Source: Verrucomicrobiota bacterium
GTDB taxonomy: Bacteria; Verrucomicrobiota; Verrucomicrobiia; Limisphaerales; JADLHS01
NCBI GenBank assembly: GCA_039806955.1
Contig: JBDHQI010000005.1
Span: 39,118 to 103,117, forward strand
DNA: 64,000 nt
Reading direction: 5' to 3'
Part shown: positions 1 to 64,000 of the stretch, one piece after another
How positions within the stretch are numbered: the stretch's first letter is position 1
How the letters are laid out: each line of letters starts with the position of its first letter
Program-made: the position numbers and the translations under genes
The notes under the pieces: generated by a model
What the model saw: the letters and a program-made list of their open reading frames with translations, nothing else
What the model was told of the DNA's origin: nothing
The model's database searches: none

Positions 1-306
1 TTGACGGATCGCCGGGCGACACGGGCTGAAGGCTGGCATCATCCGGTGGGGCTATTGTCGGCATCGCTGCAGGGGCAAGTTGCACGACGATTTTTAGAGG
101 TGTGGGTGTGATTGCAGGCGGCTGGTGAGAATGATCTACACCTGAAGAACGTGCTCGGGACTTTCTGGATGCGATCTTCCGAACGCCGTGCGCCGCCCTG
201 GTTTTCTTCAACCGAGACTGACGTTCTGCTGCTGACGGTTCGTGATCCATAATCGCGTAGCGGACGCAATGTCACTGGCAACTTTCATGCCGGACCCGCT
301 GGTACG

Positions 307-504
307 TTACGTTTCCACCGGCACGAAAAGTCCAAGGCCAAAGTGCGCACCGTAGCCGAGGGCGACCGGGCCTTTGACAGCGTCAGGAAACTCAATGATA
401 AAACCCGCGCCACCGTCATGACCGCGCTTGCCGATTGCCGCGCAACCTTGCGCTTGGTGTTTTGGGCGAAACCTCCCGCGCGCCCGGCGCAGTTTCGGAT
501 TCAC
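307..504 (-). pseudogene. 3' remnant of a second, diverged csb2 (Cas5/Cas6 fusion) gene
   Basis: This 65-aa ORF ends in GFIIEFPDAVKGPVALGYGAHFGLGLFVPVET. That parallels the C-terminus of the full Csb2 at 592..2178 (SAFIVTFEKPITGPLALGYGSHFGLGLFVPVES), including the glycine-rich RAMP loop. An in-frame stop lies directly upstream, so there is no N-terminal body. DNA identity to csb2 is only about three quarters by hand alignment. Confidence 0.6.
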
Positions 505-591
505 TCACGCGCTGGTTTGTATCCGTTGAAGCAGAGTCATTTTTCATAATCGCGAGGCTTTTGCGGCATATTTCACGCCAAAATCAGCCGT

Positions 592-2178
592 TTAACTTTC
601 CACCGGAACGAACAGGCCAAGGCCAAAATGCGAGCCATAACCGAGCGCAAGCGGGCCGGTAATAGGTTTTTCAAAAGTGACAATGAAAGCACTCCCGTAA
701 CCGTTGCCGCGGCTGCCGTTGCCAGAATTGCCATTGTCTTTACGGCGTTGGGTTATGAACTGCAATGCACGAAACCTCCGTTCTTCATGTTTGCCAAAGG
801 CAAAAGGACGGTCGCAATCTTTGAGTTTAATCGTTGCTTTATTATCCGGCTGATGCAGTGCTAGCAAACGGAGCAAATCATGCGCGGCAGAACCTTCCTG
901 CCAGCCGTTGTCGGCCATCTTTGGGCGACCATCGCGAAAAGTCTTGGCGTGGCGCGTGGAAACAAACGGCGTGAGCGAACGCCACACTTTTTCCGTCTTC
1001 TTCACCGCGAACAACGGGCAATCTTTGAAATCATCCAAGTTCCCGATACCGTGCAGCACCAGATTCAAATTGTGCCCCTTGAATCCCCATGTCCATTGCA
1101 ACTTGCGAAGTGCTTCTACGGCCTGGCGATCAAATCCTCCGGGTGCATGCACAGTTACATGAGTGATATGCCCAAGTTGATTTTTAACAGACTCGCAGAA
1201 AATGTGCGCGTGTTCGTGATTCCTGCCTTTTGCGCCAGTAAAAATGGGATGGCCGTCTGAATGTCTGACGAGTTCGGAATGCACCTGCTCCGCGACAGCC
1301 AACGCCCGAGTGATACTTGGCGGCACTGTGCTGGCAAGAGCGTAACGCGCCACGGTGGGCAATTCCTTGGTTCGTCTCAGGCGCGGCTTGGTTGCCGAGG
1401 CGAACGCATTTTCCGGGCGGAGGTAATTCACATATCGCGCGCCGGGCGGAAGATTCCAACCGGCGGCTTGAAGTTCGCCGGTGTCGGCATGGAGCGCGGC
1501 AAATAAATCTTCAGGAACTTCAGGCGTTTCAACCGCTTTGGATTTCTTGCTCGCTTTCTTTTTGCTGTCGCCCACTGGTTGATTGGCTGCGAGAAAATCC
1601 GCGCGCCATTGGTTGTAATCGGCTGGGTTCATCGGCGCGAGAAGACGGACAAGTTCGGTTTTCTCCGGCAGCTTTGCGTCTTCGTTGAGCGGTATGGCAT
1701 TTGGCTCAATGGCTGTGATGCCTTCCAACACCCGCGCTTCAACCAGGCTTTCCGCGCGTCCGAAATAGCCGAGTCGCGCGGCGAGCGTTTTCAACGCGTT
1801 CAGTTGCTCCGGTGGCAAATCCACGTTTTCCCACGCCACAAACACAGCTTCGTTTTCTGCGAGTTGAATGAAGGTGTCGAAAACCTTGGTGGTTTTCTCG
1901 TTCTTTCCTTCGTTGTAAGGCATGTAATGCCGGGTGTGCGCGGTTGTGGCGTGTGGCAACCGAAAGACCGGCGGTTGGCTCAACGCCACGGCGATCGCGC
2001 GGACAGCGTCCGGGGAAACTTCGCTGTCTCTGCGCGCTTTCAAATACCATGTCGCAATCAACGCGCGCACAATGCGCCACGGCGAAGGCGGCCATTCGAC
2101 CGCGCCCTCGTTCACATGGCGACCCCACGGCGTGGCGTGAAAACGCCCGGCGGGAAAGCGCAGTTCAAGAACAGTCAT
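592..2178 (-). CDS. csb2: Csb2 (GSU0054-type Cas5/Cas6 fusion), CRISPR subtype I-G (I-U)
   Basis: 528 aa. The N-terminus MTVLELRFPAGRFHATPWGRHVNEGAVEWPPSPWRIVRAL and the C-terminal G-rich loop GYGSHFGLGLF match the Csb2 family as I remember it. It is tightly packed in an operon behind csb1. Confidence 0.85.
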   Translation of the reverse strand: MTVLELRFPAGRFHATPWGRHVNEGAVEWPPSPWRIVRALIATWYLKARRDSEVSPDAVRAIAVALSQPPVFRLPHATTAHTRHYMPYNEGKNEKTTKVFDTFIQLAENEAVFVAWENVDLPPEQLNALKTLAARLGYFGRAESLVEARVLEGITAIEPNAIPLNEDAKLPEKTELVRLLAPMNPADYNQWRADFLAANQPVGDSKKKASKKSKAVETPEVPEDLFAALHADTGELQAAGWNLPPGARYVNYLRPENAFASATKPRLRRTKELPTVARYALASTVPPSITRALAVAEQVHSELVRHSDGHPIFTGAKGRNHEHAHIFCESVKNQLGHITHVTVHAPGGFDRQAVEALRKLQWTWGFKGHNLNLVLHGIGNLDDFKDCPLFAVKKTEKVWRSLTPFVSTRHAKTFRDGRPKMADNGWQEGSAAHDLLRLLALHQPDNKATIKLKDCDRPFAFGKHEERRFRALQFITQRRKDNGNSGNGSRGNGYGSAFIVTFEKPITGPLALGYGSHFGLGLFVPVES

Positions 2179-2180
2179 GG

Positions 2181-5644
<3,464 letters not shown>

Positions 5645-5705
5645 TCGACATCCTCCTTGATGTTGAAACTTGAATTTTTATCCAGCATGAATGTAAATTC
5701 CCGGC

Positions 5706-5936
5706 ATGAGTTCAGTCGTCGAGATCGAGCAGGCCATTGCCAAACTTTCCGCTCAGGAGTTTGTCGAGTTGGAGCGCTGGTTCGACGCCGAGCGAAATCG
5801 CAAGTGGGATCGCCAGATCGAGGCAGACGCGCAAAACGGCAAATTGCGCGACGCTTATGAGCGGTTGCAGTCAGAAAACCAAGGCCAGCCCGTCGTTCCG
5901 CTCGATGATTTCCTCGACGACAAAAAGCTTTCGTGA
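5706..5936 (+). CDS. Type II antitoxin-like small protein (partner of ParE-like toxin)
   Basis: 76 aa. IEQAIAKLSAQEFVELERWFDAERNRKWDRQIEADAQNGKL resembles the common antitoxin class found upstream of ParE-like toxins. It overlaps the next ORF by 32 nt. Confidence 0.6.
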   Translation: MSSVVEIEQAIAKLSAQEFVELERWFDAERNRKWDRQIEADAQNGKLRDAYERLQSENQGQPVVPLDDFLDDKKLS

Positions 5937-6159
5937 CCGGTTCAGGAAACTTCCTTCTGAAATCCAGCAAATCGCCCGGAAGAATTTCCGGCTCTGGCTG
6001 CGTAATCGGGCGCATCCTTCCCTGCATTTCAAAAAAGTCGGCGAATTTTGGTCCGCCCGTGTCGGCAGCAACCATCGTGCTCTGGCCCTGTGGCATGGCG
6101 ACAAGGTGGAATGGTTCTGGATTGGTTCTCATGATGAGTATGAGAATTTGATCGGGTAG
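5905..6159 (+). CDS. ParE-like / RelE-superfamily toxin
   Basis: 84 aa counted from the internal ATG at 5905. FRDRFRKLPSEIQQIARKNFRLWLRNRAHPSLHFKKVGEFWSARVGSNHRALALWHGDKVEWFWIGSHDEYENL follows the ParE-like toxin pattern (KLP..IQ, HPSL.FKKV, YRAL, W.WIG.H.EY). The exact start is uncertain. Confidence 0.6.
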   Translation: MISSTTKSFRDRFRKLPSEIQQIARKNFRLWLRNRAHPSLHFKKVGEFWSARVGSNHRALALWHGDKVEWFWIGSHDEYENLIG

Positions 6160-6602
6160 TTCATAAGCACGAGGTGTCGGTAGCGAATGATGATGGTGGG
6201 CATGGCGGTTAATCGGTGGCGTTTGCTCACCGCTGGTGAGGAAATGGGTTCGGGGTCAAATTGGCCAACCGGCGGTTGACCAATCGGGAGGAGCGCGCCA
6301 GTCGCCAATTCGCCAACCGCCGGTTGGCGAATCTGCGGGTAAAGCCGATACAAAGTGCGGCAATCCTTCAATGTGCTGACACCCAACCCGGTGATTTCGC
6401 GACTCTTGAGGTCATCCGCCACCCGTTTCAGTAATCCTGCGCCGTATTTCGCCCGGTCGTCTCCCGCCTGCTCAAACTCGACGAGATAAGCGCCGACAAG
6501 CCAGTTGCGGAGAATGAGGTGACGGTTGACCGCTCCGGCAGCACCAGCTTGGGCTTGCCTGTGCGCATCGCTGATGGCGGAAAGGAGACCGGGGTAATTC
6601 AT
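6129..6602 (-). pseudogene. Truncated DUF1016 (YhcG-like) gene with only the N-terminal helical domain
   Basis: The start at 6602 forms an ATGA overlap with the cas3 stop. LILRNWLVGAYLVEFEQAGDDRAKYGAGLLKRVADDLKSREITGLGVSTLKDCRTLYRLYPQI matches the DUF1016 N-domain. The expected C-terminal PD-(D/E)XK nuclease half is missing, and the ORF runs into the convergent toxin gene. Confidence 0.55.
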
Positions 6603-9046
6603 TGCCGGGAAGCGCGCGCGTCGGCGGCGCGTAGCAGGGTTTCCAGATAGGCAAGGCGGAATGGGCCAAGCCGGTCGCGCAGAGCAATGGCGCGGGCCAG
6701 CCATGATGGGCCGTGTTTGCCTTCGCCCATTTGCATGAAGCTGAGGTCGAGAGCGATTTCCGGGGTGGTCAACTCGGGCAGCGAAACCGGTTTCAAAATT
6801 TCACCATCCCAAATGCCGCGCGCAAAAAGTCTGGCTGGATTCTTCTCATCGCCTTTCTCATCCGGCAACGAGCGAATCGAGAGCCGGACTTTGCCGTGAT
6901 GCGCGGCGATGAGATAAGCGACAAGGTCGCGCTCCGGCGCATCAAGTGGGGCAGCCAGCAGCCACGCGAGCGCGGAGGCGAGTTCGTGGCGAATGCTTCG
7001 ATAAGGTTTATCGGCACTGTATCGTTTGGGTGGGTTTTCCGACTTCGCATAAAGACCCTTGGCGTCAGGGGGCTGATGCTGCCCATCGCGCAAAGCTTTT
7101 TGAAATTCCTCATGCGCTTTGCCGATGTCGTGCCACAACGCGGCGGTGCGGAGTGCGTCAACAAATTCGGCTTCACTCGCGAGCATTGCCAGTGCGGTCG
7201 TCTGTTCGACGACATATTTGGTATGCTCGGCGATGGTTTGCCATGAGCGACAAAATGTGTCTGGCTCATCGTCGTAGGCTTCGGGTGTGCCAGTTTCGGG
7301 AGGGTGCGGCTTGGGCTTGTCCTTCGGATCACCAGTCCAGCCGAGGTCATCGCAATAGCCGCCGCTGGATGTTGCCAAAAGATAAACTCCGCCGGGGCGG
7401 GGTGCTTTGGCGGCTTCCCACTCTTTGCCGAGCGGATTCCAGCGCCACGCGCGCGTAGTCTTTTTATCGAAGAACTTCATGGCATCGCCGATGGAAACGC
7501 GGCAAAGTTCGATGCGTTGCGGAGGCTTGTCGTTGCGAGTTGGCGCAGCATCGCCAGCGATGTCGCGCCAGAAGAATTGCACATCGCTATCGTCGCCATC
7601 GCGGATGTAACGGGAGATGTCGAGGTCTTGACCGCAGATGTCCGGCGTGGTGTCGAACAAATCCACGAGGTCGCGGCGGCGGATGACGGGACGGATAACC
7701 GGTGTTTCCTGAACGGTCACGTTCTTCAACGAGCGCGGGCTGACATCCGTAAGTTTCAACAGTTCCGCGCGGGCCTTGTCGAATTCATCCTTCGCGTAAG
7801 GCCGCGACAGTTCGTCTTTCTCGTCCTTGGGCTGGAGGTCCACCCACAACACCTCGGCATCAGGAATGTCCGCGCGGCGATTGCAACGCCCCATGCGTTG
7901 GACGAGCGATGACCACGGCGCGAGTTCGGTGATGAGCAACCGCGCGGAAACATCCACGCCCGCTTCGACGGCTTGCGTGGCGATGACAATGCGGTCGCCT
8001 GTGCCGAAAAGCAGCTTCGTATGCCGTTCGCGATCCACGGGCCGGAAGCGCGAATGAATGAGGGCGACTTTTCCCGGCGGGCAGAGCGGGTTTTTCCCCT
8101 TTGTCAGAGCTTCAAAGATTTCTCGCGCCCGTTTGACGCGATTCACGATGACGAGTGTCAGTGTGTCGGTCTTGTGGTGGTCCCTGACAAGTTTGGCAAG
8201 TTGCCCCGCGTAGTCTTTTGTTCCCGAACCAAGCGTGAGTGGGGTAGGCGAAAGCTTCTTGGATGCGGTGATAAGGTCATGCGGCCTGCCACTGGATTGC
8301 TCGGCCTCGCTCAACTTTTCAGTATGCGCCGGCTTTTGATGATCCACCGTTTCCAGACGCTTTTCTTCAAGCGTTGCGCTCATCCACCACGTCGGGCACG
8401 CGCCGAAAGTCGGCATTTTTCCATTGTGTCGGAAACCGTCCAGTTGCGCGCTGGTTTCGACGCCCACGCCCATCAACTGCGTTTCGTCCATCACCCACAA
8501 ACAATCATTATTAAGCAGACCAAAGTGCATCGGCCAGCGGTAGCGACTCATGCCGTAGCCGCGATTGAGAGCGCGACTGAGAAGCATGTCTTGCGTGCCG
8601 ATGAGGATGGCGTTTTCCTCGGGATAGATGTCCCATTCGCCTGGACCTTCGCCGCCCATGAGAATATGAACGCCAACTTTCCCTCTGCGTGTTTCAGGCT
8701 TTTCGTCCCAGAGCAGACCATGAGCATCGAGCCATCTGCGAACTTCCTTTTCCGTCTGTTCCACCAGCGTCCGCATTGGTAAACAGTACACGAGCCGGCG
8801 CGGCCACGTCTCCGATTGCAGGTGGATGCGATTCCATAACCACGCCAGCACCACGGCAGCGGTTTTACCGAGGCCGGTCGGGATGTTGATGAGCTGTGAT
8901 TGGCAGGCCGCGCCAGCTTGCAGAGTATCCGGCCGGGCCGGGTCTGTCTGCGGGCCACAGGCCAAGCGGTATTGGTAACCGTAGGGCCGATGCTCGGTCC
9001 CCAGGCATTGCCGGAAAAATTGTTCGTACGTCATTTGGTTCTCCAC
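6599..9046 (-). CDS. cas3: Cas3 helicase with C-terminal HD nuclease (subtype I-G architecture)
   Basis: 815 aa. SF2 helicase motifs are present: PTGLGKTAA, VMDETQL and QRMGRCNRR. They are followed by C-terminal HD motifs WHDIGKAHEEF and LIAAHHGKV. Confidence 0.9.
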   Translation of the reverse strand: MENQMTYEQFFRQCLGTEHRPYGYQYRLACGPQTDPARPDTLQAGAACQSQLINIPTGLGKTAAVVLAWLWNRIHLQSETWPRRLVYCLPMRTLVEQTEKEVRRWLDAHGLLWDEKPETRRGKVGVHILMGGEGPGEWDIYPEENAILIGTQDMLLSRALNRGYGMSRYRWPMHFGLLNNDCLWVMDETQLMGVGVETSAQLDGFRHNGKMPTFGACPTWWMSATLEEKRLETVDHQKPAHTEKLSEAEQSSGRPHDLITASKKLSPTPLTLGSGTKDYAGQLAKLVRDHHKTDTLTLVIVNRVKRAREIFEALTKGKNPLCPPGKVALIHSRFRPVDRERHTKLLFGTGDRIVIATQAVEAGVDVSARLLITELAPWSSLVQRMGRCNRRADIPDAEVLWVDLQPKDEKDELSRPYAKDEFDKARAELLKLTDVSPRSLKNVTVQETPVIRPVIRRRDLVDLFDTTPDICGQDLDISRYIRDGDDSDVQFFWRDIAGDAAPTRNDKPPQRIELCRVSIGDAMKFFDKKTTRAWRWNPLGKEWEAAKAPRPGGVYLLATSSGGYCDDLGWTGDPKDKPKPHPPETGTPEAYDDEPDTFCRSWQTIAEHTKYVVEQTTALAMLASEAEFVDALRTAALWHDIGKAHEEFQKALRDGQHQPPDAKGLYAKSENPPKRYSADKPYRSIRHELASALAWLLAAPLDAPERDLVAYLIAAHHGKVRLSIRSLPDEKGDEKNPARLFARGIWDGEILKPVSLPELTTPEIALDLSFMQMGEGKHGPSWLARAIALRDRLGPFRLAYLETLLRAADARASRQ

Positions 9047-9378
9047 CGGTCAAATGATTCCGGGTCGCCTACCGCCAGCACTCCTGATCCACCGCAAGTT
9101 TTACTGCGAAAGGCCCTCGAATGGGAGGAGCGATACCGCCAAGAATTTCGGGGAAACCTAAAGACTGCGACTTGGCGCAACAAGGTTAAAATTCGCCACC
9201 GTTTATCCGCACATTGTTACACCAGCACCCACAATTATGCCGAGCGCTCTGAGATAAGAGGCCAACAGCGTTGGATTGCAGCCGGGGAGTGGGGTTTCGG
9301 ATTTCATGTTTGTGTTTGCGTTACAGCCCCGTTGAAGTTGAACTCCTCATTGTGCAACTGACAACAACCGCCACTCCT

Positions 9379-9556
9379 GTGGGCGAAGACGACAGCCGGG
9401 CACGGGCCGGCCTACGCGGCCGAGAACTTGGCGACGTTGCGGCGGCTGGCCCTGTTGAAACGCGAGAAAACCAAGAAGCGCGGTATCAGAGGCAAACAAC
9501 TCAACGCCAGTTGGGATCGCGCCTATCTCTTGCGCCTCCTCGGCGTCCCGATTTAG
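9379..9556 (+). mobile_element. C-terminal remnant of an ISAs1-like (IS4-superfamily) transposase gene
   Basis: Translation gives ...EDDSRARAG, then a frame change, then HGPAYAAENLATLRRLALLKREKTKKRGIRGKQLNASWDRAYLLRLLGVPI-stop. This resembles the conserved ISAs1/H-repeat transposase C-terminus. No upstream DDE body is present. Confidence 0.5.
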
Positions 9557-9624
9557 ATGCGTTTGCCCTGTAAAAAATGGTAATCCCTGTTGCGCTCCAA
9601 GAGGCGTCCCGTTAGAGTTGCGCC

Positions 9625-10530
9625 ATGAAACTCCGTCGTCGCGAATTCCTGGGTCGAACCGCACTTGGATTGGCGGGCAGCATGCTCGCGCCTTCATTAC
9701 TGGCCGATTCGCCCGCACCGCCCAAATTGTTTGCGCCCTATGAACCGGTGGCCATCGGCAAGACCAAGTTACGCTTCTCGCGGGTGGTGCTCGGCACGGG
9801 CATGCGCGGCGGCAACCGGGAATCCAATCAGACCCGGATGGGTAAGGAGAAATTTGAAACTTTGATTCGCGAAGCCAATGATCGCGGCGTGGATACGTTT
9901 GATCTGGCGGACCTGTACGGCACGCATCCCTACGTGATTCCGGCGTTGCAAGGAGTGCAGCGCGACAAAATCAATTTGATCACCAAAATTTGGTTCAGCT
10001 CCGGCGGCCTGCCGGAAAAGGAGCGACCGGACGCGGACGTTTGCGTGGAACGCTTCCTGAAGGAGCTGCGGACGGATTACATTGATCTGCTTCTGTTGCA
10101 CTGCGTGACCTCAGGAAAATGGCCGGAAGAATTGCGGCGGCAAATGGACATTCTCGCCAAACTCAAGGAGCAGGGCAAAGTCCGCGCGCTGGGCGTTTCC
10201 TGTCATTCGCTCGCTTCACTCGAGGCCTGCATCAACGAGCCGTGGGTGGACTCGGTGCATACGCGCATCAATCCGTACGGCATGAGCATGGATGGGCCGA
10301 CGGAGAAAGTGGTGCCGGTGCTCCAGAAGATTCACGCCGCCGGAAAAGGGGTGGTCGGCATGAAGATCATCGGCGAGGGCCGGTTGCGCGATGATCCCGA
10401 ACGACGCAGTGAGTCCATCAAGTTCTCATTACGCCTGGGTTGCGTGGACGTGCTGAACGTGGGCTGCGAATCCATCGCCGAAGTGGATGATTTGGCGGCG
10501 CGGATTAAAGTCGTGGAACGCCCCGGCTGA
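9625..10530 (+). CDS. Aldo/keto reductase with Tat signal
   Basis: 301 aa. It has a twin-arginine N-terminus (RRREFLGRTALGLAGS) followed by AKR-like segments DTFDLADLYG and YIDLLLLHC. Confidence 0.8.
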   Translation: MKLRRREFLGRTALGLAGSMLAPSLLADSPAPPKLFAPYEPVAIGKTKLRFSRVVLGTGMRGGNRESNQTRMGKEKFETLIREANDRGVDTFDLADLYGTHPYVIPALQGVQRDKINLITKIWFSSGGLPEKERPDADVCVERFLKELRTDYIDLLLLHCVTSGKWPEELRRQMDILAKLKEQGKVRALGVSCHSLASLEACINEPWVDSVHTRINPYGMSMDGPTEKVVPVLQKIHAAGKGVVGMKIIGEGRLRDDPERRSESIKFSLRLGCVDVLNVGCESIAEVDDLAARIKVVERPG

Positions 10531-11334
10531 ACTGCGCATCCCAACAACACCAGACTCAAGCGTCGGCCGGTACTGCCCCCCCTGCCCTTGTCTCCGTCGG
10601 AAAATGCTTCGTCGCCCCGAGCGCCGCAACCATTTGCGGTGGCGCCCGCGCCACGCTGAAAGTCCCCAACAAAAATCATTGGCTTCAATCCCTGCGGTAA
10701 GTCAGAGCCTTTTAAGTATTCCTGCAGTCGCTGACGTAAGGCGGCGGATGCCCCGTCCGCCGCGTCAACCCGTAATAACGCACGTTGGCTGCTGACGCGG
10801 AAGTGCGCCTTGGCTGGAACGATTCCGTCGCGCTAACGCCCACTCAACCTGATGACGGCCAGAACCGGAACGGCGCGTGACATTTATATCGCTTCAGTAT
10901 GCCAATGCACCCAGGCTCGATTGCCGTTTTTTCGGTCACTGGCGCCACGCCAAACCTATTCACGTTGAAGCGAGTTGAAGCTCGCGCCCCTCATATCCGG
11001 CCACAGTTTTAATTGAACCGCTCTAGTCCTGATCGCGTTGGCGCGGTCAGGCACACGCGTGGCTCCCCGGAAAACAGAATTCCGCCCGAACCCGCTCATG
11101 CCCCTCGACAAAGAGTGCATGACCGGTAATCAGAGCTGGTATCAAATTGACGACCGCCATTGGTTCGGGGCGAGCATCCGCGCGGCAGCGTCTTGGACTG
11201 CGGCAGTCCAAAACCTCGCGGACATAGATCCCGTTTTTCCATTCGAACTCAGCCAGCATTGGGTTATGCCGTTCTGCTCTGACGGCCACAACTCTTTACT
11301 TAACCGCTATAGCGGGAACTCGGTCGCGTCCAGG

Positions 11335-12906
11335 TTATCTGGCGTTTCGGAGGATGGGGAATTGGCGGCGTCCCAATTTTCGATACAGACGCCAATACAG
11401 CACGCCCGCCACGCTCATTTGACTGAGCGTAACCAGCAGGCGTCCGGTGGCCGCATCAAACTGATAGTCATAAGGAAGCAAGTCGAGCAGTCCGATCAGC
11501 AGGTCCGGCAATAACAGCACGCTGCTCAAGGTCAGCAGCAGCGCCAGCAGATAACTCCGGCATTGCAATGAGAAAGACAATCCCACCACGGGCAGAATCG
11601 CATACAGCACGATGAGCGATCCCGCGCCCACGGTGGCCGGGCCGGTTTGCTCCTGCCGAGCGCGGCCAAGATAAAGCCAGACGCCCAGCAACAAACCAAC
11701 GGCGGGAAGAAACTGCCCCCAGATGCCCAGCAACCGGCCATGGATGATCTGTCGCACTCGCAGCGGTGAAACCAACAACAGTTCCAACACGCCGGTTTCG
11801 CGTTCGCGACGGAAGCTGCCGGCCGCCACCGTCGCCAGACTGAGGAGCAACAGTCCGACCATGATTTGATCTACAAAAGCCACCCGGCGGAAGAACTGAA
11901 TATTACTCAACATGAAACCATAGACTGTGCCGACGACGGCCAGCCAGGTCCAGATCACCAGGCGTCCGCTCCACTGGCGACGTTCCAGCCAGCCGAGTGG
12001 GTTGCGTTCCAACAACCGCCGCATCCAACGTCGCAACAACTTCGTGCCAACGATGGGCTGACAAAATGTCTGCTCCATTTTCTGCGGCACGCGCGAGGTC
12101 GGGGTGTCCCGCCAATTCCAGCGCAGGCGATTGCCCGCAAAGAGCAACGAGAAGACAAGGACCGCCGCGGAAATCATCGTCATGGCGCCAGCGGTGTAGA
12201 TAATCTGCGTTGGTTTGAATAATAATTGCGCGGCTCTGACGAAATCGTCACCCGGCGTGACCAGCAATGAAAATCCGATGAAGAAATCGTAGCTCGCTTG
12301 CGAATAGCCCTGCTGCCAGGTCGAGAGCGAATTCATGCCGAAAAGCGCGCCGACAATCCAGGGGAACAACACGAAACCCGCGCCTTCCAAAATCACCGCC
12401 AGCGCCAGCGCGCGATTACTACCTCGCGACACCGACGAAGCCACGACGGTGAGTCCCAAGCTCCAGCCCGCCACGTTGGCCAGCACCAAAACCGTCCAGG
12501 CAACCAACAGCCAATTGGTGCCACCCAGCAAAATCGGAATCATCAACACCGGCACCACCGCCAGCAACGCAGCCGCCAACTGCACCGCGTGCGCGCCGAC
12601 TTTCGCCAGCACCAGGGCCGCCGGTTTAAGCGGCGTGAGAAACAGCAACGCCAGCGTGCCTTCGCGCCGTTCCCGACTCAAACAGTCGCTGACGGCAATG
12701 GGCACAAGCACCCAGGTGGCGCAATACAATGCGAAATGAATCCGCCGGAATAACTCGCCGCCCATTCCGGGCAGCGTCAGCAAATCGGCGACCAGCCAAA
12801 AAACGCCCAAAGGCAGCGCGCCCGCCACCAGCACCCGGGCCCAGTAGGTGAGCGTCCGCCGGGCGTGTTCCCGCAGCTCACGCGTCATCAAGGACCAAAC
12901 ACTCAT
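11335..12906 (-). CDS. ABC-2-type transporter permease
   Basis: 523-aa polytopic membrane protein with the SDCLSRERREGTLALLFLTPL motif. It lies directly downstream of the ABC ATPase gene. Confidence 0.6.
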   Translation of the reverse strand: MSVWSLMTRELREHARRTLTYWARVLVAGALPLGVFWLVADLLTLPGMGGELFRRIHFALYCATWVLVPIAVSDCLSRERREGTLALLFLTPLKPAALVLAKVGAHAVQLAAALLAVVPVLMIPILLGGTNWLLVAWTVLVLANVAGWSLGLTVVASSVSRGSNRALALAVILEGAGFVLFPWIVGALFGMNSLSTWQQGYSQASYDFFIGFSLLVTPGDDFVRAAQLLFKPTQIIYTAGAMTMISAAVLVFSLLFAGNRLRWNWRDTPTSRVPQKMEQTFCQPIVGTKLLRRWMRRLLERNPLGWLERRQWSGRLVIWTWLAVVGTVYGFMLSNIQFFRRVAFVDQIMVGLLLLSLATVAAGSFRRERETGVLELLLVSPLRVRQIIHGRLLGIWGQFLPAVGLLLGVWLYLGRARQEQTGPATVGAGSLIVLYAILPVVGLSFSLQCRSYLLALLLTLSSVLLLPDLLIGLLDLLPYDYQFDAATGRLLVTLSQMSVAGVLYWRLYRKLGRRQFPILRNAR

Positions 12907-12972
12907 GCCGCCATTGAAGAATTACACCGATCCAATCCGCCGCCACCGGGCGCCGCCAGGGTCAGTAAACGC

Positions 12973-13926
12973 TCACTGTGTTTCTCCGCGCGTAACCTGA
13001 AGAAATACTTCTTCCAAAGACATTTCGTCTTCGCGCAGTTCCAGCAACTTCACTCCGCCACGCACCAAGGTTTCCGCGATGAGGCTTTGCTCCACATCCG
13101 CGCCGGTCAACGTGACCTTGAGTCGCTGCTCGGCCAACGTCACTTCCGCCACTTCGGGTCGCGCCCGCAACAACTGAATGGCTTGCGTCGCATCGCCACC
13201 GACCCGCACCCAGAACACCGCGCCTGCGGACATCTGTTCGCGCACGCCCTGAACCGGACCGGTGTAAATCAATTTGCCCTTCTCGATGATGCAGACGCGA
13301 TTGCAGATGGTTTCCAACTCACTCAGGATGTGCGAACTGATGATGATGGTTTTGCCGAGCCGACGCAGCTCGCGCAGAATTTCCATCATCTCGATCCGTG
13401 CGCGCGGATCCAATCCGCTCGCCGGCTCATCAAGTAACAGGAGCTGCGGATCATGTACCAGCACGCGCGCCAGGCCCAGGCGTTGTTGCATGCCACGGCT
13501 CAGCGCACCGATGACTGATCCCTTCTTCTCCGTCAACCCGACCAGTTCCAAAACATCGTCAATGACTTTGGCGCGTTGCGCGGTGGGGATGCGATAACAC
13601 GCGCCGAAAAAATCCAGGTATTCCTCCACCTCCATGTCTTTGTACACGCCAAAAAAGTCCGGCATGTAGCCGATGAGCCGGCGCACGGTATCCGCACCTT
13701 TCACAAGGTCGTGCCCGAGCACTTCCACCGTGCCGGAGCTGGGCGTAAGGAAGGTGGAGAGAATCCGCAACGTCGTGGTTTTCCCCGCGCCATTGGAGCC
13801 GATGAATCCAAATAAATCCCCCTGATTCACGGTGAGATTCAGTTGATCCAACGCCAACATCATTCCGTAGCGACGGGTTAAATCGCGCATTTGAATGGCG
13901 ATGGGTGGAGCGGCTGGAGTAGTCAT
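12973..13926 (-). CDS. ABC transporter ATP-binding protein
   Basis: Walker A GSNGAGKTTT, ABC signature LSRGMQQRLGLA and Walker B LLLLDEPASGLD are all present. Confidence 0.9.
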   Translation of the reverse strand: MTTPAAPPIAIQMRDLTRRYGMMLALDQLNLTVNQGDLFGFIGSNGAGKTTTLRILSTFLTPSSGTVEVLGHDLVKGADTVRRLIGYMPDFFGVYKDMEVEEYLDFFGACYRIPTAQRAKVIDDVLELVGLTEKKGSVIGALSRGMQQRLGLARVLVHDPQLLLLDEPASGLDPRARIEMMEILRELRRLGKTIIISSHILSELETICNRVCIIEKGKLIYTGPVQGVREQMSAGAVFWVRVGGDATQAIQLLRARPEVAEVTLAEQRLKVTLTGADVEQSLIAETLVRGGVKLLELREDEMSLEEVFLQVTRGETQ

Positions 13927-13929
13927 AAA

Positions 13930-16092
13930 TTATTTTCGTTCGTTGATGGTCACCGGCACGCGCCACAAGGTGTCCACGGTGGTGCGTTTGACGTGGGAGG
14001 TGATCAGAGGCGGCACCGGAGCGCTATTGGTCGCAAAAGCAAAAAGCACGGCTTCGCCCGCCGCCAGCGGCGCCGCCACACTCAGTCCACGCGGAACGGT
14101 AAATTGCGTTTCTCTTTGCCCGCCGCTCATGCTGCCCAACAAAGACACGACGGTCGCGGCGCGCGCCGGATCGCTGATCTGGCCGCTACTGGTGCTGCCA
14201 AAAGCGCGCTGGCGTTGTCGCACCGCCGTGAGAAACGCTCCCAAGTCACGACGCACAAACTTCTCCAGCGTCTCATGGACCACGGCGGGATCTTCCAACC
14301 AAACAGTCCTGGCCTCGTCCGTGGGAAGATTGCCCAGGCTGACCACTTTTTCGTTCCAGACCATATACGCGTCGGACATGGGTTTGCCCGAAACATTCCT
14401 GACCGTAACAACGTCGTTTTCCAAAGTAGCCACCAGCGGAGATTCCATCGCCGACCACCAATCGCTCAAATAAAGCTGGCTCGTCCACACGGGCACGAAC
14501 ACCGTCGCCTCGAAATTATCACCGGTTTGAACCACCTGCCCGGACTCGGAACTTTCCCCGCCGCGTCTGGACGTGAACTCGGTGCGCAGCGTGGCGAACG
14601 GCAATTCGCTGCGCAGCCCGTAATTACGGTTGGCTGGCGCATAGATGCTGGCGTAGGTGCGGCCGCGCAATTCCGCGCGCGCACCGTGCGCGCAGACGTC
14701 CACCACGTGCAGTTCGTTGTATTCGGATTCACCCGCGCGCAACCAATAGCCGAGGCCATAGATCAGCAACGAGAACAGCACCACATAAACTGGAAACGTG
14801 ATCCAAGTCAGCATGGGACGTTTGATCTTTCGCAACCACCAGCGATCGAATGGCCCAATCACCGCGAGGTACACCACCAGCAACACCAGCAACCAGCCCA
14901 CGGGCAACTTGTGAATTTGCCGGCTGTCAATCAGGCCGCCAAAAACTCCGTCCACGGACGCGGTCGCACCCAAGTAGTAATCCGTGGAGGTGTAAAGCGC
15001 CGCCGGCACCCCCACGAGTTGCGTCCAAAAGGTGGCCAGATTCGACCAGGACTTGAACGGCTCCAGTTCAGGACTGAACGTCAGCACCGAAACGCGCCCA
15101 AAATCGCGCGGCGCCGAAATCAACAACGGCAATCCGCCACTGGACACCTCGATTCGCCCGTCTCGCAACACGCCGCGGGCGACACGGATTTCGGCTCGTT
15201 CAAATGTTTCGTCCCGGTGCAAATCCGCAAACATCGGGACTGGAGGACTGGGGCTGGTGCGCACGTCACCTCCGGCAGTTGTCGCCGCCGCGGCGTTGTT
15301 GCGTTCCAACCAGGTTTGCAATTCCTGATGTTCCGTCACGCTGACAATATCCTGCGGCACAAACGGCAGCACCGCCTGTAACCAAGCCGTCCCGGTGATG
15401 TCGTTGACCTGCTCGATGGCGACGATCAGATGTCCGCCGGCGCGCGTCCACGCCAGCAACGCGTCCGCTTGATCCGGGCGCAGACTGGTTGCGATGGTTG
15501 AATTGAGATAAATCGCATCCACACCATCCAGCAACAACGGATTGCCGGGAAACGTGGCGGGCAACCAGCGTACGGCTTGAGGCTGCGCATCGGGCTGATT
15601 GCGTTTGATGGGGCGCAAACTGATCGCGCCGGTGGCCGTGCGTGAAAGCGAGGCGGCCAGCAGGGTGGTGGCACCGATGGCCTGCCGCGCGGAAGCGTCA
15701 AGCGACGCTTCCAGCGTGCGCCCGTGCGCATCCACCAACCTGACCTCCCAACTGGTCTGGTAACGCACCGCTGCAAAAACGGGCACGGCCACCCGCTTCA
15801 ACGTGCCAGTGGGCAGCTCGATCGGCACGCGTTGCACGGCGCCGCGACCGATCCCCATGGGCGCAACCTCGATGAAACCGGAAAGAGGCGGACCGTCGTT
15901 GCTCAATTCGCACTGAATCGGAAACCAAGTCGCCTCTCGCACCACGCCGCCACAGCCCACTTGCACGTTGAGTCGCACCGTCGCGGCGGCAAACGCCACG
16001 GACAGCGCCAGCAATCCGCCCCCGAGCAGAAATTGCTTCACTCGTTGGCTCGGAATAAAAAATGTTCGCTGGCACATGCGGTTCAATCGCAT
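13930..16092 (-). CDS. Large membrane-anchored hypothetical protein, first gene of the ABC operon
   Basis: The start is taken at the internal ATG 16092, which precedes a signal/TM-like LLGGGLLALSVAFAAA. Mid-protein TM helices are present (LLVLLVVYLAVIGPF, VVLFSLLIYGLGYWL). The gene ends 3 nt before the ATPase gene. I recognise no catalytic motif. Confidence 0.5.
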   Translation of the reverse strand: MRLNRMCQRTFFIPSQRVKQFLLGGGLLALSVAFAAATVRLNVQVGCGGVVREATWFPIQCELSNDGPPLSGFIEVAPMGIGRGAVQRVPIELPTGTLKRVAVPVFAAVRYQTSWEVRLVDAHGRTLEASLDASARQAIGATTLLAASLSRTATGAISLRPIKRNQPDAQPQAVRWLPATFPGNPLLLDGVDAIYLNSTIATSLRPDQADALLAWTRAGGHLIVAIEQVNDITGTAWLQAVLPFVPQDIVSVTEHQELQTWLERNNAAAATTAGGDVRTSPSPPVPMFADLHRDETFERAEIRVARGVLRDGRIEVSSGGLPLLISAPRDFGRVSVLTFSPELEPFKSWSNLATFWTQLVGVPAALYTSTDYYLGATASVDGVFGGLIDSRQIHKLPVGWLLVLLVVYLAVIGPFDRWWLRKIKRPMLTWITFPVYVVLFSLLIYGLGYWLRAGESEYNELHVVDVCAHGARAELRGRTYASIYAPANRNYGLRSELPFATLRTEFTSRRGGESSESGQVVQTGDNFEATVFVPVWTSQLYLSDWWSAMESPLVATLENDVVTVRNVSGKPMSDAYMVWNEKVVSLGNLPTDEARTVWLEDPAVVHETLEKFVRRDLGAFLTAVRQRQRAFGSTSSGQISDPARAATVVSLLGSMSGGQRETQFTVPRGLSVAAPLAAGEAVLFAFATNSAPVPPLITSHVKRTTVDTLWRVPVTINERK

Positions 16093-16277
16093 CCTCCCAT
16101 CGCCCCCACTTTCAATTAATGAATTGAGGCGACATTTACCCAGACCGGAACCCGTGACGCAATGCGCAAATTGTCCTCGATTGGTTTGGTTGCCTGAACC
16201 CGGCACCGATTCGTGCGGCGCGAGTCAGGTACAATGGAAAAGCCGCGGGTAAAAATGTCCGCGCCCCGATGCGCTGG

Positions 16278-17609
16278 TTAAACAATGGCGAGTGGAGTGA
16301 AGGAGCGGCCCAGCACCGGCACGCTTGATGTCTTGAGCCAGTTCTCCAACACGGCCGCATAGACGCAGCGGAAATCCACGGTGTATTGAATATCGCCGTT
16401 CAACAAATCTTTGGGCGCCAGACTCGGGTAGCGCCCCAGCAAACCGGCTTTGATGCGATTGCCGATCACGAACAGGGGCGCGGCGGCGCCGTGATCCGTG
16501 CCGCCACTGGCGTTTTCTGAAACGCGCCGGCCAAACTCGCTGAAGGTCATGACCAACACGCGCTCGAAATTGCCCTGTGCCTTCAAGTCGGCCACGAACG
16601 CCTGGAGCGCCCCGGCCAATTCGGCGAGCAGCCGCGTGTGCGTGCCCACCTGATTGGTATGCGTGTCGTAGCCGCCTTGCGAGACGTAGTAAATTCGCGT
16701 GGCCATGCCGCCGCCAATCAACCGCGCCACCAGTTTCAGCGAGTCGGCCAGACGCGAAGCTGGATAGGCCGTCTGGTTTGGCGCCTTGCCGGTGACGGCG
16801 CGAATTTCATCCGAACTCACCTGCGCATCCAGCGCCACGCGCTCGATGAAATCCAGCGGCGAACCGGCGGGTTGCACCGAACCGTTGAGCATGTCAATCG
16901 TTCCGCCGGAATCTTCTGTCGCCGCCTCGTGGACTTCATTCATCCTCCGGTAAATGGCCTCGCTGGTATCCGACTCATCCGCCCGGAGCCGGTCGGATTT
17001 GATGAAGCGATAATTCTCCGGATCGTTGAAGCAAACTCCGCGCGGCTGTTTGGCGGCGAGCGCCTGGGGCATTTGCGAGGTCAGGGCAATCGCCACGGCC
17101 GGATCGCAACCGTCACACGCACTGTCAAAATAACGTCCCAACCAACCGGTGTTTTCAAACCGGTTGGCGTCACTGGCGGTCTGCCAGATTTCCGTCGAAC
17201 GAAAATGCGAGCGGTTCGGATTTGGATAGCCCACCCCCTGCACAACCCCCAGGTGCCCCGCTTCAAACAACTCCTTCAAGCCGGCCATCCCGGGATTCAA
17301 CCCCACACTGTCGCTGAGGCGGAGCACGTCTTTCGCCGCCACCGCCAGCCGTGGCCGCGCCCGGCGATAATGATCATCGGCAAACGGCACGACCATGTTC
17401 AAACCGTCGTTGCCACCCGCCAGTTGCAGCACGACCAGGATCGTCCCATCCTTGCCCGTGGTGATCTGCGTGGCCGCATCCGCCGCAGTGGCGTGCAACG
17501 CCGCAAAGGTATTGGCGAGGAACGCGGGCACCGTCCAGGACAGCGCGCTGCCCAAGACGGTGCTGCGTAAAAATTCACGACGTGTTTTCAAGGTTGGTTC
17601 GAATTTCAT
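16278..17609 (-). CDS. DUF1501 domain protein (sulfatase-like), Tat signal
   Basis: 443 aa. It has TRREFLRSTVLGSALS at the N-terminus and the GGYDTHTNQ segment typical of DUF1501. Confidence 0.85.
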   Translation of the reverse strand: MKFEPTLKTRREFLRSTVLGSALSWTVPAFLANTFAALHATAADAATQITTGKDGTILVVLQLAGGNDGLNMVVPFADDHYRRARPRLAVAAKDVLRLSDSVGLNPGMAGLKELFEAGHLGVVQGVGYPNPNRSHFRSTEIWQTASDANRFENTGWLGRYFDSACDGCDPAVAIALTSQMPQALAAKQPRGVCFNDPENYRFIKSDRLRADESDTSEAIYRRMNEVHEAATEDSGGTIDMLNGSVQPAGSPLDFIERVALDAQVSSDEIRAVTGKAPNQTAYPASRLADSLKLVARLIGGGMATRIYYVSQGGYDTHTNQVGTHTRLLAELAGALQAFVADLKAQGNFERVLVMTFSEFGRRVSENASGGTDHGAAAPLFVIGNRIKAGLLGRYPSLAPKDLLNGDIQYTVDFRCVYAAVLENWLKTSSVPVLGRSFTPLAIV

Positions 17610-17646
17610 GACAAAATGTTATACGATTTAACTGGCCGCGTGTCGC

Positions 17647-19116
17647 TCAAGTCAGTTGATACTCGGGTGTGCTCATGGCCAGCCGGATGGCGCCGCGAAT
17701 GTCGTCCTCGTCCAACGCGCCTTGCGAATCCAGATACTCACGCAAGGCGGCTCGCTGCCCGGATTTCAGTTCCGTTTGGAACAAGCGCTTTTCCAAAGCG
17801 GCAATCAGCGCGGTTTGATCGCGTCGTTCCGATTCCGAAAATATCTTCGTCACCTCGATCTGAAGCGCGGCGGGACGCAGGCGTTTTACCGGCCTACGCG
17901 CGGCCGGCGGTGAATTGCGTTTCCCGTCTTTGGCCGGGGTCAGAGTGCCTTGCACCAGCAACGCGGCTTCGTTGTAACGCGCCAGCAACGTGTTCGTGGT
18001 GATCCAGGAAAATCCACCGTCCCAACCTTTCACGTTCGGCGGCGCGAACAAATCTTGTCCCAGTTCGCGCGTCAGACCGCCGCTCAGTTGGGGTGGCGGC
18101 AAGGTGGATTCCAACATGCGGATCGTGCCTGCCAACCATTGCGCCGGACTTTTCACCTGCGCACGGATCAAGGCAGCATCGTAGAATTCCTCGCTGCGCA
18201 ACAGGACGCGCAGGAATGGTTTGAAGTTGTTGCCCTGCTGCCGGAAGTTTGCGGCCAGCGCGTCGGCCAACTCGGCCGAAGCCGGTTGCCCCGCAAAGAA
18301 GTTCCAGAGTTTGGCCGTGATGAACCGCGCCGCCTGCGGTTGCGCCACGATCTGCGCCAACACGTCACGACCGTTCAACTGCCCGGTGCGACCCAACACG
18401 GTTTTGACGCCCGGATCATGCAGGGCGGGACGATCAACGAATTTCTGCGCCTCACGATTGTAACTCCACCCCGTCAACGCCCGCGCCGCTTCAGTGATGT
18501 CCCGCTCCGTGTAATGCCCTTCACCCAGTGTGAACAATTCCATCACTTCACGGGCGAAATTCTCGTTGGGATGTTGCTTGCGACTTTGAGCCTGATCCAA
18601 CCAGATGAGCATGGCCGGATCTTGCGCCATCTCGACCAGCAACCGCAGCCAGTTGTCGGTGGCGAGGCGGCGGAACAATTCGTTCTGTCGCCACATGAGA
18701 TACGGCTCGCGCACCTTGTCCACGCTGGTGGCGAAATGACCGTGCCAAAACAAAACCATCTTCTCCTGGAACGGGCGTGGGCCTTGGGCCATGCGGCTCA
18801 ACCACCAGTGGCGCAATTCCGTCATTTGCTCGCGTTGAACCCGCCGTTCCTCGCGCTGCATTTGGCGGCGCTGCTCCGCGTCCGCCTTGCGGAGCGCCTG
18901 AAGTTTTTCGCGCCGCTCCGGATCAGGCCGCGCCCACTTGGGCGCTGGCGTCGTGTCGGGAATTCTCTCATAATCCACCAACCGGGCAACCGCCGACTCC
19001 GGTCCAAGCGCAACGAGCTGTTGAATTTCGTCCGGTGGACCACCAAAACCGGCGCGATTCAACAAATGCGCGGCAGTCGTATAATTCCAACGATCATTGG
19101 TCAGTGGTTTGAGCAT
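17647..19116 (-). CDS. DUF1800 domain protein
   Basis: 489 aa. HPNENFAREVMELFTLGEGHYTERDITEAARALTGW is the characteristic DUF1800 core. It is paired with DUF1501, as is common in Planctomycetota and Verrucomicrobiota. Confidence 0.85.
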   Translation of the reverse strand: MLKPLTNDRWNYTTAAHLLNRAGFGGPPDEIQQLVALGPESAVARLVDYERIPDTTPAPKWARPDPERREKLQALRKADAEQRRQMQREERRVQREQMTELRHWWLSRMAQGPRPFQEKMVLFWHGHFATSVDKVREPYLMWRQNELFRRLATDNWLRLLVEMAQDPAMLIWLDQAQSRKQHPNENFAREVMELFTLGEGHYTERDITEAARALTGWSYNREAQKFVDRPALHDPGVKTVLGRTGQLNGRDVLAQIVAQPQAARFITAKLWNFFAGQPASAELADALAANFRQQGNNFKPFLRVLLRSEEFYDAALIRAQVKSPAQWLAGTIRMLESTLPPPQLSGGLTRELGQDLFAPPNVKGWDGGFSWITTNTLLARYNEAALLVQGTLTPAKDGKRNSPPAARRPVKRLRPAALQIEVTKIFSESERRDQTALIAALEKRLFQTELKSGQRAALREYLDSQGALDEDDIRGAIRLAMSTPEYQLT

Positions 19117-19475
19117 TGGTTTGGAAACATTGGCGTTATTGCGAGCGATCCCGTAGCCGGAAGCAAGGTTTCATAATTTCGCGTTTTAATCCCAAAAGTC
19201 CGGCGCGTCAAACGAAAGTTCGCCGCAAGCGCCACAAAGTCAATAATTCAACCGAACAGCGTCAAAATAGTTTCATCAACTCACGTTGGTTTCGATGGTG
19301 CGCACTCAACCTGGTAGTTCGACACACGAATCGAACGCAACGTTCAACGGGTTTTGAGAATCGGCGCAACGGATTTTGGAGCATGGCTTGGGTGACATTT
19401 GGTGTCCCCAAAAAATTTATCGTAAATCCTGACGCGTTTCCGCCATTTCACTTGAAGCGCATTTTTTGCGCACCT

Positions 19476-20882
19476 ATGGTGAGCGCGTCGTTTGAAATTG
19501 GAGACATGACCAGCAGCACCACCACCCACTTAGATCTTTCCACATCCGAAGCGCCTCACCCCAATCGCATCGCCCCTGACCAGGTCCTGTCCACGTTGGA
19601 ACAGCACATCCTCGTGGACGGCTTCAAGTTGATTTTTGATACGGAACACAGCCGTGGCTCGCACTTCGTGGATGCGGCCACGGGACGCGAATTCATTGAT
19701 CTCTACGGCTTCTACGCCTCGCAACCCATCGGCTACAATCATCCGTATCTCAACCGCTCCGAGGTCCAGGCGGATTTGTTGCAGGCCGCCCAGGTAAAAG
19801 TGGCTAACGCCGACGTTTACACACCGCAATACGCCACTTTCGTCGAAATGTTCGCGCGCGTCATCGCGCACCCGCAACTGCCACGCTACTTCTTCATCGA
19901 AGGCGGCGCGCTAGCGGTCGAGAACGCCATCAAAGCGGCCATGGATTGGAAAGTGCGGAAAAATCTGGCTGCGGGTCGCGGCGAACGCGGCACGGAAATC
20001 ATCCATTTCAAACACGCCTTTCACGGGCGTTCCGGTTACACGTTGAGCCTGACAAACACTGATCCCAACAAGGTCGCTTACTTCGCCAAGTTCCCCTGGC
20101 CGCGCATCAGCACGCCCATGCTGAATTTTGCCCTGCCTGAAGCCGAACGGATCCGGGACGTCATCGCTCGCGAACAACAAGCGGAAAGGGAGATCCGTGC
20201 CGTACTCGCTGAAAAGGCGGCGGACATTGCGGCGATCATCATCGAACCGATTCAAGGCGAAGGCGGCGACAACCATTTCCGCCCCGAGTTCATGCAACTT
20301 CTGCGCAAGGTGGCTGATGAACATGAGCTTCTGCTGATCTTCGATGAAGTGCAATCGGGCATGGGCATCACCGGGAAAAATTGGGCGGCGGAACATTACG
20401 ACGTTGTGCCGGACTTGATCGCGTTCGGAAAAAAATCGCAAGTCTGCGGGGTCATGGCAGGAAAGCGCCTGGATGAAGTGAAGGATAATTGTTTCCGACT
20501 GCCGGGCCGCATCAGCTCGACCTGGGGCGGCAACTTTACCGATTACGTGCGTTCGACGCACTACCTTCGGATTTACGAACAAGAACAGTTGGTCGCAAAT
20601 GCGCGCACCCAGGGCGAAAAACTGCTGGCGGGACTCTACGAATTGGCGCGAACCAATCCCGTCGTGACCGCGCCGCGCGGCAAAGGTTTGATGCTGGCCT
20701 TTGACCTGCCGGATACCGCCACGCGCGATGCGTTCTGGCGCGGCTGTTATGCCTTGAACTTGTTGGTCATTCGTTCCGGCTCGCGTTCAATCCGGCTGCG
20801 ACCGATGATGGACATCCAGGACGACATCATCGAACAGGCACTCAAAATCATGGACGATGAATGTGGCAAACTATCGCGCTGA
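19476..20882 (+). CDS. lat: L-lysine 6-transaminase (class III aminotransferase)
   Basis: The sequence is colinear with LAT as I remember it: FHGRSGYTLSLTNT, EPIQGEGGDNHFRPEF, LIFDEVQSGMGITG, AFGKKSQVCG. The ORF track starts at 19116, but the conserved region begins near 19560. The start is uncertain (ATG 19476 or 19506). Confidence 0.8.
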   Translation: MVSASFEIGDMTSSTTTHLDLSTSEAPHPNRIAPDQVLSTLEQHILVDGFKLIFDTEHSRGSHFVDAATGREFIDLYGFYASQPIGYNHPYLNRSEVQADLLQAAQVKVANADVYTPQYATFVEMFARVIAHPQLPRYFFIEGGALAVENAIKAAMDWKVRKNLAAGRGERGTEIIHFKHAFHGRSGYTLSLTNTDPNKVAYFAKFPWPRISTPMLNFALPEAERIRDVIAREQQAEREIRAVLAEKAADIAAIIIEPIQGEGGDNHFRPEFMQLLRKVADEHELLLIFDEVQSGMGITGKNWAAEHYDVVPDLIAFGKKSQVCGVMAGKRLDEVKDNCFRLPGRISSTWGGNFTDYVRSTHYLRIYEQEQLVANARTQGEKLLAGLYELARTNPVVTAPRGKGLMLAFDLPDTATRDAFWRGCYALNLLVIRSGSRSIRLRPMMDIQDDIIEQALKIMDDECGKLSR

Positions 20883-21020
20883 AGGCCGGGCTGCTAATTA
20901 CCTCGATTTACCGATCCCGCGCGGAGGGACGAAAGCGGACAACCGATTCCAAGCGTGACGCGGACCAGAATTGATTTTGTCGGACGTCTCGAAACATGCT
21001 ATTAAGCAAGGAAGATCATC

Positions 21021-22574
21021 ATGCCGAAAAAAATCACCAAAGCAAAAGTATCCGCCGCGACCACCTTGAAGGCGCTCGGGTTGGAAGCCGTTAACCCCGG
21101 CGTCTTTGATGGCACCTGGTCCGGCTCGGGAAAAATCCTGGCCAGTCATTCGCCGAACGACGGCGCCCTGCTGGGTTCGGTCCGCACCGCGACTCCGGCT
21201 GAATATGAGAATGCCTTGAAGAAGTCCGTCGCCGCATTCGAGCAATGGAAAACGGTACCCGCCCCCCAACGCGGCGAAGTCATCCGCCAACTCGGCAACG
21301 CCCTCCGCGCCGCCAAGCAAGACCTAGGCAGACTCATCACACTCGAGGCGGGAAAAATCATCGCCGAAGGCCAGGGTGAAGTGCAGGAGATGATTGATAT
21401 TTGCGACTTCGCCACCGGCCTCTCGCGTCAACTCTATGGACTGACCATTGCCAGCGAACGCCCGAACCACCGGATGATGGAGCAATGGCTGCCACTCGGC
21501 CCGGTCGGCGTGATCACCGCCTTCAATTTTCCGGCGGCGGTCTGGTCCTGGAATGTGGCTCTGGCCATTGTCTGCGGCGACAGCACCGTCTGGAAACCTT
21601 CGAGTCTGACGCCCCTCACGGCGATAGCCACAATCAAAATTGCCGAACGGGTTGGTCGCGCCAACGGCATTGATCCGGCGCTGTTCACCCTGATCATTGG
21701 TGACGGCGCCACGGTGGGCCAACGAATGTTGGATGACAAACGGCTGCCGCTCATCTCCGCCACCGGCTCTTCCAAAATGGGCGTACGGGTTGCCGAATCC
21801 GTTGGACGCCGTTTCGGCAAAACCATTCTCGAACTGGGCGGCAACAACGCCATCATCGTCGCGCCCACGGCAAATCTGGATTTGGCCACGCGCGCGATCT
21901 TGTTTGGCGCGGTCGGCACAGCCGGGCAGCGCTGCACCAGCACCCGCCGAATTATTGCGCATGAAAATATCCGCGAGAATCTGATTCGCCGATTGATCGC
22001 CGCCTACGAGCAGGTGCGTATTGGGAATCCCGCTGCGCCGACCACGCTCTGCGGTCCGTTGATTAATGCCGATGCCGTCAAGGACATGCAGGCCGCGCTC
22101 AAACGCGTCAAAACGGAAGGTGGCAAAATTCTCTTCGGCGGCGAACCCTTGAGTGGCCCGGAATTTCCCGGTGGTTGTTACGTGAGTCCCTGCATCGTAG
22201 CGGCCCGACACGACATGAAAATTGTGCATGAGGAAACATTCGCACCCATTCTTTACGTCTTAGGCTACCGCGATTTTGAAGACGCCATCGCTTATCACAA
22301 TGAAGTGCCACAAGGATTAAGCTCCGCCATTTTCACGAATGACCTTCGCGAAGCCGAATTGTTCGTGTCCGCGCGCGGCAGTGATTGTGGCATTGCGAAC
22401 GTCAACATCGGCACGAGCGGAGCGGAAATCGGCGGCGCTTTTGGTGGCGAAAAAGAAACGGGGGGCGGTCGTGAAAGCGGCAGCGATGCCTGGAAGGCCT
22501 ACATGCGACGCCAAACCGCCACCATCAATTACGGTACGGAATTGCCGCTGGCCCAAGGGATTCAATTTGGTTGA
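21021..22574 (+). CDS. pcd: ALDH7-type aldehyde dehydrogenase (piperideine-6-carboxylate / alpha-aminoadipic semialdehyde dehydrogenase)
   Basis: 517 aa. GEVQEMIDICDFATGLSRQLYG is the ALDH7 signature region. ELGGNNA and the GQRCTS catalytic Cys are present. Adjacency to lat fits the lysine-to-aminoadipate route. Confidence 0.8.
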   Translation: MPKKITKAKVSAATTLKALGLEAVNPGVFDGTWSGSGKILASHSPNDGALLGSVRTATPAEYENALKKSVAAFEQWKTVPAPQRGEVIRQLGNALRAAKQDLGRLITLEAGKIIAEGQGEVQEMIDICDFATGLSRQLYGLTIASERPNHRMMEQWLPLGPVGVITAFNFPAAVWSWNVALAIVCGDSTVWKPSSLTPLTAIATIKIAERVGRANGIDPALFTLIIGDGATVGQRMLDDKRLPLISATGSSKMGVRVAESVGRRFGKTILELGGNNAIIVAPTANLDLATRAILFGAVGTAGQRCTSTRRIIAHENIRENLIRRLIAAYEQVRIGNPAAPTTLCGPLINADAVKDMQAALKRVKTEGGKILFGGEPLSGPEFPGGCYVSPCIVAARHDMKIVHEETFAPILYVLGYRDFEDAIAYHNEVPQGLSSAIFTNDLREAELFVSARGSDCGIANVNIGTSGAEIGGAFGGEKETGGGRESGSDAWKAYMRRQTATINYGTELPLAQGIQFG

Positions 22575-22671
22575 TCCATTGCATTCGCCGCGGGTGGGAT
22601 TGGAAGTGACGGTCAAAGGCTAATTTTTTGTAAGTGATTCAGGCCTGGCTCCTTGGAACGATTTTGTATAT

Positions 22672-23485
22672 TTGAAGTGGTTCATGAACGATGAACTACC
22701 GAAATCCAGAAACGTTTTCACTTCCCGTCGATCCCTGGAAGAGCGGTTGGCGCATCGGCCCGACGTGCTGGCACGGCTGCACGAACTGGCCGATACACTC
22801 GACCCATCCGTCACCGACGACTGCACCGCCGACGCAGCCGAAGCGCGCGTGAGCACGCAGGTGCGCCCATTGGCTCAGGAGCTTTTGGGCCAGTGGCCCC
22901 GCGAAACCGAGGCCCACCCCCAAGCCCAGGTGCCCCAGCGCCATCCGGATGCCATTCACTACGGTAAAAAAAAACGCTGAGATGGCAGACGCCCTTTGGC
23001 TGGGTGGAAGTCCAGGAGCCGCAATGGCGCTGGGGCCGGCGCGGCCGGTTGCTGCGACCCTTTTGTGAACGGGCCGGGGTGAATCCGCGCGGCCGTTCGC
23101 GGCGGTGATCCAACCCAAAAATCCTGAACGCTGGCGGCGACGCCAACAAAGCCGGTGGCTGGAAAACAAGGTGTCGGCCGTGCTGCGGGCCCTCGCGCCA
23201 CACGTGGAAGCCCAAACGCAACCCGCCGCGCCCGTGCGGGCGGCGTACCGCTACTTGAGCGAACGGCAGCCACATCTGGACTATGCGGGCGCACGGACGG
23301 CGGGACTGGAAATCGGCTCCGGCGAGATTGAAAGCGGCCATCGGCACGTGATTCAACAGCGGCTCAAACTGGCGGGCAGTTGGTGGAAGGAAACCAACGC
23401 TGAAGCAATGCCAGGCCTACGCGTGGCCCGCGCCAACCAACTCTGGTCGCGCTACGGGTCCACGCCAAAACTCGGCCACAATTGA
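22672..23485 (+). mobile_element. Internally deleted, frameshifted ISKra4-like transposase remnant
   Basis: The N-terminal piece ends ...AIHYGKKK at an A9 run. After a frame change it continues TLRWQTPFGWVEVQEP...RPFCERAGVNPRGRS. The C-terminal piece is GLEIGSGEIESGHRHVIQQRLKLAGSWWKETNAEAMPGLRVARANQLW. The DDE middle is missing. Confidence 0.6.
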
Positions 23486-23548
23486 CCGGCACTTCCAATC
23501 ACACCCCTCCGTCTAGCGTGACTTGACAGATTGGTTAAATTTCGTGCC

Positions 23549-25264
23549 ATGACTTTCCTGCCGATTGTCGAACGCGAATTGCGCCTGGCGGCACAACGCC
23601 GCGCGACGTTCTGGTCGCGTCTGGTGGCAGCGTTGGTGGCGCTGCTGATGGGGTGCGGTCTGTATGTTTTGTTGACTGTAGTGCCCGGCGGAATCGGTAC
23701 GCACATCGGGCGGGTGCTGTTTGAGACGTTAACCTGGATGTCGGTGATTGCCGCCTCGTTGGTTGGAGTGTTTTTTACCGCCGACGCATTAAGCGAGGAA
23801 AAGCGCGAAGGCACGCTGGGGTTGTTGTTCTTGACCAACCTGCGCGGTTACGACGTGATCTTCGGCAAATTGCTGGCGACGTCGTGTCGATCAATTTTTC
23901 CGATCCTAGCCATTTTCCCGATTTTTGCCGCCACTCAATTGCTGGGCGGGGTGGCGGGAGGCACATTCTGGCGCGTGATGCTGGCGCTGACGCATGCTTT
24001 GATTTTTTCACTGATCTGCGGGTTGTTGGTGTCGGCGTTGAGTCGGCATCCACAAAAAGCGTTGTTCGGAACTCTGGCGTTGCTGTTCGTGCTGCTGACG
24101 GCGGGCTTTGCGATTGATGGCTGGTGGGCGTATGCGCGGGCACGCCCGTTTACTCTGCGATGGTCTTTGACCAGTCCGTTTTTCGTATTCTCATCAGCCA
24201 GCAGGGATCCAAATTTATTTTGGCTGGGACTCCTGGTCAGTCAGGGGATGGTGTGGGGATTGTTTGCCACGACCTGCTTTTTAATTTCGCGGACGTGGCG
24301 GGAGCGGCGCGGCGCGCGTTCCACCCGTGTGGGAATGCGGCGGAATGGGCGGCTATCGGGCGCGGCGCGCCGGCGACGCTGCGCGTCCGCCAGTTGGCTG
24401 GAAAACAGTCCGATTCTGGGGCTCGTCGGACGGCGGCGCGGTCAGGCACTGTGGTTGTGGATGGGCGTATTGATGTTGCTGGGCGGATGGTTTTATGCCC
24501 AGCAGAACAGTAATTCCGCGATGAACGGGTTGTTGGCGATTCTGATGTTGCAACTGATACCTCTCGCGCTAAGCCTCTGGGTAGCGTCGCTCGCCTGCCA
24601 TTTGTTTGCGGAATTGCGCGGCGCGCGTTGGATCGAACTGCTGTTGGTCGCACCGCTGGATTTCACAAAAGTGGCCCCGACCGCCTGGCGTGGATTATTG
24701 CGCTTATTCGGTCTGCCGGTCACCGCTATTTTTCTGATCCTACTAACCGTTGGCTTCACGAATCCGATCGCGCCCTTGACTGCCGCATCAAGTCTGACGT
24801 TTTCCTTGCTATCAGACTCGATGGTTCGCGGCCTTCTCGCGCTGGGCGGAGTGGTCGTATGGATAACAAATTTGATCGCACTGGTCTGGTTTGGATTTTG
24901 GATGGGCTTGGTGTCACGCAACAGCCTGTCCGCCACATTAAAAACCCTCCTCTTTGTGCAGGTCATTCCGTCGCTGGTGATTTCTTTCGGCTCGGGCATT
25001 TTGATGAGCTTGATGCTGGTGCTCACCGGCTGGTCAGGTGGCGGCGCTACGCGATTAGAGCTTTATGCACTGGTCACCACATTGGTGCCCATGGCGCTTT
25101 CGTTGACCAAAAATTGGGTGTTTTATTTTCTGGCCCGGAAGCGGATGGGCGAGCAGTTCCGGATTACGGCGCTCCAGGCAATCCTGCCCGCAGTGGGTTG
25201 GTCGGGACGATCGGTCTCGCCCGCGCCAATCAACGCGCCGCCAGTGATGTCCAAGGCAGACTGA
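23549..25264 (+). CDS. Polytopic membrane protein, paralog of the ABC-2 permease at 11335..12906, with no adjacent ATPase
   Basis: The N-terminus MTFLPIVERELRLAAQRRATFW and the motif ADALSEEKREGTLGLLFLTNL parallel MTRELREHARRTLTYW and SDCLSRERREGTLALLFLTPL. The alternative start is 23531. Confidence 0.55.
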   Translation: MTFLPIVERELRLAAQRRATFWSRLVAALVALLMGCGLYVLLTVVPGGIGTHIGRVLFETLTWMSVIAASLVGVFFTADALSEEKREGTLGLLFLTNLRGYDVIFGKLLATSCRSIFPILAIFPIFAATQLLGGVAGGTFWRVMLALTHALIFSLICGLLVSALSRHPQKALFGTLALLFVLLTAGFAIDGWWAYARARPFTLRWSLTSPFFVFSSASRDPNLFWLGLLVSQGMVWGLFATTCFLISRTWRERRGARSTRVGMRRNGRLSGAARRRRCASASWLENSPILGLVGRRRGQALWLWMGVLMLLGGWFYAQQNSNSAMNGLLAILMLQLIPLALSLWVASLACHLFAELRGARWIELLLVAPLDFTKVAPTAWRGLLRLFGLPVTAIFLILLTVGFTNPIAPLTAASSLTFSLLSDSMVRGLLALGGVVVWITNLIALVWFGFWMGLVSRNSLSATLKTLLFVQVIPSLVISFGSGILMSLMLVLTGWSGGGATRLELYALVTTLVPMALSLTKNWVFYFLARKRMGEQFRITALQAILPAVGWSGRSVSPAPINAPPVMSKAD

Positions 25265-25371
25265 AATGATCATGATTGGCTCATTGACAGGAGACTGATT
25301 CGAGCCGTTGCCCGCAGGTGCGATTTTGAATCTTGAATTGGCTTGGAGTTGCGGCGGATATTAGTCGCGTT

Positions 25372-27666
25372 ATGAAGAAAATCTCTTGGTTGGCCCTGGC
25401 CCTGTTGGTTGGCTGGAATGGCATGAGCAGTCGGGCGGCGCTTCCGCCGGTTCACCTCGCCAATCCGTTGCAGGGCACGGATTCAGTGGGCAGTTATTCC
25501 CACGGCAACACTTACCCGGCAATTGCCTTGCCGTTCCCCATGAATGTTTGGTCACCGTACACGCAGCCGCAACGCGACTCGTTTTTCTACCAATACCGGC
25601 AGTCGAAAATTCGCGGCATCCGCCAGACGCATCAACCAAGCCCGTGGATTGGGGATTACGCGAATTTTGCCCTGATGCCGGTCACCGGGAAATTGGTGGT
25701 GAATGAGGATGAACGGGCGTCGGAGTTCCGTCATGAATCCGAACTGGCCCAGCCCAGTTATTACCGGGTGCGTTTGGATACCTGGCAGGCAACAGCGGAG
25801 GTGACACCCACCGAGCGGGCGGCGCGCTTCCGGTTCACTTACGAAAATGAGGGAGCCGCCTACGTGGTGTTGGACGCGTTCAACAACGGCTCGAGCGTCA
25901 CCATTTTGCCGGAAGCAAATCGGATCATTGGAGTTTGCCGCAACAACAATGGCGGGGTGCCGAATAATTTCTCGAATTATTTTGTGATTGAATTTGATCG
26001 TCCGTTTGCCGCGTTCGGCGTGTGGACTCCGGAGGGCATTCATGCCGGTCAAAAACAGTTGGCGGCTCAACACGTCGGCGCATTCGTACAATTCGAAGCC
26101 CGAACGAACCGCGTGGTGAATTGCAAGGTGGCTTCGTCATATATCAGTCCCGAACAGGCGGAACGCAATCTGGCGCGGGAGATTGGCGCGGCGGACTTCG
26201 ACACGGTGCGGCAGCGCGCGGAAGCCGCGTGGAATGCGTTGATGGGGCGTTTGCAGGTGGCGGGGGGCACGGAGGAGGAGCAACGCACGTTTTACAGCGC
26301 GGTTTATCGCAGTTTTTTATTTCCGCACCGGATGCACGAATGGGACGCACACGAGCGCCCGGTGTATTTCAGCCCCTACGATGGACAAGTCCACGCGGGT
26401 TTCATGTACACCGACACGGGTTATTGGGACACGTTCCGCGCCTCGCACCCGCTCTACAATTTGCTCGTGCCAGAAATCAGCGCCGAGATCATGCAGAGTC
26501 TGGTGGCGGCGTATCAGCAAAGCGGCTTTCTGCCGTCCTGGTCCAGTCCCGGCCACCGGGATTGCATGATTGGCAATCACGCTTTCTCGCTGTTGGCGGA
26601 TGCATGGGTGAAAGGGATCACGAACTTCGATGCGCGCACGGCGTTGGACGCAATGGTACATGACGCCAACACTCAGGCCCCCGAGCGTTGCCGCTCGATC
26701 GGGCGCGACGGCGCAGCGTTCTATCATGAACACGGTTACGTGCCGACGCGTTATCGTGAAGCCACCGCCAAGACGCTGGAGTTTGCGTATGATGATTTCT
26801 GCGCGGCCGTGTTGGCTCGGGCGCAAGGTCAGGCGAACGACGCGGCGGCGTTTCTCAACAGCGCCATGAATTACACGAATGTTTTTGATCCGCAGGTGGG
26901 TTTCATGCGCGGGCGTAATGAGGATGGAAGCTGGCGCGCAAAGTTTGATCCCACGGAATGGGGCGGTCCGTTTACGGAAGGCAACGCCTGGCACTGGACG
27001 TGGAGCGTGTTTCATGATGTACCGGGATTGATCCGGTTGCTGGGCGGCGACGAGGCGTTCGGCAAAAAACTGGACGGCGTATTTTACACGCCACCGGACG
27101 TGAACGTGGGCAGTTACGGCACGATGATTCACGAGATGACCGAGATGGTGGCGGCCAACATGGGCCAATACGCGCACGGCAACCAGCCGATCCAGCACAT
27201 GCTGTATCTTTACAATTACGCCGGGCAACCGTGGAAGACACAGGTGCGGGTGCGCGAAGCAATGGCGCGTTTATATCATTCGACCCCGGACGGTTTTTGC
27301 GGCGACGAGGATACCGGACAAATGTCAGCGTGGTACGTGTTCAGCGCGCTGGGATTTTATCCAGTCTGTCCGGGCACGACCGAATATATCATTGGCAGCC
27401 CGTTGTTTGATCGCGTGACGATTACGCTGCCGCAGGGGAAACAATTCGTCGTTACGGCGAAGCGTAATGGCCCGCTACGGCCCTACATTGAAAGTGCGAC
27501 GTTGAATGGGACGATTTTTGAAAAAACATTTCTGACCCACGAGCAGATCGCTGGCGGCGGCGAGCTGGTGTTCAACATGACCTCCGCTCCGAATTACAAA
27601 TGGGCGGTGTCACCGGAAAGCCGGCCCGGCTCAGCACTGGAGCAATTGCATCAAGCCAGCCGATAA
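25372..27666 (+). CDS. GH92 family alpha-mannosidase, secreted
   Basis: A signal peptide (MKKISWLALALLVGW) is followed by GTDSVGSYSHGNTYPAIALPFPMNVWSP and further GH92-like blocks (GDEDTGQMSAWYV). Confidence 0.8.
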   Translation: MKKISWLALALLVGWNGMSSRAALPPVHLANPLQGTDSVGSYSHGNTYPAIALPFPMNVWSPYTQPQRDSFFYQYRQSKIRGIRQTHQPSPWIGDYANFALMPVTGKLVVNEDERASEFRHESELAQPSYYRVRLDTWQATAEVTPTERAARFRFTYENEGAAYVVLDAFNNGSSVTILPEANRIIGVCRNNNGGVPNNFSNYFVIEFDRPFAAFGVWTPEGIHAGQKQLAAQHVGAFVQFEARTNRVVNCKVASSYISPEQAERNLAREIGAADFDTVRQRAEAAWNALMGRLQVAGGTEEEQRTFYSAVYRSFLFPHRMHEWDAHERPVYFSPYDGQVHAGFMYTDTGYWDTFRASHPLYNLLVPEISAEIMQSLVAAYQQSGFLPSWSSPGHRDCMIGNHAFSLLADAWVKGITNFDARTALDAMVHDANTQAPERCRSIGRDGAAFYHEHGYVPTRYREATAKTLEFAYDDFCAAVLARAQGQANDAAAFLNSAMNYTNVFDPQVGFMRGRNEDGSWRAKFDPTEWGGPFTEGNAWHWTWSVFHDVPGLIRLLGGDEAFGKKLDGVFYTPPDVNVGSYGTMIHEMTEMVAANMGQYAHGNQPIQHMLYLYNYAGQPWKTQVRVREAMARLYHSTPDGFCGDEDTGQMSAWYVFSALGFYPVCPGTTEYIIGSPLFDRVTITLPQGKQFVVTAKRNGPLRPYIESATLNGTIFEKTFLTHEQIAGGGELVFNMTSAPNYKWAVSPESRPGSALEQLHQASR

Positions 27667-27685
27667 CGCGCTGAGGCGGGACGGA

Positions 27686-29932
27686 TCAGTCGGCGCGCAG
27701 TTGCTTCAGGTATTGCGCCGCCGCTTGATTTGAAGGGTCCAGGCGCAGGGTTTGGCGGAACTGCTCAACCGCTTCGGGCAGCCGCCGCTCTTTGGCCAGT
27801 GCAACACCAAGATTCAAATGGGCCAGCGCGTGATCGGGTTTGAGCCGAATCACTGCGACGAATTGTTCCCGCGCTCCGCTCAGGTCGTTGCGCAAGGCCA
27901 GTTCCACGCCCAACAAATAGCGCGCCTCCCAGAAATCAGAGCGCAACTGAATGGCCTGGCGCAAACTGGTCATGGCCACCTCGCGCTGCCCCAAAGCGGC
28001 CTGGGCTTCGGCCAAATCCAGATACAGTCGCGCGTTGTCCGGTTGCTGGGCGAGGGCGGGCTGGATTTGTGCGAGCGCGGCGGCGGGCCGATTTTGCCGG
28101 AGCAAAACCCGTCCAAGTTCCACCTGGGCGTCCGGGAGATCGGCGCGAAGCTGCAGCGCGCGATGAAATTGATTTTCGGCTTCTTCGAGCCGCCCAAGTC
28201 GCGCCAAAACTCTGCCCAAATAAAAAGCGGGGCCGAAGTGGTAGGGCAATAATGCTCCCACCTGTTGCCATTCCGTCGCGGCCGCGGTCAGATCACCGGT
28301 ATCCTCCAAGAGCTTGGCGAAGTTGCCTCGAATGGAAAAATCATCTGGACGGTGCTGCAGCGCCTGCGTGTAAGTGCCGAGGGCGGCAGGCAGCGCGTTG
28401 GAATTCGTTTGTGATCGAAGGGTTTGCAATTTCTGCTCCAGACTGGCCAGTTGGTTGGAGTGGTTGAGTTGTTGCGTGAAAGGAGGGCGCTGCTCGCGTT
28501 GCCACACATTTTGGAAGACGCGGTAACGATCCCACGGGGTGATGGCCAGTTGTTGTTCACAATCCACCGTGGCCGGCCAATCCGCCGCGGTGGAAACCTC
28601 TTGGCGCACGGGCAACCAACGGGCCGCGGACTCCGCAACAAGCCGTGCCAGCCGTTCGTTGCCGGCAAAGTTGAAATGGACGTGCTCGTAAAATGATTCT
28701 GCTCCCGGAATGGGCCCGAGTTCATGGGCTACATCCAGTAAACTGACCTGCTCATTGACAAAAGCTGCAGCGGTTTGCCGGATGATTTCGTTTTGCGTAG
28801 CTGTCGTGCGGAACGGCAGCGCGTCCAGATCTCTGGCCCGCTCGAAACAACTCTGGGCGGCATCCAGTTGGTTCAAGGCCAGGTGACAGCGTCCCAATCG
28901 AAACTGCAGTTCGGCGTAATCACCGTCGAGCGCCGCCGCTTTTTCATATTGGGCCAACGCCGCACTCCAGTCTTGGGCCGCCTCCAAGTTCGCGCCGGCT
29001 TGGATAAGCGTCTCCCAGTTGCCGTCTTGGGCGGCATCGAATTGCGGCGCGTGCAGCGAGGCGAACGGGGCGCAATCTTTCAGGTTGCTGGCTACCGTGC
29101 AAAGGAGCACCGGAATTTGGTGCCGATGCGCGAGGCGCAAAATGGCTTCGAGATTGGCGCGAAAATTTTCATCGGTTCGCCGGCGGCCGGAATCGTCCGG
29201 TCGGGTTTTGGCCTCCAAAAACAGGCGCATGCCCTGCCAGGTAGCCGGCAGGGCGGCCCCGGTCCAATCCCGGTGGATGAGCGCATCCAGTAATTGCCCG
29301 GTTCGGGTGGCTTTCAAAGCCAGGCTCGCGCGGATGAGAAATCGCGGGGGGGCTTTGGGGCCGAAGACCGTCGCGGCGCCGTACGGCCCGACTACCTCGT
29401 TGTTCCCCATGTAAATGACCCAGAGATCGCCGTCGCGTTGGGCACAATCTTGCGCGATGGGCAGCAGCGCATGGGAATTGATGGCCGTCATGGCGGCGCA
29501 GATTACTTCAAACTGCCGGTCAGGAAAACGCTCCTGCAACAGGACTTCAAGATACCGGCCAAAACCAAAAGCCGGTTCGGGATCACCCAGGGCGGCTGAT
29601 TCACCCAGAATGAAGATGCGAAAAGTATTGCTGCCTTTGGCGACGGGAAAAACGGTGGGCGGCGGAACTCGCGCGAGCGAACGCGGAAAAAAACGCAAAC
29701 CAAAATCGTCGTTGGCCACCCATACGTCGCGCCCACCGATTTGCGTTTTACGAAAAAAATTGGTGGCGTAACCGTACCCCGCCAGCCACAGCGCCAACTC
29801 CAATCCGCCAAACAACAGAACGGGAATCAGCGTCGCCGCGAGCAGCTTATGCCACCTTTCGCGCCCGCTCCGGAGCGTTGAGGTCTCCTTCGGCGACGTC
29901 ACTCGAATTGCGGATCGGGACTTGCGCTTCAC
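27686..29932 (-). CDS. Membrane-anchored TPR repeat protein with N-terminal SGNH-like region
   Basis: 748 aa. It has an N-terminal TM helix, FRIFILGESAALG, and then many TPR-like repeats in the C-terminal half. Confidence 0.65.
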   Translation of the reverse strand: MKRKSRSAIRVTSPKETSTLRSGRERWHKLLAATLIPVLLFGGLELALWLAGYGYATNFFRKTQIGGRDVWVANDDFGLRFFPRSLARVPPPTVFPVAKGSNTFRIFILGESAALGDPEPAFGFGRYLEVLLQERFPDRQFEVICAAMTAINSHALLPIAQDCAQRDGDLWVIYMGNNEVVGPYGAATVFGPKAPPRFLIRASLALKATRTGQLLDALIHRDWTGAALPATWQGMRLFLEAKTRPDDSGRRRTDENFRANLEAILRLAHRHQIPVLLCTVASNLKDCAPFASLHAPQFDAAQDGNWETLIQAGANLEAAQDWSAALAQYEKAAALDGDYAELQFRLGRCHLALNQLDAAQSCFERARDLDALPFRTTATQNEIIRQTAAAFVNEQVSLLDVAHELGPIPGAESFYEHVHFNFAGNERLARLVAESAARWLPVRQEVSTAADWPATVDCEQQLAITPWDRYRVFQNVWQREQRPPFTQQLNHSNQLASLEQKLQTLRSQTNSNALPAALGTYTQALQHRPDDFSIRGNFAKLLEDTGDLTAAATEWQQVGALLPYHFGPAFYLGRVLARLGRLEEAENQFHRALQLRADLPDAQVELGRVLLRQNRPAAALAQIQPALAQQPDNARLYLDLAEAQAALGQREVAMTSLRQAIQLRSDFWEARYLLGVELALRNDLSGAREQFVAVIRLKPDHALAHLNLGVALAKERRLPEAVEQFRQTLRLDPSNQAAAQYLKQLRAD

Positions 29933-30008
29933 GCATCAGACTCTGGCAGAGAATCCATCCAAAGAAAATTCAAATGGTGAACCGCGCGGCCCGTGTCCTG
30001 CCCAGGCT

Positions 30009-31514
30009 CTATTGCATTAACACCGGGCGGACTTGTTCCGCCATCAATTTATAGCCGTCCGCGTTGAAGTGTAGGCGGTCGTTGCGAAACAGTTCGGGGC
30101 GGATGTGTCCGTTGGCATCGAAAGTAAAATCGAACACGTCGAGGTATTTTACTTTGGGCTGCGTTTTGGCGTAGGCGGCGACCAGCTCATTCAAAGCGCG
30201 TTCCCGGGCGGCGGAATGCCATCGGCTCGGACTGTTGTTCCACGCCATAAAGACGATTTCCGTTTCGGGCAGGCGCGCATGCACGGCGGTTACGAAATCC
30301 TTGAAATCGTTGAATGTGCTCCCGGCACTTTTGCCGTCTTGCAAATCGTTGCCGCCGGAGCGAAAGATGATCTGACGTGGTGCATAGGGAAAAATGATGC
30401 GTTCGGCAAAATGCGTGGCATCCACAATTTCCGAGCCGCCGAAGCCGCGATTGATCACCGGTAACCCGGGAAAATCCTGCGCGAGGGTACTCCACAGACG
30501 AATCGTCGAAGAGCCGGCGAACAAAATCCCGTGCCGGGGCGGTGGATTGGTTTTATCTTCCGCGGCGAAGCCCGCCATGTCTTTGTCCCAAATGCTAAAG
30601 TTGCGTTGTTCGGAAACGATCCAGCGATTGAACCGCATCCAGTCGGCGCAGCGTTCCGGCCATTTGGCAGTGGGGCCATAGCGCGGATCGTGGCTGGCAC
30701 CATGTTGGCCCGCCGCGTAAGCGTGCAACTCTGACGGCACCCCGGCTTTGCGTAACGCCGCGTAGAACGCCAGTGAATTTTCGATGGGCACGGTCGTGTC
30801 GCCCATGGTGGCCACCAAAAAAACCGGGGGCGTATTCGACCGAACGTGTTGCTCCAGAGAGAGCGCCTGGAGTTGTGCGGGGGTCGGTTCGTCACCCAAC
30901 AAGGCTTGACGGGAGCCCTTGTGAGCGAATGGATCTTCCAGGGTGATGACCGGATAGATGAGCGCGGCAAAGTTGGGGCGGGCGTCCACCGCATCCAACG
31001 CGTGTCCGGTCTTGCCTCCCGGAGCAGCCCATAAAGTCGCGGCGCAAGCGGCCAGATGGCCTCCCGCCGAGCTGCCCATCACGCCGATCCGCTGCGGAAT
31101 AATACCGAATTCGTCCGCGCGCGACCGCACGATCCGAATGGCGCGCAGAATGTCTTGCAGCGGCGCAGGATGTCCGTAGTCCGAGAGGCGGTACTTGAGG
31201 ACGAATACCGTAATGCCCAAAGAGTTCAACCATTGCGCGTCGCGTATTCCCTCACCCACCGTCACATAACCGCCGCCGGGGGCGTAGATGATTGCCGCTC
31301 CCGTGGATTGGGCCACGTCGGGCGCGTACATCGTCATCGTGGGAATCTGCACGTGGCGGAAGCGGTTTTGCTCCTGGACCTCCACCACGTTCGATTTCAG
31401 GTTCGGTACCCCCTCGGGCCACAGGGGAATGACTTGCGGTTCCGCCGCGAACAATTTCAGCGTCAGGCCGCAGAAAAAGAAAATCACCAGTCGTCGAAAG
31501 CAAGCTAAGCGCAT
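30009..31514 (-). CDS. Secreted esterase: alpha/beta-hydrolase fused to an SGNH/GDSL-like domain
   Basis: It has a signal peptide, the nucleophile elbow GVMGSSAGGHLA, and C-terminal ILFAGSSTIRLW and GFGGSE blocks. Confidence 0.7.
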   Translation of the reverse strand: MRLACFRRLVIFFFCGLTLKLFAAEPQVIPLWPEGVPNLKSNVVEVQEQNRFRHVQIPTMTMYAPDVAQSTGAAIIYAPGGGYVTVGEGIRDAQWLNSLGITVFVLKYRLSDYGHPAPLQDILRAIRIVRSRADEFGIIPQRIGVMGSSAGGHLAACAATLWAAPGGKTGHALDAVDARPNFAALIYPVITLEDPFAHKGSRQALLGDEPTPAQLQALSLEQHVRSNTPPVFLVATMGDTTVPIENSLAFYAALRKAGVPSELHAYAAGQHGASHDPRYGPTAKWPERCADWMRFNRWIVSEQRNFSIWDKDMAGFAAEDKTNPPPRHGILFAGSSTIRLWSTLAQDFPGLPVINRGFGGSEIVDATHFAERIIFPYAPRQIIFRSGGNDLQDGKSAGSTFNDFKDFVTAVHARLPETEIVFMAWNNSPSRWHSAARERALNELVAAYAKTQPKVKYLDVFDFTFDANGHIRPELFRNDRLHFNADGYKLMAEQVRPVLMQ

Positions 31515-31573
31515 GAACTCATTTTGGGCGTTGCGCGCATGACGGCAATCAAAAGTTTTCTCGGCCGATCGAA

Positions 31574-32479
31574 TCAGTGGGCGAGATCACCCCACGTGGC
31601 GCGGATCATTTCGGGCGAGGCGCCGCCCCGTCGCAAGGTTTGCAAGCTCAACGCAGCGTGTCGTTTGGCCAGTCGTTGGCCATTGTCATCCAGCATCAGT
31701 TTGCAGTGATAAAAGCGCGGCGCCACGAGTTTGAGCGCGCGGTACAGCAGGAGTTGCCGCGCGGTGGACTTCAATAAATCCGCGCCGCGCACGACTTCGG
31801 TGATTTGCATGGCCGCGTCGTCCACAACGCACGCGAGCTGATACGCCGGCACATTGTCCGGTCGCCAAACGACGAAATCTCCGAAGTCTTTTCCGGCGAC
31901 AAATTTTTGCGGACCAAGATTTCCATCGTCGAAACGGATTGCCTCGCCATCGGGAACGCGGAAGCGAATCGAAGACCGGCGCGGAATGGGGGCGTTCGTT
32001 CCAGTCGCCGTCCGGGTGTCTTCGAAGTTCGGCCCCGGAAGGTTCTTGTCGCGACAAAGGCCGGGATAGATCGGTTCATCATCGTCTTCCGGATGTGGGG
32101 CCTGAACGGCCGCCGCAATGTCCTGGCGCGAGCAATTGCAACCATAGACGAAGCCGCCCGCGCGTAGCCGTTCGAGCGCCTCGCGATAGTGGTCCCATCG
32201 CTGGCTTTGGGCGTAAGGCGCCCACCGTCCGCCGCAATCTGGTCCTTCGCTCCACGCGAACCCGAACCAACGTAAGTCGTCGTACATCGCAGCGATAAAT
32301 TCCGGTTTGCAGCGTAATTGATCCAGATCGTCATTGCGCAAAATCAACGTCCCGCCCGCCACGCGTGCCCGCTCTTGCGCGATCCAGAAAGTGCGCGCAT
32401 GACCGAGATGCAGGTGGCCGGTGGGTGACGGCGCAATCCGTCCGCGATAGGAAACCCGGGAAACGGAAGGCCCAGTCAT
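31574..32479 (-). CDS. gluQ: tRNA glutamyl-Q(34) synthetase (GluQRS)
   Basis: 301 aa. It has the class I motif PSPTGHLHLGHARTF and the KMSKS-like RLAKRH. It has GluRS catalytic-domain length and no anticodon-binding domain. Confidence 0.85.
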   Translation of the reverse strand: MTGPSVSRVSYRGRIAPSPTGHLHLGHARTFWIAQERARVAGGTLILRNDDLDQLRCKPEFIAAMYDDLRWFGFAWSEGPDCGGRWAPYAQSQRWDHYREALERLRAGGFVYGCNCSRQDIAAAVQAPHPEDDDEPIYPGLCRDKNLPGPNFEDTRTATGTNAPIPRRSSIRFRVPDGEAIRFDDGNLGPQKFVAGKDFGDFVVWRPDNVPAYQLACVVDDAAMQITEVVRGADLLKSTARQLLLYRALKLVAPRFYHCKLMLDDNGQRLAKRHAALSLQTLRRGGASPEMIRATWGDLAH

Positions 32480-32488
32480 GCGGGAGGT

Positions 32489-33499
32489 TCAATAGGTGAG
32501 CAAGCTGATCAAATCCAGCCCGCGTTGCGTCAGTTCCCAACGGCCCTGACGTTGTGTTATCAAACGGCGACAGGGATTTCGCTGATACTCCACATGGTTC
32601 ACGGAGAGCAGTTGCACCGTCGCTTTACTTTTGATTTCATCCGCCGCGCATGGCGTGACGGCAATGGGAATGCCCATGAAATTCAGCTTGAGTTCGTAAC
32701 TGGCCACGTCGTGCGGATCCGCGGCGGCGGACGGTTGCACAAGCGCGGCGTAACGGTGCAACCATGGAAAATCGGTCTTGCGGACCAGGACGCGGCACAA
32801 CTCAGGTTGCTGTTGCAGCCACCGGGTCAGATTAAAGTTCGTCCCCAATTTTCGCTGCTCCAGCAGTACGGCTTGCGGGTCAAGACCAAGCAGGTTTTGG
32901 CCGTTCCACTGGCCGTGGTCATTGCGCTGTTGGGGAGCGTGTTGCTGATGCCAGGCCGCGAAGCGGTCATTTAACATCACGTTCAACTCGAAATGAACGT
33001 GGGCGCGTTCTTTGGAAATGCCTTCACCGGTGTTGGCGGTCCGCCCCATGATGGCGATGGTTTCGCCGGATTTTACCTCGTTTCCGATCACGAGGTCTTT
33101 GCGGATTTCCCGCAGGTGCGCGTAGAGCGAATAAATTTCCAACCCATCCACCAGGTGGCGGATCACCAGATAATTGCCATAGTTGGAAAGCGCCGGTTTG
33201 CGATTGAGATAAACCACCGTGCCGTTCGCCGTGGCCACGACGGGATCAATCGGCTCGCCTTTTCCGTCGCGTTGCAGGCAGCGGATATCGAGTCCTTCGT
33301 GCAATTGCCAGCCGCCGGTGCGGACGCAACCAAAGGCGCCGCTCGGCCACGGCTTGCCCACGGTGGGGACAAAAAAACGCGCACCGCCTCCGTCCGCGTC
33401 GTAAAGCGCATGGTTGGCGGTGGGCAGTTGAAAAGGTTGCGCGAGAGAAAGAGCAACTCCGGCCAGACTGGCCAACGTGCCACAAAAATACTTCAACAT
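32489..33499 (-). CDS. M23 family metallopeptidase
   Basis: A signal peptide is followed by HEGLDIRC, LYAHL and ERAHVHFEL, the zinc-ligand blocks of M23. Confidence 0.8.
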   Translation of the reverse strand: MLKYFCGTLASLAGVALSLAQPFQLPTANHALYDADGGGARFFVPTVGKPWPSGAFGCVRTGGWQLHEGLDIRCLQRDGKGEPIDPVVATANGTVVYLNRKPALSNYGNYLVIRHLVDGLEIYSLYAHLREIRKDLVIGNEVKSGETIAIMGRTANTGEGISKERAHVHFELNVMLNDRFAAWHQQHAPQQRNDHGQWNGQNLLGLDPQAVLLEQRKLGTNFNLTRWLQQQPELCRVLVRKTDFPWLHRYAALVQPSAAADPHDVASYELKLNFMGIPIAVTPCAADEIKSKATVQLLSVNHVEYQRNPCRRLITQRQGRWELTQRGLDLISLLTY

Positions 33500-33520
33500 G
33501 AAACTGGTTTGCCGCCGGAG

Positions 33521-34087
33521 TCAGTTGGCTGGCCTGGCGCTAAACTTGCCGCTGAATGCCCCGTCCTGGTCCTCGAATCCGGCGACATTGTTCCAGCCCT
33601 GCACCATCGCTTTGGCTTCAGCGCGGTCGGCATCCGGCGTGAACGAGAGCACGCCGTCGCGGATCGGTTTGGTGATCAATGGCGCGGCAATCCAGCGATC
33701 GAAGACGTTGGTACTGATGCGGAACTGGGCGCGCACCGCCATCCGACGACGGAGATTGGAGGCGGTGTATTGCTCCAGCAACCACTGGCCCTGCTGATTG
33801 AATTTAATCATGATCAAAAAATTATCATCCGTATCAATGAGCTGCGCGGCAAGAATCTGGGACTCGTACAGGAAGGGTTGTTTTTCAATATTGATCGTCA
33901 TGGGTGCGGTGCGCAGCACTTTGATGAACTCACTTTGGCCGGGCGGAAGGGGATTCGATTCCATGTGGATGCGCAACAGCGCCGGCGACTTTTCCGCTTT
34001 CTTTTCCGGCGATTGACAGCCCGCGAGCACCGCCACTCCAGCGACCAGCAGCACTTTGAGATTGAATTGCACCAACCGACTCACCAT
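33521..34087 (-). CDS. Hypothetical lipoprotein
   Basis: The internal ATG at 34087 gives MVSRLVQFNLKVLLVAGVAVLAGCQS, which has a lipobox (LAGC). I see no other motif. Confidence 0.45.
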   Translation of the reverse strand: MVSRLVQFNLKVLLVAGVAVLAGCQSPEKKAEKSPALLRIHMESNPLPPGQSEFIKVLRTAPMTINIEKQPFLYESQILAAQLIDTDDNFLIMIKFNQQGQWLLEQYTASNLRRRMAVRAQFRISTNVFDRWIAAPLITKPIRDGVLSFTPDADRAEAKAMVQGWNNVAGFEDQDGAFSGKFSARPAN

Positions 34088-34133
34088 AGTGGCGACACCA
34101 AATCGTAATACGAAAGCAAAGTAAAGACTTAGT

Positions 34134-34238
34134 ATGGGAAAACAATTGAACAAGATCATCAAACGGAAACGCGCCCGCGCTTACTTGAAACGGAAGAAAG
34201 CCACGATCAAGGGCAAGCGCAAAAAAGCGTCCGCCTGA
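34134..34238 (+). CDS. 34-aa highly basic small ORF (MGKQLNKIIKRKRARAYLKRKKATIKGKRKKASA)
   Basis: I hand-translated it because it is too short for the ORF track. It is followed within 17 nt by a strong intrinsic terminator. Function is unknown. Confidence 0.35.
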   Translation: MGKQLNKIIKRKRARAYLKRKKATIKGKRKKASA

Positions 34239-34254
34239 GTTTTTTGACAACGAC

Positions 34255-34282
34255 AAAGCCGTCCGTTAAGGACGGCTTTTTT
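34255..34282 (+). terminator. Rho-independent terminator
   Basis: The sequence is AAAGCCGTCC-GTTAA-GGACGGCTTT followed by TTT. This is a 10-bp perfect stem plus a T-run, located between convergent genes. Confidence 0.6.
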
Positions 34283-34311
34283 GTCGAATCGAACCGGTGC
34301 AGAAAAACGGG

Positions 34312-34722
34312 CTAATTGGAACGGATAAAATCGTCCGCATCCAGGACAGTGCTGTCATCAAATCGGCGGTTGGGTCCAGCGGAGCGGATTAATACGCCGC
34401 CCTCGGTGAAGTAAATTCGTAACGGGGTGCCCCAGGGATCAACGTATTCACCTTTCTCGTTCAACTCGGTTTTGCGCCCCACCAAAATGATCACGTTTTT
34501 GCTGTTCTCACCCTGTAACGCCTTCGCAATTTGAGCGTTGCTCCCATTCGGATACGAGCCAACGCGTTCCTTGTATTTTTGCAGGCCGACAAAGAGGTTT
34601 TCGACGTCCTGGTTAAACTGCGCGGTTTTGGCGTTGGCGCGCAAAGTTTTCCAGGCGCTCGCAGCCCAGAACGCTCCGCAGAACACCGTAATGACTCCAA
34701 TAACGGTCAGAATCTTCTTCAT
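34312..34722 (-). CDS. GspG-like pseudopilin domain protein
   Basis: The internal ATG gives MKKILTVIGVITVFCGAFWA, a TM anchor. The C-terminal DPWGTPLRIYF...IRSAGPNRRFDD resembles the type II secretion G-type pseudopilin fold. Confidence 0.5.
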   Translation of the reverse strand: MKKILTVIGVITVFCGAFWAASAWKTLRANAKTAQFNQDVENLFVGLQKYKERVGSYPNGSNAQIAKALQGENSKNVIILVGRKTELNEKGEYVDPWGTPLRIYFTEGGVLIRSAGPNRRFDDSTVLDADDFIRSN

Positions 34723-34768
34723 GCCGCTGGAGAGCAGGCGTAATACCAAGTATTGCGGCCGGCGGCGG

Positions 34769-35788
34769 CTATTTCGCGGGCGCCGGGGGAGCGGCAGTGC
34801 TGGCGCGAGGCACCAATTCCGCCGGTAATCGCCGGTTTTCCACCGCCTTGCCTTGCAGCAATTGCAGCATCATTTCCACCGCCACAATGCCCATCCGGTA
34901 TTTCGGCTGGCGCGCGGTGGTCAGCGGAACGCGAAAATGTTTGGCCAGCAGACCGTTGCCAAATCCCGCCACCGACAAATCCTGAGGGATGCGCAATCCC
35001 TGCTGTTGCAACGTCTCGACGCAACCGATGGCCACCAAATCATTCGCGGCTTGGATGGCCGTTGCCTCGCATTTCTCGTTGGCGAACTGAAGCGTCGCCT
35101 TCGCGCCATCTTCAATCGTGCTGCCCGCGTGAAAGATGAGGGCGTCGTCCACTTCCAGATTGGCTTCGCGATGCGCGCGCCGGAAGCCTTCGTAGCGTTC
35201 CTGCGCCCAAAGCGCGGGGAGCGGTCCCGTGAAATAGGCGATGCGGCGATGCCCCAATTCCAGCAGGTGGCGCGTCACCGCCTGGCTGGCGGGCAATTCA
35301 TCCGTTTGTACGCACGGAAATTGATTGCAGAACGCTGCAGGCGAACCCAGCACCACCGTGGGCGTTTTGCTCGCGGTCAGGGCTTGATAAATTTTGCCGG
35401 TGCTTTCCATGCGGTACACGGGCGCGACAAAAATCCCATCCACCCGCCGCGCCAAGAGGCGCCGGATGCAGAGTTCTTCGCGCTCGATTTTATCGTGCGT
35501 GTGGCACAATAGCACGTCGTAGCCGCTTTCGCGGGCGCGTTCTTCCACCGCATAAATCAACCGATAAAATACGGGATCGGTCGTGGAAGGAACCACCAAG
35601 CCGAACAGTTTGGTGGCACGAGTGCGCAGGCTTTGCGCGCTCGAATCGGGCACATATCCCATCTCTTTGGCCGTGGCCTTGATGAGATTTCGCGTTTTGG
35701 CCGCGACATCCGGTTGATCCCGCAACGCTTTGGAAACGGTCATTACTGAGACCCCGACCCGGGCCGCTATGTCAACAAGCCGAACCAT
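34769..35788 (-). CDS. LacI family transcriptional regulator
   Basis: It has an N-terminal HTH (VRLVDIAARVGVSVMTVSKALRD) and a periplasmic-binding-protein-like C-terminal domain. Confidence 0.85.
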   Translation of the reverse strand: MVRLVDIAARVGVSVMTVSKALRDQPDVAAKTRNLIKATAKEMGYVPDSSAQSLRTRATKLFGLVVPSTTDPVFYRLIYAVEERARESGYDVLLCHTHDKIEREELCIRRLLARRVDGIFVAPVYRMESTGKIYQALTASKTPTVVLGSPAAFCNQFPCVQTDELPASQAVTRHLLELGHRRIAYFTGPLPALWAQERYEGFRRAHREANLEVDDALIFHAGSTIEDGAKATLQFANEKCEATAIQAANDLVAIGCVETLQQQGLRIPQDLSVAGFGNGLLAKHFRVPLTTARQPKYRMGIVAVEMMLQLLQGKAVENRRLPAELVPRASTAAPPAPAK

Positions 35789-35805
35789 GATTTTGAGTTG
35801 GTAAA

Positions 35806-36690
35806 TTAAAAATTCGTCCCGCGCCAGTGTAACTTGCGGCGCAACGCGGCAAAAAAGGAGCTGTCCGCCAAGTGCATTAACCGGGCCGTGTGTCGGCTGC
35901 GTTGCACTACGACTTCATCGCCCGGCGACAGGCTGCCGATGATCTCGCCGTCGGCACTTAGCAACATCCGCGCGCGCGAATTGGCCGGGCGGATGCGGAT
36001 TTTCGCGCTCAACGGAACAATGAGCGAACGGTTCGTCAACGTGTGGGGACAAATCGGCGTCAGCGCAAAAACTTCTGCCGTCGGTAAAACCACCGCGCCA
36101 CCCGCCGCCAGTGAATAGGCGGTCGAACCTGTGGGCGAACTGACAATCAAACCGTCACACCGATACCGCGTCAGCGGGTCCTGGTTCACGTCCACCTCCA
36201 GATCAATCAAACGCGCCACTTCGCCGCGCCCCACCACGATGTCGTTAAGCGCCAGTTGCCGCAGCTTGCGCCCGGCGATTAGGGCGTTGGCTTCAATTAG
36301 CGCCCGTTGCTCGAATTTGAAACTGCCACGCCAAATGAGACTCAACGCCACCTCCAGTTCTGGAGAGGGTACTTCCGTGAGAAAACCCAGCCCGCCGATG
36401 TTCACGCCCAGCAACGGCGTGGGAATACCCGCCGTCTGCCGCGCGATCCGTAGCATCGTGCCGTCGCCACCGAAGACGATCAACAAATCCACCGTCTGCG
36501 CCAATGCTTCGATTGAGTCGCAAATTTTGATCTGGAGACGCGAACGCCGGGCCGTTTGGGCGTCGGTGTAAAGCGATCGTTTGGTGGCTTGAATCAGTTG
36601 CGCGGCGCGATGCACCACTTGCGCACACGCCGCCTTGTCGGGATTGCCAATCAAACCGATCCGCCGAAATTTGTCAGTTGTTTTTTTCAA
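35806..36690 (-). CDS. nadK: NAD kinase
   Basis: GGDGTMLR and NIGGLGFLTE motifs. 294 aa. Confidence 0.85.
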   Translation of the reverse strand: MKKTTDKFRRIGLIGNPDKAACAQVVHRAAQLIQATKRSLYTDAQTARRSRLQIKICDSIEALAQTVDLLIVFGGDGTMLRIARQTAGIPTPLLGVNIGGLGFLTEVPSPELEVALSLIWRGSFKFEQRALIEANALIAGRKLRQLALNDIVVGRGEVARLIDLEVDVNQDPLTRYRCDGLIVSSPTGSTAYSLAAGGAVVLPTAEVFALTPICPHTLTNRSLIVPLSAKIRIRPANSRARMLLSADGEIIGSLSPGDEVVVQRSRHTARLMHLADSSFFAALRRKLHWRGTNF

Positions 36691-37417
36691 TTAAAACCAG
36701 AAATTCCTTGTTGCCCGCCGGACCGAGGAGTGGCGATGGCGTCATCCCCACCCAGTTCCACCCCGATTGCGTTGCGATAAAAGTTTTTATTTCCTCGATC
36801 ACCCGTTCGTGTACTTCCGGATCGGTAATGACACCCGCCCCACGATCCACCTCCGCTTTTCCGGCCTCGAACTGCGGTTTGACCAGCGCGATGAGTTTAC
36901 CGCCGGAGCGCAGCAAAGCAACGGCAGGCGGCAGAATTTTTTGCAGCGAAATGAACGAACAATCAATCACCACCAGGTCCACCGGTGTAAACGGCGGCGG
37001 CATGGCCGCCGGAGTGAGGTGGCGCGCATTGGTTTTTTCCATCACCACCACGCGCGGGTCCTGGCGCAATTTCCACGCGAGTTGCCCGTGCCCCACATCC
37101 ACCGCATACACCAACGCCGCGCCCGCCTGTAACAGGCAATCCGTGAAGCCTCCCGTCGAAGCGCCGAGATCAATCGCACGGCAACCCTGCGCGGACACCC
37201 GAAAATGCTCCAACGCATGCGCCAGCTTGAATCCGCCGCGACTGACAAATGGCTCCCGCGCCGCCAAAGCCAGTTCCTCCTTGGCGCCGACTGCATCGCT
37301 GGGCTTGCGCACCGGCTGACCGTTGACCAACACCTGCCCCGCCATCACCAGGCGTTTGGCCTGTTCGCGACTCGCGCAAAGGCCGCGCTCCACCAGCGCT
37401 TGATCCACCCGCATCAT
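36674..37417 (-). CDS. tlyA: TlyA family rRNA 2'-O-methyltransferase
   Basis: It has an S4-like N-terminus (RVDQALVERGLCASREQAKRLVMAGQVLVNG) and the SAM-binding block IDLGASTGGFTDCLLQ. Confidence 0.8.
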   Translation of the reverse strand: MMRVDQALVERGLCASREQAKRLVMAGQVLVNGQPVRKPSDAVGAKEELALAAREPFVSRGGFKLAHALEHFRVSAQGCRAIDLGASTGGFTDCLLQAGAALVYAVDVGHGQLAWKLRQDPRVVVMEKTNARHLTPAAMPPPFTPVDLVVIDCSFISLQKILPPAVALLRSGGKLIALVKPQFEAGKAEVDRGAGVITDPEVHERVIEEIKTFIATQSGWNWVGMTPSPLLGPAGNKEFLVLIEKNN

Positions 37418-37852
37418 GTCGGCAGGTTAAACTTCCGCCGCGAGAAAATCACGCTCGAACCGGACCGCCTTTGACAATCTGTTGATGTAATCCCATTTGT
37501 CATCAATTGGCGCTTATGTTGCAATTAACGGGTCAGCCCATCCCGCATATTTGGAATGAGCCGTCTGTCCCGTGCGGGCCGGGCGGAAGAATTCCGCGTT
37601 GCAAACTCTATTCCCGATGTGCTTCAACAACATCTGAGCGGCGGGTGCAGCCAATAAACGTGCCTTTGACGGGCCGATTAAATTGAGATTTCAAAGCGGT
37701 TCACGGACGGCTATTTTCCCCGTCATGTCTGTGACTTTGATAGACAAATATTTTTCAGCCATCGCGCCGGGCGTCAAGGCCGACGTCGCACCAGCGGAAA
37801 TGGTCATCGCATTTTTGCGATGGAATTACTCTTTAGCCTAGATTGAATTTTT

Positions 37853-38827
37853 ATGTCCGACGAGAATCAACAGCCGCAACCGAACCCCGAGCGCAAAACG
37901 CTCGACGACCGCGCAAAGATGACCGAGTTGGAACGCCTCCGCCACTCGTGCGCGCACGTCATGGCCACCGCCATCCTGCGCCTGTGGCCGGACGCGCAAT
38001 TCGCCTACGGCCCGCCCGTCGAGAACGGTTTTTACTACGACCTCGAATGTTCCCATCGCATCTCGCCCGAGGATTTTGAAAAAATCGAGGCCGAGATGAA
38101 AAAGGAGATCAAGTCCAACAACGTCTTCCAGAAGATCGAAGTGCCGCGCGAACAAGCTATCAAGGACGCGCAAAGCGGTCGGCTCGGCGGTCTGACGGAA
38201 CGCCCCGGCCATGCGAGCAAATTCAAGCTCGACCTCATCGCGCAGATTCCCGAAGGCGAACCGATTTCATATTTCAAGAACGGCGATTTCATTGACCTCT
38301 GCGCCGGGCCGCACGTGATGCGCACGGGCAACATCGGCGCGTTCAAGCTCACGAGCGTCGCCAGCGCGTATTACAAGGGCGACGAAAAAAATCCGCAGTT
38401 GCAACGCATTTACGGCACGGCGTTCAAGAACAAGACGGCGATGGACGAGTATTTCAAAATGCTCGAGGAAGCGAAGCGCCGCGACCATCGCAAGATCGGC
38501 GCGGAGATGGGGCTGTTCGCGATTGATACCGAATACGTCGGGCCGGGCATGCCGCTGTGGCTGCCCAAGGGCACGGTGCTGGTGGAGGAACTGGAAAAGC
38601 TGGCCAAGGAAACGGAATTCGCCGCCGGCTACGTCCGCGTCCGCACGCCGCATCTGGCCAAGGAGAAGATGTATAAAACCTCCGGCCATCTGCCGTATTA
38701 CGCCGAGAGCATGTTTCCGAAAATGGAAATGGACGAACACCGCGAAGCTCGCGCGAAACTCCAGTCCCGCATCGCCGAACTGGAAAAACAACTGGCCGAT
38801 TACGCGAAGAAAAAATCCGGTGGATGA
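37853..38827 (+). CDS. thrS: Threonyl-tRNA synthetase N-terminal fragment (editing-domain part, motif 1) with a 31-aa cassette-encoded tail
   Basis: RHSCAHVMATAILRLWP, RDHRKIG, VRVRTPHL (motif 1 Pro) and TSGHLPYYAESMFP are colinear with bacterial ThrRS up to the loop before the zinc-site Cys. After M293 (ATG 38729) the ORF reads DEHREARAKLQSRIAELEKQLADYAKKKSGG and then stops. There is no TGS domain: the HSCAH motif starts at residue 31. Confidence 0.9.
   Translation: MSDENQQPQPNPERKTLDDRAKMTELERLRHSCAHVMATAILRLWPDAQFAYGPPVENGFYYDLECSHRISPEDFEKIEAEMKKEIKSNNVFQKIEVPREQAIKDAQSGRLGGLTERPGHASKFKLDLIAQIPEGEPISYFKNGDFIDLCAGPHVMRTGNIGAFKLTSVASAYYKGDEKNPQLQRIYGTAFKNKTAMDEYFKMLEEAKRRDHRKIGAEMGLFAIDTEYVGPGMPLWLPKGTVLVEELEKLAKETEFAAGYVRVRTPHLAKEKMYKTSGHLPYYAESMFPKMEMDEHREARAKLQSRIAELEKQLADYAKKKSGG
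38724..38821 (+). repeat. Core TGGAAATG plus R module, copy 1 (in frame with thrS)
   Basis: This is the 8-bp core followed by a 90-nt segment. The segment recurs at 39417 (6 mismatches in 90 nt by hand alignment) and at 40646 (5 mismatches in about 80 nt). Confidence 0.9.
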
Positions 38828-38900
38828 GGTTTAACCGCGAAACACACCGCAGAAATGCCCTTTGCACGACTGCATTCGCCAAGTTATACTTTGCAGCAAG

Positions 38901-39113
38901 ATGAAAACGGTCGAAGCCATCATTGAAACCAATGGCGAGGTGCATTTGGTTGAACCGATCCGCGTGCAATCGCCGCGCCGCGCGCTGGTCACGATACTCG
39001 AAGAAGCTCCGACCGTGCATGATGCCGCGCTGTTGAGCGAGGCCGCGCTCGCCGAGGACTGGAATTGCGCCGAGGAGGACGCTGCATGGGCACATTTACA
39101 GCCAGCCAAGTAG
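38901..39113 (+). CDS. Cassette A antitoxin-like protein (MazE-position partner)
   Basis: 70 aa from ATG 38901. MKTVEAIIETNGEVHLVEPIRVQSPRRALVTILEE...ALLSEAALAEDWNCAEEDAAWAHLQ resembles small antitoxins found upstream of MazF/PemK toxins. It overlaps the toxin start. Confidence 0.55.
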   Translation: MKTVEAIIETNGEVHLVEPIRVQSPRRALVTILEEAPTVHDAALLSEAALAEDWNCAEEDAAWAHLQPAK

Positions 39114-39420
39114 TCATCGTCCACTTTCCCTTCTCCGATCTCACGGCCTCCAAACTCCGTCCGGCAGTTGTGCTGGCCGAAGTGGACGCGGCGATTGGAT
39201 TCTCTGCCAAATCACCAGCAAATCCTACGGTGATGGCAAGGCCATCACGCTCGACACTGCCGACTTCGCCCACGGCTCACTTCGGATCACCAGCTATGCG
39301 CGTCCCGGAAAACTGTTCACCGCGCACCACAGCCTCGTCGCAAATCAGGTTGGTGAATTGCAGCCTGCAAAATTTGCTGCCATCCGCGACGCTGTGGTGC
39401 GGATGATTCAAAAAAGTTGA
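39086..39420 (+). pseudogene. Cassette A MazF/PemK-family toxin interrupted by a frameshift near 39190
   Basis: Frame 1 reads MGTFTASQVVIVHFPFSDLTASKLRPAVVLAEVDA. After an apparent 1-nt loss in GACGCGGCGATTGG, the family-typical continuation lies in another frame: GDWILCQITSKSYGDGKAITLDTADFAHGSLRITSYARPGKLFTAHHSLVANQVGELQPAKFAAIRDAVVRMIQKS-stop. Confidence 0.7.
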
Positions 39421-39514
39421 AATGGACGAACACCGCGAAGCCCGCGCGAAACACCAGCCCCGCATCGCCGAACTGGAAAAACAACTGGTCGATTACGCGA
39501 AGAAAAAGTCCGGC
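39417..39514 (+). repeat. Core TTGAAATG plus R module, copy 2
   Basis: See copy 1. It encodes MDEHREARAKHQPRIAELEKQLVDYAKKKSG... from its own ATG at 39422. Confidence 0.9.
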
Positions 39515-39564
39515 GAGGAAAGTTCAACCGCGAAATACGCCAAATACGCGAAAGCATTTCAGTC

Positions 39565-40638
39565 ATGCCCAAACCGAAAATCACCCCGCCGCCACCCGTT
39601 GCGCCTGAAACCTGGCAGGCATTGCTCGCCGCCACTGCCGAGTTCGCCGCGCTCCAACCGTGGGAATTCGCCTACGACAGCGATCCCGTTGGCTTGGTTG
39701 ATCCCGTCACTGGCGAGACGCGCATCGGCCATGTTCTCGGCAACGCGGGCGAGGTGTTCGCCGCCGTGTTTTACCGGCGCGCAGGACTGCGCTGGATTCT
39801 CGCCATGCTCGGCGATTCGCCCGATCCCGAGGATTTGAATAACGCCGATGGCATGGACTGCCTCAAAGTCGAACTCGTTCCCAAGCGCGAACTGTGGAAG
39901 GAAGACCTTGCCCTACTCAAGGCCGCCGCGTTCAAGCCCGCTGGAAAGGGACTCGTCTGGCCGCAATTCCGTTCCTCCGCTCCCGGTTGGCATCCGTGGC
40001 ATATCAATCAGGCCGAGGCAGATCAACTGCTCGCCGATCTGCCGCGTCTCACGGCGTTCTACCGGTTGTTCAAGCAACACCCCGACCTCTACGACGACCG
40101 CGACGCGACAGAGATTCCGTTTCTGCCCGTGCCGCTGGCCGCCCGCCCGCTCACGATTGCCGACCTCGACTGGCATCCGCTCCTGTTGCCGCCGCTCACC
40201 GGCTTCGAGCCGTTTCAAGTTCCCGGTGCTGATCTCGAAAAACTCCGCGCGCTCAAGCGCGATCCCGGCCTCGAATGTGAGTTCGACTGCACGATGATGC
40301 CCGGCGGTTCGTTTTACGAGAATGGACGCCCTTGCTTTGGCCGGTTCAGCCTGCTGGTGGAAAAACAACGTGGTCTCGTCATCGGCATGGACGTGGCCAG
40401 TGGCGCGCTCACGCCCGGCGAAGCCGCCGGACGCACTCTGGTCAAGGCGCTCCTCATGGGCAAAACCCTGCCGGAAAAAATCTTCATCGGCGGGTTGCGC
40501 CTGCAACCCGTCCTACAACCGCTGTGCGACGAATTGCAAATCCAGCTTCGGCCCGCGTCCTCGCTGCCTGCCTTGGAAGGAGCCATTGAATCGTTGAGCC
40601 AACAGTTGATGACAACAGGTGGGCCGGGACGACTCTGA
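39565..40638 (+). CDS. Cassette B hypothetical protein (357 aa)
   Basis: This is a long ORF co-oriented with thrS, at genome-typical GC. I recognise no catalytic or family motif with confidence. Confidence 0.55.
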   Translation: MPKPKITPPPPVAPETWQALLAATAEFAALQPWEFAYDSDPVGLVDPVTGETRIGHVLGNAGEVFAAVFYRRAGLRWILAMLGDSPDPEDLNNADGMDCLKVELVPKRELWKEDLALLKAAAFKPAGKGLVWPQFRSSAPGWHPWHINQAEADQLLADLPRLTAFYRLFKQHPDLYDDRDATEIPFLPVPLAARPLTIADLDWHPLLLPPLTGFEPFQVPGADLEKLRALKRDPGLECEFDCTMMPGGSFYENGRPCFGRFSLLVEKQRGLVIGMDVASGALTPGEAAGRTLVKALLMGKTLPEKIFIGGLRLQPVLQPLCDELQIQLRPASSLPALEGAIESLSQQLMTTGGPGRL

Positions 40639-40645
40639 CGGAAAA

Positions 40646-40736
40646 TCGAAATGGACGAACACCACGAAGTCCGCGCGAAACTCCAGTCCCGCATCGCCGA
40701 ACTGGAAAAGCAACTGGCCGATTACGCGAAAAAATC
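40646..40736 (+). repeat. Core TCGAAATG plus R module, copy 3
   Basis: See copy 1. It encodes a free-standing 30-aa ORF, MDEHHEVRAKLQSRIAELEKQLADYAKKSK (40651..40743). Confidence 0.9.
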
Positions 40737-40900
40737 AAAGTAGGACAGCGCGTCCCGCCTGTCTGGATGAAGGGGAAATGGCCGCAACAGAACGCAAGGC
40801 GCGCAAAGAATTTAACCGCGAAAGACGCGGAGACGCAGAGTGAAAACTGCCATTTATCTCTGTCTTTGCTTCACGACCTGAAAAAGCTTAGACTTCCGGC

Positions 40901-41113
40901 ATGAAAACGAGTCTGCCCATCGAAGTTGACCGGGAAATCATGAGCGGCGCGCCGGTGTTCCGGGGCACGCGCGTGCCGGTGCAATCGCTGTTTGAATATC
41001 TGGAGGACAATCTGTCGTTGGAGGAATTTCTGGACTGCTTTCCCACGGTGAAGCGCGAGGACGCCATCGCGGTGCTGGAACACAGCAAGAGCGAATTGCT
41101 CGTTCATGCGTGA
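40901..41113 (+). CDS. Cassette C DUF433 domain protein (antitoxin-like)
   Basis: 70 aa. IMSGAPVFRGTRVPVQSLFEYLEDNLSLEEFLDCFPTVKREDAIAVLE is the DUF433 pattern. It has a GTGA overlap with the next gene. Confidence 0.7.
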   Translation: MKTSLPIEVDREIMSGAPVFRGTRVPVQSLFEYLEDNLSLEEFLDCFPTVKREDAIAVLEHSKSELLVHA

Positions 41114-41424
41114 AAATTCTTTTCGACGAATGTATGCCGCAACCGTTGCGCCGCCTTCTGGCGGATTTTGAGATTTCCACAGCGCAGGAAATGGGCTGGG
41201 GTCGCGTGAAGAATGGCGAATTGCTGAAACGCGCGGAGGGTGTGTTCGATGCTTTTCTGACTTCGGATCAGCAGTTGAAGTATCAGCAAAATTTGAAAGG
41301 CAGAAAACTCGCGATCCTCGTGCTCTCGACAAACCGCTGGCCAAAGGTCAAAGCCAAAACGCAGGAAATCATCGCGGCGATTCAATCGTTGAAACCCGGA
41401 GATTACATCGAGTTGGCTCTGTGA
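41110..41424 (+). CDS. Cassette C DUF5615 / PIN-like (Mut7-C-like) protein (toxin-like)
   Basis: 104 aa. MKILFDECMPQPLRRLLADFEISTAQEMGW...GELLKRAEGVFDAFLTSDQQL fits the DUF5615 family, which is commonly paired with DUF433. Confidence 0.65.
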   Translation: MKILFDECMPQPLRRLLADFEISTAQEMGWGRVKNGELLKRAEGVFDAFLTSDQQLKYQQNLKGRKLAILVLSTNRWPKVKAKTQEIIAAIQSLKPGDYIELAL

Positions 41425-41428
41425 ATTT

Positions 41429-41436
41429 TTGAAATG
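41429..41436 (+). repeat. Fourth copy of the 8-bp core (TTGAAATG); its ATG is the ThrRS C-fragment start codon
   Basis: TNGAAATG occurs at 38724, 39417, 40646 and 41429, at exactly the four junctions of the cassette array. Confidence 0.85.
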
Positions 41437-42522
41437 AACCCTGAAGAATTTGTTGCCATTGAACAGGCCGTCAAGGCCAGCGCCGCGCCGACGGAGATTG
41501 TCGCCGCATTCAACGAGTTGGCCGCGTTGCGCGCGCAGTTGAACAAGCTCGGCGAGGCGGAGAGTTATTACCTCAAAGCGATGAACTGCCCGCATCATCA
41601 CCGCATTTTTGCGGCCGAGCCGCGCAGTTATCGCGACCTGCCGTTGCGCCTCGCGGAATACGGCTGCTGCTATCGCTACGAGCAGTCGGGCGAGTTGTTC
41701 GGCCTCATGCGCGTGCGTTCGCTCAACATGAACGACGCCCACATCTATTGCACCGAGGACCAGTTCGCGTCCGAGTTCAAGGCCGTGAACGACATGTATC
41801 TGAAATATTTCAAGACGTTCGGCCTCGAAAAATATCAGATGCGCTTCAGCACGTCGTCGCCGGAGGGCCTGGGCAAAAAATACGTCAACGAGCCCGGGCT
41901 GTGGAAGAAAACCGAGGACATGGTGCGTCGCGTGTTGCAGGAAAGCGGCATCAATTACATCGAGGTCGCGAACGAGGCGGCGTTCTACGGCCCGAAGATT
42001 GACGTGCAGGTGTGGAGCGCCATCGGCCGCGAATTCACCATCGCCACGAACCAGGTGGACTTCGCCGTGCCGTCGCGCTTCGGCCTGACCTATCGCGACA
42101 AGGACAATTCCAACAAGACGCCGTTGTGCATCCATCGCGCGCCGCTCGGCACGCACGAGCGGTTCATCGGCTTCCTCATCGAGCATTATGCCGGCAACTT
42201 CCCGCTCTGGCTCGCGCCCGACCAGGTGCGCGCCATCACGCTCAACGACGACGCGGCGCTGATTGCTTACGCCCAGCCCATCGTGAACGAACTACGCGCG
42301 AACATGGTGCGCGTGGACACGGATTTCAGCGCCACGCCGTTCAAGGCGAAGATCGCCGACGCGGAAAAGCTCCGCGTCCACACCATGCTCATCATCGGCG
42401 GCAAGGACATGGAAGCAGGCAAAGTTTCCGTGCGCCTCCACCACGGCGGCCCGCAAGGCGCAAAGCCGAAGGCGGAAGTTCTTGCGAAGATTCTGGCGGA
42501 CATCAAAGAGCGGAAGGCGTGA
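41434..42522 (+). CDS. thrS: Threonyl-tRNA synthetase C-terminal fragment (zinc site, motifs 2 and 3, anticodon-binding domain)
   Basis: 362 aa. A 47-aa helical-looking extension (NPEEFVAIEQAVKASAAPTEIVAAFNELAALRAQLNKLGEAES) comes first. It is followed by YYLKAMNCPHHH, motif 2 (RLAEYGCCYRYEQSGELFGLMRVRSLNMNDAH), motif 3 (GTHERFIGFLIEHYAG) and the anticodon-binding domain. Confidence 0.9.
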   Translation: MNPEEFVAIEQAVKASAAPTEIVAAFNELAALRAQLNKLGEAESYYLKAMNCPHHHRIFAAEPRSYRDLPLRLAEYGCCYRYEQSGELFGLMRVRSLNMNDAHIYCTEDQFASEFKAVNDMYLKYFKTFGLEKYQMRFSTSSPEGLGKKYVNEPGLWKKTEDMVRRVLQESGINYIEVANEAAFYGPKIDVQVWSAIGREFTIATNQVDFAVPSRFGLTYRDKDNSNKTPLCIHRAPLGTHERFIGFLIEHYAGNFPLWLAPDQVRAITLNDDAALIAYAQPIVNELRANMVRVDTDFSATPFKAKIADAEKLRVHTMLIIGGKDMEAGKVSVRLHHGGPQGAKPKAEVLAKILADIKERKA

Positions 42523-44438
42523 ACTCGAATAGCATCGTGCAGCAGCCGTCATCAAATGATTCCCGAAAAGACCGGAGCGAACCGACAACTTCCAGAACTT
42601 TGCTCAAAGGATTTCGCGCAGACCGCAAGCACCACGGAAAGCTTTTGTTCGTTGATGAAAAGTTGAAGGTGTTTCCGACCGGCAAATGGTCTGAACTCTA
42701 CGCAAGCCCGCGCCGAGGTTTCCTCGTCGAAGTTGACCAGAAGGGTCAGTTCAAGCCCCTCAACATTTACAAAGACCCGCGCAGTCAAATCTTGCCGAGA
42801 ACGCTCTCCCGTTGGCTCAAAGAAGATTGGGAGATTCAAAAGGAGATAAAGAAGCGACGCAGAGAAGACAAAAATGTTCGGGCGATTCAACCGAACTCGA
42901 TTGTCGCGACCAGCACGGCGGCCCTTCCGAAAAGGGTTCTAGTCTTGGACATTGAAACGTCCGGCAAGCTGGACGAGCCGCCCAATACAGGAAGAATACT
43001 GCTCGTGGGAATCAAGGAGTTCAATCTGGTCAGTGGCGGTTATCACCCGTCGCCATACGAGCCGTTTGAGGGCAAACCTGATTGGGTAGCACTTCAGCAA
43101 CGCTTGAGCCAGCCGACGGATTTGATTTTGGGACACAACATATTCGGGTTCGATTACTATTTTCTCGAAACAATCATTCAGATTGAGCTGATCGCCGCAA
43201 AGACGGTTGATTTGTTCCTTTGGTTGTGCGCGTGCGTTGGATTTCACCGCGGCCTTGGGCTAAACGATCTTTGCCGACTCAACATCGGGGTGTGGAAGGC
43301 TCGATTTGGAAAGTCGCTGAAAGAGCTTTCCGCGCTACCCGACAGAACACATCTTCACCGTTACAACGAGCGCGACTTGGATTTGACTTTTCGGCTCTGG
43401 CTGCACGCTGTCGCTCAAAAAACAATCCAGACTCATGGCGCTGGAAATTTGAAGGCTACCAGCAGCGACCTCGACTATCTTTTTGGCCGCAAGCCAATTG
43501 TCGGACATCAGGCTTGGATGGAAAAGCGGCGGGCTTGGAACTCAAAGCTGCCTTCACCTCTACATCGTGAAGCTGTAATTCAGAGACTTGGCGACCACGA
43601 CGCAGAGAAAGTGGTGTGGCCGAGCTACAGCGTAATCGTCTGCTCGTGTTGCCGCCATGCGACGGTGTTCCAAGTTTTCGAATTATTTCAGCGAGACGTC
43701 GAGGATGGTGCGGACTTCCCTGGGCACGCTTTGATTAAACGGGAACTCAAGACCTACAGGCTTCGATGTGCGTGCGGCGAAAGCATCAAAGCCCGGAGTT
43801 CCACTCCTCCAATCTTGATTGGCAATTTCGCGATCAAATCTCCCCGGAAGCGAACCGATGGCTATTGGTCACCAATGCTGCACACTGGAGGACAGTATCT
43901 TCTCTCGCCATTTGAAAAGACATGGGAGCAGTTATTCCGAGAATTCAAACTCGGACGGAGGAGTTCGTCATCAACGTCATTCAAACGGAAGCCCACACCA
44001 GAGGAGGCTGCACTGTTGAGTGCGGCAGTCGGCGAAGAATTCAAACGCAGCATCACTTTCAACGAAAAGGGCACGGCCTATCTTTTGCTCGACGGCGGTG
44101 AGCCTTCAGACTGCTACATGAAGGAATACATGGCGGCTGGATTGGACGACGTTCTGGAAGAACACTGGAAAGGCAACGCTTCGTGGATTAGCCGCACGGC
44201 CCTCGACAGCGATGCTCACTGCCGGACATGCGGGGCTCGGTTGACCATTCACGACATCCCGCTTGTTCACCCGATTTTCCAAACTCCAATTTGCCAGCCA
44301 TGTATTCGCCTCGGACGGCATCGCTACTTTCATTGCGGCGAGTGGCAACCGAAGTTGAAGCGACGACGCGCAAAGTTTCTCGATGAATTAGAACCAACAA
44401 CCTCATCGCGGAATTTAACCGCGTTTTACATGCGTTGA
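42519..44438 (+). CDS. YprB-like DEDD 3'-5' exonuclease domain protein with C-terminal Cys-rich (zinc-ribbon-like) region
   Basis: Exo motifs are VLVLDIETSG, LILGHNIFGFDYYFL and HRYNERDLDLTFRLW. C-terminal Cys clusters are CSCCRH...CACG and HCRTCG...CQPCIRLGRHRYFHCG. The ORF-track start at 42012 overlaps thrS out of frame. The first plausible start is the GTG at 42519 (GTGA overlap with the thrS stop), and TTG/GTG starts up to about 42670 are also possible. GC is clearly lower than the surroundings. Confidence 0.6.
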   Translation: MNSNSIVQQPSSNDSRKDRSEPTTSRTLLKGFRADRKHHGKLLFVDEKLKVFPTGKWSELYASPRRGFLVEVDQKGQFKPLNIYKDPRSQILPRTLSRWLKEDWEIQKEIKKRRREDKNVRAIQPNSIVATSTAALPKRVLVLDIETSGKLDEPPNTGRILLVGIKEFNLVSGGYHPSPYEPFEGKPDWVALQQRLSQPTDLILGHNIFGFDYYFLETIIQIELIAAKTVDLFLWLCACVGFHRGLGLNDLCRLNIGVWKARFGKSLKELSALPDRTHLHRYNERDLDLTFRLWLHAVAQKTIQTHGAGNLKATSSDLDYLFGRKPIVGHQAWMEKRRAWNSKLPSPLHREAVIQRLGDHDAEKVVWPSYSVIVCSCCRHATVFQVFELFQRDVEDGADFPGHALIKRELKTYRLRCACGESIKARSSTPPILIGNFAIKSPRKRTDGYWSPMLHTGGQYLLSPFEKTWEQLFREFKLGRRSSSSTSFKRKPTPEEAALLSAAVGEEFKRSITFNEKGTAYLLLDGGEPSDCYMKEYMAAGLDDVLEEHWKGNASWISRTALDSDAHCRTCGARLTIHDIPLVHPIFQTPICQPCIRLGRHRYFHCGEWQPKLKRRRAKFLDELEPTTSSRNLTAFYMR

Positions 44439-44477
44439 ATTTGAAAAGTTTTACCCAAGTTGAACCAAGTTGCCATC

Positions 44478-44836
44478 GGAAGACCGAGGACATGGTGCGC
44501 CGCGTGTTGCAGGAGAGCGGCATCAATTACGTCGAGGTCGCGAAGTGTTAGCACACGGCCACCAGGCGGCGTCCTACGGGCCGAAGATTGACGTGCAGGT
44601 GTGGAGCGCCATCGGCCGCGAATTCACCATCGCCACGAACCAGGTGGACTTCGCCGTGCTGTCGCGCTTCGGCCTGACCTACCGCGACAAGGACAACTCC
44701 AACAAGACGCCGTTGTGCATCCATCGCGCGCCGCTCGGCACTCACGAGCGGTTCATTGGCGGCAATCAGTTACATTACGCGGGCAACTTCCCGCTCTGGC
44801 TCGCGCCGGATCAGGTGCGCGTCATCACGCTCAGCG
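44478..44836 (+). pseudogene. Decayed duplicate of an internal thrS segment (equivalent to 41903..42250)
   Basis: It aligns by hand to the functional copy: ...ACCGAGGACATGGTGCG...GGCCCGAAGATTGACGTGCAGGTGTGGAGCGCCATCGGCCGCGAATTCACC.... It carries an insertion of about 17 nt that creates a stop and a frameshift after ...INYVEVA, substitutions (AVPSRF to AVLSRF, FIGFLIEHY to FIGGNQLHY), and truncation at both ends. Confidence 0.8.
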
Positions 44837-44898
44837 GGATGCCCGTGAGCGTGATGTGGCTGTTGTAGATGATGGTGGACTTGTCGAACTTTCCTTCG

Positions 44899-44968
44899 TA
44901 GCAGCCGACGTGAGTCGGCTCTGACTTTTCGGTGGATTTAGATGGAGCGGACTCACGTCCGCTGCTAC
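44899..44968. repeat. Inverted repeat (REP-like hairpin)
   Basis: GTAGCAGCCGACGTGAGTC (44899-44917) and GACTCACGTCCGCTGCTAC (44950-44968) are reverse complements with 1 mismatch. The loop is 32 nt. Confidence 0.5.
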
Positions 44969-44980
44969 TGGGTTTTCAAT

Positions 44981-45160
44981 GATGTAGCCGTATTGTTTGC
45001 CGGGCGCTTTGCGCATGACGCGCCCGACGGATTGCACTACGTCCACGACGGAATTGCGCGGATTGAGGAACATGACGGCGTCGAGCGCGGGCACGTCCAC
45101 GCCTTCGGAGAGGCAGCGGGCATTGCTCAGGATGCGGCAGATGCGCCAGCCTTGACGCCT
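44981..45160 (-). pseudogene. Fragment of an SF2 helicase C-terminal domain (restriction-enzyme-type helicase)
   Basis: RILSNARCLSEGVDVPALDAVMFLNPRNSVVDVVQSVGRVMRKAPGKQYGYII contains helicase motifs V-VI (QSVGRVMR). There is no N-terminal helicase domain or upstream body. Confidence 0.5.
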
Positions 45161-45207
45161 CCATACTTGGTATGTTAAAAACACCCACTACTATTAGCAG
45201 TGGTTTT

Positions 45208-45660
45208 ATGCGTTGCCCTAAATGCGGTTGTCAGGACGACAAGGTTGTAGATTCGCGCGCTTCGCGTGAGGGGGCGACTATCCGCCGACGCCGCGAATGT
45301 ACCGCCTGTCAACATCGCTTCACCACTTACGAGGAAGTGGAACGCGACGGCTTGATGATTCTCAAACGCGACGGACGCCGCGAGGAGTTCTCCAAGGAGA
45401 AACTGTTGTCGGGCATTCGCAAGGCCTGCCAGAAACGCCCCATCAGCCCAAAGACCGTCGAGGATCTGGCCGATCAGATTACCGAAATGGTGAACAACAA
45501 ATTTGATGCCGAAGTGCCCGCAGAATTTATCGGCAAACAAGTGATGGACGGATTACGAGAGATTGACGAAGTCGCCTACGTGCGTTTTGCCAGCGTTTAC
45601 CGGCGCTTCCAAGAAGCCACCGATTTCGTTCACGAAGTCAAGAAACTAGGAACGCACTGA
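45208..45660 (+). CDS. nrdR: Transcriptional repressor NrdR
   Basis: MRCPKCGCQDDKVVDSR...CTACQHRFTTYE is the zinc ribbon, followed by an ATP-cone. The internal ATG at 45208 is the family-typical start. Confidence 0.9.
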   Translation: MRCPKCGCQDDKVVDSRASREGATIRRRRECTACQHRFTTYEEVERDGLMILKRDGRREEFSKEKLLSGIRKACQKRPISPKTVEDLADQITEMVNNKFDAEVPAEFIGKQVMDGLREIDEVAYVRFASVYRRFQEATDFVHEVKKLGTH

Positions 45661-46223
45661 TGGTTTGCCTGGCCCACAACTTCCTGTTTTTTCGTCTGCC
45701 TTCCGGCGACTCCGTTCCGGTCTCCACCAAGATGATCTCGGTGGAGCTGGGTCATGGTGTGCCTAATCCAAATGCACAGGAGGTATTGTCACAGGCCGCC
45801 GCCTCGGTGTTTCACTACTTCAAGCACGAGCTCGGTTACAAATCAGTTACGGTCGCCGAGTTTGCGGCGACGTTTGAAACCGTACTGGCCAAACTAGGAC
45901 TCAAGGCGGCCAACCTTACGCTGCAACCACCGCCGCCAACCCCGGCGGCCATCCATCAAAACCTCCCGGCCCTGGCTTTAAGCATCGGAGCCGCCGGCGA
46001 ACTGGCCTTTTTTCCGCGCCTGCGCGCCGCCGCCGTGGCTCAAGTTCAGACCACGCCACAGTTGGTGCGCTTCTCCGGCCTCCGCCCGTGCGTTAAACAG
46101 TTGCTCGGCGCCGAACGATGGAGCCCGCGCTGCGACCACTTACGCGACCAAATCCTGATGTTCCTGCGCAGTGTGCTGCGCAAGGAAACCGTAGACTGTG
46201 ATTGCGCGCTGTTGATCCAATGA
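45660..46223 (+). CDS. Hypothetical protein
   Basis: 187-aa ORF whose ATG overlaps the nrdR stop (TGATG). No motif recognised. Confidence 0.4.
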   Translation: MVCLAHNFLFFRLPSGDSVPVSTKMISVELGHGVPNPNAQEVLSQAAASVFHYFKHELGYKSVTVAEFAATFETVLAKLGLKAANLTLQPPPPTPAAIHQNLPALALSIGAAGELAFFPRLRAAAVAQVQTTPQLVRFSGLRPCVKQLLGAERWSPRCDHLRDQILMFLRSVLRKETVDCDCALLIQ

Positions 46224-46255
46224 TTTTTCTTTGGCCGTTCGGCGAACTCCGGTAA

Positions 46256-46609
<354 letters not shown>

Positions 46610-46618
46610 TTGTCGTTT

Positions 46619-47371
46619 GTGAAACTAATTTCGTGGAATGTCAACGGGCTGCGCGCGGTATTGCGAAAGAACTTTCTCGAGTTCCTCGACGCCGAGAAAC
46701 CCGACATCCTGTGTTTGCAGGAAACCAAATGCTCTCCCGATCAGGTCGAACAACTGTGGCCAGCGCAATACACCACCTACTGGAACAGCGCGGAACGCAA
46801 GGGCTACTCCGGCACAGCGATTTTCACCAAACAACGACCGCTGCAGGTTACTCCCGATTTTGGTCTCGCCAAACATGATGGCGAAGGACGGGTACTCGTC
46901 GCTGAATTCAAGGATTTTTTCCTGGTCAATGTTTACGTTCCAAATTCGCAACGCGAACTGACCCGCCTGGCCTATCGGCAGCAATGGGATCGGGATTTCC
47001 TGAAATTTCTCAAGCGACTCGAACAAAAGAAACCGGTCATCTGGTGTGGCGACCTCAACGTGGCGCATACTGAAATTGATCTGGCCAATCCAAAGGCAAA
47101 TGTGAAAAACCACGGATTCACACCGGAGGAACGCGCTGGATTCGCCGCTTACCTCGAAGCCGGTTTTCTGGATACGTTCCGTGAATTTGAACCCGGTCCG
47201 GGCCACTACACCTGGTGGAGTCCCATGGCCAATGCGCGCGCCCGGAACATCGGCTGGCGACTGGATTACTTCCTGATCTCGCCAGCCTTGCGCCCCCGGC
47301 TCAAGCGCGCCAAAATCCTGTCCCAAGTCCTGGGCAGCGACCACTGCCCAGTCAGCATTGAAGTAAAGTAG
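46619..47371 (+). CDS. xth: Exodeoxyribonuclease III
   Basis: The GTG at 46619 gives MKLISWNVNGLRA, and CLQETK and SDHCPV blocks are present. The ORF-track start at 46610 is also possible. Confidence 0.9.
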   Translation: MKLISWNVNGLRAVLRKNFLEFLDAEKPDILCLQETKCSPDQVEQLWPAQYTTYWNSAERKGYSGTAIFTKQRPLQVTPDFGLAKHDGEGRVLVAEFKDFFLVNVYVPNSQRELTRLAYRQQWDRDFLKFLKRLEQKKPVIWCGDLNVAHTEIDLANPKANVKNHGFTPEERAGFAAYLEAGFLDTFREFEPGPGHYTWWSPMANARARNIGWRLDYFLISPALRPRLKRAKILSQVLGSDHCPVSIEVK

Positions 47372-47516
47372 ATTTCTATCGGCGATCGGCTGATCGGATC
47401 ATCACCCATGACCAATCGCCTCAAGCCCGATTGACCCCAGCCCGAGCGAGATCGCGCGTATTTCGCTACGATGTTGTTGCCTGCCCCCCATTACTCCAGT
47501 AAAGTTCCCAACGCTC

Positions 47517-48314
47517 ATGAACCGCCGTAAATTTATTAAAACCTCACTCGCCACCAGCGCGGCGACTCTAGTCACCATGAAACCTGAATCTGCCGACGCC
47601 GCGACCGCGTCAACTCAGCGGGAGGTGTATGAGTTGGAAACCTACTCGCTGCGACCGGGAGCCCCGGCTGAACGTTTCGACGCGTTCCATCGCGACGTGG
47701 CGGTAGCCGCGTGGAATCGCGCCGGCGTCCAAACGGTGGGCGCGTTCAGTCCGGTGGATAACGCCGCGCCGCCCACTCGTCACGTGCTGCTCACGTTCGC
47801 CGACTGGAACGCGGCGAAAAACTGTCGGGATAAATTTGAAGCGGACCCATCGGTCTTAAAGGCAGGCTTCACCAATCTCCCCGCCACTGACCCGGGCTAC
47901 CTTCGCAAGGAAAGTTCCTTGTTGCTGGCGTTTGCGGGCCTGCCTCGAATCGAAATTCCCACACAAACCATCGCCAAACAGTCCCGATTTTTCGAACTGC
48001 GCACCTACGAATCACACAGTCGCCAAGCCAACCAAAAAAAAGTGGCAATGTTCAACGAGGGCGAAATCGCCATCTTCAAACGAACCGGATTGCAACCGGT
48101 TTTCTTCGGTGAAGGCTGGTCTGGTCCGCAACTGCCCAAGCTCACTTACATGCTGGTCTTTAACGATCGAGCCACTCGGGATCAGAACTGGAAGCGCTTT
48201 GTTGGCGATCCCGAATGGAAAAAGATGAGCACCACGCCGGGCTACACTGACGCGGAAATTGTTTCGCGCATCACCAACGTCTTCCTGCGTCCCACCAGTT
48301 ATTCGCAAGTTTGA
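47517..48314 (+). CDS. NIPSNAP domain protein with Tat-like signal
   Basis: It has NRRKFIKTSLATSAATL and two NIPSNAP-like halves (YELETYSL..., FFELRTYESH...). Confidence 0.7.
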   Translation: MNRRKFIKTSLATSAATLVTMKPESADAATASTQREVYELETYSLRPGAPAERFDAFHRDVAVAAWNRAGVQTVGAFSPVDNAAPPTRHVLLTFADWNAAKNCRDKFEADPSVLKAGFTNLPATDPGYLRKESSLLLAFAGLPRIEIPTQTIAKQSRFFELRTYESHSRQANQKKVAMFNEGEIAIFKRTGLQPVFFGEGWSGPQLPKLTYMLVFNDRATRDQNWKRFVGDPEWKKMSTTPGYTDAEIVSRITNVFLRPTSYSQV

Positions 48315-48416
48315 AGGTGCGGTGAGTTGAGCGACATTTGCAAGCCCACAAGCGTCAGCGTCTCGCACATCCGCACTCCGCCAGCAAACCCCGGACGAAG
48401 CGCGAAATTAAATGAC

Positions 48417-48989
48417 TCAAGCCTCGATCCGGTCCAACGCCAAAATCCAATCCAAGGCGGCAGGGAGATCATTGACGATGGGACAATTCTGCAAACGTGC
48501 GGCGTATTTTTGCTCCGTCTCGCGACCGTAACCGGTGCGAACCAAGATGCTGCGCCGCACCCCCGCGTTCCAACCACATTCCAAATCGCTCAATTTGTCG
48601 CCGACGAAATAAGAGCGCGTAAGATCAAGCCCAAACTCATCCCGGGCGGCGAAGAGAAATTGCGGCGCGGGCTTGCGCCCGTAACTGGGTTGCCCAGGTG
48701 CTTCCGGCGCAACGTAAATCTTCTTGATCGCAACACTGTGCCGCGCCAGTTCCGCGAGCAGATACTGATGCACTCGATCCACATCAGCCAACGTGAAATA
48801 ACCACGTCCCACGCCGGACTGGTTTGTGACGATGAAGAACTGAAAGTCCCGCGCCGCGATCCGTTGCAGCGCTGGAAAAATTCCCGGCGTGAACACCACG
48901 TCCTCGACCCGATGAAGGTAGTCGCGATCTTCAATCAACACGCCATCACGATCGAGAAAAATTGCCCGTTGTAAACTCATCCGCCGCAT
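48417..48989 (-). CDS. HAD-IIIA phosphatase, GmhB-like (D,D-heptose 1,7-bisphosphate phosphatase family)
   Basis: AIFLDRDGVLIED, FFIVTNQSGVGRGYF and YFVGDKLSDLECG motifs. Confidence 0.75.
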   Translation of the reverse strand: MRRMSLQRAIFLDRDGVLIEDRDYLHRVEDVVFTPGIFPALQRIAARDFQFFIVTNQSGVGRGYFTLADVDRVHQYLLAELARHSVAIKKIYVAPEAPGQPSYGRKPAPQFLFAARDEFGLDLTRSYFVGDKLSDLECGWNAGVRRSILVRTGYGRETEQKYAARLQNCPIVNDLPAALDWILALDRIEA

Positions 48990-49011
48990 TGTGCGGTTTT
49001 CACTCCATTGT

Positions 49012-49049
49012 CACCAAACAAAACGAGGGCGGTCCGGAAACCGCCCTCG
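49012..49049 (-). terminator. Rho-independent terminator downstream of the giant LTD protein gene
   Basis: On the minus strand: CGAGGGCGG-TTTCCGGA-CCGCCCTCG (9-bp perfect stem) followed by TTTTGTTTGG. Confidence 0.55.
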
Positions 49050-49070
49050 TGGAGATGGCATCGAATTCGT

Positions 49071-52000
49071 TTACGGATACGCGAGCCGGAAAAATCGCTG
49101 CCCGCCCGAAACCGGGTAGTGATACGGACTGGTTGCATCAGGGACATCCGCGAAACCGCTGGACAAATCTGGAGCCGCTTCTAATCGAAATTGCGGATCG
49201 GGCCAAGTCAGGATCACTTCGCCACCGAGGTATTGAATGGTCAAAGCAATCGGCTCTGGAGTCGTAATGCCCGTCACGGCCGCAAAAGAGGTCCCGATAA
49301 CCAGATCATCGAGAGACAACGTACCCTCGCCAGAGGCTTGGCGCAGCGCGTATTGATAGATCGGGGTGTTTGTAACCGTAGTGGTATCCGTGACGTGTGT
49401 ATCGCTTTCGCTGGTCGGATTGACCCAGATTGTGGACTGACCGTTGGAAAGCACCAAGCGAGTAACGACAGTGTAATCCTCTCCCGGAGTCAAATCTTGC
49501 GGGAATTGACCGCTGGTAGCATTGGCGTTGGAAGCATTGCCGATGCTTAAGCGAAGCTTGCCTTCGGCGGCACCATTGGTTGTGGCCCAGACCCGACCGT
49601 AGAAACCAAAAGTGCTGTTGTCCTTGAAATGGGCGAAATATGCGCCCGCACTAGTCGGCAGTACGGAGAAATTCACCTTGAAGCTGCTGTATAAAACCGC
49701 ACTGCTGTTGGTTTCATAAGGAGCACCAATGAGGGGAGCGTTGGCGTCCTGGGAGCGGGTGCCGTCAATTGTCACCTTCCCATTGGACACGGTCAGCGCC
49801 GTTGACCCGCTATGATCGGTCCAAAAACGGCCACTGGCATCAACCAGATTACCGTCCGTGTAGCTGAAGAGATCATTAAAAATCACGTTGGCATTGGAGC
49901 GCACCACCAGGGCAAATGTCGTGGTAGTCGTACTGTTTCCGTCACTCACCGAAAGGCGGACTGGAGCCGTGCCCAGCGTGTCTGCCGCCGGAGTCAGGAC
50001 CAGTTCTCGATTGGCCCCGGTGCCGGTGATGGTGATGTTGGCGGGCGGCAATAACTCCGTATTTAATGAATCATAGGACAAGGTCAGGCCGCTCACGGGG
50101 CTGTCATCACCGATCACAAACGGAATGGTAACGGGCGTATTGACCAACGTGTTGGTGTTGGAAATTTGCGTGATCGTCGGCGGAACATCCAGCGGGTCCA
50201 GCGTCAGATTAAACCACGCCACGGCAACATCCACTCCATCCGAAACTGAAACCAGGATCGCTACCGTGCCGACGCTCCCGTTCGGCGTAATCGTAAGATT
50301 CCGACTGGCCCCCGAACCGCCTGGAACAATCATGAAATCCGAAACCAATGTTTGATCATAGGAAATCGCCGTGACATCCAATGCACTGGCGGAAGTTTCC
50401 GCGTCACCCACGGTAAAGTTGATCACAATCGGAGTGTCGCTCCGGGTGTTTTGATTCTCGATGCTACTGATGGTGGGCGGTATATTACCGGCTTCAATCG
50501 GTTCCGCCTCAACTTTGACCAGGTCATAACTCAGTGTGCCACTAGTGCCATACGAGGCCGTCGTTCCAGCAATACCGACGTAGTTTGAATTGTCAACGGC
50601 GCCGAGCGTAGCGGTGGCTTCAAATTCACTCACCACCCGAAACGCAAAATCAGGGTTATTCACCACCCCCGGGAAACCGACCAGCGAGTAGGAGCGAGAC
50701 TCCCAGGCGGATGCCCCGAAAAACGCAGTGCTGGTGGGATAATCCGTGTAGTCCACGCCATTGGTGGTGAACTGCAAGCGGGTGTATTTACTGGCCGTGG
50801 AGCTGGCGCGTTGATCGAAGGAGACGGTCAGGTTCTTAAAGCCCACCGTGCTGACCGAGAATTGGACGCCAGCCTGTTTGTTTGACGTGCCGTTGTTCGG
50901 ATAGGTCGCCGTGCCATAGTAATAGTTAGTTGCGCCAATCATGGAATTGTACGGGTCATTGGGCGTGCCGCCAGTCGGTTGGAAGCTATTGGTGGTCCCG
51001 ACCGTGGTGGTTCGCGCGGTGCCCTGACCTTGCGACGGCGCGGCGCTGGCGGTATCCAGCCCGAGCGCATTGTAATCCCAAGTCACCAATGCGCCGGAAG
51101 TCGCAACGTCCAACGTGGCCGGTTCACTGGTGATCGAGCCGTTTCCACTGGTGACGATTACAAAATAGGAGTCCGCATCACCCGCCGCAGTTTCATTGAT
51201 GTAAAGCGTCTTGGTTTGCGAACCGCTGATTTTTCCGCCATCGCTCAACGCCGTGTTCGCTCCCGGCGCCGGCTGGCCACGGTACCATTGATAAGTGAGA
51301 GGCGCCACCCCGGCGGCGTTCACACTGAAGGCGGTCGTCGAGCCGGCCAAATTCACCTGGCTCACCGGTTGAAAATTGATCGCTGGATCCGTGACCGATA
51401 ACGTCACGAGCGGACTGGTCGCGGTGAGCGTGGACGCATTGGAAACAATGACGTAATAACTTCCCGTGTCGGTCGCAACGACATTGGCCAAAGTCAACAT
51501 CGCTCCGGTCTGATCGAGCAGCAGGTCCGTGCCTCCGCCCGACTTGAACCAGTAATAGGTCAACGGCGCATCACCTTCCGAAAGCGTTACGGTAAAATTG
51601 ACCGTGGTGCCGGCGTTAACCGTGGCACTGGTCGGAGAAACCCCCGAAATGACCGGCGGTATCGCAGCTCCACACGAATGGGTCTGACTCGCACTGTTAC
51701 GGGGATTGGGCGCACCCACCACAAAGTCGGCGGCATTATTATCCGAATCCAAGCATCCTTCATTGGCCCGCTGAGCAGAAAGCGTGGCGCTGGGAGTAGG
51801 AGTCGCCCCACTACCTTCGTATGTGCCAGCATTACCAAACCCTACAAAATCAATAATTCCAACACCTATGCCACCTGGGACTGTTCCAGTAAGCGCCGTT
51901 GTGCTGTCGACCAACGCTACCTTCCCGCCGCCTGCACCCATTGCAATTGTTCCTATTACATCCGGCGTTGGCAAATCTACCGCGCCCCCCGAGCCTTGCG

Positions 52001-52310
52001 CTTCTTGAATGAGAAAATAACCGCCCGGCGGAATAATCGCACTCGTGGTGGCCAACGTTGTTACTGACCAAGAAGTACCTGCGGCTGAAGCGTATTGCAC
52101 GGACCAACCGTTAACGTCCACTGCGGAGTTACCGCGATTAAAAAGAACGATGAAATCGTTCTTGTAGGTTGCGCCACTATTTCCGCCACCGCCATACACC
52201 TCGGCGATGACCAGATTGGGCGAAGCCGCTTCCGCACTGATGGCAGCAAGCAGCAACGCAAAGCTTGCCAGCACGGCTTGCGTGGTTCGATGATTGCGAA
52301 TGTTTTTCAT
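49071..52310 (-). CDS. Giant secreted protein with lamin-tail domain and Ig-like repeats
   Basis: The start is taken at ATG 52310, which gives a signal peptide (MKNIRNHRTTQAVLASFALLLAAISAEA). LVIAEVYGGGGNSGATYKNDFIVLFNRGNSAVDVNGWSVQY is LTD-like. Repeated PLTYQWY / PLTYYWF Ig-like modules follow. Confidence 0.7.
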   Translation of the reverse strand: MKNIRNHRTTQAVLASFALLLAAISAEAASPNLVIAEVYGGGGNSGATYKNDFIVLFNRGNSAVDVNGWSVQYASAAGTSWSVTTLATTSAIIPPGGYFLIQEAQGSGGAVDLPTPDVIGTIAMGAGGGKVALVDSTTALTGTVPGGIGVGIIDFVGFGNAGTYEGSGATPTPSATLSAQRANEGCLDSDNNAADFVVGAPNPRNSASQTHSCGAAIPPVISGVSPTSATVNAGTTVNFTVTLSEGDAPLTYYWFKSGGGTDLLLDQTGAMLTLANVVATDTGSYYVIVSNASTLTATSPLVTLSVTDPAINFQPVSQVNLAGSTTAFSVNAAGVAPLTYQWYRGQPAPGANTALSDGGKISGSQTKTLYINETAAGDADSYFVIVTSGNGSITSEPATLDVATSGALVTWDYNALGLDTASAAPSQGQGTARTTTVGTTNSFQPTGGTPNDPYNSMIGATNYYYGTATYPNNGTSNKQAGVQFSVSTVGFKNLTVSFDQRASSTASKYTRLQFTTNGVDYTDYPTSTAFFGASAWESRSYSLVGFPGVVNNPDFAFRVVSEFEATATLGAVDNSNYVGIAGTTASYGTSGTLSYDLVKVEAEPIEAGNIPPTISSIENQNTRSDTPIVINFTVGDAETSASALDVTAISYDQTLVSDFMIVPGGSGASRNLTITPNGSVGTVAILVSVSDGVDVAVAWFNLTLDPLDVPPTITQISNTNTLVNTPVTIPFVIGDDSPVSGLTLSYDSLNTELLPPANITITGTGANRELVLTPAADTLGTAPVRLSVSDGNSTTTTTFALVVRSNANVIFNDLFSYTDGNLVDASGRFWTDHSGSTALTVSNGKVTIDGTRSQDANAPLIGAPYETNSSAVLYSSFKVNFSVLPTSAGAYFAHFKDNSTFGFYGRVWATTNGAAEGKLRLSIGNASNANATSGQFPQDLTPGEDYTVVTRLVLSNGQSTIWVNPTSESDTHVTDTTTVTNTPIYQYALRQASGEGTLSLDDLVIGTSFAAVTGITTPEPIALTIQYLGGEVILTWPDPQFRLEAAPDLSSGFADVPDATSPYHYPVSGGQRFFRLAYP

Positions 52311-52350
52311 GGTGTTCTCTTTTGTTGTTGATCGGCTGTTTGGTTGAAGT

Positions 52351-53169
52351 TCAATCCGGCGTGGTTGGCGTGGGATACCAATAGACCGCACGCGACTTGG
52401 CCCACTCGTTGGCGGCCCCGTTGTTGGCTTCCGCCGTGGTGCGCCAGAAATCATTCGTCCGGAAACTGCGGGCACTGCCGTCCACCATGGAGAAGTTGCC
52501 TACTTTGCCGTGCCGGGCGATGGCATAAAAACCCGTGGTAACGCTATTGGCAATTCCAACGGTTGGCGAATTGCCATCCACTTCGGCCAGAAAAACCGTG
52601 TCCGTTGGTTTCAAAACCTGTGAAACCTTGACTTGAGCCACACTCGGAGTGCCGAACCGAGTGCTGCGGTTGATGCAAATTCGGGAATTTTCTCCATACA
52701 TGAAAAACGCCTTGGTCAACGTGGGAATCCCTTTGGGAGGATAGACCGCCGCATTTGGCTTCGGCGCCGTCGGGCACGCATGCAGATTGCGGCTGCCGGG
52801 CAAAGGCGGATCAGCCGGGGTTTTTGTGTATAATTCAACCATGGAAGGCTGGCTGATCAATTTGGCCACCGAGTTATACCAGGCCTCGGTCAAATTACCC
52901 GAATTTGCGTCGTTGATGGCCGCTGCCGTATTCCCTTCCTCGGGCACAAAGTCGTTATTGTCTTCAGCATACAGCCGGAAACCCAACCCCCACTGACGCA
53001 TGTTGTTCAAACAAGAAATCTGTTGCGCCTTGGCTTTCGCCTTGGACAACGCGGGCAGCAACATCGCCGCGAGAATGGCAATGATGGCGATGACAACCAG
53101 CAGCTCAATCAAGGTAAAGGCGCGGCGGTGCGGCGGCAGCGGATGAAACATTGTCACTCGGAACGGCAT
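52351..53169 (-). CDS. Prepilin-type N-terminal cleavage/methylation domain protein with DUF1559
   Basis: [44 protein letters not shown] is the typical type IV pilin-like leader plus DUF1559 head. Confidence 0.8.
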
Positions 53170-53371
53170 GAAAAAAACTGGAAATGCGTGTTAGAATCGT
53201 TGGTTATCGTCACCGGGGCGGTTCTTCTTCGACCGCCGTAAGCCCCTTCGGTTTTCTTTCGTAACGACTCTAGGCAGCAGGCGACAAATTGCAAGGGTTT
53301 ATCCTGACGAATTATTCACAATTTGGAACGTGAATTCGAAATGTGAATTGACACGCGAGGCGCGCGACGAG

Positions 53372-54583
53372 TCAGTTGCGATTATCCAACTCCACGGCAC
53401 GACGGAGGCGATCAAAAAAATCCGGCAGCGCGGATTGGATGCGATTCCAATTCGGAATCAGCGGCGTCCACAACGAATCCTCCAAGAACGAACGGGTGGC
53501 GGCGCGGATTGAGCGCACAAAAGTGGCCACGGCGCGCTCCTCGTCATGGCGCGGATAGCGCAGGCCATTCAGCACCGCGTCGGCGGAGTAGAAGCGGAGC
53601 GTGTCCTCTGCCTGCCGCACGTAGGCGCTCAACAAGGTGTCAAACAAACCGGCATCCAACTTGATGCCTTCAGCGGCCATGCGCCGGAAAAACGAGCGAC
53701 TCACATCCGTGGCCATTTTGTTCAAGCCTTTCTCCATGTCGCGCGGAGAAAGTTCCTGATGTTTATGATCGTAATTGTCGCACAATTCGGACTGACAGAT
53801 CGCGCGCGGAGCGCTGTTGCGAAACACTTCCGCCAGCAACCCCACTTCCAACGCCCAATCGTGCGGAATGCGCACCCGGCGCACGAGGTCCATGTCCATC
53901 GAAAATTCGCCCGCCAGCGGGTATCGGAACGTATCCATGTAAACCAGATACGGATGGTGGCCGATGATGGATTTCAAAGCGCGCAACAAGGGCGTGACCA
54001 ACAGGCGCATGACCCGGCCGTTCAGTTTATCCGTCACCCGCGCGTAGTAGCCCTTGCAATAATCAAACCCCAGCGCCGGATGCGCCACGGGATAGCACAA
54101 CCGCGCCAGCAACTCGCGCGTGTAGGTGGTGATGTCGCAATCATGCACCGCCACCATCTGGGACTGCTCACTGGCCAGGGCGTAACCAAAGCAAATCCAG
54201 ACGTTGCGCCCTTTGCCCATGGTCCCCGGCGTCAACTCGGCATCATCTAGCTCGTGAAACAGACTCTGCATGCGCTGGCCGTTGTTCCATAGCAGCACGG
54301 GCTGTTGCGGCAGCCGGGTGAAAATCCGCTTGGCCCGCGCCCATTCCCGTTGGTTGGCGCCGTCAATGCCCACGATGACTTGCTTGAGGTACCGCACCTG
54401 TTGCAGTTCGCGGATGATGCCGCGCAACGCTTTCGTTCCCAACTCCCGTACGTGGCAGGGCAAAATCAGCGCGATCGGAGATTCCTCGGCAAATTCCAAC
54501 AGTTCACCTTCCATCCGGGCCAGGTTGGGTTGTCCCAAACGATGCAGCGTGGCGACCGCGCCAGTTTGAAAAAAATCCGACAT
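53372..54583 (-). CDS. Glycosyltransferase, glucosyl-/mannosyl-3-phosphoglycerate synthase-like
   Basis: The internal start gives MSDFFQTGAVATLHRLG. GKGRNVWICFGY and VAVHDCDI blocks resemble GpgS-type enzymes as I remember them. The specific substrate is not established. Confidence 0.5.
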   Translation of the reverse strand: MSDFFQTGAVATLHRLGQPNLARMEGELLEFAEESPIALILPCHVRELGTKALRGIIRELQQVRYLKQVIVGIDGANQREWARAKRIFTRLPQQPVLLWNNGQRMQSLFHELDDAELTPGTMGKGRNVWICFGYALASEQSQMVAVHDCDITTYTRELLARLCYPVAHPALGFDYCKGYYARVTDKLNGRVMRLLVTPLLRALKSIIGHHPYLVYMDTFRYPLAGEFSMDMDLVRRVRIPHDWALEVGLLAEVFRNSAPRAICQSELCDNYDHKHQELSPRDMEKGLNKMATDVSRSFFRRMAAEGIKLDAGLFDTLLSAYVRQAEDTLRFYSADAVLNGLRYPRHDEERAVATFVRSIRAATRSFLEDSLWTPLIPNWNRIQSALPDFFDRLRRAVELDNRN

Positions 54584-54650
54584 GAGGGGAATGTTATCGC
54601 TTGTCACGGCCAACCCTGACAAGCTTCGATTTCAAAAAGTTCGGTCGAGG

Positions 54651-56225
54651 GTGCGTGTAGCCGTGACGTTAATCATTGTTCATTATCATTTTCGCCCGGG
54701 AGGAATCCGGCGCGTCGTGGAGTTGGCGACGCCGCATCTGCGACGGGTGCTGCCGCGACTCGATACCGTACTGCTGGTTTCCGGCGAAGCTCAAGATGTC
54801 GCCTGGAATCGGAATTTCGCCAAACTGATCGCGCCCGCCAGACTGCGCTTTCACACTGTGGCCGAACTGGGTTACTTCTCGGAATTATCCGCCTCAAGCC
54901 TGGTAATCCGCCGTCGGATTCGGCAGCAACTGGCACAGATATTCACCGGGCACACACCTGATAATTGCGTGGTGTGGGCGCATAATCTCGGCATTGGTCG
55001 CAACGCCATTCTCGCGGAAGAACTGACGCGCGATTGTGCGGCGCGGCGACTGCGTCTGATCTCGCATCACCACGACTGGTGGTTTGACAACCGCTGGCTG
55101 CGCGTGCCGGAATTACGCCGCTCGGGCTATCCCAACCTGGCGGCAATTGCGCGCACCATTTTTCCGCACGGAGCGGAAATACGTCACGCCGCCATCAACC
55201 AGGAAGACGCGAAAATTTTATCCGCCTCCCTCAAGACAAGCAGTGCGTGGTTGCCGAACCTCGCCGAACCTCTGCCAGCACCGCCCGCGGCGCGCGTCAC
55301 TGCGGCGCGGCGCTGGTTGTACCGGCGGCTGGATCACGATGGTGCGCCGGTCTGGCTGCTGCCCTGCCGCTTGTTGCGACGCAAGAACGTGGCGGAAGCG
55401 CTGTTGCTGACGCGGTGGTTGCGACCCGAAGCGTGGCTGGTCACCACCGGCGATGTCAGTTCGGCGGACGAGCTGCCGTATTTTCAGAAGTTATCTGACG
55501 CAGCGCGGCGGCATCACTGGCGGCTGCGCCTGGGCGTCTTGCAAGGAAGCGAAGCGCGCAAACCGACGGTGCCGGAATTACTGGCGGCGTCAGAAGCCGT
55601 TCTGCTGACTTCGATCCAGGAAGGATTCGGTTTGCCGTATCTGGAAGCGGCGGCGACCGGACGGCCCTTGATCGCTCGCGAGCTACCCAACATTGCGCCC
55701 GATCTGGCGCGGTTTGGGTTTCGCTTTCCGCAATCCTACCCGGAAATCCAGATTCCGCTTGAACTGTTCGATTACCACGCTGAACGCGCGCGCCAGGAAA
55801 AACTCTTCGTCCGCTGGCGGCGCGCTTTACCAACGGCATTGCGGACGCTGGCCGACACCCCGGCGTTACTGCAAACCTCACGCGCGGATCAAACCGTGCC
55901 GTTCAGTCGTCTTACACTTACCGCCCAATTGGAAGTACTGGAGGTTCCGGTCGCGCGCTCACGTGAGTTAGGGCAACAGGCCAATCCTTTTCTGCGCGAG
56001 TGGCGGGAACGAGTGCGGCGAAAGCGACTGCAGGTGACCACCTGGCCCGCGCAAGCGGATCGTTGGCTCGGCGGACGCAGTTACGCGCGGCGGTTCATTC
56101 GCCTGCTGAAAACTTCGTCGCCGCGCGCGGCAGCGCCCGATCCAACAGCATTACAAGCGGCTTTTGTCGCGAAAAAGCTTTGCGCGGCAAACCTTTATCC
56201 GCTTTTATGGACAAAAGAACCATGA
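54651..56225 (+). CDS. GT4-like glycosyltransferase
   Basis: The C-terminal LLTSIQEGFGLPYLEAAATGRPLIAR is the GT4 E-x7-E region. The start is uncertain (GTG 54651 or 54663). The ORF-track start at 54582 overlaps the divergent gene. Confidence 0.5.
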   Translation: MRVAVTLIIVHYHFRPGGIRRVVELATPHLRRVLPRLDTVLLVSGEAQDVAWNRNFAKLIAPARLRFHTVAELGYFSELSASSLVIRRRIRQQLAQIFTGHTPDNCVVWAHNLGIGRNAILAEELTRDCAARRLRLISHHHDWWFDNRWLRVPELRRSGYPNLAAIARTIFPHGAEIRHAAINQEDAKILSASLKTSSAWLPNLAEPLPAPPAARVTAARRWLYRRLDHDGAPVWLLPCRLLRRKNVAEALLLTRWLRPEAWLVTTGDVSSADELPYFQKLSDAARRHHWRLRLGVLQGSEARKPTVPELLAASEAVLLTSIQEGFGLPYLEAAATGRPLIARELPNIAPDLARFGFRFPQSYPEIQIPLELFDYHAERARQEKLFVRWRRALPTALRTLADTPALLQTSRADQTVPFSRLTLTAQLEVLEVPVARSRELGQQANPFLREWRERVRRKRLQVTTWPAQADRWLGGRSYARRFIRLLKTSSPRAAAPDPTALQAAFVAKKLCAANLYPLLWTKEP

Positions 56226-56944
56226 AAGTTCGCGCGATCATTTTCGACATTTACGCCACCCTGCTGCAGGTTGGGCTGCCGCCCAAACACGCCGACGAGG
56301 AGTGGCAGCAGTTGTTCAAAGATCTGATGCACTGCGATCCGCCGCTGGGGCGGCTGGAATTTTCCATCGCGTGTAATCGTGCGATCATGCTGCGTCACAA
56401 TTCCGCCAAGGCGCGCGGGATCGCCTGTCCGGAAGTGGTCTGGGCGGCGGTGATCCGCGAGCTGCTGCCGGACTTTGCGAAACTCAAAGCCAGCCAGAAG
56501 GAAGAATTTATTTACCGCCAAATTCAGATTGGCCGCAGCATCAGCTTGATGCCAGGCGCGGGAGAAACCTTGCGCTGGCTGGACGGCAAGAAATGCGCGC
56601 TCGGCATCGCCTCGAACGCGCAAGCTTACACGATCCGCGAAGTGGACGCAGAATTGCAGAAGGAAGGTTGTCATTGGAAGATGTTCGACGCTGACCTTTG
56701 TTATCTGAGCTATCGCTTCGGCTTTAGCAAACCCGATCCCTACGGTTTTCAAATTTTGCGCACGCGTTTGGAAGCGCGCGGCATTGATCCCAATGAAACC
56801 TTGATGGTCGGAGACCGGCTGGACAACGACATCATCCCCGCGCGACTCCACGGTTTCCAAACCTGGCATTTGAAATCTCCCAGCCCGGAATCCCAGTCCG
56901 GACCGTGGAAGAAATTGCACGCACACCTCATGCGCGTGCTGTAA
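56222..56944 (+). CDS. HAD superfamily phosphatase
   Basis: It has an ATGA overlap with the upstream GT gene. MKVRAIIFDIYATLL is HAD motif I (with an unusual DxY) and MVGDRLDNDI is motif IV. Confidence 0.65.
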   Translation: MKVRAIIFDIYATLLQVGLPPKHADEEWQQLFKDLMHCDPPLGRLEFSIACNRAIMLRHNSAKARGIACPEVVWAAVIRELLPDFAKLKASQKEEFIYRQIQIGRSISLMPGAGETLRWLDGKKCALGIASNAQAYTIREVDAELQKEGCHWKMFDADLCYLSYRFGFSKPDPYGFQILRTRLEARGIDPNETLMVGDRLDNDIIPARLHGFQTWHLKSPSPESQSGPWKKLHAHLMRVL

Positions 56945-56957
56945 CGGCACCGGCCAC

Positions 56958-58358
56958 TCAATCTTCCTGCGCCGGACGGAGCGCCGGATCATCCAGATCG
57001 AGCCGATACAACACTTGATTGTAATCGTAACGGGGGGTGGGATGCGGATGATTGGCGAAGGTTTGTGTGTACGTGCCCTCGAAAAACAGAAACGCCGAGT
57101 TGGTGGGCGTAAATTCCGGATGCAACCGCGGATTGTAGAAGGTGTAATTGGCGTGTGAAAGAATCTTCACTGCGTGTCCCCACGGTCCGGTTGGCGCTGA
57201 CGCTTCGGCATACCATAGTTCGCCAAAGGCGGACGGGCGTCCAAATTTTTCCATGAAGACCGCCACCCAACGTTGCCGAAATTCATTCCAGGCCAGGTGG
57301 CCGCTGTGCGGGGTGACTTTTTCATCCGATCCTGAGCGCAGCGTGGCGGGCGGCGTCAGCGTTTCCCAATGCTCGGTATCGCGCCAGGCTTCATACGTGG
57401 CGGGAAAACGCAGCCGCGGGAACGGATCGCCCAACAGCACCCATTCCTGCCCTTGCGCATCCTTCCAAAACGCGGGCTGCCCTTCCGGCAGAGGCGGATG
57501 CGTCTCCGATGCTTCGGTCTTTTTCCAGAGCACACGCCGTGGTTCAAACGTCGCCGCCGCCTCATTCCACTCGCACAAACCAAATTCATACGCCGCCAAC
57601 GGAGGGGTGATTTTAGCGTAGGTCGCGACGAGATGCGGCTGCCCCGATTGATCGTGCAACGTCAGGTAAGCGGAAAGCCAGGTTGGTCCGCTCCCGGCCA
57701 TTTGGGCGACGCCGCGTGGCTGCCCGTGGTCATCAGTGAAGTAATCCAGCTTCAATCGCAACGGCGGCTGGAACTGGGTCAGCGGTTGGATCGCACTCGT
57801 CGCGCTGGTGCTGTGAAAAACGCCCAACGGATAACGCGGCAAGGTTGTGTCGCCCCAAAGCCAGAACAGTTTGCCGCGATAAACGGCAGTTTGTACGCTG
57901 TCGCAACCGAACACCCCCGTTTCGGCCCAGTCCAGCTCACGCCCCAGTTTCTGGCTTTCCGCAAACAGCCCCGCCCCGGTGATCCGACCCATCCGTTTGG
58001 CGATCATGGTGCGACGCACTTCAATGCGCAGTTGTTTGCCCGGCTCCGGTCGCAAACGCACCCCGCGATAACCAAAGCCATCCTTGACCACTTCGTAACC
58101 GTCGCCAAAAACCTCAAACCAAACCTCACGATCCATCAGCTCGGGCGCATCACAGGCAATCATGCCGGCGTTGTCTGAAAAGAATTCCAGTTGATGCGTC
58201 GTGCGCAGCCCCACCAGCGGCACCGGCCAGCCCGTGCCCGCTTCCACAATCGCAATGCCACACGGCGCGGGTCTGCTGCGCTCCGCGCCCCGGAGCGACT
58301 CCACCAGCAGCAAAACCAGCAGAAGCCCAAGGCCGTAACTAAACCAATGTCGTCGCAC
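56958..58358 (-). CDS. Secreted hypothetical protein
   Basis: 466 aa with a signal peptide (HWFSYGLGLLLVLLLVESLRGA). No motif confidently recognised. Confidence 0.5.
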   Translation of the reverse strand: MRRHWFSYGLGLLLVLLLVESLRGAERSRPAPCGIAIVEAGTGWPVPLVGLRTTHQLEFFSDNAGMIACDAPELMDREVWFEVFGDGYEVVKDGFGYRGVRLRPEPGKQLRIEVRRTMIAKRMGRITGAGLFAESQKLGRELDWAETGVFGCDSVQTAVYRGKLFWLWGDTTLPRYPLGVFHSTSATSAIQPLTQFQPPLRLKLDYFTDDHGQPRGVAQMAGSGPTWLSAYLTLHDQSGQPHLVATYAKITPPLAAYEFGLCEWNEAAATFEPRRVLWKKTEASETHPPLPEGQPAFWKDAQGQEWVLLGDPFPRLRFPATYEAWRDTEHWETLTPPATLRSGSDEKVTPHSGHLAWNEFRQRWVAVFMEKFGRPSAFGELWYAEASAPTGPWGHAVKILSHANYTFYNPRLHPEFTPTNSAFLFFEGTYTQTFANHPHPTPRYDYNQVLYRLDLDDPALRPAQED

Positions 58359-58500
58359 GTTGATCGCAGTGTGTCGCAGTTGTCAGATCACGCAAGCTTG
58401 TTGTCATAATGCGCCGGCCCAAATGGTGCCGCCGCTGCGTAACCGCACCGCCGCGCAAAGTTTCGCTTGTGTCAAAAATGGCTGTCGCTATTGTCGCTCC

Positions 58501-58965
58501 ATGCGCCGATTGCGCTTTTACATCTGGTTGTTGGCCGCATTGCTGGCCAGTGTCAACAGCGCGACCGCCGCGACCGGTAAAGTGGTCAAGGTCTTGCCGC
58601 ACCTCCTCGACTTGCAAGGTCGGCACATGTTGTCGCCCAGTCTGTACGACCGGGACGCTTACCAGGCCCACCTGCGACAACATCCGGAACAATGTTCCGG
58701 CATCCGGTTCGACATCCAATGGCGCGGGCGGAGTCAGCGTGGTGAGAGTGCCGTGCTGCGCTTGCAGGTGCGCGGCACCGCCAAGGGCCAGGCGCCGCCG
58801 GAACTGCAACTGGAAACCACGGTGAAACTCACCGGCATCAGCCACTGGGCGGCATTGAAATTGGTGGGGGGACCATATCAGAAACTGGGCGAAGTCACCG
58901 CCTGGCGCGTGTCGCTCTGGGTCGGCGACGAGTTGCTCAGCGAACAAAAATCTTTTCTGTGGTAA
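58501..58965 (+). CDS. Small secreted hypothetical protein
   Basis: The internal ATG at 58501 gives the signal peptide MRRLRFYIWLLAALLASVNSATA. The upstream part of the track ORF is Cys/Arg-rich and unlikely to be coding. Confidence 0.4.
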   Translation: MRRLRFYIWLLAALLASVNSATAATGKVVKVLPHLLDLQGRHMLSPSLYDRDAYQAHLRQHPEQCSGIRFDIQWRGRSQRGESAVLRLQVRGTAKGQAPPELQLETTVKLTGISHWAALKLVGGPYQKLGEVTAWRVSLWVGDELLSEQKSFLW

Positions 58966-59037
58966 GGCGGCCCGCACGCTTCCCGACTCAGAGCTGCAAT
59001 CGCGCGTTTGTGGCGACGAACGTCGAACCTTCAAATC

Positions 59038-60093
59038 CTAAACCGCATGTACCTTTTCCTGCGCTTGCAGGGCGGACTCGTAACATTCCAACGCCTCCTC
59101 ATAGCGTTCGAGCCGATTGAACAACCCGCCTTTTTGCAGATAGGCAATCGTTAAATCCGTGTTGGCAGCGATGGCTTGATCGTAGCAGGCCAGCGCCTCC
59201 TCCGGTTGCTGCAACGCTTCGAAAGCCAGCCCTTTCTTCACCAACGCCTCGCCGTGATTGGGTTCGTTTTGCAAAATGGCTTCAAAGCAAACCAGCGCTT
59301 CCTTGGGCTGATCCTGCGCCAGAAATTTCTGACCGCGCGCCAGCAGGTTTGCCGTCGAATCCACCGGTTCGGAGGCGTCGCTTTCGCCGTTGCGTTCAGC
59401 AACCCCCTCCTTCTCGGGCCGGGTTTCCGCTGGCTCGACCAACAACGGCGCGGCGGTATGCTCCAGTTGCAGAATGCGTTGTTCCAGGCGCGACAACACG
59501 CCAAACAACCGCTCCGAGGTCGGCGCGGGCAATCCAGTCTTCACCGCGGCAGCCTCGCCGGGCGGCAACGACAGAGCGGAGCGACTGCTCTGAATCTGCG
59601 CGGAAACTTCGGCCAGCCGATTGACCGAGCGCCATTGTAAATAGCCGGTAGCCAGCAAAATGAAAAAACCGACGCCAGCAATCGAACCGCCCACAATCAG
59701 GATGAGGCGATTATTGGTCGCCACGGTTTCCTGCATGGCGGCCCATTCTGCGGATTTCTGCCGATCCAGCGCCGCTTCCAAGTCACGCAATTTGGCCTCC
59801 AGCGCAGCGGTGGTTTTGGTGGCGAGCGCTTCCGCTTCCTGCCGATTGCGTTCCAGCGCGAGTTGGGTGGCGTGCAGTTGTTCCTGCATCTGCAAGTACG
59901 AACGCAACGCTTCCGAAGTGATGTCCACATTGGTTGCCACCGACCCGGCAACAATCTCTTCGGGGTCACCGCAAGCGGAAAATAAAAACAGCACCGCCAA
60001 TCCCAAGAGAGCGACTAGCATCAGGCGCCGGACCAATTTTTGAACGGTGTTCATAAGCCGCCTGAGACTGCGACGCGCGTGAATCGTTGTCAA
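59038..60093 (-). CDS. Membrane-anchored coiled-coil / TPR protein
   Basis: It has two TM segments, a Q/A/L-rich coiled-coil region and C-terminal TPR-like repeats. Confidence 0.55.
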   Translation of the reverse strand: MTTIHARRSLRRLMNTVQKLVRRLMLVALLGLAVLFLFSACGDPEEIVAGSVATNVDITSEALRSYLQMQEQLHATQLALERNRQEAEALATKTTAALEAKLRDLEAALDRQKSAEWAAMQETVATNNRLILIVGGSIAGVGFFILLATGYLQWRSVNRLAEVSAQIQSSRSALSLPPGEAAAVKTGLPAPTSERLFGVLSRLEQRILQLEHTAAPLLVEPAETRPEKEGVAERNGESDASEPVDSTANLLARGQKFLAQDQPKEALVCFEAILQNEPNHGEALVKKGLAFEALQQPEEALACYDQAIAANTDLTIAYLQKGGLFNRLERYEEALECYESALQAQEKVHAV

Positions 60094-60120
60094 TCCTGCG
60101 CCGATGAATTATTGCCCGTT

Positions 60121-61047
60121 TCAACTTTCGCTGCGAATGTCCCAGGCATTCCGGAGGCCGTCGCCCAGAAAATTCAACGCCAGCAGCGTGGCCACGAGCA
60201 GTCCGCCCGGATAAACCAGCAGCCACCAATAAATACGGACGGGATTGATTTGCTCCGCGCCTTCGGCGATCAACGAACCCCAACTGGCCATTGGTGGTTG
60301 CACGCCAATCCCCAGAAAACTCAGAAAAGATTCCGCCAGCACAATGCCGGGGATCGTGAGAGTGAGATAAACAATCACCACGCCCCACACGTTGGGCACA
60401 ATGTGACGTCGCAAAATCCAGAACGGAGAAGCGCCCAACACGCGGCTGGCATCCACGAAAGCTTGCGCACGCAGCGACAACACCTGCCCGCGCACAATCC
60501 GCGCCATGGTCAACCACGAAACCGCGCCCAACGCGAGGAACAGCACGATCAGCCGGGCCAGCGCCGGCACGCTTGAAAGGTGCAATGCGTCCAACCATTG
60601 ACGGAACACGGGTTCGACCACCGCCATCAGGACGATCGCCAGAATGATGGACGGCACGCAATAAAGCACGTCCACGGTACGCATCATAAAACTGTCAATC
60701 CGGCCTCCCAGATAACCGGCGACGGCCCCCCAAACCACGCCAATCACCAAACAAATGCCCGCCCCCACCACGCCGACCAGCAACGAGATCTGCGCGCCGT
60801 AACAAAGCCGCACCAGCAGATCCCGTCCATGCACATCCGTGCCCATCCAGTGCGTGGCGTTGGGCGGCGTGAATTGCGCGTCGGAAAGTTCATTTGGACC
60901 AAAACGCGACCCGAGCGGATAAAGAAAAACAAAACCGATTACAAAGAGGAGAAACCACGCACTGCCCATCGCGACGCGGTGTTGCCGAAAGCGCCGCCAC
61001 GCGCGCCGCCCTGGACTCAACTGCTTTGTCGGGTGCGTCTCACTCAT
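60121..61047 (-). CDS. ABC peptide/nickel-type transporter permease (OppC/DppC-like)
   Basis: 308 aa with six TM segments. WMGTDVHGRDLL is the typical OppC N-region, and an EAA-like loop is present. Confidence 0.85.
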   Translation of the reverse strand: MSETHPTKQLSPGRRAWRRFRQHRVAMGSAWFLLFVIGFVFLYPLGSRFGPNELSDAQFTPPNATHWMGTDVHGRDLLVRLCYGAQISLLVGVVGAGICLVIGVVWGAVAGYLGGRIDSFMMRTVDVLYCVPSIILAIVLMAVVEPVFRQWLDALHLSSVPALARLIVLFLALGAVSWLTMARIVRGQVLSLRAQAFVDASRVLGASPFWILRRHIVPNVWGVVIVYLTLTIPGIVLAESFLSFLGIGVQPPMASWGSLIAEGAEQINPVRIYWWLLVYPGGLLVATLLALNFLGDGLRNAWDIRSES

Positions 61048-61954
61048 ACTTCACGCGCGGATCGAGCAGAGTGTAGGCGAAATCCACCGCAAGGTTCAGC
61101 AGCACCAACAACACGGCGTACAACATCACCAGGCCGATCACCAAACTGTAATCGCGGTTCAAGAAACCGTTGATGAAGGCCGCGCCGAGACCGGGGATTT
61201 GAAAAATGGTTTCCACGACAAACGAACCGGTCAACAAATCCGCCAGCATTGGACCGGCATACGATACGACCGGCAGCACCGCCAGACGCAGGCCGTGGCG
61301 CAGAAACACGGCGGTTTCACTCAATCCCTTGGCGCGGGCAGTCTTGATGAACTCTGCGCGCATGATGTTCAACATTCCTTCACGCATGAGGCGCGCGACG
61401 CGCCCGGAATAAAACAATCCCAACGCCACGACCGGCAACACCGCGTGTCGCACCGAACCCCACAACGCCACCGGGAACCAGTGCCACTGCACGGCCAAGA
61501 ACATCACGAGCAACGGAGCCAACACGAACACCGGTACGCACACCATCAGAATCGCGCATAAACTGCCAACGTAATCACCCCAACGACCCTGCCGCATGGC
61601 GGTGTAGCAGCCCAGCGGCAAACCAATGCCCAGTGCCAGGCAAAATGCCAGCACCCCCAACGACATCGAAACGGGCAATCCTTGCCAGATCAAATCGTTC
61701 ACCGTGTGGTTGCGATACTTGAGCGACGGTCCGAAATCACCGTGCAACAGATCGCCTAAAAATCGGCCGTATTGTTTCCAGAACGGTGCATCCAGATGAT
61801 ACTTGGCCGCGATCCGGCGCTCGATTTCCGGTGAAGCCGGATGTCGTTCGCGATCGAACGGCGAACCCGGCGTCAAACGCAGCAACGTGAAGCAAATGAA
61901 ACTCACCACCAGCAACAAGGGAATCAACCAGAGCAGTCGTTTCAGAAAATACAT
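61040..61954 (-). CDS. ABC peptide/nickel-type transporter permease (OppB/DppB-like)
   Basis: The internal ATG at 61954 gives MYFLKRLLWLIPLLLVVSFICF, the family-typical start. FIKTARAKGLSE is the EAA motif. The stop of the SBP gene lies 3 nt upstream. Confidence 0.85.
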   Translation of the reverse strand: MYFLKRLLWLIPLLLVVSFICFTLLRLTPGSPFDRERHPASPEIERRIAAKYHLDAPFWKQYGRFLGDLLHGDFGPSLKYRNHTVNDLIWQGLPVSMSLGVLAFCLALGIGLPLGCYTAMRQGRWGDYVGSLCAILMVCVPVFVLAPLLVMFLAVQWHWFPVALWGSVRHAVLPVVALGLFYSGRVARLMREGMLNIMRAEFIKTARAKGLSETAVFLRHGLRLAVLPVVSYAGPMLADLLTGSFVVETIFQIPGLGAAFINGFLNRDYSLVIGLVMLYAVLLVLLNLAVDFAYTLLDPRVKYE

Positions 61955-61956
61955 GG

Positions 61957-63705
61957 CTACTCGCGAGGGGTTGGGTTGCCGGCCCAAGCCGCAGCGCTGT
62001 GAGCGCCGGTCGCGGACCGGGGTTGCGGCTGGCGTTTGTAAATGAACTGGATGGGATGCTCGTCGAGAATGTTCGGCCAGATGCCGCCGATTTTCTGGTC
62101 GTCGTAATAGTTGTAACCGAGATAAAAATAGAGCGGCACGATCGGCACTTCTTCGGCAATCAAGATCGTCTCCGCCTGACGAAAGCAATCCGCCCGTTGG
62201 GTCTGGTCGATCTCCGCGTTGGCGGCAGCCACCAGCGCGTCGTATTGCGCGTTCTTCCAACCGGTCCGGTTGTTGCCGCTCACGCTCAGAAACAAATCAA
62301 GAAACGTGTTGGCGTCGTTGTAATCCCCAATCCAGCTTGAGGTGGAAATCTGGTAGTCCAGTTTCGATTGCGACGCATAGAAAACCTTGCGCTCGATCTG
62401 GCGCAACTCAATATCCACACCGAGGATTTCGCGCCACATTTGCTGTAATTCCACCGCAATTTTACCGTGCAAATTTGCACCGCCGGAAGCCGAAAAAAAA
62501 GTGTAGGACAAGCGCGGAAACCCTTTGCCCTCTGGAAAACCCGCCGCCGCCAACACCGTGCGCGCCGCCGCCGGATCATAGGCCAAACCAGGCGGCGAGG
62601 AATAATGCGCCACGCCGTCGGGAACAAAGTGCGCCGCCGGCCGGCCAATGCCGCGTGTCAGTTTGCCGATGAGCCGCGCTTTATCAGTGGCCAGCGCGAA
62701 CGCGCGACGCACCCGTGGATCATTCAGCGGCGGTTCGTTGACGTTGAAGCGGTAAAAATAAGTGCCGAGATAGGTGAAGCTGTGGAAGTCGGGGCGCTCG
62801 ACCAAAACATCCATCAATTCAGCGGGGACAAGGTCTTTGTCCCAAACAATGTCGGCGGCGCCGGTTGCGTACAAATTCAACGCCGTGTTCGGTGAACTGA
62901 TGGGCAGCACATCCACAATTTCCGAGGCGGTGTTCGCCGCGTCCCAATAGCGCGGATTGCGACGCAACCGGACTTTGTCGTTCACGCGCCAGGCATCGAG
63001 CGTGAACGCGCCGCTGGTGGGCAACGGTTTCGCATGCAACCAGCGATCGCCGTAAGTCTCAATCGTTTGCCGGGGAATTACGGCCAGTGTTGGAAAAGCG
63101 CAAAGCTCTGGAAAGAAAGCAAGCGGAACATTCAATTCAACCTGAAACGTGTGCGCATCCAGAGCGCGAAAACCCACTTCAACGCGATTAGTGACGCGAC
63201 CGTTATACCAGTTCTCCGCGTTTTTAATCCCAAACAACTGTCCGGCGTAATCGCTGGCGGTCGTCGGATCCAATGCGCGGAACCAGGACCATTCTACATC
63301 CGCACTGGTGATTGGTTCGCCGGTGGACCAAACGGCGTTAGAACGCAGATGAAACGTGTAAAGCTTGCCGTCGGCCGAAACCTCCCACCGTTCGGCCAGT
63401 CCAGGTACAGGTGCAGCATTGGTGGGATCAAGACGAATCAATCCATCAAAGAGCGCCTTGGTGATGCGCATTTCCGAGACGCCGGTGACAATTTGTGGAT
63501 CCAGCGATTCGGGTTCGTTGCCGTTGACGATCACCACATCCGCAGGAGATTCCGCCTGAAAACACCCGCCAAGCATAAGAAGAAGTCCCGGCAGTACGGC
63601 GCTCAGCATCACCACCTTTCGCGCGCGGCGGCGGGCAACCCTCGCCAGCTTAAAACGAAACCGCGGCCACCGTCGAATAACGGTGTCGCGGTTGGCGCTG
63701 CTCAT
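61957..63705 (-). CDS. ABC transporter substrate-binding protein, family 5 (OppA/DppA-like)
   Basis: 582 aa. It has an N-terminal anchor and LAERWEVSADGKLYTFHLRSNAVWS, typical of SBP family 5. Confidence 0.85.
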   Translation of the reverse strand: MSSANRDTVIRRWPRFRFKLARVARRRARKVVMLSAVLPGLLLMLGGCFQAESPADVVIVNGNEPESLDPQIVTGVSEMRITKALFDGLIRLDPTNAAPVPGLAERWEVSADGKLYTFHLRSNAVWSTGEPITSADVEWSWFRALDPTTASDYAGQLFGIKNAENWYNGRVTNRVEVGFRALDAHTFQVELNVPLAFFPELCAFPTLAVIPRQTIETYGDRWLHAKPLPTSGAFTLDAWRVNDKVRLRRNPRYWDAANTASEIVDVLPISSPNTALNLYATGAADIVWDKDLVPAELMDVLVERPDFHSFTYLGTYFYRFNVNEPPLNDPRVRRAFALATDKARLIGKLTRGIGRPAAHFVPDGVAHYSSPPGLAYDPAAARTVLAAAGFPEGKGFPRLSYTFFSASGGANLHGKIAVELQQMWREILGVDIELRQIERKVFYASQSKLDYQISTSSWIGDYNDANTFLDLFLSVSGNNRTGWKNAQYDALVAAANAEIDQTQRADCFRQAETILIAEEVPIVPLYFYLGYNYYDDQKIGGIWPNILDEHPIQFIYKRQPQPRSATGAHSAAAWAGNPTPRE

Positions 63706-63713
63706 CGCTCCGA

Positions 63714-64000
63714 TTATTTCGGCGCGATGTTGGTGTCCACGGTCGGCACCGAAACATTCGTAGCCGTCAACAGACTCGCGTCCACGGTCGGGGCCGACGT
63801 GGCGGCGGGGGGGGTGGCTGCGGCCGCCGCTTGCTGATTCTCCTGTTCAATGGCGCTGCGAAAACTATCCGCATCGGTGTTGTAATGCCCGCGTTGCAAC
63901 AAGGAGATGGTGAGCAGCAAAACAAAGAAAGCCACCGCCGAGTATTTGGTGATTTTCGTCAGTGGATTGCCCGCGCCCGCGCCAAACAACGCATCTGCGG
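63714..64000 (-). CDS. secG: Preprotein translocase subunit SecG (5' end outside the window)
   Basis: ...ADALFGAGAGNPLTKITKYSAVAFFVLLLTISLL is the SecG second-TM region. The reading frame stays open to the window edge. Confidence 0.55.
   Translation of the reverse strand, partial: ADALFGAGAGNPLTKITKYSAVAFFVLLLTISLLQRGHYNTDADSFRSAIEQENQQAAAAATPPAATSAPTVDASLLTATNVSVPTVDTNIAPK

What the first reader, a model, noticed from the sequence alone, without database searches (positions are those of the whole stretch)
38724..41436. thrS is split inside its catalytic domain by three tandem gene cassettes, each starting with a conserved ~90-bp module and ending in the same 8-bp core
**Split position.**
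- The ThrRS ORF stops 32 codons after ...YAESMFPKMEM (ATG 38729).
- It resumes 2705 bp later at ATG 41434 (MNPEEF...YYLKAMNCPHHH).
- The break therefore lies between class II motif 1 and the zinc-site/motif 2 region.

**Structure of the intervening DNA.** It is strictly modular: [TNGAAATG][R ~90 nt][tail][cargo], repeated three times, then a fourth TNGAAATG.
- Cores: 38724 TGGAAATG, 39417 TTGAAATG, 40646 TCGAAATG, 41429 TTGAAATG.
- Unit lengths: 693, 1229 and 783 bp.
- The R copies differ from one another (6 mismatches in 90 nt, and 5 in about 80 nt). They are therefore not a trivial assembly duplication.
- Junctions 0 and 2 also share GAAAAT(G/C)GAAATG.

**Excision would restore the gene.** Deleting between any two cores rejoins the gene in frame as ...KMEM-NPEEF..., giving a 654-aa ThrRS.

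**Interpretation.**
- The cargo is what integron cassette arrays typically carry: two TA pairs and one orphan protein.
- No integrase, attC-type palindrome or transposase is visible in the window.
- I know of no described element class that builds cassette arrays inside an aminoacyl-tRNA synthetase ORF.
- Alternative model: R is native to thrS, and each cassette carries a copy as a homology arm, in the style of polymorphic-toxin orphan modules. This fits less well, because no R copy abuts the C-fragment.
Basis: partly seen in the sequence, partly recalled or inferred. Interest (0 to 1): 0.92.

Follow-up and report, generated by a model that had tools for sequence, protein, structure and literature searches.

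The report
Split thrS with displaced gene-end copies
The threonyl-tRNA synthetase gene here is naturally split into two genes, and the "cassettes" between the halves are accessory genes (mostly toxin-antitoxin pairs), each dragging a left-over copy of the first half's 3' end, not a new integron-like mobile element.

Summary
thrS is broken between class II motif 1 and motif 2, and three ~100-130-nt repeats (R) head three gene blocks. An independent assembly is 100% identical across two junctions.

The proposed reading, a new cassette element with an 8-bp core whose excision restores thrS, is not supported.
- R is the native, protein-coding 3' end plus 3' UTR of the N-terminal thrS gene. It encodes helix 1 of a lineage-specific helical insert.
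- The split form is conserved, under purifying selection, in dozens of Verrucomicrobiota MAG and metagenome loci. In some loci the halves are unlinked.
- R2 and R3 are displaced "orphan" copies of that gene end. R2 is still joined to the gene that follows the native end in other genomes.
- Similar arrays occur elsewhere (L088, L103, L119, L121, L092, L117, L108). Their orphans start at 12 different codons, from 251 to about 292.
- TNGAAATG is the Met-Glu-Met codons, or the mazF stop, or the C-gene start. It is not enriched in the window.
- No integrase was found and R shows no attC-like folding.

Best model: homology-anchored recombination plus illegitimate joins at a split essential gene. This resembles CDI/Rhs orphan modules and Neisseria minimal mobile elements. 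The split ThrRS itself appears undescribed.

The parts
37680..37814 (+). Displaced copy of the C-gene promoter/leader region plus the first 30 codons of a C-fragment head (MSVTLIDKYFSAIAPGVKADVAPAEMVIAF). It lies just upstream of the N-terminal gene.
   Evidence: blastn matches the region immediately upstream of, and into, the C-terminal thrS gene of L010, L003, L017, L095, L101 and L114. tblastn with MSAILKDEEF... hits 37725-37814.
37853..38827 (+). thrS-N gene (324 aa): editing-site/tRNA_SAD part, start of the catalytic domain with motif 1, then helix R and its own stop.
   Evidence: TIGR00418 positions 1-256 and Pfam tRNA_SAD. dN/dS is 0.07-0.17 against 19 other split loci.
38729..38848 (+). 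R1: the native 3' end of thrS-N (MDEHREARAKLQSRIAELEKQLADYAKKKSGG*) plus the 3' UTR motif TTTAACCGCGAAA.
   Evidence: Reference copy of repeat family D1. The same peptide ends the N gene in all split loci. The UTR motif is also native in L087, L089 and L118.
38901..39113 (+). 70-aa antitoxin-like gene (cargo of unit 1).
   Evidence: ORF. Co-linear with the mazF pairs of L103 and L109 at 91% aa identity. No Pfam hit.
39086..39420 (+). PemK/MazF toxin pseudogene, with a 1-nt deletion near 39184. Its stop TGA (39418-39420) lies inside the second 'core'.
   Evidence: Two reading frames.
39417..39541 (+). R2: orphan copy of the thrS-N 3' end plus UTR. It has lost its stop codon and carries L->H, S->P and A->V changes.
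   Evidence: 88% identical to R1. Window 39419-40608 is co-linear with the native N-R-UTR-DUF7309 arrangement of L007 and L118.
39565..40638 (+). DUF7309+DUF6930 gene (357 aa), cargo of unit 2 and a recurrent thrS neighbour.
   Evidence: Pfam. It lies right after native N-R in L001, L007 and L118, and right after the end of thrS in L010 and L040.
40639..40828 (+). R3: orphan copy of the thrS-N 3' end. It begins with diverged PKMEM codons, encodes MDEHHEVRAKLQSRIAELEKQLADYAKKSK*, then has a REP-like hairpin (40743-40763), a spacer and the UTR motif (40811-40828).
   Evidence: The tail matches the native tails of L001 and L007. The hairpin occurs once in the window.
40901..41424 (+). DUF433 (40901-41113) and DUF5615 (41110-41424) toxin-antitoxin-like pair, cargo of unit 3.
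   Evidence: Pfam. The block DUF433-DUF5615-thrS-C is co-linear with L012, L114 and L027.
41434..42522 (+). thrS-C gene (362 aa). It has its own ATG and a two-helix head (residues 1-40), then the zinc site, motifs 2 and 3, and the anticodon-binding domain.
   Evidence: TIGR00418 positions 254-562, Pfam tRNA-synt_2b and HGTP_anticodon. dN/dS is 0.13-0.32.
42519..44438 (+). 639-aa gene of unknown function. Its GTG start overlaps the thrS-C stop. It is cargo inserted behind thrS.
   Evidence: ORF. No Pfam hit. No homologue in any fetched locus.
44462..44836 (+). Displaced, frameshifted internal fragment of thrS (C-fragment residues 153-271, 88% identical).
   Evidence: tblastn and blastn. Comparable displaced thrS 3' fragments occur in 14 of 98 loci.

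Best explanation
**(1) The gene is genuinely split (shown).**
- thrS in this verrucomicrobial lineage is two genes.
- The break lies in the loop between helix 1 (R, at the C-terminus of the N-terminal protein) and helices 2-3 (at the N-terminus of the C-terminal protein).
- These helices belong to a lineage-specific helical insert in the motif 1-motif 2 loop of the catalytic domain.

**(2) How the enzyme works (inferred).**
- The two polypeptides reassemble non-covalently through this three-helix unit to give an active ThrRS.

**(3) What the 'R modules' are (shown).**
- They are not element ends. R1 is the native 3' end and 3' UTR of the thrS-N gene.
- R2 and R3 are displaced ('orphan') copies of such a 3' end.
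- R2 is still attached to the gene that lies downstream of the native end in other genomes.
- R3 heads the block that adjoins thrS-C in other genomes.

**(4) How the array was built (inferred).**
- Incoming or sister DNA carrying 'thrS-N 3' end + neighbours' recombines homologously within the conserved thrS sequence on one side.
- On the other side it joins illegitimately, or by a few bases of microhomology. This is homology-facilitated illegitimate recombination or unequal crossing-over.
- The new end takes over the gene and the resident end is pushed downstream with its cargo.
- Recombination between R copies can later delete units. Small deletions trim the orphans.
- No dedicated recombinase is involved.

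**(5) The same process acts elsewhere at this gene (shown).**
- It leaves orphan C-heads at the 5' end of thrS-C.
- It leaves displaced 3' fragments behind the 3' end of thrS.

**(6) Why this cargo (inferred).**
- The cargo is mostly toxin-antitoxin and defence genes. Such genes persist once acquired.
For: **The split is conserved and selected.**
- At least 34 non-redundant loci have an N gene ending in MDEHR..IAELEKQL..YAKK..*.
- dN/dS is 0.07-0.17 for the N gene, 0.13-0.32 for the C gene and 0.30 for native R.
- In L004 and L025 about 10 kb of unrelated genes follow N-R with no C gene in the locus. In L006 4.7 kb follow, up to the contig end. L127, L129 and L132 have a C gene with no N gene within about 6 kb.

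**R belongs to the protein.**
- R plus the C-head (~66 aa) is an insertion relative to TIGR00418 and to 1nyq.
- Intact orthologues (L043, L038, L009, L033, L044) align as an R-like helix, a linker and C-head-like helices.
- AlphaFold2 of N+C gives helices 297-322, 327-338 and 344-362. The 10-residue blocks over residues 291-370 average pLDDT 79-96, although the rest of the model is poor.

**The R copies are orphans.**
- Window 39419-40608 is co-linear with the native N-R-DUF7309 of L007 and L118.
- Window 38640-39421 is co-linear with an orphan unit of L103 that has an intact mazF.
- Window 40822-42518 is co-linear with L012, L114 and L027.
- The R tails are of different allelic types: R1 matches L003, R3 matches L001 and L007.
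- R2 has lost its stop codon.

**There is no fixed site.**
- Twelve distinct orphan boundaries start at codons 251, 261, 263, 264, 267, 274, 276, 288, ~290 and ~292 (three cases).
- The same mazF end (..AAAAGTTGA) is followed by an 86-nt arm in L103 and by AATGGAC in the window.

**Mirror-image and downstream orphans exist.**
- C-head orphans occur in the window (37680-37814), L017, L114 and L088.
- Displaced thrS 3' fragments occur in 14 of 98 loci, including genomes with an intact thrS.

**No recombinase was found.**
- None appears among 26 large housekeeping or unassigned ORFs of the window, plus the two thrS halves and five cargo genes.
- No integrase-like ORF was evident by eye in cargo stretches of other loci. 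Only 10 cargo ORFs from four of those loci were scanned against Pfam.

**The two halves have discordant histories.** Against L095, dS is 0.51 for N and 0.20 for C. This indicates recombination at the locus.

**Cargo elsewhere.** DarT plus a macro-domain protein (DarG-like), a PIN toxin, HicA, a DNA methylase next to an unassigned ORF, and DUF433/DUF5615.
Against: - Activity of the two-piece enzyme is not shown.
- No complete genome is available, so a second, intact thrS cannot be excluded. One MAG (JANOQV01) holds both a split N gene on a 3.3-kb contig (L005) and an intact thrS (L142). This may be a binning mixture.
- Five or six orphan boundaries cluster within 21 nt upstream of Met293 (window J1 and J2, L092/L121, L117, L088-6873), and four cluster at codons 261-267. 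This is more clustering than random joins would give and I cannot explain it fully. Possible causes are selection for short arms, the local direct repeats AAATGG-AAATGG and GTCCGC-GTCCGC, or secondary deletions.
- Split and intact states are interleaved on an N-gene tree, although that tree is poorly resolved. The history of the split therefore remains open: single origin with lateral spread, or repeated events.
- The recombination route is inferred from scars only. The candidates are transformation with illegitimate joining, unequal sister exchange, or single-crossover integration of R+cargo circles.
Confidence: 0.68

Rival explanations
1. A site-specific cassette system, integron-like. R acts as the recombination site, TNGAAATG is the crossover core, and the recombinase is encoded elsewhere in the genome.
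For: - The layout is modular, with tandem units and TA-type cargo.
- Several independent orphans begin within 21 nt of the same codon.
- Arrays recur in other genomes.
Against: - R is translated thrS sequence under purifying selection.
- Orphan boundaries differ by up to about 125 nt. Even the clustered ones are not at one nucleotide.
- R has no significant ssDNA structure.
- The core is not GTTRRRY and is not enriched in the window.
- The TTGAA at J1 is native to mazF.
- No tyrosine or serine recombinase or transposase was found in the ORFs tested.
- The fourth 'core' is the C gene's own start region, also present in L012, which has no orphans.
Confidence: 0.07
2. thrS here is a dead gene broken by insertions and segmental duplications. 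The cell lives on another thrS copy.
For: - The gene is interrupted.
- mazF is frameshifted, R2 has lost its stop, and a frameshifted thrS fragment lies at 44462-44836.
- One MAG holds both a split and an intact copy.
Against: - Both halves are intact ORFs with their own stop or start.
- They show dN/dS of 0.07-0.32 over dS of 0.2-1.3 against many split loci.
- The N gene's tail is conserved across at least 34 loci.
- The halves persist even when unlinked.
Confidence: 0.08
3. A programmed intervening element, of the skin or nifD-element type. The 2.7-kb insert is excised under some condition to rebuild a continuous thrS.
For: Core-to-core deletion would be in frame and would give 293+361 = 654 aa.
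Against: - No recombinase gene lies inside the insert.
- Intact relatives keep an R-like helix and a linker, never KMEM-NPEEF.
- The halves are more than 10 kb apart or unlinked in other genomes.
- The C gene has its own conserved upstream region and start codon.
Confidence: 0.03
4. R+cargo units move as circles. They are excised by R x R homologous recombination and re-inserted by a single crossover at any thrS-N 3' end. This is a recombinase-free but genuinely cassette-like traffic, rather than one-off illegitimate joins.
For: - Direct repeats of 90-190 nt flank every unit.
- The same units (mazF pair, DarT/macro pair, DUF7309) occur behind different R alleles in different genomes.
- The DarG-to-R junction is shared by L092 and L121.
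- The window's three R copies belong to one R subfamily although their tails differ. This is compatible with crossovers inside R.
Against: - No circles have been observed.
- The mazF-to-R junction differs between L103 and the window.
- The model still needs one founding illegitimate join per unit. That makes it an extension of the best explanation rather than a true alternative.
Confidence: 0.14

Closest known systems
Orphan cdiA-CT/cdiI and rhs-CT/rhsI modules downstream of CDI and Rhs toxin genes (PMC3150448, PMC3967940)
   Same: - A full-length gene is followed by tandem fragments that repeat its conserved 3'-proximal sequence.
- The fragments lack the 5' part of the gene.
- Each fragment is followed by its own small cargo genes.
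- The same modules are found as the 'main' end in one genome and as an orphan in another.
- Recombination between the conserved stretches can reload or delete modules.
   Different: - The parent gene is half of an essential housekeeping enzyme, not a polymorphic toxin.
- The repeated stretch is followed by a stop codon, not by a variable toxin domain.
- The cargo is unrelated to the parent gene (TA pairs, DUF proteins, RM and defence genes) rather than cognate immunity genes.
Minimal mobile elements of Neisseria, for example the pheS-pheT site (Saunders and Snyder 2002; Snyder 2007, as cited in PMC3082526)
   Same: [quoted passage not shown]
- There are no mobility genes.
- Incorporation is by homologous recombination.
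   Different: - Here the two flanks are the two halves of one gene.
- Acquisition often leaves duplicated flank fragments (orphans), which implies that one side joined illegitimately.
- Natural competence of these Verrucomicrobiota is unknown.
Naturally split aminoacyl-tRNA synthetases: Aquifex aeolicus LeuRS alpha/beta, Nanoarchaeum equitans AlaRS, crenarchaeal ThrRS-cat plus ThrRS-ed (from my own knowledge; not found in the paper library)
   Same: One synthetase is encoded by two genes whose products must associate.
   Different: - This is a bacterial class II ThrRS.
- It is cut inside the catalytic core between motif 1 and motif 2, within a lineage-specific helical insert.
- The archaeal ThrRS split separates whole domains (editing versus catalytic).
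- I found no description of this split.
Integron gene cassettes
   Same: - Tandem array of short gene units, with frequent TA cargo.
- A repeated ~100-nt element lies at unit boundaries.
   Different: - No IntI was found.
- The repeats are not attC-like palindromes.
- There is no GTTRRRY core.
- The repeat is coding sequence of the neighbouring gene.

Membership tests
Integron cassette array | An adjacent IntI-type tyrosine recombinase with attI and Pc | tested here: not met
   No recombinase domain was found in the locus genes or in 26 large ORFs of the window. Not every ORF of the window was scanned.
Integron cassette array | attC sites: imperfect palindromes that fold as single-stranded hairpins | tested here: not met
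   ssDNA folding of R1-R3 on both strands gave z-scores of -0.15 to +0.86. No inverted repeat lies within R.
Integron cassette array | An invariant crossover core (GTTRRRY) at every cassette boundary | tested here: not met
   The boundaries read TNGAAATG, a motif at chance frequency in the window. Orphan boundaries vary from codon 251 to about 292 across arrays.
Orphan-module array (CDI/Rhs type) | A full-length gene followed by tandem 5'-truncated copies of its conserved 3'-proximal region | tested here: met
   R2 and R3 in the window, and 2-4 copies in L088, L103, L119, L121, L092, L117 and L108.
Orphan-module array (CDI/Rhs type) | The same module is the main end in one genome and an orphan in another | tested here: met
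   R-DUF7309 is native in L007, L118 and L001 and an orphan in the window. The R-antitoxin-mazF unit is the native first unit in the window and an orphan in L103.
Orphan-module array (CDI/Rhs type) | A variable toxin domain after the conserved motif, followed by a cognate immunity gene; the parent is a secreted polymorphic toxin | tested here: not met
   R is followed by a stop codon. The parent is ThrRS. The cargo is unrelated to the parent gene.
Minimal mobile element site | Two conserved flanking genes with different whole-gene cassettes between them in different genomes | tested here: met
   Gap contents differ among L001, L002, L003, L010, L012, L017, L027, L065, L121 and others.
Minimal mobile element site | No associated mobility genes | tested here: met
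   No integrase or transposase was seen among the gap ORFs inspected. Only selected ORFs were scanned against Pfam.
Minimal mobile element site | Transfer by natural transformation and homologous recombination in the flanks | not testable with these tools
   Only indirect evidence is available: discordant dS of the N and C halves against the same genome, and mosaic R tails.
Split (two-gene) aminoacyl-tRNA synthetase | Two ORFs that together cover the whole enzyme without loss of catalytic motifs | tested here: met
   N covers TIGR00418 positions 1-256 and C covers 254-562.
Split (two-gene) aminoacyl-tRNA synthetase | Both parts maintained by purifying selection across species | tested here: met
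   dN/dS is 0.07-0.17 for N (19 loci) and 0.13-0.32 for C (16 loci).
Split (two-gene) aminoacyl-tRNA synthetase | The two products associate and aminoacylate tRNA-Thr | not testable with these tools
   Only a model is available: three confident helices at the junction (mean pLDDT of 10-residue blocks 79-96) in an otherwise poor AlphaFold2 model of the concatenated chain.
Developmentally excised intervening element (skin, nifD element) | The element encodes its own site-specific recombinase, and excision rebuilds the ORF | tested here: not met
   No recombinase lies in the 2.7-kb insert. The halves are unlinked in other genomes. Excision itself is not testable here.

The most novel reading that the evidence does not exclude
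The 3' end of the thrS-N gene works as a portable docking arm. R+cargo units loop out by R x R recombination. After transfer, they re-insert by a single homologous crossover at the thrS-N gene of any related species. This would be a recombinase-free functional analogue of an integron. It exploits a split essential gene as a universal, undeletable landing pad and is stabilised by addictive TA cargo. A further possibility is that orphan R copies retaining ATG (MDEH...*) are translated into helix-1 peptides that compete for the C-terminal subunit and tune ThrRS assembly.
Probability: 0.17. Interest if true: 0.85.

Novelty: new variant of a known kind. Interest (0 to 1): 0.6.

Why it matters
**For synthetase biology.**
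- This looks like an undescribed natural case of a class II catalytic core cut between motif 1 and motif 2.
- It has been kept for a long evolutionary time, and the likely glue is a lineage-specific three-helix insert.
- It is a ready-made natural experiment in protein-fragment complementation.
- It points to a surface loop of ThrRS that tolerates almost anything: inserts of 10-130 aa, an in-frame IS200-like domain, or a full split.

**For genome dynamics.**
- The 'orphan module' architecture is known from polymorphic toxin loci. Here it forms at an essential housekeeping gene with no recombinase and collects toxin-antitoxin and defence genes.
- This suggests that highly conserved genes can serve as homology anchors for cross-species gene acquisition in uncultured Verrucomicrobiota.
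- The duplicated gene-end scars may be a usable genomic signature of that process.

**For annotation.**
- Such loci will be called as thrS pseudogenes, or the MAGs scored as missing thrS.
- Short-read assemblies break at the R repeats.

Tried and rejected
- **Rfam on 37300-42700** (evalue mode): no hits. No riboswitch, T-box or known leader was found.
- **Promoter and terminator scans:** not above the shuffled expectation.
- **ssDNA folding of R as an attC-like site:** no signal.
- **The R tail as a genome-wide REP element:** the UTR motif occurs only at the three units in this window, and the hairpin occurs once. It is therefore part of the repeated gene end, not a dispersed repeat here.
- **Exact-protein look-ups** of the N gene, C gene and DUF5615 protein: not on record. 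Only the DUF7309 and antitoxin proteins led to L199. No population variants with deleted units were found.
- **Paper searches** for a split bacterial ThrRS: nothing relevant.
- **Single-origin test by an N-gene NJ tree:** unresolved. Split and intact states are interleaved.
- **Integrases between thrS and its displaced 3' fragments** in L001, L008, L030, L031, L036 and L040: none evident from the ORF lists, which were not scanned against Pfam.
- **The AlphaFold2 model** was too poor overall (pLDDT 57) for fold searches. Only the helical insert is confident.

Full report
**1. The observation**

The sequence is as described.
- The N-terminal thrS ORF runs 37853-38827. It reads ...YAESMFPKMEM (Met293 at 38729), then DEHREARAKLQSRIAELEKQLADYAKKKSGG and a stop.
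- The C-terminal ORF starts at ATG 41434 (MNPEEF...YYLKAMNCPHHH).
- Three direct repeats of about 129 nt start at 38720, 39413 and 40642. Ungapped identity to the first copy is 88% and 73%. The third copy carries an insertion.
- The four TNGAAATG octamers and the spacings 693, 1229 and 783 are correct.

- An antitoxin-like gene plus PemK/MazF.
- A DUF7309+DUF6930 protein.
- A DUF433+DUF5615 pair.
- The mazF gene carries a 1-nt deletion and is a pseudogene.

An independent Logan contig (L199, seen in 5 samples) is 100% identical over 38758-40701 and ends inside R1 and R3. Junctions 1 and 2 are therefore real, and the repeats break short-read assemblies.

**2. R is part of ThrRS**

Relative to canonical ThrRS, R and the C-head form an insertion.
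- Against the TIGR00418 profile, the N fragment covers positions 1-256. The C fragment matches only from its residue 41, at profile positions 254-562.
- Against S. aureus ThrRS (1nyq), the two pieces abut in the loop 'QLDETES'.
- So R (about 28 aa) and the first 40 residues of the C fragment together form a ~66-aa insertion in the motif 1-motif 2 loop.

Related Verrucomicrobiota show what this insert is.
- In 80 related loci, most thrS genes are intact. They carry a hypervariable, mostly helical insert of 10-130 aa at exactly this place.
- In a subset (L043, L038, L009, L033, L044) the insert aligns as an R-like helix, a 10-20-aa linker, and then helices like the C-fragment head.
- AlphaFold2 of the concatenated N+C chain is poor overall (pLDDT 57). 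It does give three helices, 297-322, 327-338 and 344-362, and the 10-residue blocks over residues 291-370 average pLDDT 79-96.
- The break therefore lies in the loop after helix 1.

**3. The split is a conserved gene arrangement**

- A whole set of loci has an N gene ending MDEHR(A/E)(D/A)R..(I/L)..RIAELEKQL..(Y/H)AKK...* and a separate C gene with its own start. These are L001-L007, L010, L012, L017, L025, L027, L065 and most of L082-L122.
- The gaps measured range from 0.7 to about 5.3 kb and hold unrelated genes.
- In L004 and L025 about 10 kb of housekeeping genes follow the N gene with no C gene in the locus. In L006 4.7 kb follow, up to the contig end. L127, L129 and L132 have a C gene with no N gene within about 6 kb upstream.
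- Between the window and other split loci, dN/dS is 0.07-0.17 for N and 0.13-0.32 for C, at dS of 0.2-1.3. Native R has dN/dS of 0.30 over 36 distinct sequences.
- I conclude (inference) that these bacteria make ThrRS from two polypeptides that associate through the helical insert.
- I found no paper describing this.

**4. What the extra R copies are**

Each unit matches a native arrangement, or a unit, found elsewhere.
- Unit 2 (39419-40608: R2, its 3' UTR and the DUF7309 gene) is co-linear over its full length with the native arrangement N-R-UTR-DUF7309 of L007 and L118. L001 matches over R and the gene but not the spacer between them.
- Unit 1, from codon 263 of the N gene through mazF (38640-39421), is co-linear with an orphan unit in L103, where mazF is intact. 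The same TA pair also sits far from thrS in L109.
- Most of unit 3 (DUF433-DUF5615-thrS-C, 40822-42518) is co-linear with L012. L114 and L027 match from the DUF433 start (about 40898).

The R tails are of different allelic types.
- R1 matches the L003 type (KKKSGG*, TTTAACCG...).
- R3 matches the L001 and L007 type (K-x-K* followed by the hairpin GGACAGCGCGTCCCGCCTGTC).
- R2 has lost its stop codon and carries helix-breaking changes.

So R2 and R3 are displaced copies of the 3' end of a thrS-N allele. R2 remains joined to the gene that follows that end in other genomes, and R3 heads the block that adjoins thrS-C.

**5. There is no recombination core**

Multi-R arrays are not unique to this window.
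- L088 has four R copies and L103 has three. L119, L121, L092, L117 and L108 have two each.
- Their orphans carry very different lengths of upstream thrS-N coding sequence. Twelve distinct boundaries start at codons 251, 261, 263, 264, 267, 274, 276, 288, ~290 and ~292 (three cases).
- The same mazF end (...AAAAGTTGA) is followed by an 86-nt arm in L103 and directly by AATGGAC in the window.

The octamer itself carries no signal.
- The 'TTGAA' of the second core is native to mazF, even in L109.
- The fourth core is the C gene's own start region, identical in L012, which has no orphans.
- TNGAAATG occurs 14 times in the window against 12.1 expected.

Other integron features are absent.
- R shows no ssDNA folding signal.
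- No recombinase was found in the locus or in 26 other large ORFs of the window.

**6. The same scars at the other ends of the gene**

- Window 37680-37814, just upstream of thrS-N, is a degenerate copy of the conserved upstream region plus the first 30 codons of a C gene of the MSAILKDEEF type.
- Orphan C-heads also occur in L017 and L114. In L088 a C-head is fused directly to an orphan N arm.
- Downstream of thrS-C, a 639-aa gene of unknown function is followed by a frameshifted thrS fragment covering C residues 153-271 (44462-44836, 88% identical).
- Displaced thrS 3' fragments with varied 5' limits occur in 14 of 98 loci, including genomes with an intact thrS. No integrase-like ORF was evident by eye between them.
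- The N and C halves have discordant divergence against the same genome. Against L095, dS is 0.51 for N and 0.20 for C.

**7. Mechanism (inferred)**

These scars fit homologous recombination anchored in the conserved thrS sequence on one side, with an illegitimate or microhomology join on the other side.
- The routes that fit are homology-facilitated illegitimate recombination after DNA uptake, or unequal exchange between sister chromosomes.
- The incoming gene end takes over and the resident end is pushed downstream with its neighbours.
- Later R x R recombination and small deletions prune the array. J1 in the window can be derived from an L103-like junction by a deletion between GAA microhomologies.
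- Single-crossover insertion of looped-out R+cargo circles is a compatible refinement.
- Cargo across loci is rich in toxin-antitoxin and defence genes: mazF, DUF433/DUF5615, DarT with a macro-domain protein, PIN, HicA and a DNA methylase. This would favour retention.

Three things remain unexplained.
- Orphan boundaries cluster near Met293 and near codons 261-267.
- Split and intact alleles are scattered on the N-gene tree.
- It is unknown whether any of these genomes also has an intact thrS. One MAG carries both forms, on different contigs (L005 and L142).

**8. Comparison with known systems and verdict**

- The architecture works like CDI/Rhs orphan-module arrays (PMC3150448, PMC3967940). 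It is not a member of that family, because the parent is a housekeeping enzyme and no variable toxin domain follows the repeat.
- The site behaves like a Neisseria minimal mobile element (PMC3082526), with the two halves of one gene as the flanks.
- It fails every tested defining feature of integrons and of programmed intervening elements.
- What remains of interest is the apparently undescribed split ThrRS, the hypervariable and insertion-tolerant loop, and orphan arrays at an essential gene.

Noticed in passing
L059:10826-12535, L074:10793-12526, also L064: Intact thrS genes carry an in-frame IS200-like Y1 transposase (RAYT-type) domain, PF01797. It is inserted in the same motif 1-motif 2 loop and is preceded by REP-like sequence translated as ...SAGVPPAVSGVAPET...
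   Followed up: partly
L001-L198 (thrS loop between SMFP.M.. and YYLKAMNCPHHH): ThrRS proteins that are 80-86% identical overall have completely unrelated inserts of 10 to about 130 residues at this loop. It is a hypervariable region inside the catalytic domain across Verrucomicrobiota.
   Followed up: partly
window 42519-44836: A 639-aa gene has no Pfam hit and no homologue in any fetched locus. Its GTG start overlaps the thrS-C stop. It is followed by a frameshifted copy of thrS codons 153-271 of the C part. Similar displaced thrS 3' fragments occur in 14 of 98 loci, also behind intact thrS genes.
   Followed up: partly
window 37680-37814: A copy of the conserved upstream region and first 30 codons of a C-terminal thrS gene lies directly upstream of the N-terminal gene. 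It may now drive or co-regulate thrS-N. Among the loci fetched this arrangement occurs only in the window.
   Followed up: partly
L001:10960-10990, L007:10965-10995, window 40739-40763: In some alleles the stop codon of thrS-N (TAG) is part of a REP-like hairpin, GTAGGACAGCGCGTCCCGCCTGTCC. This hints that a REP/RAYT-type insertion could have created the split. Not tested.
   Followed up: no
L010:11274-12317, L040:12125-13168 versus L001, L007, L118 and window 39565-40638: The DUF7309+DUF6930 gene is a recurrent thrS neighbour. It sits after the end of whole thrS or thrS-C in some genomes and after thrS-N in others. This implies rearrangement of the C part relative to this gene.
   Followed up: partly
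L005 (JANOQV010000001.1) and L142 (JANOQV010000210.1): One MAG contains both a split thrS-N gene, on a 3.3-kb contig, and an intact thrS at the end of a 71-kb contig. Either there are two thrS forms in one genome, or two populations were binned together.
   Followed up: no
window 592-9043 (minus strand): A Cas3 helicase-nuclease gene (6599-9043) lies next to two large ORFs with no Pfam hit (3119-5641 and 592-2175). This may be an unusual CRISPR-Cas or defence locus.
   Followed up: no
window 31574-32476 (minus strand): A 300-aa protein consists only of a class I Glu/Gln-tRNA synthetase catalytic domain. It resembles glutamyl-Q tRNA(Asp) synthetase.
   Followed up: no
window 37853-38740 and 41434-42519 versus L095, L089 and L082: The N and C halves show discordant divergence from the same genome. 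Against L095, dS is 0.51 for N and 0.20 for C. Against L082, aa identity is 75% for N and 89% for C. The two halves have different histories.
   Followed up: partly

Follow-up and report, generated by a model that had tools for sequence, protein, structure and literature searches.

The thrS gene in the window (the whole 64-kb stretch of Verrucomicrobiota DNA that was analyzed) is a naturally split, two-gene threonyl-tRNA synthetase (ThrRS). The halves of an essential enzyme gene are thereby encoded apart, with helical arms that probably help the two halves find each other and a gap that collects toxin-antitoxin genes. Reading frames, domain searches and alignments placed thrS-N at 37853-38827 on the forward strand (324 aa) and thrS-C at 41434-42522 on the same strand (362 aa). 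The thrS-N product contains the editing domain (tRNA_SAD match) and the class II catalytic domain from its start through motif 1, followed by a tail helix and a stop codon. Its C-terminal end reads FPKMEM-DEHREARAKLQSRIAELEKQLADYAKKKSGG-stop, with the M of MDEH at 38729. The thrS-C product begins with MNPEEFVAIEQAVKASAAPTEIVAAFNELAALRAQLNKLGEAES-YYLKAMNCP, where codon 48 ends at 41577, and comprises the rest of the catalytic domain with motifs 2 and 3 and the MNCPHHH zinc site (tRNA-synt_2b match) as well as the anticodon-binding domain (HGTP_anticodon match). The break falls between class II motifs 1 and 2, as the original prediction had stated, and both the reading frames and the domain matches bear this out. 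Apart from a decayed fragment, no other thrS was detected within the 64-kb window. We found no published description of this split ThrRS in the literature.

Split thrS genes were observed in about 20 of 87 related genome loci (Verrucomicrobiota: Pedosphaera, Limisphaerales), and split and unsplit alleles both occur among close relatives. Protein clusters consist of the N half alone in more than 100 cases (about 315-335 aa) and of the C half alone in dozens (362-366 aa), with 77-93% identity. In the 20 split loci dN/dS was 0.15 for thrS-N and 0.18 for thrS-C, compared to 0.12 and 0.14 for intact loci. In L001, a contig of 4.64 Mb, thrS-C lies on the opposite strand from thrS-N, and in L002 and L004 no thrS-C was found within 10 kb of thrS-N. 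Since the halves are inverted or unlinked in some genomes, they must work as two polypeptides. Judged by their conservation, both halves are functional and under purifying selection across the clade; together with the inverted and unlinked arrangements this supports the earlier claim of a genuine two-polypeptide ThrRS. In a tree of the ThrRS core, split alleles are scattered over several branches, and two pairs of split and intact sisters have bootstrap values of 96-100%. The split loci have additional similarity to one another around the junction, and the flanks are mosaic. The split allele, cargo included, seems to move between lineages.

Both chain ends at the break are predicted to be helical. 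The tail of thrS-N (38729-38827, forward strand; MDEHREARAKLQSRIAELEKQLADYAKKKSGG-stop) forms an amphipathic heptad helix, the first arm of a hairpin. Among 83 distinct tails, a single register gives hydrophobic a/d positions (I/L11, I15, L18, L22, Y25). The C-head of thrS-C (41434-41565, forward strand) is the return arm and consists of helix A (PEEFVAIEQAVK), a kink (ASAAP) and helix B (TEIVAAFNELAALRAQLNKL); it is conserved in every split relative. In the tail the amphipathic periodicity is strongest at 95-100 degrees, in helix B at about 105 degrees. An amphipathic helix and stop ending the N half and a helical extension heading the C half had both been proposed from the DNA alone; the unique a/d register, the predicted helices and the periodicity of helix B agree with this. 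Alignment also upheld the statement that the connector of E. coli ThrRS is short (about 8 residues), and that of S. aureus is likewise short, whereas a helical hairpin stands at this position here. The connector PMQLDETES of S. aureus is matched by MEMDE at the start of the repeat R described below and by the ES that closes the C-head. The tail has a dN/dS of 0.24 overall and 0.11 for RIAELEKQL. Its dS is like that of the rest of the gene, which indicates that constraint acts on the protein and not on the DNA. For the C-head dN/dS was 0.42. The hairpin inserts of unsplit enzymes are similarly constrained (0.20 and 0.32), and hence selection cannot prove a role in assembly. Tail and C-head distances are correlated (r 0.68, partial 0.65, p about 0.013), a relation that linkage alone can explain.

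AlphaFold2 predictions were carried out with two artificial covalent fusions, a design that favours a hairpin. For the fused N+C sequence, helices were predicted at 297-322, 327-338 and 344-362 (pLDDT 88-92) in a model that is poor overall (global pLDDT 59). A 107-aa junction construct reached a pLDDT of 76.7 and a pTM of 0.57, with helices at about 93; in its alignment the first C-head helix is misplaced in most C-fragment rows. Across both fused-construct predictions the tail helix has a pLDDT of about 90 and the C-head helices 88-93. In the junction model a beta bridge joins MEM (15-17) to ESY (91-93) at the hairpin base. Thus the three helices are predicted to close at the chain break, a geometry that fits a zipper role well. 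The nearest structural neighbours of the model are antiparallel helical hairpins, SerRS arms among them, at non-significant scores. Like the SerRS-type coiled-coil arm, this is a long antiparallel helical hairpin projecting from a class II synthetase; unlike it, it sits at another position in the fold, has no sequence relation and shows no support for tRNA contact here.

The end of thrS-N recurs in the window as a repeat, R, of which three copies are present and none would be expected by chance, all on the forward strand. R1 (38720-38848) comprises the last thrS-N codons, including the tail, and about 20 nt past the stop (TTTAACCGCGAAACAC). R2 (39413-39541), a relic copied from the 3' end of thrS-N, is 88% identical to R1, with L-to-H and S-to-P changes and a lost stop codon. 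R3 (40642-40828) is the oldest and most diverged duplicate (73% to R1). Its repeat copy proper spans 40642-40770, a REP-like insert lies at about 40733-40800, and in the sister loci L008 and L014 the native thrS-N gene ends just as R3 does (KSK-stop + GGACAGCGCGTCCCGCCTGTC). Nearly all split relatives have a single copy of R, which is the plain 3' end of thrS-N. The codons with which R opens (K-M-E-M-D-E) belong to the native connector of ThrRS, as a comparison with PMQLDE of S. aureus shows, and R-like first helices, e.g. AELDRKIAELKKTL and LERKIAAIEAKL, as well as C-head-like helices occur inside unsplit relatives. In other contigs (L097, L114, L134) the duplicated stretch takes in a further 20-47 codons of the thrS core and its left edge differs; across the arrays these edges fall at thrS-N residues 249-291. 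Taken together, the single-copy state in relatives, the native connector, the unsplit counterparts and the varying edges argue that R2 and R3 were copied from the gene end. On these comparative grounds R belongs to thrS itself and forms the first arm of a hairpin that is specific to the lineage and also found in unsplit relatives.

The gap between the halves holds three cassettes, all on the forward strand. Cassette 1 consists of an antitoxin-like ORF (38862-39113, 83 aa, without family match) and a PemK/MazF-like toxin gene (39065-39420) that is frameshifted near 39190. When repaired, the toxin matches PF02452 at 28.7 bits (cut-off 23.1); an intact homologue is present in L097, and in L097 and L118 a homologue of the antitoxin-like ORF adjoins an undamaged PemK gene. 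Cassette 2 (39565-40638) encodes a DUF7309 + DUF6930 protein of 357 aa, with homologues in, or directly adjoining, thrS in five relatives. Cassette 3 (40901-41424) is a toxin-antitoxin-like pair of DUF433 (40901-41113) and DUF5615 (41110-41424) directly upstream of thrS-C. The pair occupies the same position in L019, L034, L091, L115 and L126, and DUF433 alone was detected there in L008 and L072. Elsewhere, multi-copy R arrays flank PemK (L097), DarT-macro (L114, L136) and HepT-like/MNT genes (L130). Two further relics lie outside the gap, also on the forward strand. Directly upstream of thrS-N, at 37680-37815, a copy of the canonical thrS-C 5' leader is followed by about 30 degenerate C-head codons (MSVTLIDKYFSAIAPGVKADVAPAEMVIAF). 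It was found as repeat D2 (70% to 41444-41510) and also by tblastn, and 52 nt of it are 90% identical to the leader that precedes thrS-C in L005, L010 and L017. Downstream, a cargo ORF of roughly 600 aa (about 42600-44438) precedes a decayed internal copy of thrS-C (44462-44835; core residues 109-227, 91% nucleotide identity) with frame damage and a pN/pS of 0.41. We infer that the duplicates of R are relics of cassette entry. Neither a recombinase nor a circular intermediate for cassette entry was seen, and the islands examined have no integrase or transposase in or beside the arrays.

The explanation that we favour, and consider somewhat more probable than its negation, is a split at the hairpin tip with non-covalent assembly of the halves, the arms acting as a zipper and the gap as a cassette sink. 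The ThrRS of this lineage would carry a fast-evolving helical hairpin in place of the short connector between motifs 1 and 2, and in an S-type allele family the gene would have been broken at its tip. thrS-N would keep the first arm (the R sequence) as a C-terminal amphipathic helix followed by a stop, and thrS-C would have its own start codon and keep the return arm as an N-terminal helix-kink-helix. The two polypeptides would have to assemble non-covalently in order to rebuild the catalytic domain. Their arms would re-form an antiparallel hairpin, its base predicted to close exactly at the chain break, and would probably serve as a built-in zipper aiding association and positioning. The gap would have filled with accessory cassettes, toxin-antitoxin and others, entering by recombination within the thrS fragment ends and each leaving a direct duplicate of that end; comparative anatomy suggests that R2 and R3 are such duplicates.

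A different account holds that a mobile cassette carrying R as helix plus stop was inserted into an intact thrS, its peptide docking on a pre-existing helix so that the insertion was tolerable. Each cassette in the window is indeed headed by a copy of R, other contigs also have toxin-antitoxin cassettes flanked by R, and the scattered tree positions and shared junction similarity of split loci fit a moving allele. However, R is a single-copy gene end in most split loci, it lacks single-strand hairpin structure (z +0.3 to +0.4) and excess conservation at the DNA level, and the arrays lack integrases and transposases. The native connector codons, the unsplit counterparts and the variable edges largely refute a mobile origin of R, and we regard this account as improbable. 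The original prediction that an element supplied the docking peptide was therefore not sustained; its causal order is largely reversed, the cassette copies deriving from the gene end. Still less probable is a disrupted pseudogene whose work is done by an intact thrS elsewhere. The search covered the 64-kb window, but open frames, low dN/dS over about 20 species and more than 100 clusters speak against it, and true relics at the same loci do decay, as the lost stop of R2 and the damaged copy at 44462-44835 illustrate. We give least credence to the idea that DNA excision, RNA splicing, ribosomal bypass or protein splicing joins the halves again, either ahead of expression or in the course of it. 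The thrS-N/R1 junction and the thrS-C start share the hexamer GAAATG, and a deletion between these copies would be in frame; yet the repeat is missing at most other split loci. The window contains no Rfam intron or ribozyme match, and with a tail end of KKKSGG-stop and a head starting at M no intein-like junction residues were seen by eye. The inverted arrangement of the halves refutes rejoining in cis.

The most serious competitor, possible though clearly less probable than the zipper reading, is a split and functional enzyme whose helices do not drive assembly. The shared catalytic-domain sheet and the dimer interface would hold the halves, and the hairpin would have a role of its own, such as contact with tRNA, regulation or the binding of a partner. 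Hairpins of several unrelated sequence families persist in unsplit relatives under the similar purifying selection described above, so the arms may be maintained for what the hairpin itself does and not for assembly. Both fragments contribute parts of the catalytic domain, and from the established architecture of class II synthetases the halves would be expected to touch outside the helices as well. Against this, a linker of only 10-22 residues suffices in some unsplit relatives, which indicates that the hairpin is dispensable for catalysis. Moreover, hairpin action in the split form needs pairing of the arms, which tethers the halves anyway, and the predicted closure sits at the break.

Natural split synthetases include the alpha/beta LeuRS of Aquifex aeolicus, the AlaRS of Nanoarchaeum equitans and crenarchaeal ThrRS-cat/ThrRS-ed. 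As in these, an essential enzyme is made as two assembling polypeptides from genes that are both selected and possibly unlinked. The present case differs from those listed in combining a bacterial host with a class II enzyme. In contrast to crenarchaeal ThrRS, where catalytic and editing modules are separated, the break lies inside the catalytic domain; it also lies at the tip of a lineage-specific hairpin, with unsplit alleles in close relatives and a gap collecting mobile cargo. PMC9974479 reports the use of engineered split orthogonal synthetases to detect protein-protein interactions. The split ThrRS would be a natural counterpart of such engineered zipper-assisted fragment complementation, but it is ancient and uses its own hairpin arms instead of added zippers, with a putative interaction.

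The cargo region resembles several known systems. Minimal mobile elements of Neisseria, e.g. at the pheS-pheT intergenic site, likewise place varied cassettes without mobility genes at one site between conserved essential genes. Exchange here seems to proceed in the same way by homologous recombination in the flanks, as cargo differs between loci and flanks are mosaic. Unlike there, the two flanks are halves of one gene and an entry leaves behind a direct duplicate of the gene end beside it, to our knowledge no described feature of minimal mobile elements. Genomic islands that integrate at the 3' end of a tRNA or protein gene also have a direct repeat of the target's 3' end on either side of the cargo; there, as here, the target stays intact and older copies decay the further they are displaced. 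Unlike such islands, none of those examined here has an integrase. Repeat length (about 100 to about 560 nt) and left edges vary, which argues for homologous and not site-specific recombination. The arrayed short cassettes, most with a single function and many of them toxin-antitoxin pairs, and a separating repeat of about 100-130 nt recall integron cassettes with attC; yet no IntI is nearby, R has no hairpin fold, and R is host coding sequence whose boundaries vary between contigs. Partial 3' copies were also observed trailing unsplit thrS genes, and a lysS-like gene shows the same.

The threonyl-tRNA synthetase gene of the window is present as two separate open reading frames. thrS-N (37853-38827, + strand) encodes 324 aa that comprise the tRNA_SAD editing domain (PF07973) and the first part of the class II core, up to and including motif 1. 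thrS-C (41434-42522, + strand) encodes 362 aa with the tRNA-synt_2b domain (PF00587), including the MNCPHHH zinc-site motif, and the HGTP anticodon-binding domain (PF03129). The N fragment ends in ...FPKMEM-DEHREARAKLQSRIAELEKQLADYAKKKSGG-stop, and the C fragment begins with MNPEEFVAIEQAVKASAAPTEIVAAFNELAALRAQLNKLGEAES-YYLKAMNCP. The best PDB matches on both sides of the junction were ThrRS (1nyq, 1qf6 and others). Solved ThrRS structures (S. aureus, E. coli) align across the junction with a short connector only, and the E. coli connector given in the original prediction is correct. Reading frames, domains and PDB alignments also confirmed a split thrS with an N-fragment tail and an extended C-fragment start, and the two fragments together carry the domain set of a class II threonyl-tRNA synthetase. 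Between them lies a gap of 2.6 kb, which holds three cassettes and three copies of R, a repeat of ~130 nt (R1, the 3' end of thrS-N, at 38720; R2 at 39413; R3 at 40642).

A search with thrS-N recovered more than 100 clusters of N-only proteins (~315-335 aa, 79-93% identity), which end in a common tail type, MDEHRxxRxx[LI]xxRIAELEKQLxx[YHF]AKK. The thrS-C search yielded dozens of proteins that comprise the C fragment only (362-366 aa) and share its head, and also full-length relatives of 620-634 aa. Related thrS loci are designated L001 and so on. Among 87 such loci, 80 of them one-genome-per-species genome contigs, 20 were split and 52 uninterrupted. All carry a label or a placement within Verrucomicrobiota (Pedosphaera, Limisphaerales, subdivision 3), and the split is a state of the clade and not a local accident.

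In L001, a contig of 4.64 Mb, thrS-C is located 4.5 kb from thrS-N on the opposite strand, and in L002 and L004 it was not found within 10 kb of thrS-N. These arrangements exclude read-through, splicing, bypass and excision, and the halves must therefore act as two polypeptides. An intein, an intron or a bypass element in the gap does not agree with halves that are inverted or unlinked, and an Rfam search of the window gave no match; on the latter ground R was also rejected as an RNA element, intron or ribozyme. A split pseudogene with an intact paralogue elsewhere is unlikely, because both cores of the split loci are under strong purifying selection (dN/dS 0.15 for N and 0.18 for C, compared to 0.12 and 0.14 in intact loci) and true relic thrS copies at these same loci show decay. 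Separate reading frames, purifying selection and recurrence across genomes point to a two-gene synthetase. The opposite strands in L001, the distance in L002 and L004 and, in many loci, a conserved leader of thrS-C itself argue for independent expression and against rejoining in cis. Overall, a split, trans-acting and functional ThrRS is well supported by these sequence comparisons.

Known split synthetases include the LeuRS of Aquifex, the AlaRS of Nanoarchaeum and the crenarchaeal ThrRS-cat/ed. In contrast to these, the split thrS is bacterial, its break interrupts the class II catalytic domain at a dispensable hairpin's tip, unsplit alleles exist alongside it, and its gap doubles as a cassette site. 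Engineered split synthetases have been described as well (PMC9974479). No description of a split bacterial ThrRS was found in the literature searched. The enzyme would be a widespread natural class II synthetase whose catalytic domain is cut in two between motifs 1 and 2, and with two small genes and clear deletion controls the system is amenable to test. Annotation pipelines and marker-gene completeness tools will score thrS of these genomes as fragmented or missing.

The C-terminal helix of thrS-N (the tail) and the N-terminal helix-kink-helix of thrS-C (the head) are referred to as hairpin arms. Across 83 distinct tails a single heptad register places I/L11, I15, L18, L22 and Y25 at positions a/d. 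The amphipathic periodicity is 95-105 degrees, and the second head helix also has heptad periodicity. The originally predicted heptad-like amphipathic helix in the tail was borne out by this unique register and by predicted helices with pLDDT ~90; by the same features the arms resemble zipper-type amphipathic helices with hydrophobic a/d residues. dN/dS was 0.24 for the tail, 0.11 for its RIAELEKQL segment and 0.42 for the head. Synonymous divergence of the tail equals that of the rest of the gene, hence it is the peptide rather than the DNA that is constrained.

AlphaFold2 modelling of artificially fused N and C fragments gave a poor global pLDDT of 59 (shallow alignment), with helices 297-322, 327-338 and 344-362 at pLDDT 88-92. 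A fused 107-residue junction construct reached pLDDT 76.7 and pTM 0.57 (helices ~93) from an alignment in which the first head helix was misplaced in most C-fragment rows. Here, a beta bridge connects MEM, just before the tail helix, to ESY, just after the head, and thereby closes the base of the hairpin at the chain break in the fused model. Foldseek returned no significant match; the nearest, non-significant neighbours were antiparallel helical hairpins (CHMP, LSD1 tower, SerRS arm). Distances between tails correlate with those between heads (partial r 0.65, p ~0.013), which linkage explains equally, and the hairpin families of unsplit enzymes evolve under equal constraint (dN/dS 0.20 and 0.32). 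Because of the fused chains, the misplaced helix, the linkage and the equal constraint on unsplit hairpins, a zipper role of the arms is regarded as the best-fitting interpretation, plausible and moderately supported, and not as a demonstrated fact. Such an apparent built-in zipper parallels what protein engineers make by hand for split enzymes.

Where the arms come from can be read from the connector between ...SMFP[PKA]M and YYLKAMNCP, which is hypervariable in this lineage (L008-L087 and the related proteins P0121-P0240). Between motif 1 and motif 2 we found linkers (10-22 residues), helical inserts (49-110 residues) of several unrelated sequence families, a Y1 transposase domain, and the split form. 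Each helical insert family is conserved across species, yet its distribution does not follow the core tree. For example, L031 groups there with L038 and L042 (100% bootstrap) but carries a different insert family. L066 (10013-12535) and L081 (10001-12526) contain an uninterrupted thrS ORF of ~841 aa with an in-frame IS200-like Y1 transposase domain (PF01797) at exactly the split site of the window, with GVPPAVSGVAPET repeats on its flanks. Two loci, L005 and L001, also have free Y1_Tnp genes within their thrS gap. Several unsplit inserts start with an R-like helix, e.g. AELDRKIAELKKTL and LERKIAAIEAKL, and several finish with a head-like helix, e.g. ...APKEVIDAFRN... and ...SQEVVALYRERDELDRKLAALKEPEN. 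By comparison with solved ThrRS, MEMDE, which opens R, and ES, which closes the head, are the ends of the ancestral short connector. The R-like helices in unsplit inserts and these ancestral ends indicate that R belongs to thrS itself, where it forms the first arm of a hairpin specific to this lineage, and the break sits at the hairpin tip. The original prediction had a cassette element supply the docking helix and the stop, making the split tolerable. This is not supported, and the direction is reversed, since R-like helices are present in unsplit thrS and the connector residues are native. A break at the tip of a dispensable hairpin represents a route to gene fission.

All split loci have homologous tails and heads, yet they occupy several places on the core-protein bootstrap tree, including split/unsplit sister pairs (L024 with unsplit L078, 100%; L007 with unsplit L082, 96%). 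Third-codon divergence of split pairs relative to split-versus-intact pairs was ~0.98 at the far ends of the gene and fell to 0.75-0.79 within ~130 codons either side of the junction, to which the extra similarity among split loci is confined. This mosaic agrees with a split allele that arose once and was then spread, or retained, via homologous recombination in the conserved flanks.

R is mostly present as a single copy. The 19 other split genome loci contain R once in full, as the thrS-N end, the sole exception being a short partial copy in L007, and a metagenome scan for R gave 51 stretches, nearly all of them thrS-N ends. Multiplied R copies flank toxin-antitoxin cassettes in the metagenome contigs L097, L114, L130 and L136, and L134, also a metagenome contig, carries an array of duplicated thrS-N ends. 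Where identified, the cargo between copies consists of toxin-antitoxin modules: in L097, cassette 1 of the window in a form with an intact PemK pair; DarT with a macro domain (DarG-like) in L114 and L136; and HepT-like plus MNT in L130. The duplicated unit in L097, L114 and L134 reaches 20-47 codons further into the thrS core, with differing left edges. Over the duplicated gene ends as a whole, left edges range over residues 249-291 of thrS-N and core residues 120-280 of thrS-C. In the window, identity to R1 is 88% for R2 and 73% for R3, i.e. divergence rises with distance. R3 ends in ...KSK-stop followed by GGACAGCGCGTCCCGCCTGTC, as does the native thrS-N in the sister loci L008 and L014.

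Duplicated gene ends are also found outside the gap. Partial thrS 3' copies lie downstream of unsplit thrS in L008, L015, L023, L037, L038, L043, L045, L047 and others, and L126 has a partial head copy before a DUF433-DUF5615 pair. The architecture found at thrS recurs in L002 at a lysS-like class II gene (16469-18127), the last 374 nt of which are duplicated 2.4 kb downstream (20523-20905; 88% nt and 99% aa identity); the copies enclose a cargo island, followed by a DUF433 gene. The window itself contains a decayed thrS-C copy at 44462-44835 (core residues 109-227, 91% nt identity, frame damage). This relic is preceded by an ORF of ~600 aa (~42600-44438) without a family match, which by eye looks like a DnaQ-like exonuclease. 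We propose that cassettes recombine into the end regions of highly conserved genes, and that each entry would leave a gene-end duplicate, older copies moving outward and decaying. The idea that the cassette carries R holds in so far as each incoming cassette may bring a copy; R itself originates from thrS, as its occurrence as a single-copy gene end elsewhere indicates.

Cassette 1 of the window comprises an antitoxin-like ORF and a PemK/MazF-like toxin gene (39065-39420), which is frameshifted near 39190; the toxin is intact, with the same antitoxin partner, in L097 and L118. Cassette 2 (39565-40638) encodes a DUF7309/DUF6930 protein. In most loci where it is found, this gene is directly 3' of a thrS piece, namely thrS-N (L008, L014), thrS-C (L017), intact thrS (L047) or R2 (window); in L007 it lies within the gap behind an MNT gene. 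Cassette 3 is a DUF433-DUF5615 pair, which is found immediately 5' of thrS-C in five further loci as well (L019, L034, L091, L115, L126). In L034 the pair is the sole cargo, and among the cassettes it may be the earliest to have settled in the gap. The cassette proteins gave no match in defence-system and NCBIfam scans. ORFs of 1447-1475 aa in L008 (15712-20624), L043 (12769-17587) and L047 (15857-20815) each have a thrS 3' copy immediately behind them, which starts at core residue ~132-134, and may form a recurring cargo-plus-gene-end unit in three species. The 1447-aa ORF of L008 has a T5SS/PEP-CTERM-associated repeat and no recombinase domain was found in it; its size-matched counterpart in L047 had no Pfam match. 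Space within an essential gene can in this way turn into a stable store of toxin-antitoxin and defence cargo.

Several known types of cassette site were compared with the thrS gap. For an integrase-mediated 3'-end island speaks the direct repeat of the target 3' end that flanks the island; against it, neither an integrase nor a fixed crossover site was found, and the left edges vary. Neither the window flanks nor the islands of L001-L008, L037 and L047 yielded an integrase or transposase, and none was found in or beside any R array examined, including L097. The genes flanking the window site are a methyltransferase-like ORF (named by eye), a LacI-type regulator, NrdR and an exonuclease, with no recombinase among them. 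An integron cassette array would have IntI near the array and a hairpin fold in R, both of which are absent: single-strand DNA folding of R gave z of +0.3 to +0.4. R also has no inverted repeats and no excess synonymous conservation, and was rejected as an attC-like or otherwise structured recombination site. As in minimal mobile elements, cargo differs between loci, mobility genes are lacking and a single site between conserved genes is used, which suggests exchange by flank homology. The cassette site resembles both the minimal mobile elements of Neisseria and 3'-end-targeting islands, differing from the latter in having no integrase and no fixed crossover point.

Tentatively, the split-thrS allele might be more than a tolerated accident. 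A unit of hairpin arms, private thrS-C leader and resident toxin-antitoxin pair would spread between lineages by homologous recombination through the conserved thrS flanks, the essential gene serving as a protected landing pad without an integrase. A single crossover would insert cassettes that bear a copy of a thrS fragment end; the gene end would thereby be restored, and the cassettes would be difficult to lose. Unsplit thrS and the lysS-like gene could be used in the same way at their 3' ends.

Two dispersed motifs accompany the gene ends. The REP-like palindromic motif GGACAGCGCGTCCCGCCTGTC interrupts R3 (40733-40800) and is also located just past the thrS-N stop in L008 and L014, and TTYAACCGCGAAA(N)ACGC follows every R copy.

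Many thrS-C genes have their own private conserved leader, for which structure prediction gave no conserved structure. The actual thrS-C of the window is without this leader and adjoins the DUF5615 stop codon. A 90% copy of the leader (TTGAGATTTCA..GCGGTTC.CGGACGGCTATTTTC), with ~30 degenerate head codons, is found just upstream of thrS-N at 37680-37815, a further trace of recombination at fragment ends. In L026 an unsplit thrS is preceded by a thrS-C-type leader and first codons (MHEN...; 9923-9975), which points to an earlier swap of 5' ends between fragments, or to re-fusion.

Follow-up and report, generated by a model that had tools for sequence, protein, structure and literature searches.

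Directly behind thrS, in a verrucomicrobial genome, lies an open reading frame that the initial annotation described as a low-GC gene for an exonuclease with unfamiliar flanks, perhaps of foreign origin. The locus raises the question of what this protein is, how its gene came to stand at the end of an essential synthetase gene, and what it may do there. The features that bear on this question, in the coordinates of the window (the whole stretch of DNA analysed, 64,000 nucleotides), are given below, with residue numbers referring to the encoded protein.

41434 to 42522, forward strand: C-terminal half of thrS, with the ThrRS core motifs and the anticodon-binding domain (PF00587, PF03129; TIGR00418 positions 254-562).
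42519 to 44438, forward strand: target open reading frame, 639 amino acids, intact, with a GTG start that overlaps the thrS stop (GTGA).
42591 to 42878, forward strand: N-terminal alpha/beta domain and basic helix (residues ~25-120; AF2 pLDDT 60-91).
42909 to 43553, forward strand: DEDDy 3'-5' exonuclease domain (residues ~131-345).
42948 to 42965, forward strand: Exo I motif DIETSG, residues 144-149 (D144, E146), invariant in 50 relatives.
43134 to 43166, forward strand: Exo II motif HNIFGFDYYFL, residues 206-216 (N207, D212), invariant and aligned with IIGWNVVQFD of Pol II.
43362 to 43385, forward strand: Exo III motif YNERDLDL, residues 282-289 (Y282, D286), aligned with YNLKDCEL of Pol II.
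43608 to 43832, forward strand: all-beta zinc-ribbon domain (residues ~364-438; C375, C378, C417, C419), with AF2 strands at block-mean pLDDT 75-95.
43893 to 44183, forward strand: helical region (residues ~459-555), found in the close family only.
44214 to 44336, forward strand: C-terminal CxxC...CxxC zinc module (C568, C571, C592, C595), with an HD dipeptide at 578-579.
44407 to 44423, forward strand: small hairpin CGCGG-AATTTAA-CCGCG followed by TTTT, which includes the 10-mer TTTAACCGCG and overlaps the last codons of the target gene.
44479 to 44836, forward strand: displaced, decayed copy of thrS positions 41907-42247, forming the right boundary of the cassette.

The long open frame and its overlap with the thrS stop, both claimed in the initial annotation, were borne out, as the GTG at 42519 overlaps the thrS TGA at 42520-42522. 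A second in-frame GTG is located at 42537, and since sequence conservation among the homologs begins at about residue 22, translation starts at one of these two codons. An 808-residue frame listed from 42012 was rejected as an artefact of the frame remaining open upstream, where it runs over thrS.

The three exonuclease motifs named in the initial annotation are present, although its domain sizes require correction: about 135 residues, rather than about 120, precede the first motif, and about 350, rather than about 430, follow the third. Exo I has the D-x-E pattern, Exo II the N-x2-3-(F/Y)-D pattern, and Exo III the Y-x3-D pattern of the DnaQ-like DEDD superfamily, the last of which assigns the protein to the DEDDy subgroup. 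Across 50 relatives, D144, E146, N207, D212, N283, and D286 are invariant, while Y282 is kept in at least 90%. The domain has an RNase H-like exonuclease fold, and profile, PHROG, and fold searches agree on the assignment. The profile matched the exonuclease domain of E. coli Pol II (E 1.1e-5) with the Exo II and Exo III motifs aligned, and the PHROG matches were to phrog_17, a DNA polymerase (E 2.2e-10), and phrog_403 (E 4.6e-5). By its fold and catalytic residues, the protein is a DEDDy 3'-5' exonuclease of the family-B-polymerase or RNase D type, for which the corresponding activity is predicted. The original label of a YprB-like DEDD exonuclease is sustained in that the domain belongs to the group of PolB exonucleases and PF13482, with the target itself below the Pfam threshold. 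The gathering cut-off of PF13482 (RNase_H_2, YprB-like) is 22 bits; the target gave no match up to E 1, and among the relatives, which weakly match PF13482, PF10108, and PF01612, P0018 alone reached 23.4 bits.

The regions around the exonuclease match no known family, as had been suggested. The protein matched zero families in Pfam, NCBIfam, or PADLOC (Pfam and PADLOC-DB 2.0 being searched to E 1), and its protein cluster is annotated only as "hypothetical protein". The N-terminal domain is kept in P0004-P0008 and P0011 and matches nothing in Pfam or PDB; the A1 profile returned only a chance match to CENP-N when compared with PDB (E 0.13). Residues 345-639 had no usable match in the ESM Atlas, and the helical region matched nothing beyond close homologs. 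The Cys-rich, zinc-ribbon-like C-terminus noticed at first proved to bear two predicted Cys4 zinc modules, with clusters at CSCC 375-378, CAC 417-419, CRTC 568-571, CQPC 592-595, and HC 605-606. C375 and C417 are near-invariant in the 50 relatives, and hints of generic zinc-ribbon Pfam families were obtained with relatives. In distant relatives, the C-terminal module keeps its four Cys and loses the His and Asp. The AF2 model of the whole protein has a pLDDT of 80.8 and a pTM of 0.77.

The exonuclease domain is ordinary by itself; its combination with these additions differs from each of the known proteins that it resembles. The exonuclease domains of family B polymerases (E. coli Pol II and archaeal PolB; PDB 1q8i and 5mdn) share Exo I, Exo II, and an Exo III with Y-x3-D, whereas the target lacks palm, fingers, and thumb and adds an N-terminal domain and two zinc modules. 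No DNA_pol_B match was found in the target with Pfam, and the PHROG and PDB matches span the exonuclease part only, ending at about residue 345. The stand-alone PF13482 and PF10108 exonucleases of phages and bacteria are the nearest sequence families of the target's relatives, but these proteins measure 180-280 residues and lack the zinc ribbons, the N-terminal domain, and the helical insert. RNase D, Nibbler, and the WRN exonuclease share the catalytic tetrad with Tyr at 12-16% identity; the target lacks HRDC and their other accessory domains. Closest in arrangement is an uncharacterised exonuclease and zinc-ribbon family of about 390 residues (for example P0012, P0013, and P0018; 25-28% identity), which has the same order of exonuclease domain, linker, CxxC...CPxCG ribbon, and terminal CxxC...PICxxC module, and whose members, spread over many phyla, are encoded by solitary genes in differing surroundings. 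Compared with this family, that of the target additionally has the N-terminal domain, the helical insert of about 100 residues, and the HD dipeptide in the last zinc module.

The surroundings of the gene point to how it may have arrived. From left to right, the locus consists of the thrS 3' end, the target gene, 40 nt, and the 5'-truncated thrS copy, which is 88% identical to its source with gaps and 91-96% in ungapped blocks. The target gene begins at the stop codon of thrS, where the cassette has its left boundary. This is a displaced-gene-end layout, in which the cargo has the stop of intact thrS to its left and a truncated thrS to its right. Displaced thrS ends also occur in relatives, where 9 of the 10 thrS loci examined hold between one and five of them, and in most thrS fragments that reach the stop codon, homology ends exactly there. 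These arrays carry cargo of many kinds, among which are a Dam methylase, Fic, and a TOTE primase-helicase as well as the metabolic genes KatG, GH53, GNAT, and an esterase. Throughout the genus, the 3' end of thrS acts as a hot spot for cassettes. Arrays of this kind are general to the lineage, and the target gene forms part of the cargo of one of them, a context that could not be seen in the initial annotation. A helicase stump lies just downstream (~44900-45140), and it did not match the thrS-array cargo of the relatives, including the TOTE helicase. In layout only, the arrangement recalls the orphan (displaced) cdiA-CT and rhs-CT modules, in which cargo stands beside a truncated end-copy of a conserved upstream gene; the tandem modules in relatives and the sharp homology boundary extend this likeness. 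However, the repeated gene at the thrS locus is an essential synthetase instead of a toxin, and the cargo consists of separate genes of any function instead of alternative C-termini.

The family is rare. Among 5.8 billion protein clusters, the full architecture was recovered in 7 full- or near-full-length homologs besides the window's protein, which are 46-77% identical to it in a multiple alignment (47-78% in local BLASTP) and collinear with it over the full length. Of 401 genomes from the order, 2 have the long form, and the 9 other genomes of the same genus all lack it. With tblastn, no match was obtained in a collection of 50,697 phage records or in a plasmid collection; an IMG/VR search with A5 found no relative, and a metagenome scan gave distant short exonucleases only, among the matches listed. 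The composition of the gene is atypical, not extreme, and its deviation is moderate: GC is 0.522 against 0.579 (sd 0.025) in genome windows of the same length, placing it in the lowest 2.1% and in agreement with the low GC first claimed, 5.7% of genome windows have a larger dinucleotide signature distance, and GC3 is 0.587 against 0.657 (sd 0.066) for the ORFs of the window. Composition, occurrence in only two of the order's 401 genomes, and the thrS duplication on its flank support the foreign origin first proposed. The sequence motif and displaced thrS fragment reported 3' of the gene were both recovered, the motif as a TTTAACCGCG copy at 44414. Three copies of it occur in the window, where 0.22 are expected; the one at 44414 falls within conserved codons (SSRNLTAFY), and terminator-like hairpins at the gene's end were not above chance in number.

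Two genomic contexts of the full-length family, thrS and arc-dop, were examined. In G368, a homolog of the target occupies the gap between arc and dop, two genes that are adjacent in two outgroups. The same slot in sister genomes is filled by ParD/ParE, DMP19-like, DUF5615/PIN, or PemK/MazF genes. Each placed family member is tightly inserted just past the stop codon of a conserved gene, and no conserved neighbour or operon partner was found for the distant or the long-form relatives.

Several other accounts of the gene have to be set against its acquisition as a cassette. It could be a decaying pseudogene or an assembly chimera joining unrelated pieces, given that its surroundings are rich in gene fragments (the thrS fragment and the helicase stump) and that the thrS repeats break the assembly graph on both sides of it. 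However, a single 2408-bp unitig covers 42203-44610, running from thrS through the entire gene with zero differences, in two studies, both of which may be this assembly's source, and 42522-43763 is identical in unitigs of one independent study. This 2408-bp unitig is bounded by thrS repeats, and the contigs of homologs P0004 and P0005, which measure 2.4-3.1 kb, are similar to it. The genome reaches 40x depth in activated-sludge samples. The unitigs of all three studies show no indels in the gene, which speaks against the possibility, named in the initial annotation, of internal frameshifts or fused pseudogene pieces. The full-length collinearity of the homologs, the conserved catalytic residues and zinc ligands, and the confident AF2 model also oppose this account, which is scarcely credible. 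An ordinary housekeeping exonuclease of the host, serving DNA repair or RNA processing, is highly improbable as well. RNase D is a DEDDy enzyme with housekeeping functions, and a related stand-alone exonuclease of about 190 residues exists in the host genome and in many Verrucomicrobia (the genome's own paralog has 182 residues and PF13482 as its closest family, E 2e-6). The long form, in contrast, has the scarcity described above both in the order and among protein clusters, is atypical in composition, and is placed between thrS duplicates, and a search for orthologs occupying the same locus in most relatives was negative.

It is also very unlikely that the gene drives its own insertion as a homing-type or mobility nuclease, with its C-terminal CxxC...HD...CxxC acting as an HNH-like endonuclease that cuts behind conserved genes. 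In favour of such a nuclease, it is a single gene, both known contexts are insertions directly past the stop of a conserved gene, and the C-terminal CxxCG-x4-IHDIP...ICxxC resembles zinc-bound HNH motifs. Yet in genomes without the target family, a large number of unrelated genes fill the same slots as cargo, which makes the hot spot independent of it, and the G368 copy has no target duplication. The HNH reading itself gained no support from profiles (no HNH match in Pfam, even at E 1) or from the distant relatives: the HD dipeptide is confined to the close family, the second CxxC (CQPC) has no His or Asn after it, and the distant relatives have neither. It is unlikely that the gene encodes a replication or recombination exonuclease of phage origin, with no conflict role, that was captured from a prophage or outlived its degradation. 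The best sequence-family matches are exonuclease domains of phage DNA polymerases, viral structures are matched, viral PF13482 proteins make up the nearest clusters in the ESM Atlas (scores 0.86-0.88, as leads only), and a helicase stump lies nearby. Against this, the 2.6-kb cassette contains no other phage gene, neither the phage records nor IMG/VR yielded a match, and the viral look-alikes lack the zinc modules and the N-terminal domain.

The explanation that we prefer, and to which we give about even credence, is that a single-gene cassette, acquired horizontally, fills the first slot of a thrS-end array and encodes a DEDDy-type exonuclease with a possible conflict role. Judged from its sequence, the target is probably a horizontally acquired stand-alone exonuclease cassette that is probably active. 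With thrS homology on both flanks, such a cassette would need no recombinase of its own, as homologous recombination could carry it into any thrS, in the same way that a circle inserts by the Campbell mechanism. Between thrS and the target gene, no promoter-like or terminator-like site was found, and the target gene would depend on thrS for its expression, through either read-through or translational coupling. A metatranscriptome run (X18) has no bearing on this expression, as it yielded no contig on the target gene, and its thrS contigs match thrS at 90-95% and derive from related organisms with other sequence past the stop. The protein would act as a two-metal DEDDy 3'-5' exonuclease, and the N-terminal domain, the basic helix, and the two Cys4 zinc modules would most likely bind the nucleic acid substrate or sense a trigger.

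As to the role, a stand-alone conflict nuclease, serving either in defence against phage or plasmid DNA or in an addiction-like function, is a tentative proposal that holds roughly a third of our confidence. It is the most likely role because, in both known contexts, relatives have genes of the toxin-antitoxin and defence types in the corresponding slot, and there is no conserved partner. The metabolic cargo of the thrS arrays, however, means that the slot alone does not imply conflict, and the proposal is further opposed by the lack of any matching PADLOC-DB 2.0 model (0 families at E up to 1) and of relatives in the phage and plasmid collections searched. A fuller version, which we consider doubtful, is that of an undescribed single-gene conflict system in which a PolB-type DEDDy exonuclease with an N-terminal sensor and two zinc modules would spread in a cassette that has homologous flanks and no promoter, settle behind essential genes (thrS, arc), use their transcription, and either destroy invading DNA or enforce its own retention. 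The initial annotation could not place this architecture in any described defence or repair system, and neither PADLOC, Pfam, or NCBIfam models nor any publication found did so; neither such a system nor cassette arrays at thrS were described in the literature searched.

If active, the protein would be a compact exonuclease with an architecture covered by no family library. Its gene occupies slots that otherwise go to toxin-antitoxin and defence genes, which makes the protein a candidate for a new conflict nuclease. The thrS locus, for its part, may provide a route by which accessory genes spread in these Verrucomicrobia without a recombinase of their own, each lying between pieces of an essential gene that would also drive its expression; it is sequence evidence that suggests both the candidate nuclease and this route.

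The reading frame behind the C-terminal half of the threonyl-tRNA synthetase gene (thrS) is a real, rare, and intact gene that lies in a cassette bounded by thrS sequence on both sides, including the displaced thrS fragment that the initial annotation had reported downstream of it.

41434-42522, + strand: thrS C-terminal half preceding the target (PF00587 and PF03129; TIGR00418 positions 254-562)
42519-44438, + strand: target ORF of 639 aa, from GTG at 42519 to the stop at 44436-44438
44479-44836: decayed copy of thrS 41907-42247, forty bases past the target's stop

The proposed GTGA overlap is present, with the GTG at 42519 sharing bases with the TGA of the preceding gene. An alternative in-frame GTG occurs at 42537, and since homolog conservation begins at about residue 22, the start is one or the other of these codons. 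A longer ORF listed from 42012 is a mere open frame over thrS. Internal frameshifts in reads had been named initially as a sign of fused pseudogene pieces, the very improbable alternative in which the ORF is a pseudogene or chimera. In Logan contigs from wastewater and activated-sludge runs, a single 2408-bp unitig spans 42203-44610 with zero differences in two studies (both possibly the source of this assembly), 42522-43763 is identical in a third, independent study at low depth, and no insertion or deletion within the gene was seen in any of the three. As expected, the assembly graph breaks where the flanking thrS repeats lie, and the order of these repeats therefore rests on the assembler. 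The low GC noted initially is also borne out, at 0.522 against a mean of 0.579 (standard deviation 0.025) for same-length windows of the 4.23-Mb genome. Only 2.1% of such windows have a lower GC, 5.7% equal or surpass the gene's dinucleotide signature distance, and its GC3 is about one standard deviation under that of the window's ORFs; the composition is atypical, not extreme.

The protein itself has zero matches in Pfam, NCBIfam, and PADLOC, even at E-values up to 1. Beyond the window's own protein, seven homologs were found among 5.8 billion protein clusters, sharing 47-78% identity (BLASTP; 46-77% in the multiple alignment) and collinear with the target from the N-terminal domain through the C-terminus. 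When 1.84 billion representatives were searched exhaustively with HMMER, 112 proteins were recovered, with matches limited to residues ~130-385 except in the window's own protein and two homologs (P0010 and P0011). Across 50 relatives, six residues (D144, E146, N207, D212, N283, and D286) never vary and conservation of Y282 is 90% or more; together they make up the DEDDy exonuclease motifs Exo I, II, and III. In E. coli DNA polymerase II, the exonuclease domain is hit by a profile built from the relatives (E 1.1e-5), and Exo II and Exo III line up in the alignment. The target is matched by phrog_17 (DNA polymerase, exonuclease part; E 2.2e-10) and phrog_403 (E 4.6e-5), and its relatives give weak matches to PF13482, PF10108, and PF01612. 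The AlphaFold model, made with a 118-sequence alignment, has a mean pLDDT of 80.8 and a pTM of 0.77, and Foldseek against PDB and viral models agrees with the exonuclease assignment. Residues ~131-345 are thus securely a DEDDy exonuclease domain with an intact active site, as the initial annotation had proposed in calling a DEDD exonuclease, and the protein is probably active as an exonuclease. A separate, stand-alone PF13482 exonuclease of ~190 aa is common in the phylum, with genes of this kind in 47 of 401 sampled phylum genomes and in nearly all members of some families; the window's genome encodes one of 182 aa (L011:1492-2040; G000:C65).

All three motifs and every Cys cluster named initially were found where the initial annotation had placed them. 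C-terminal to the exonuclease domain, C375/C378 and C417/C419 lie in an all-beta domain, and distant relatives carry CxxC...CPxCG, a zinc ribbon, at that place. The helical stretch that follows occurs only in the close family, and the C-terminal-most module, CxxC...CxxC, comprises C568, C571, C592, and C595. Relatives of ~390 aa also hold this second Cys4 module, as CxxCG...PICxxC. It might be a zinc-bound HNH nuclease, as in the close family the sequence IHDIP stands between the two Cys pairs; against this, HNH profiles give zero matches, the second CxxC is not followed by a His or Asn, and the His/Asp is missing from distant relatives. Residues 25-120, the N-terminal domain, have no matches.

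In the window's genome thrS is split into parts at 37853-38827 and 41434-42522, with three cassettes in the gap. The split point is a lineage-specific, hypervariable helical insertion of 12-110 aa in the intact thrS of relatives (9-110 by direct count). The middle intragenic cassette has as cargo a 357-aa protein (39565-40638) that is no orphan, with matches to the Pfam families DUF7309 (E 8e-25) and DUF6930 (E 2e-18). Another contig of this genome (L005, G000:C27:28346-31459) holds two more thrS fragments.

L005 1498-1625: thrS fragment, 92% identical to 42129-42258
L005 2424-2516: thrS fragment, 83% identical to 42435-42528

The 10-mer TTTAACCGCG occurs three times in the window, at 38830-38839, at 40811-40820, and within 44407-44423. 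At the first two sites it belongs to the coding sequence of the repeated thrS insertion and is read as FNR. The copy within 44407-44423 lies in a different frame inside the conserved last codons of the target (NLTA), where it forms a 5-bp hairpin with TTTT behind it; this copy may be a chance occurrence.

The 3′ end of thrS is likewise a cassette site, and generally so, which is new here; the target occupies the first slot of the thrS-end array in its genome. Nine of the ten thrS loci taken from relatives have one to five 5′-truncated thrS end fragments behind an intact thrS, spaced 0.5-5.5 kb apart, and in most fragments that reach the stop codon, homology ends exactly there. One locus (L024, G001:C182:27000-42000) is a tandem array of five such fragments with unrelated cargo between them, and L025-L032 are likewise arrays. 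The locus L031 (G021:C208:1-12000) carries an intact thrS (7449-9500), a small thrS fragment, and, 3 kb away, a second thrS C-terminal half (3322-4296) with 69% identity to the window's. Cargo of the arrays includes:

Dam-type methylase
Fic protein
catalase-peroxidase (KatG)
GH53 hydrolase
GNAT acetyltransferase
esterase
ECF sigma fusion
Rieske/FMN reductase protein
HxlR regulator
L025:6121-8982 (genome G022): TOTE conflict-system primase-helicase of 953 aa (AEP primase, SF2 helicase, DUF559 endonuclease)

The full-length family is patchy: of 401 genomes sampled from the order, two have it (the window's genome and G368), and it was absent from nine further genomes of the window's genus. The title of the contig with the second homolog (CALQJI020000007.1; L008) names a Klebsiella pneumoniae MAG, yet the genome it comes from is placed in the same order as the window's, so the title looks wrong. 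This homolog, 48% identical, has the proteasomal ATPase gene (arc/mpa) on one side and a Pup ligase-family gene (dop or pafA) on the other, with gaps of 7 and 25 bases and no duplication. Two outgroup genomes have arc right next to dop; the gap measures 0.4 to >1.5 kb in sister genomes of the G368 genus and ~25 nt to >1.5 kb across the relatives compared (L102-L108). The arc-dop gap is a second cassette slot that follows a conserved gene, without displaced gene-end copies, and in sister genomes contains:

ParD/ParE plus a DMP19-like protein
DUF5615/PIN-like protein
PemK/MazF with a HicB-like protein
other ORFs

Both placed members therefore lie in variable slots directly behind conserved genes, and relatives keep toxin-antitoxin modules in slots of this kind. 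The shorter exonuclease-plus-zinc-ribbon relatives are sporadic in Rubrobacter, Saprospiraceae, Zixibacteria, Nitrospira, Planctomycetales, Myxococcales, and others. Their neighbor genes are mutually unrelated, some resembling an integrase, a transposase, or an AbiEi-like protein when judged only by the appearance of their N-terminal sequence.

As to entry, two homologous crossovers could copy a segment that is flanked by thrS homology into any thrS, equivalent to the Campbell insertion of a circle, which would reproduce the observed layout without a dedicated recombinase. The target probably entered by such homologous recombination. The interval from thrS to nrdR contains no recombinase gene. 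The improbable alternative of a self-mobilising nuclease would have the encoded enzyme drive its own insertion. Between thrS and the target there is no promoter-like or terminator-like site, which makes expression of the target from thrS by read-through plausible.

Two further alternatives, both improbable, are a phage-derived replication or recombination exonuclease, which the PHROG matches would favor, and a housekeeping enzyme, against which the patchy distribution of the family speaks. A role in conflict, whether defence or addiction, is a tentative guess that we consider possible and somewhat improbable, drawn from the company the gene keeps and the absence of any partner. Function should be read from position with caution, because the same thrS arrays carry metabolic cargo. 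The exonuclease domain is of a known kind, while the architecture and family have no description in the libraries and papers searched. The target may plausibly be regarded as a candidate conflict nuclease of a new sort, in a cassette setting that is itself unusual.
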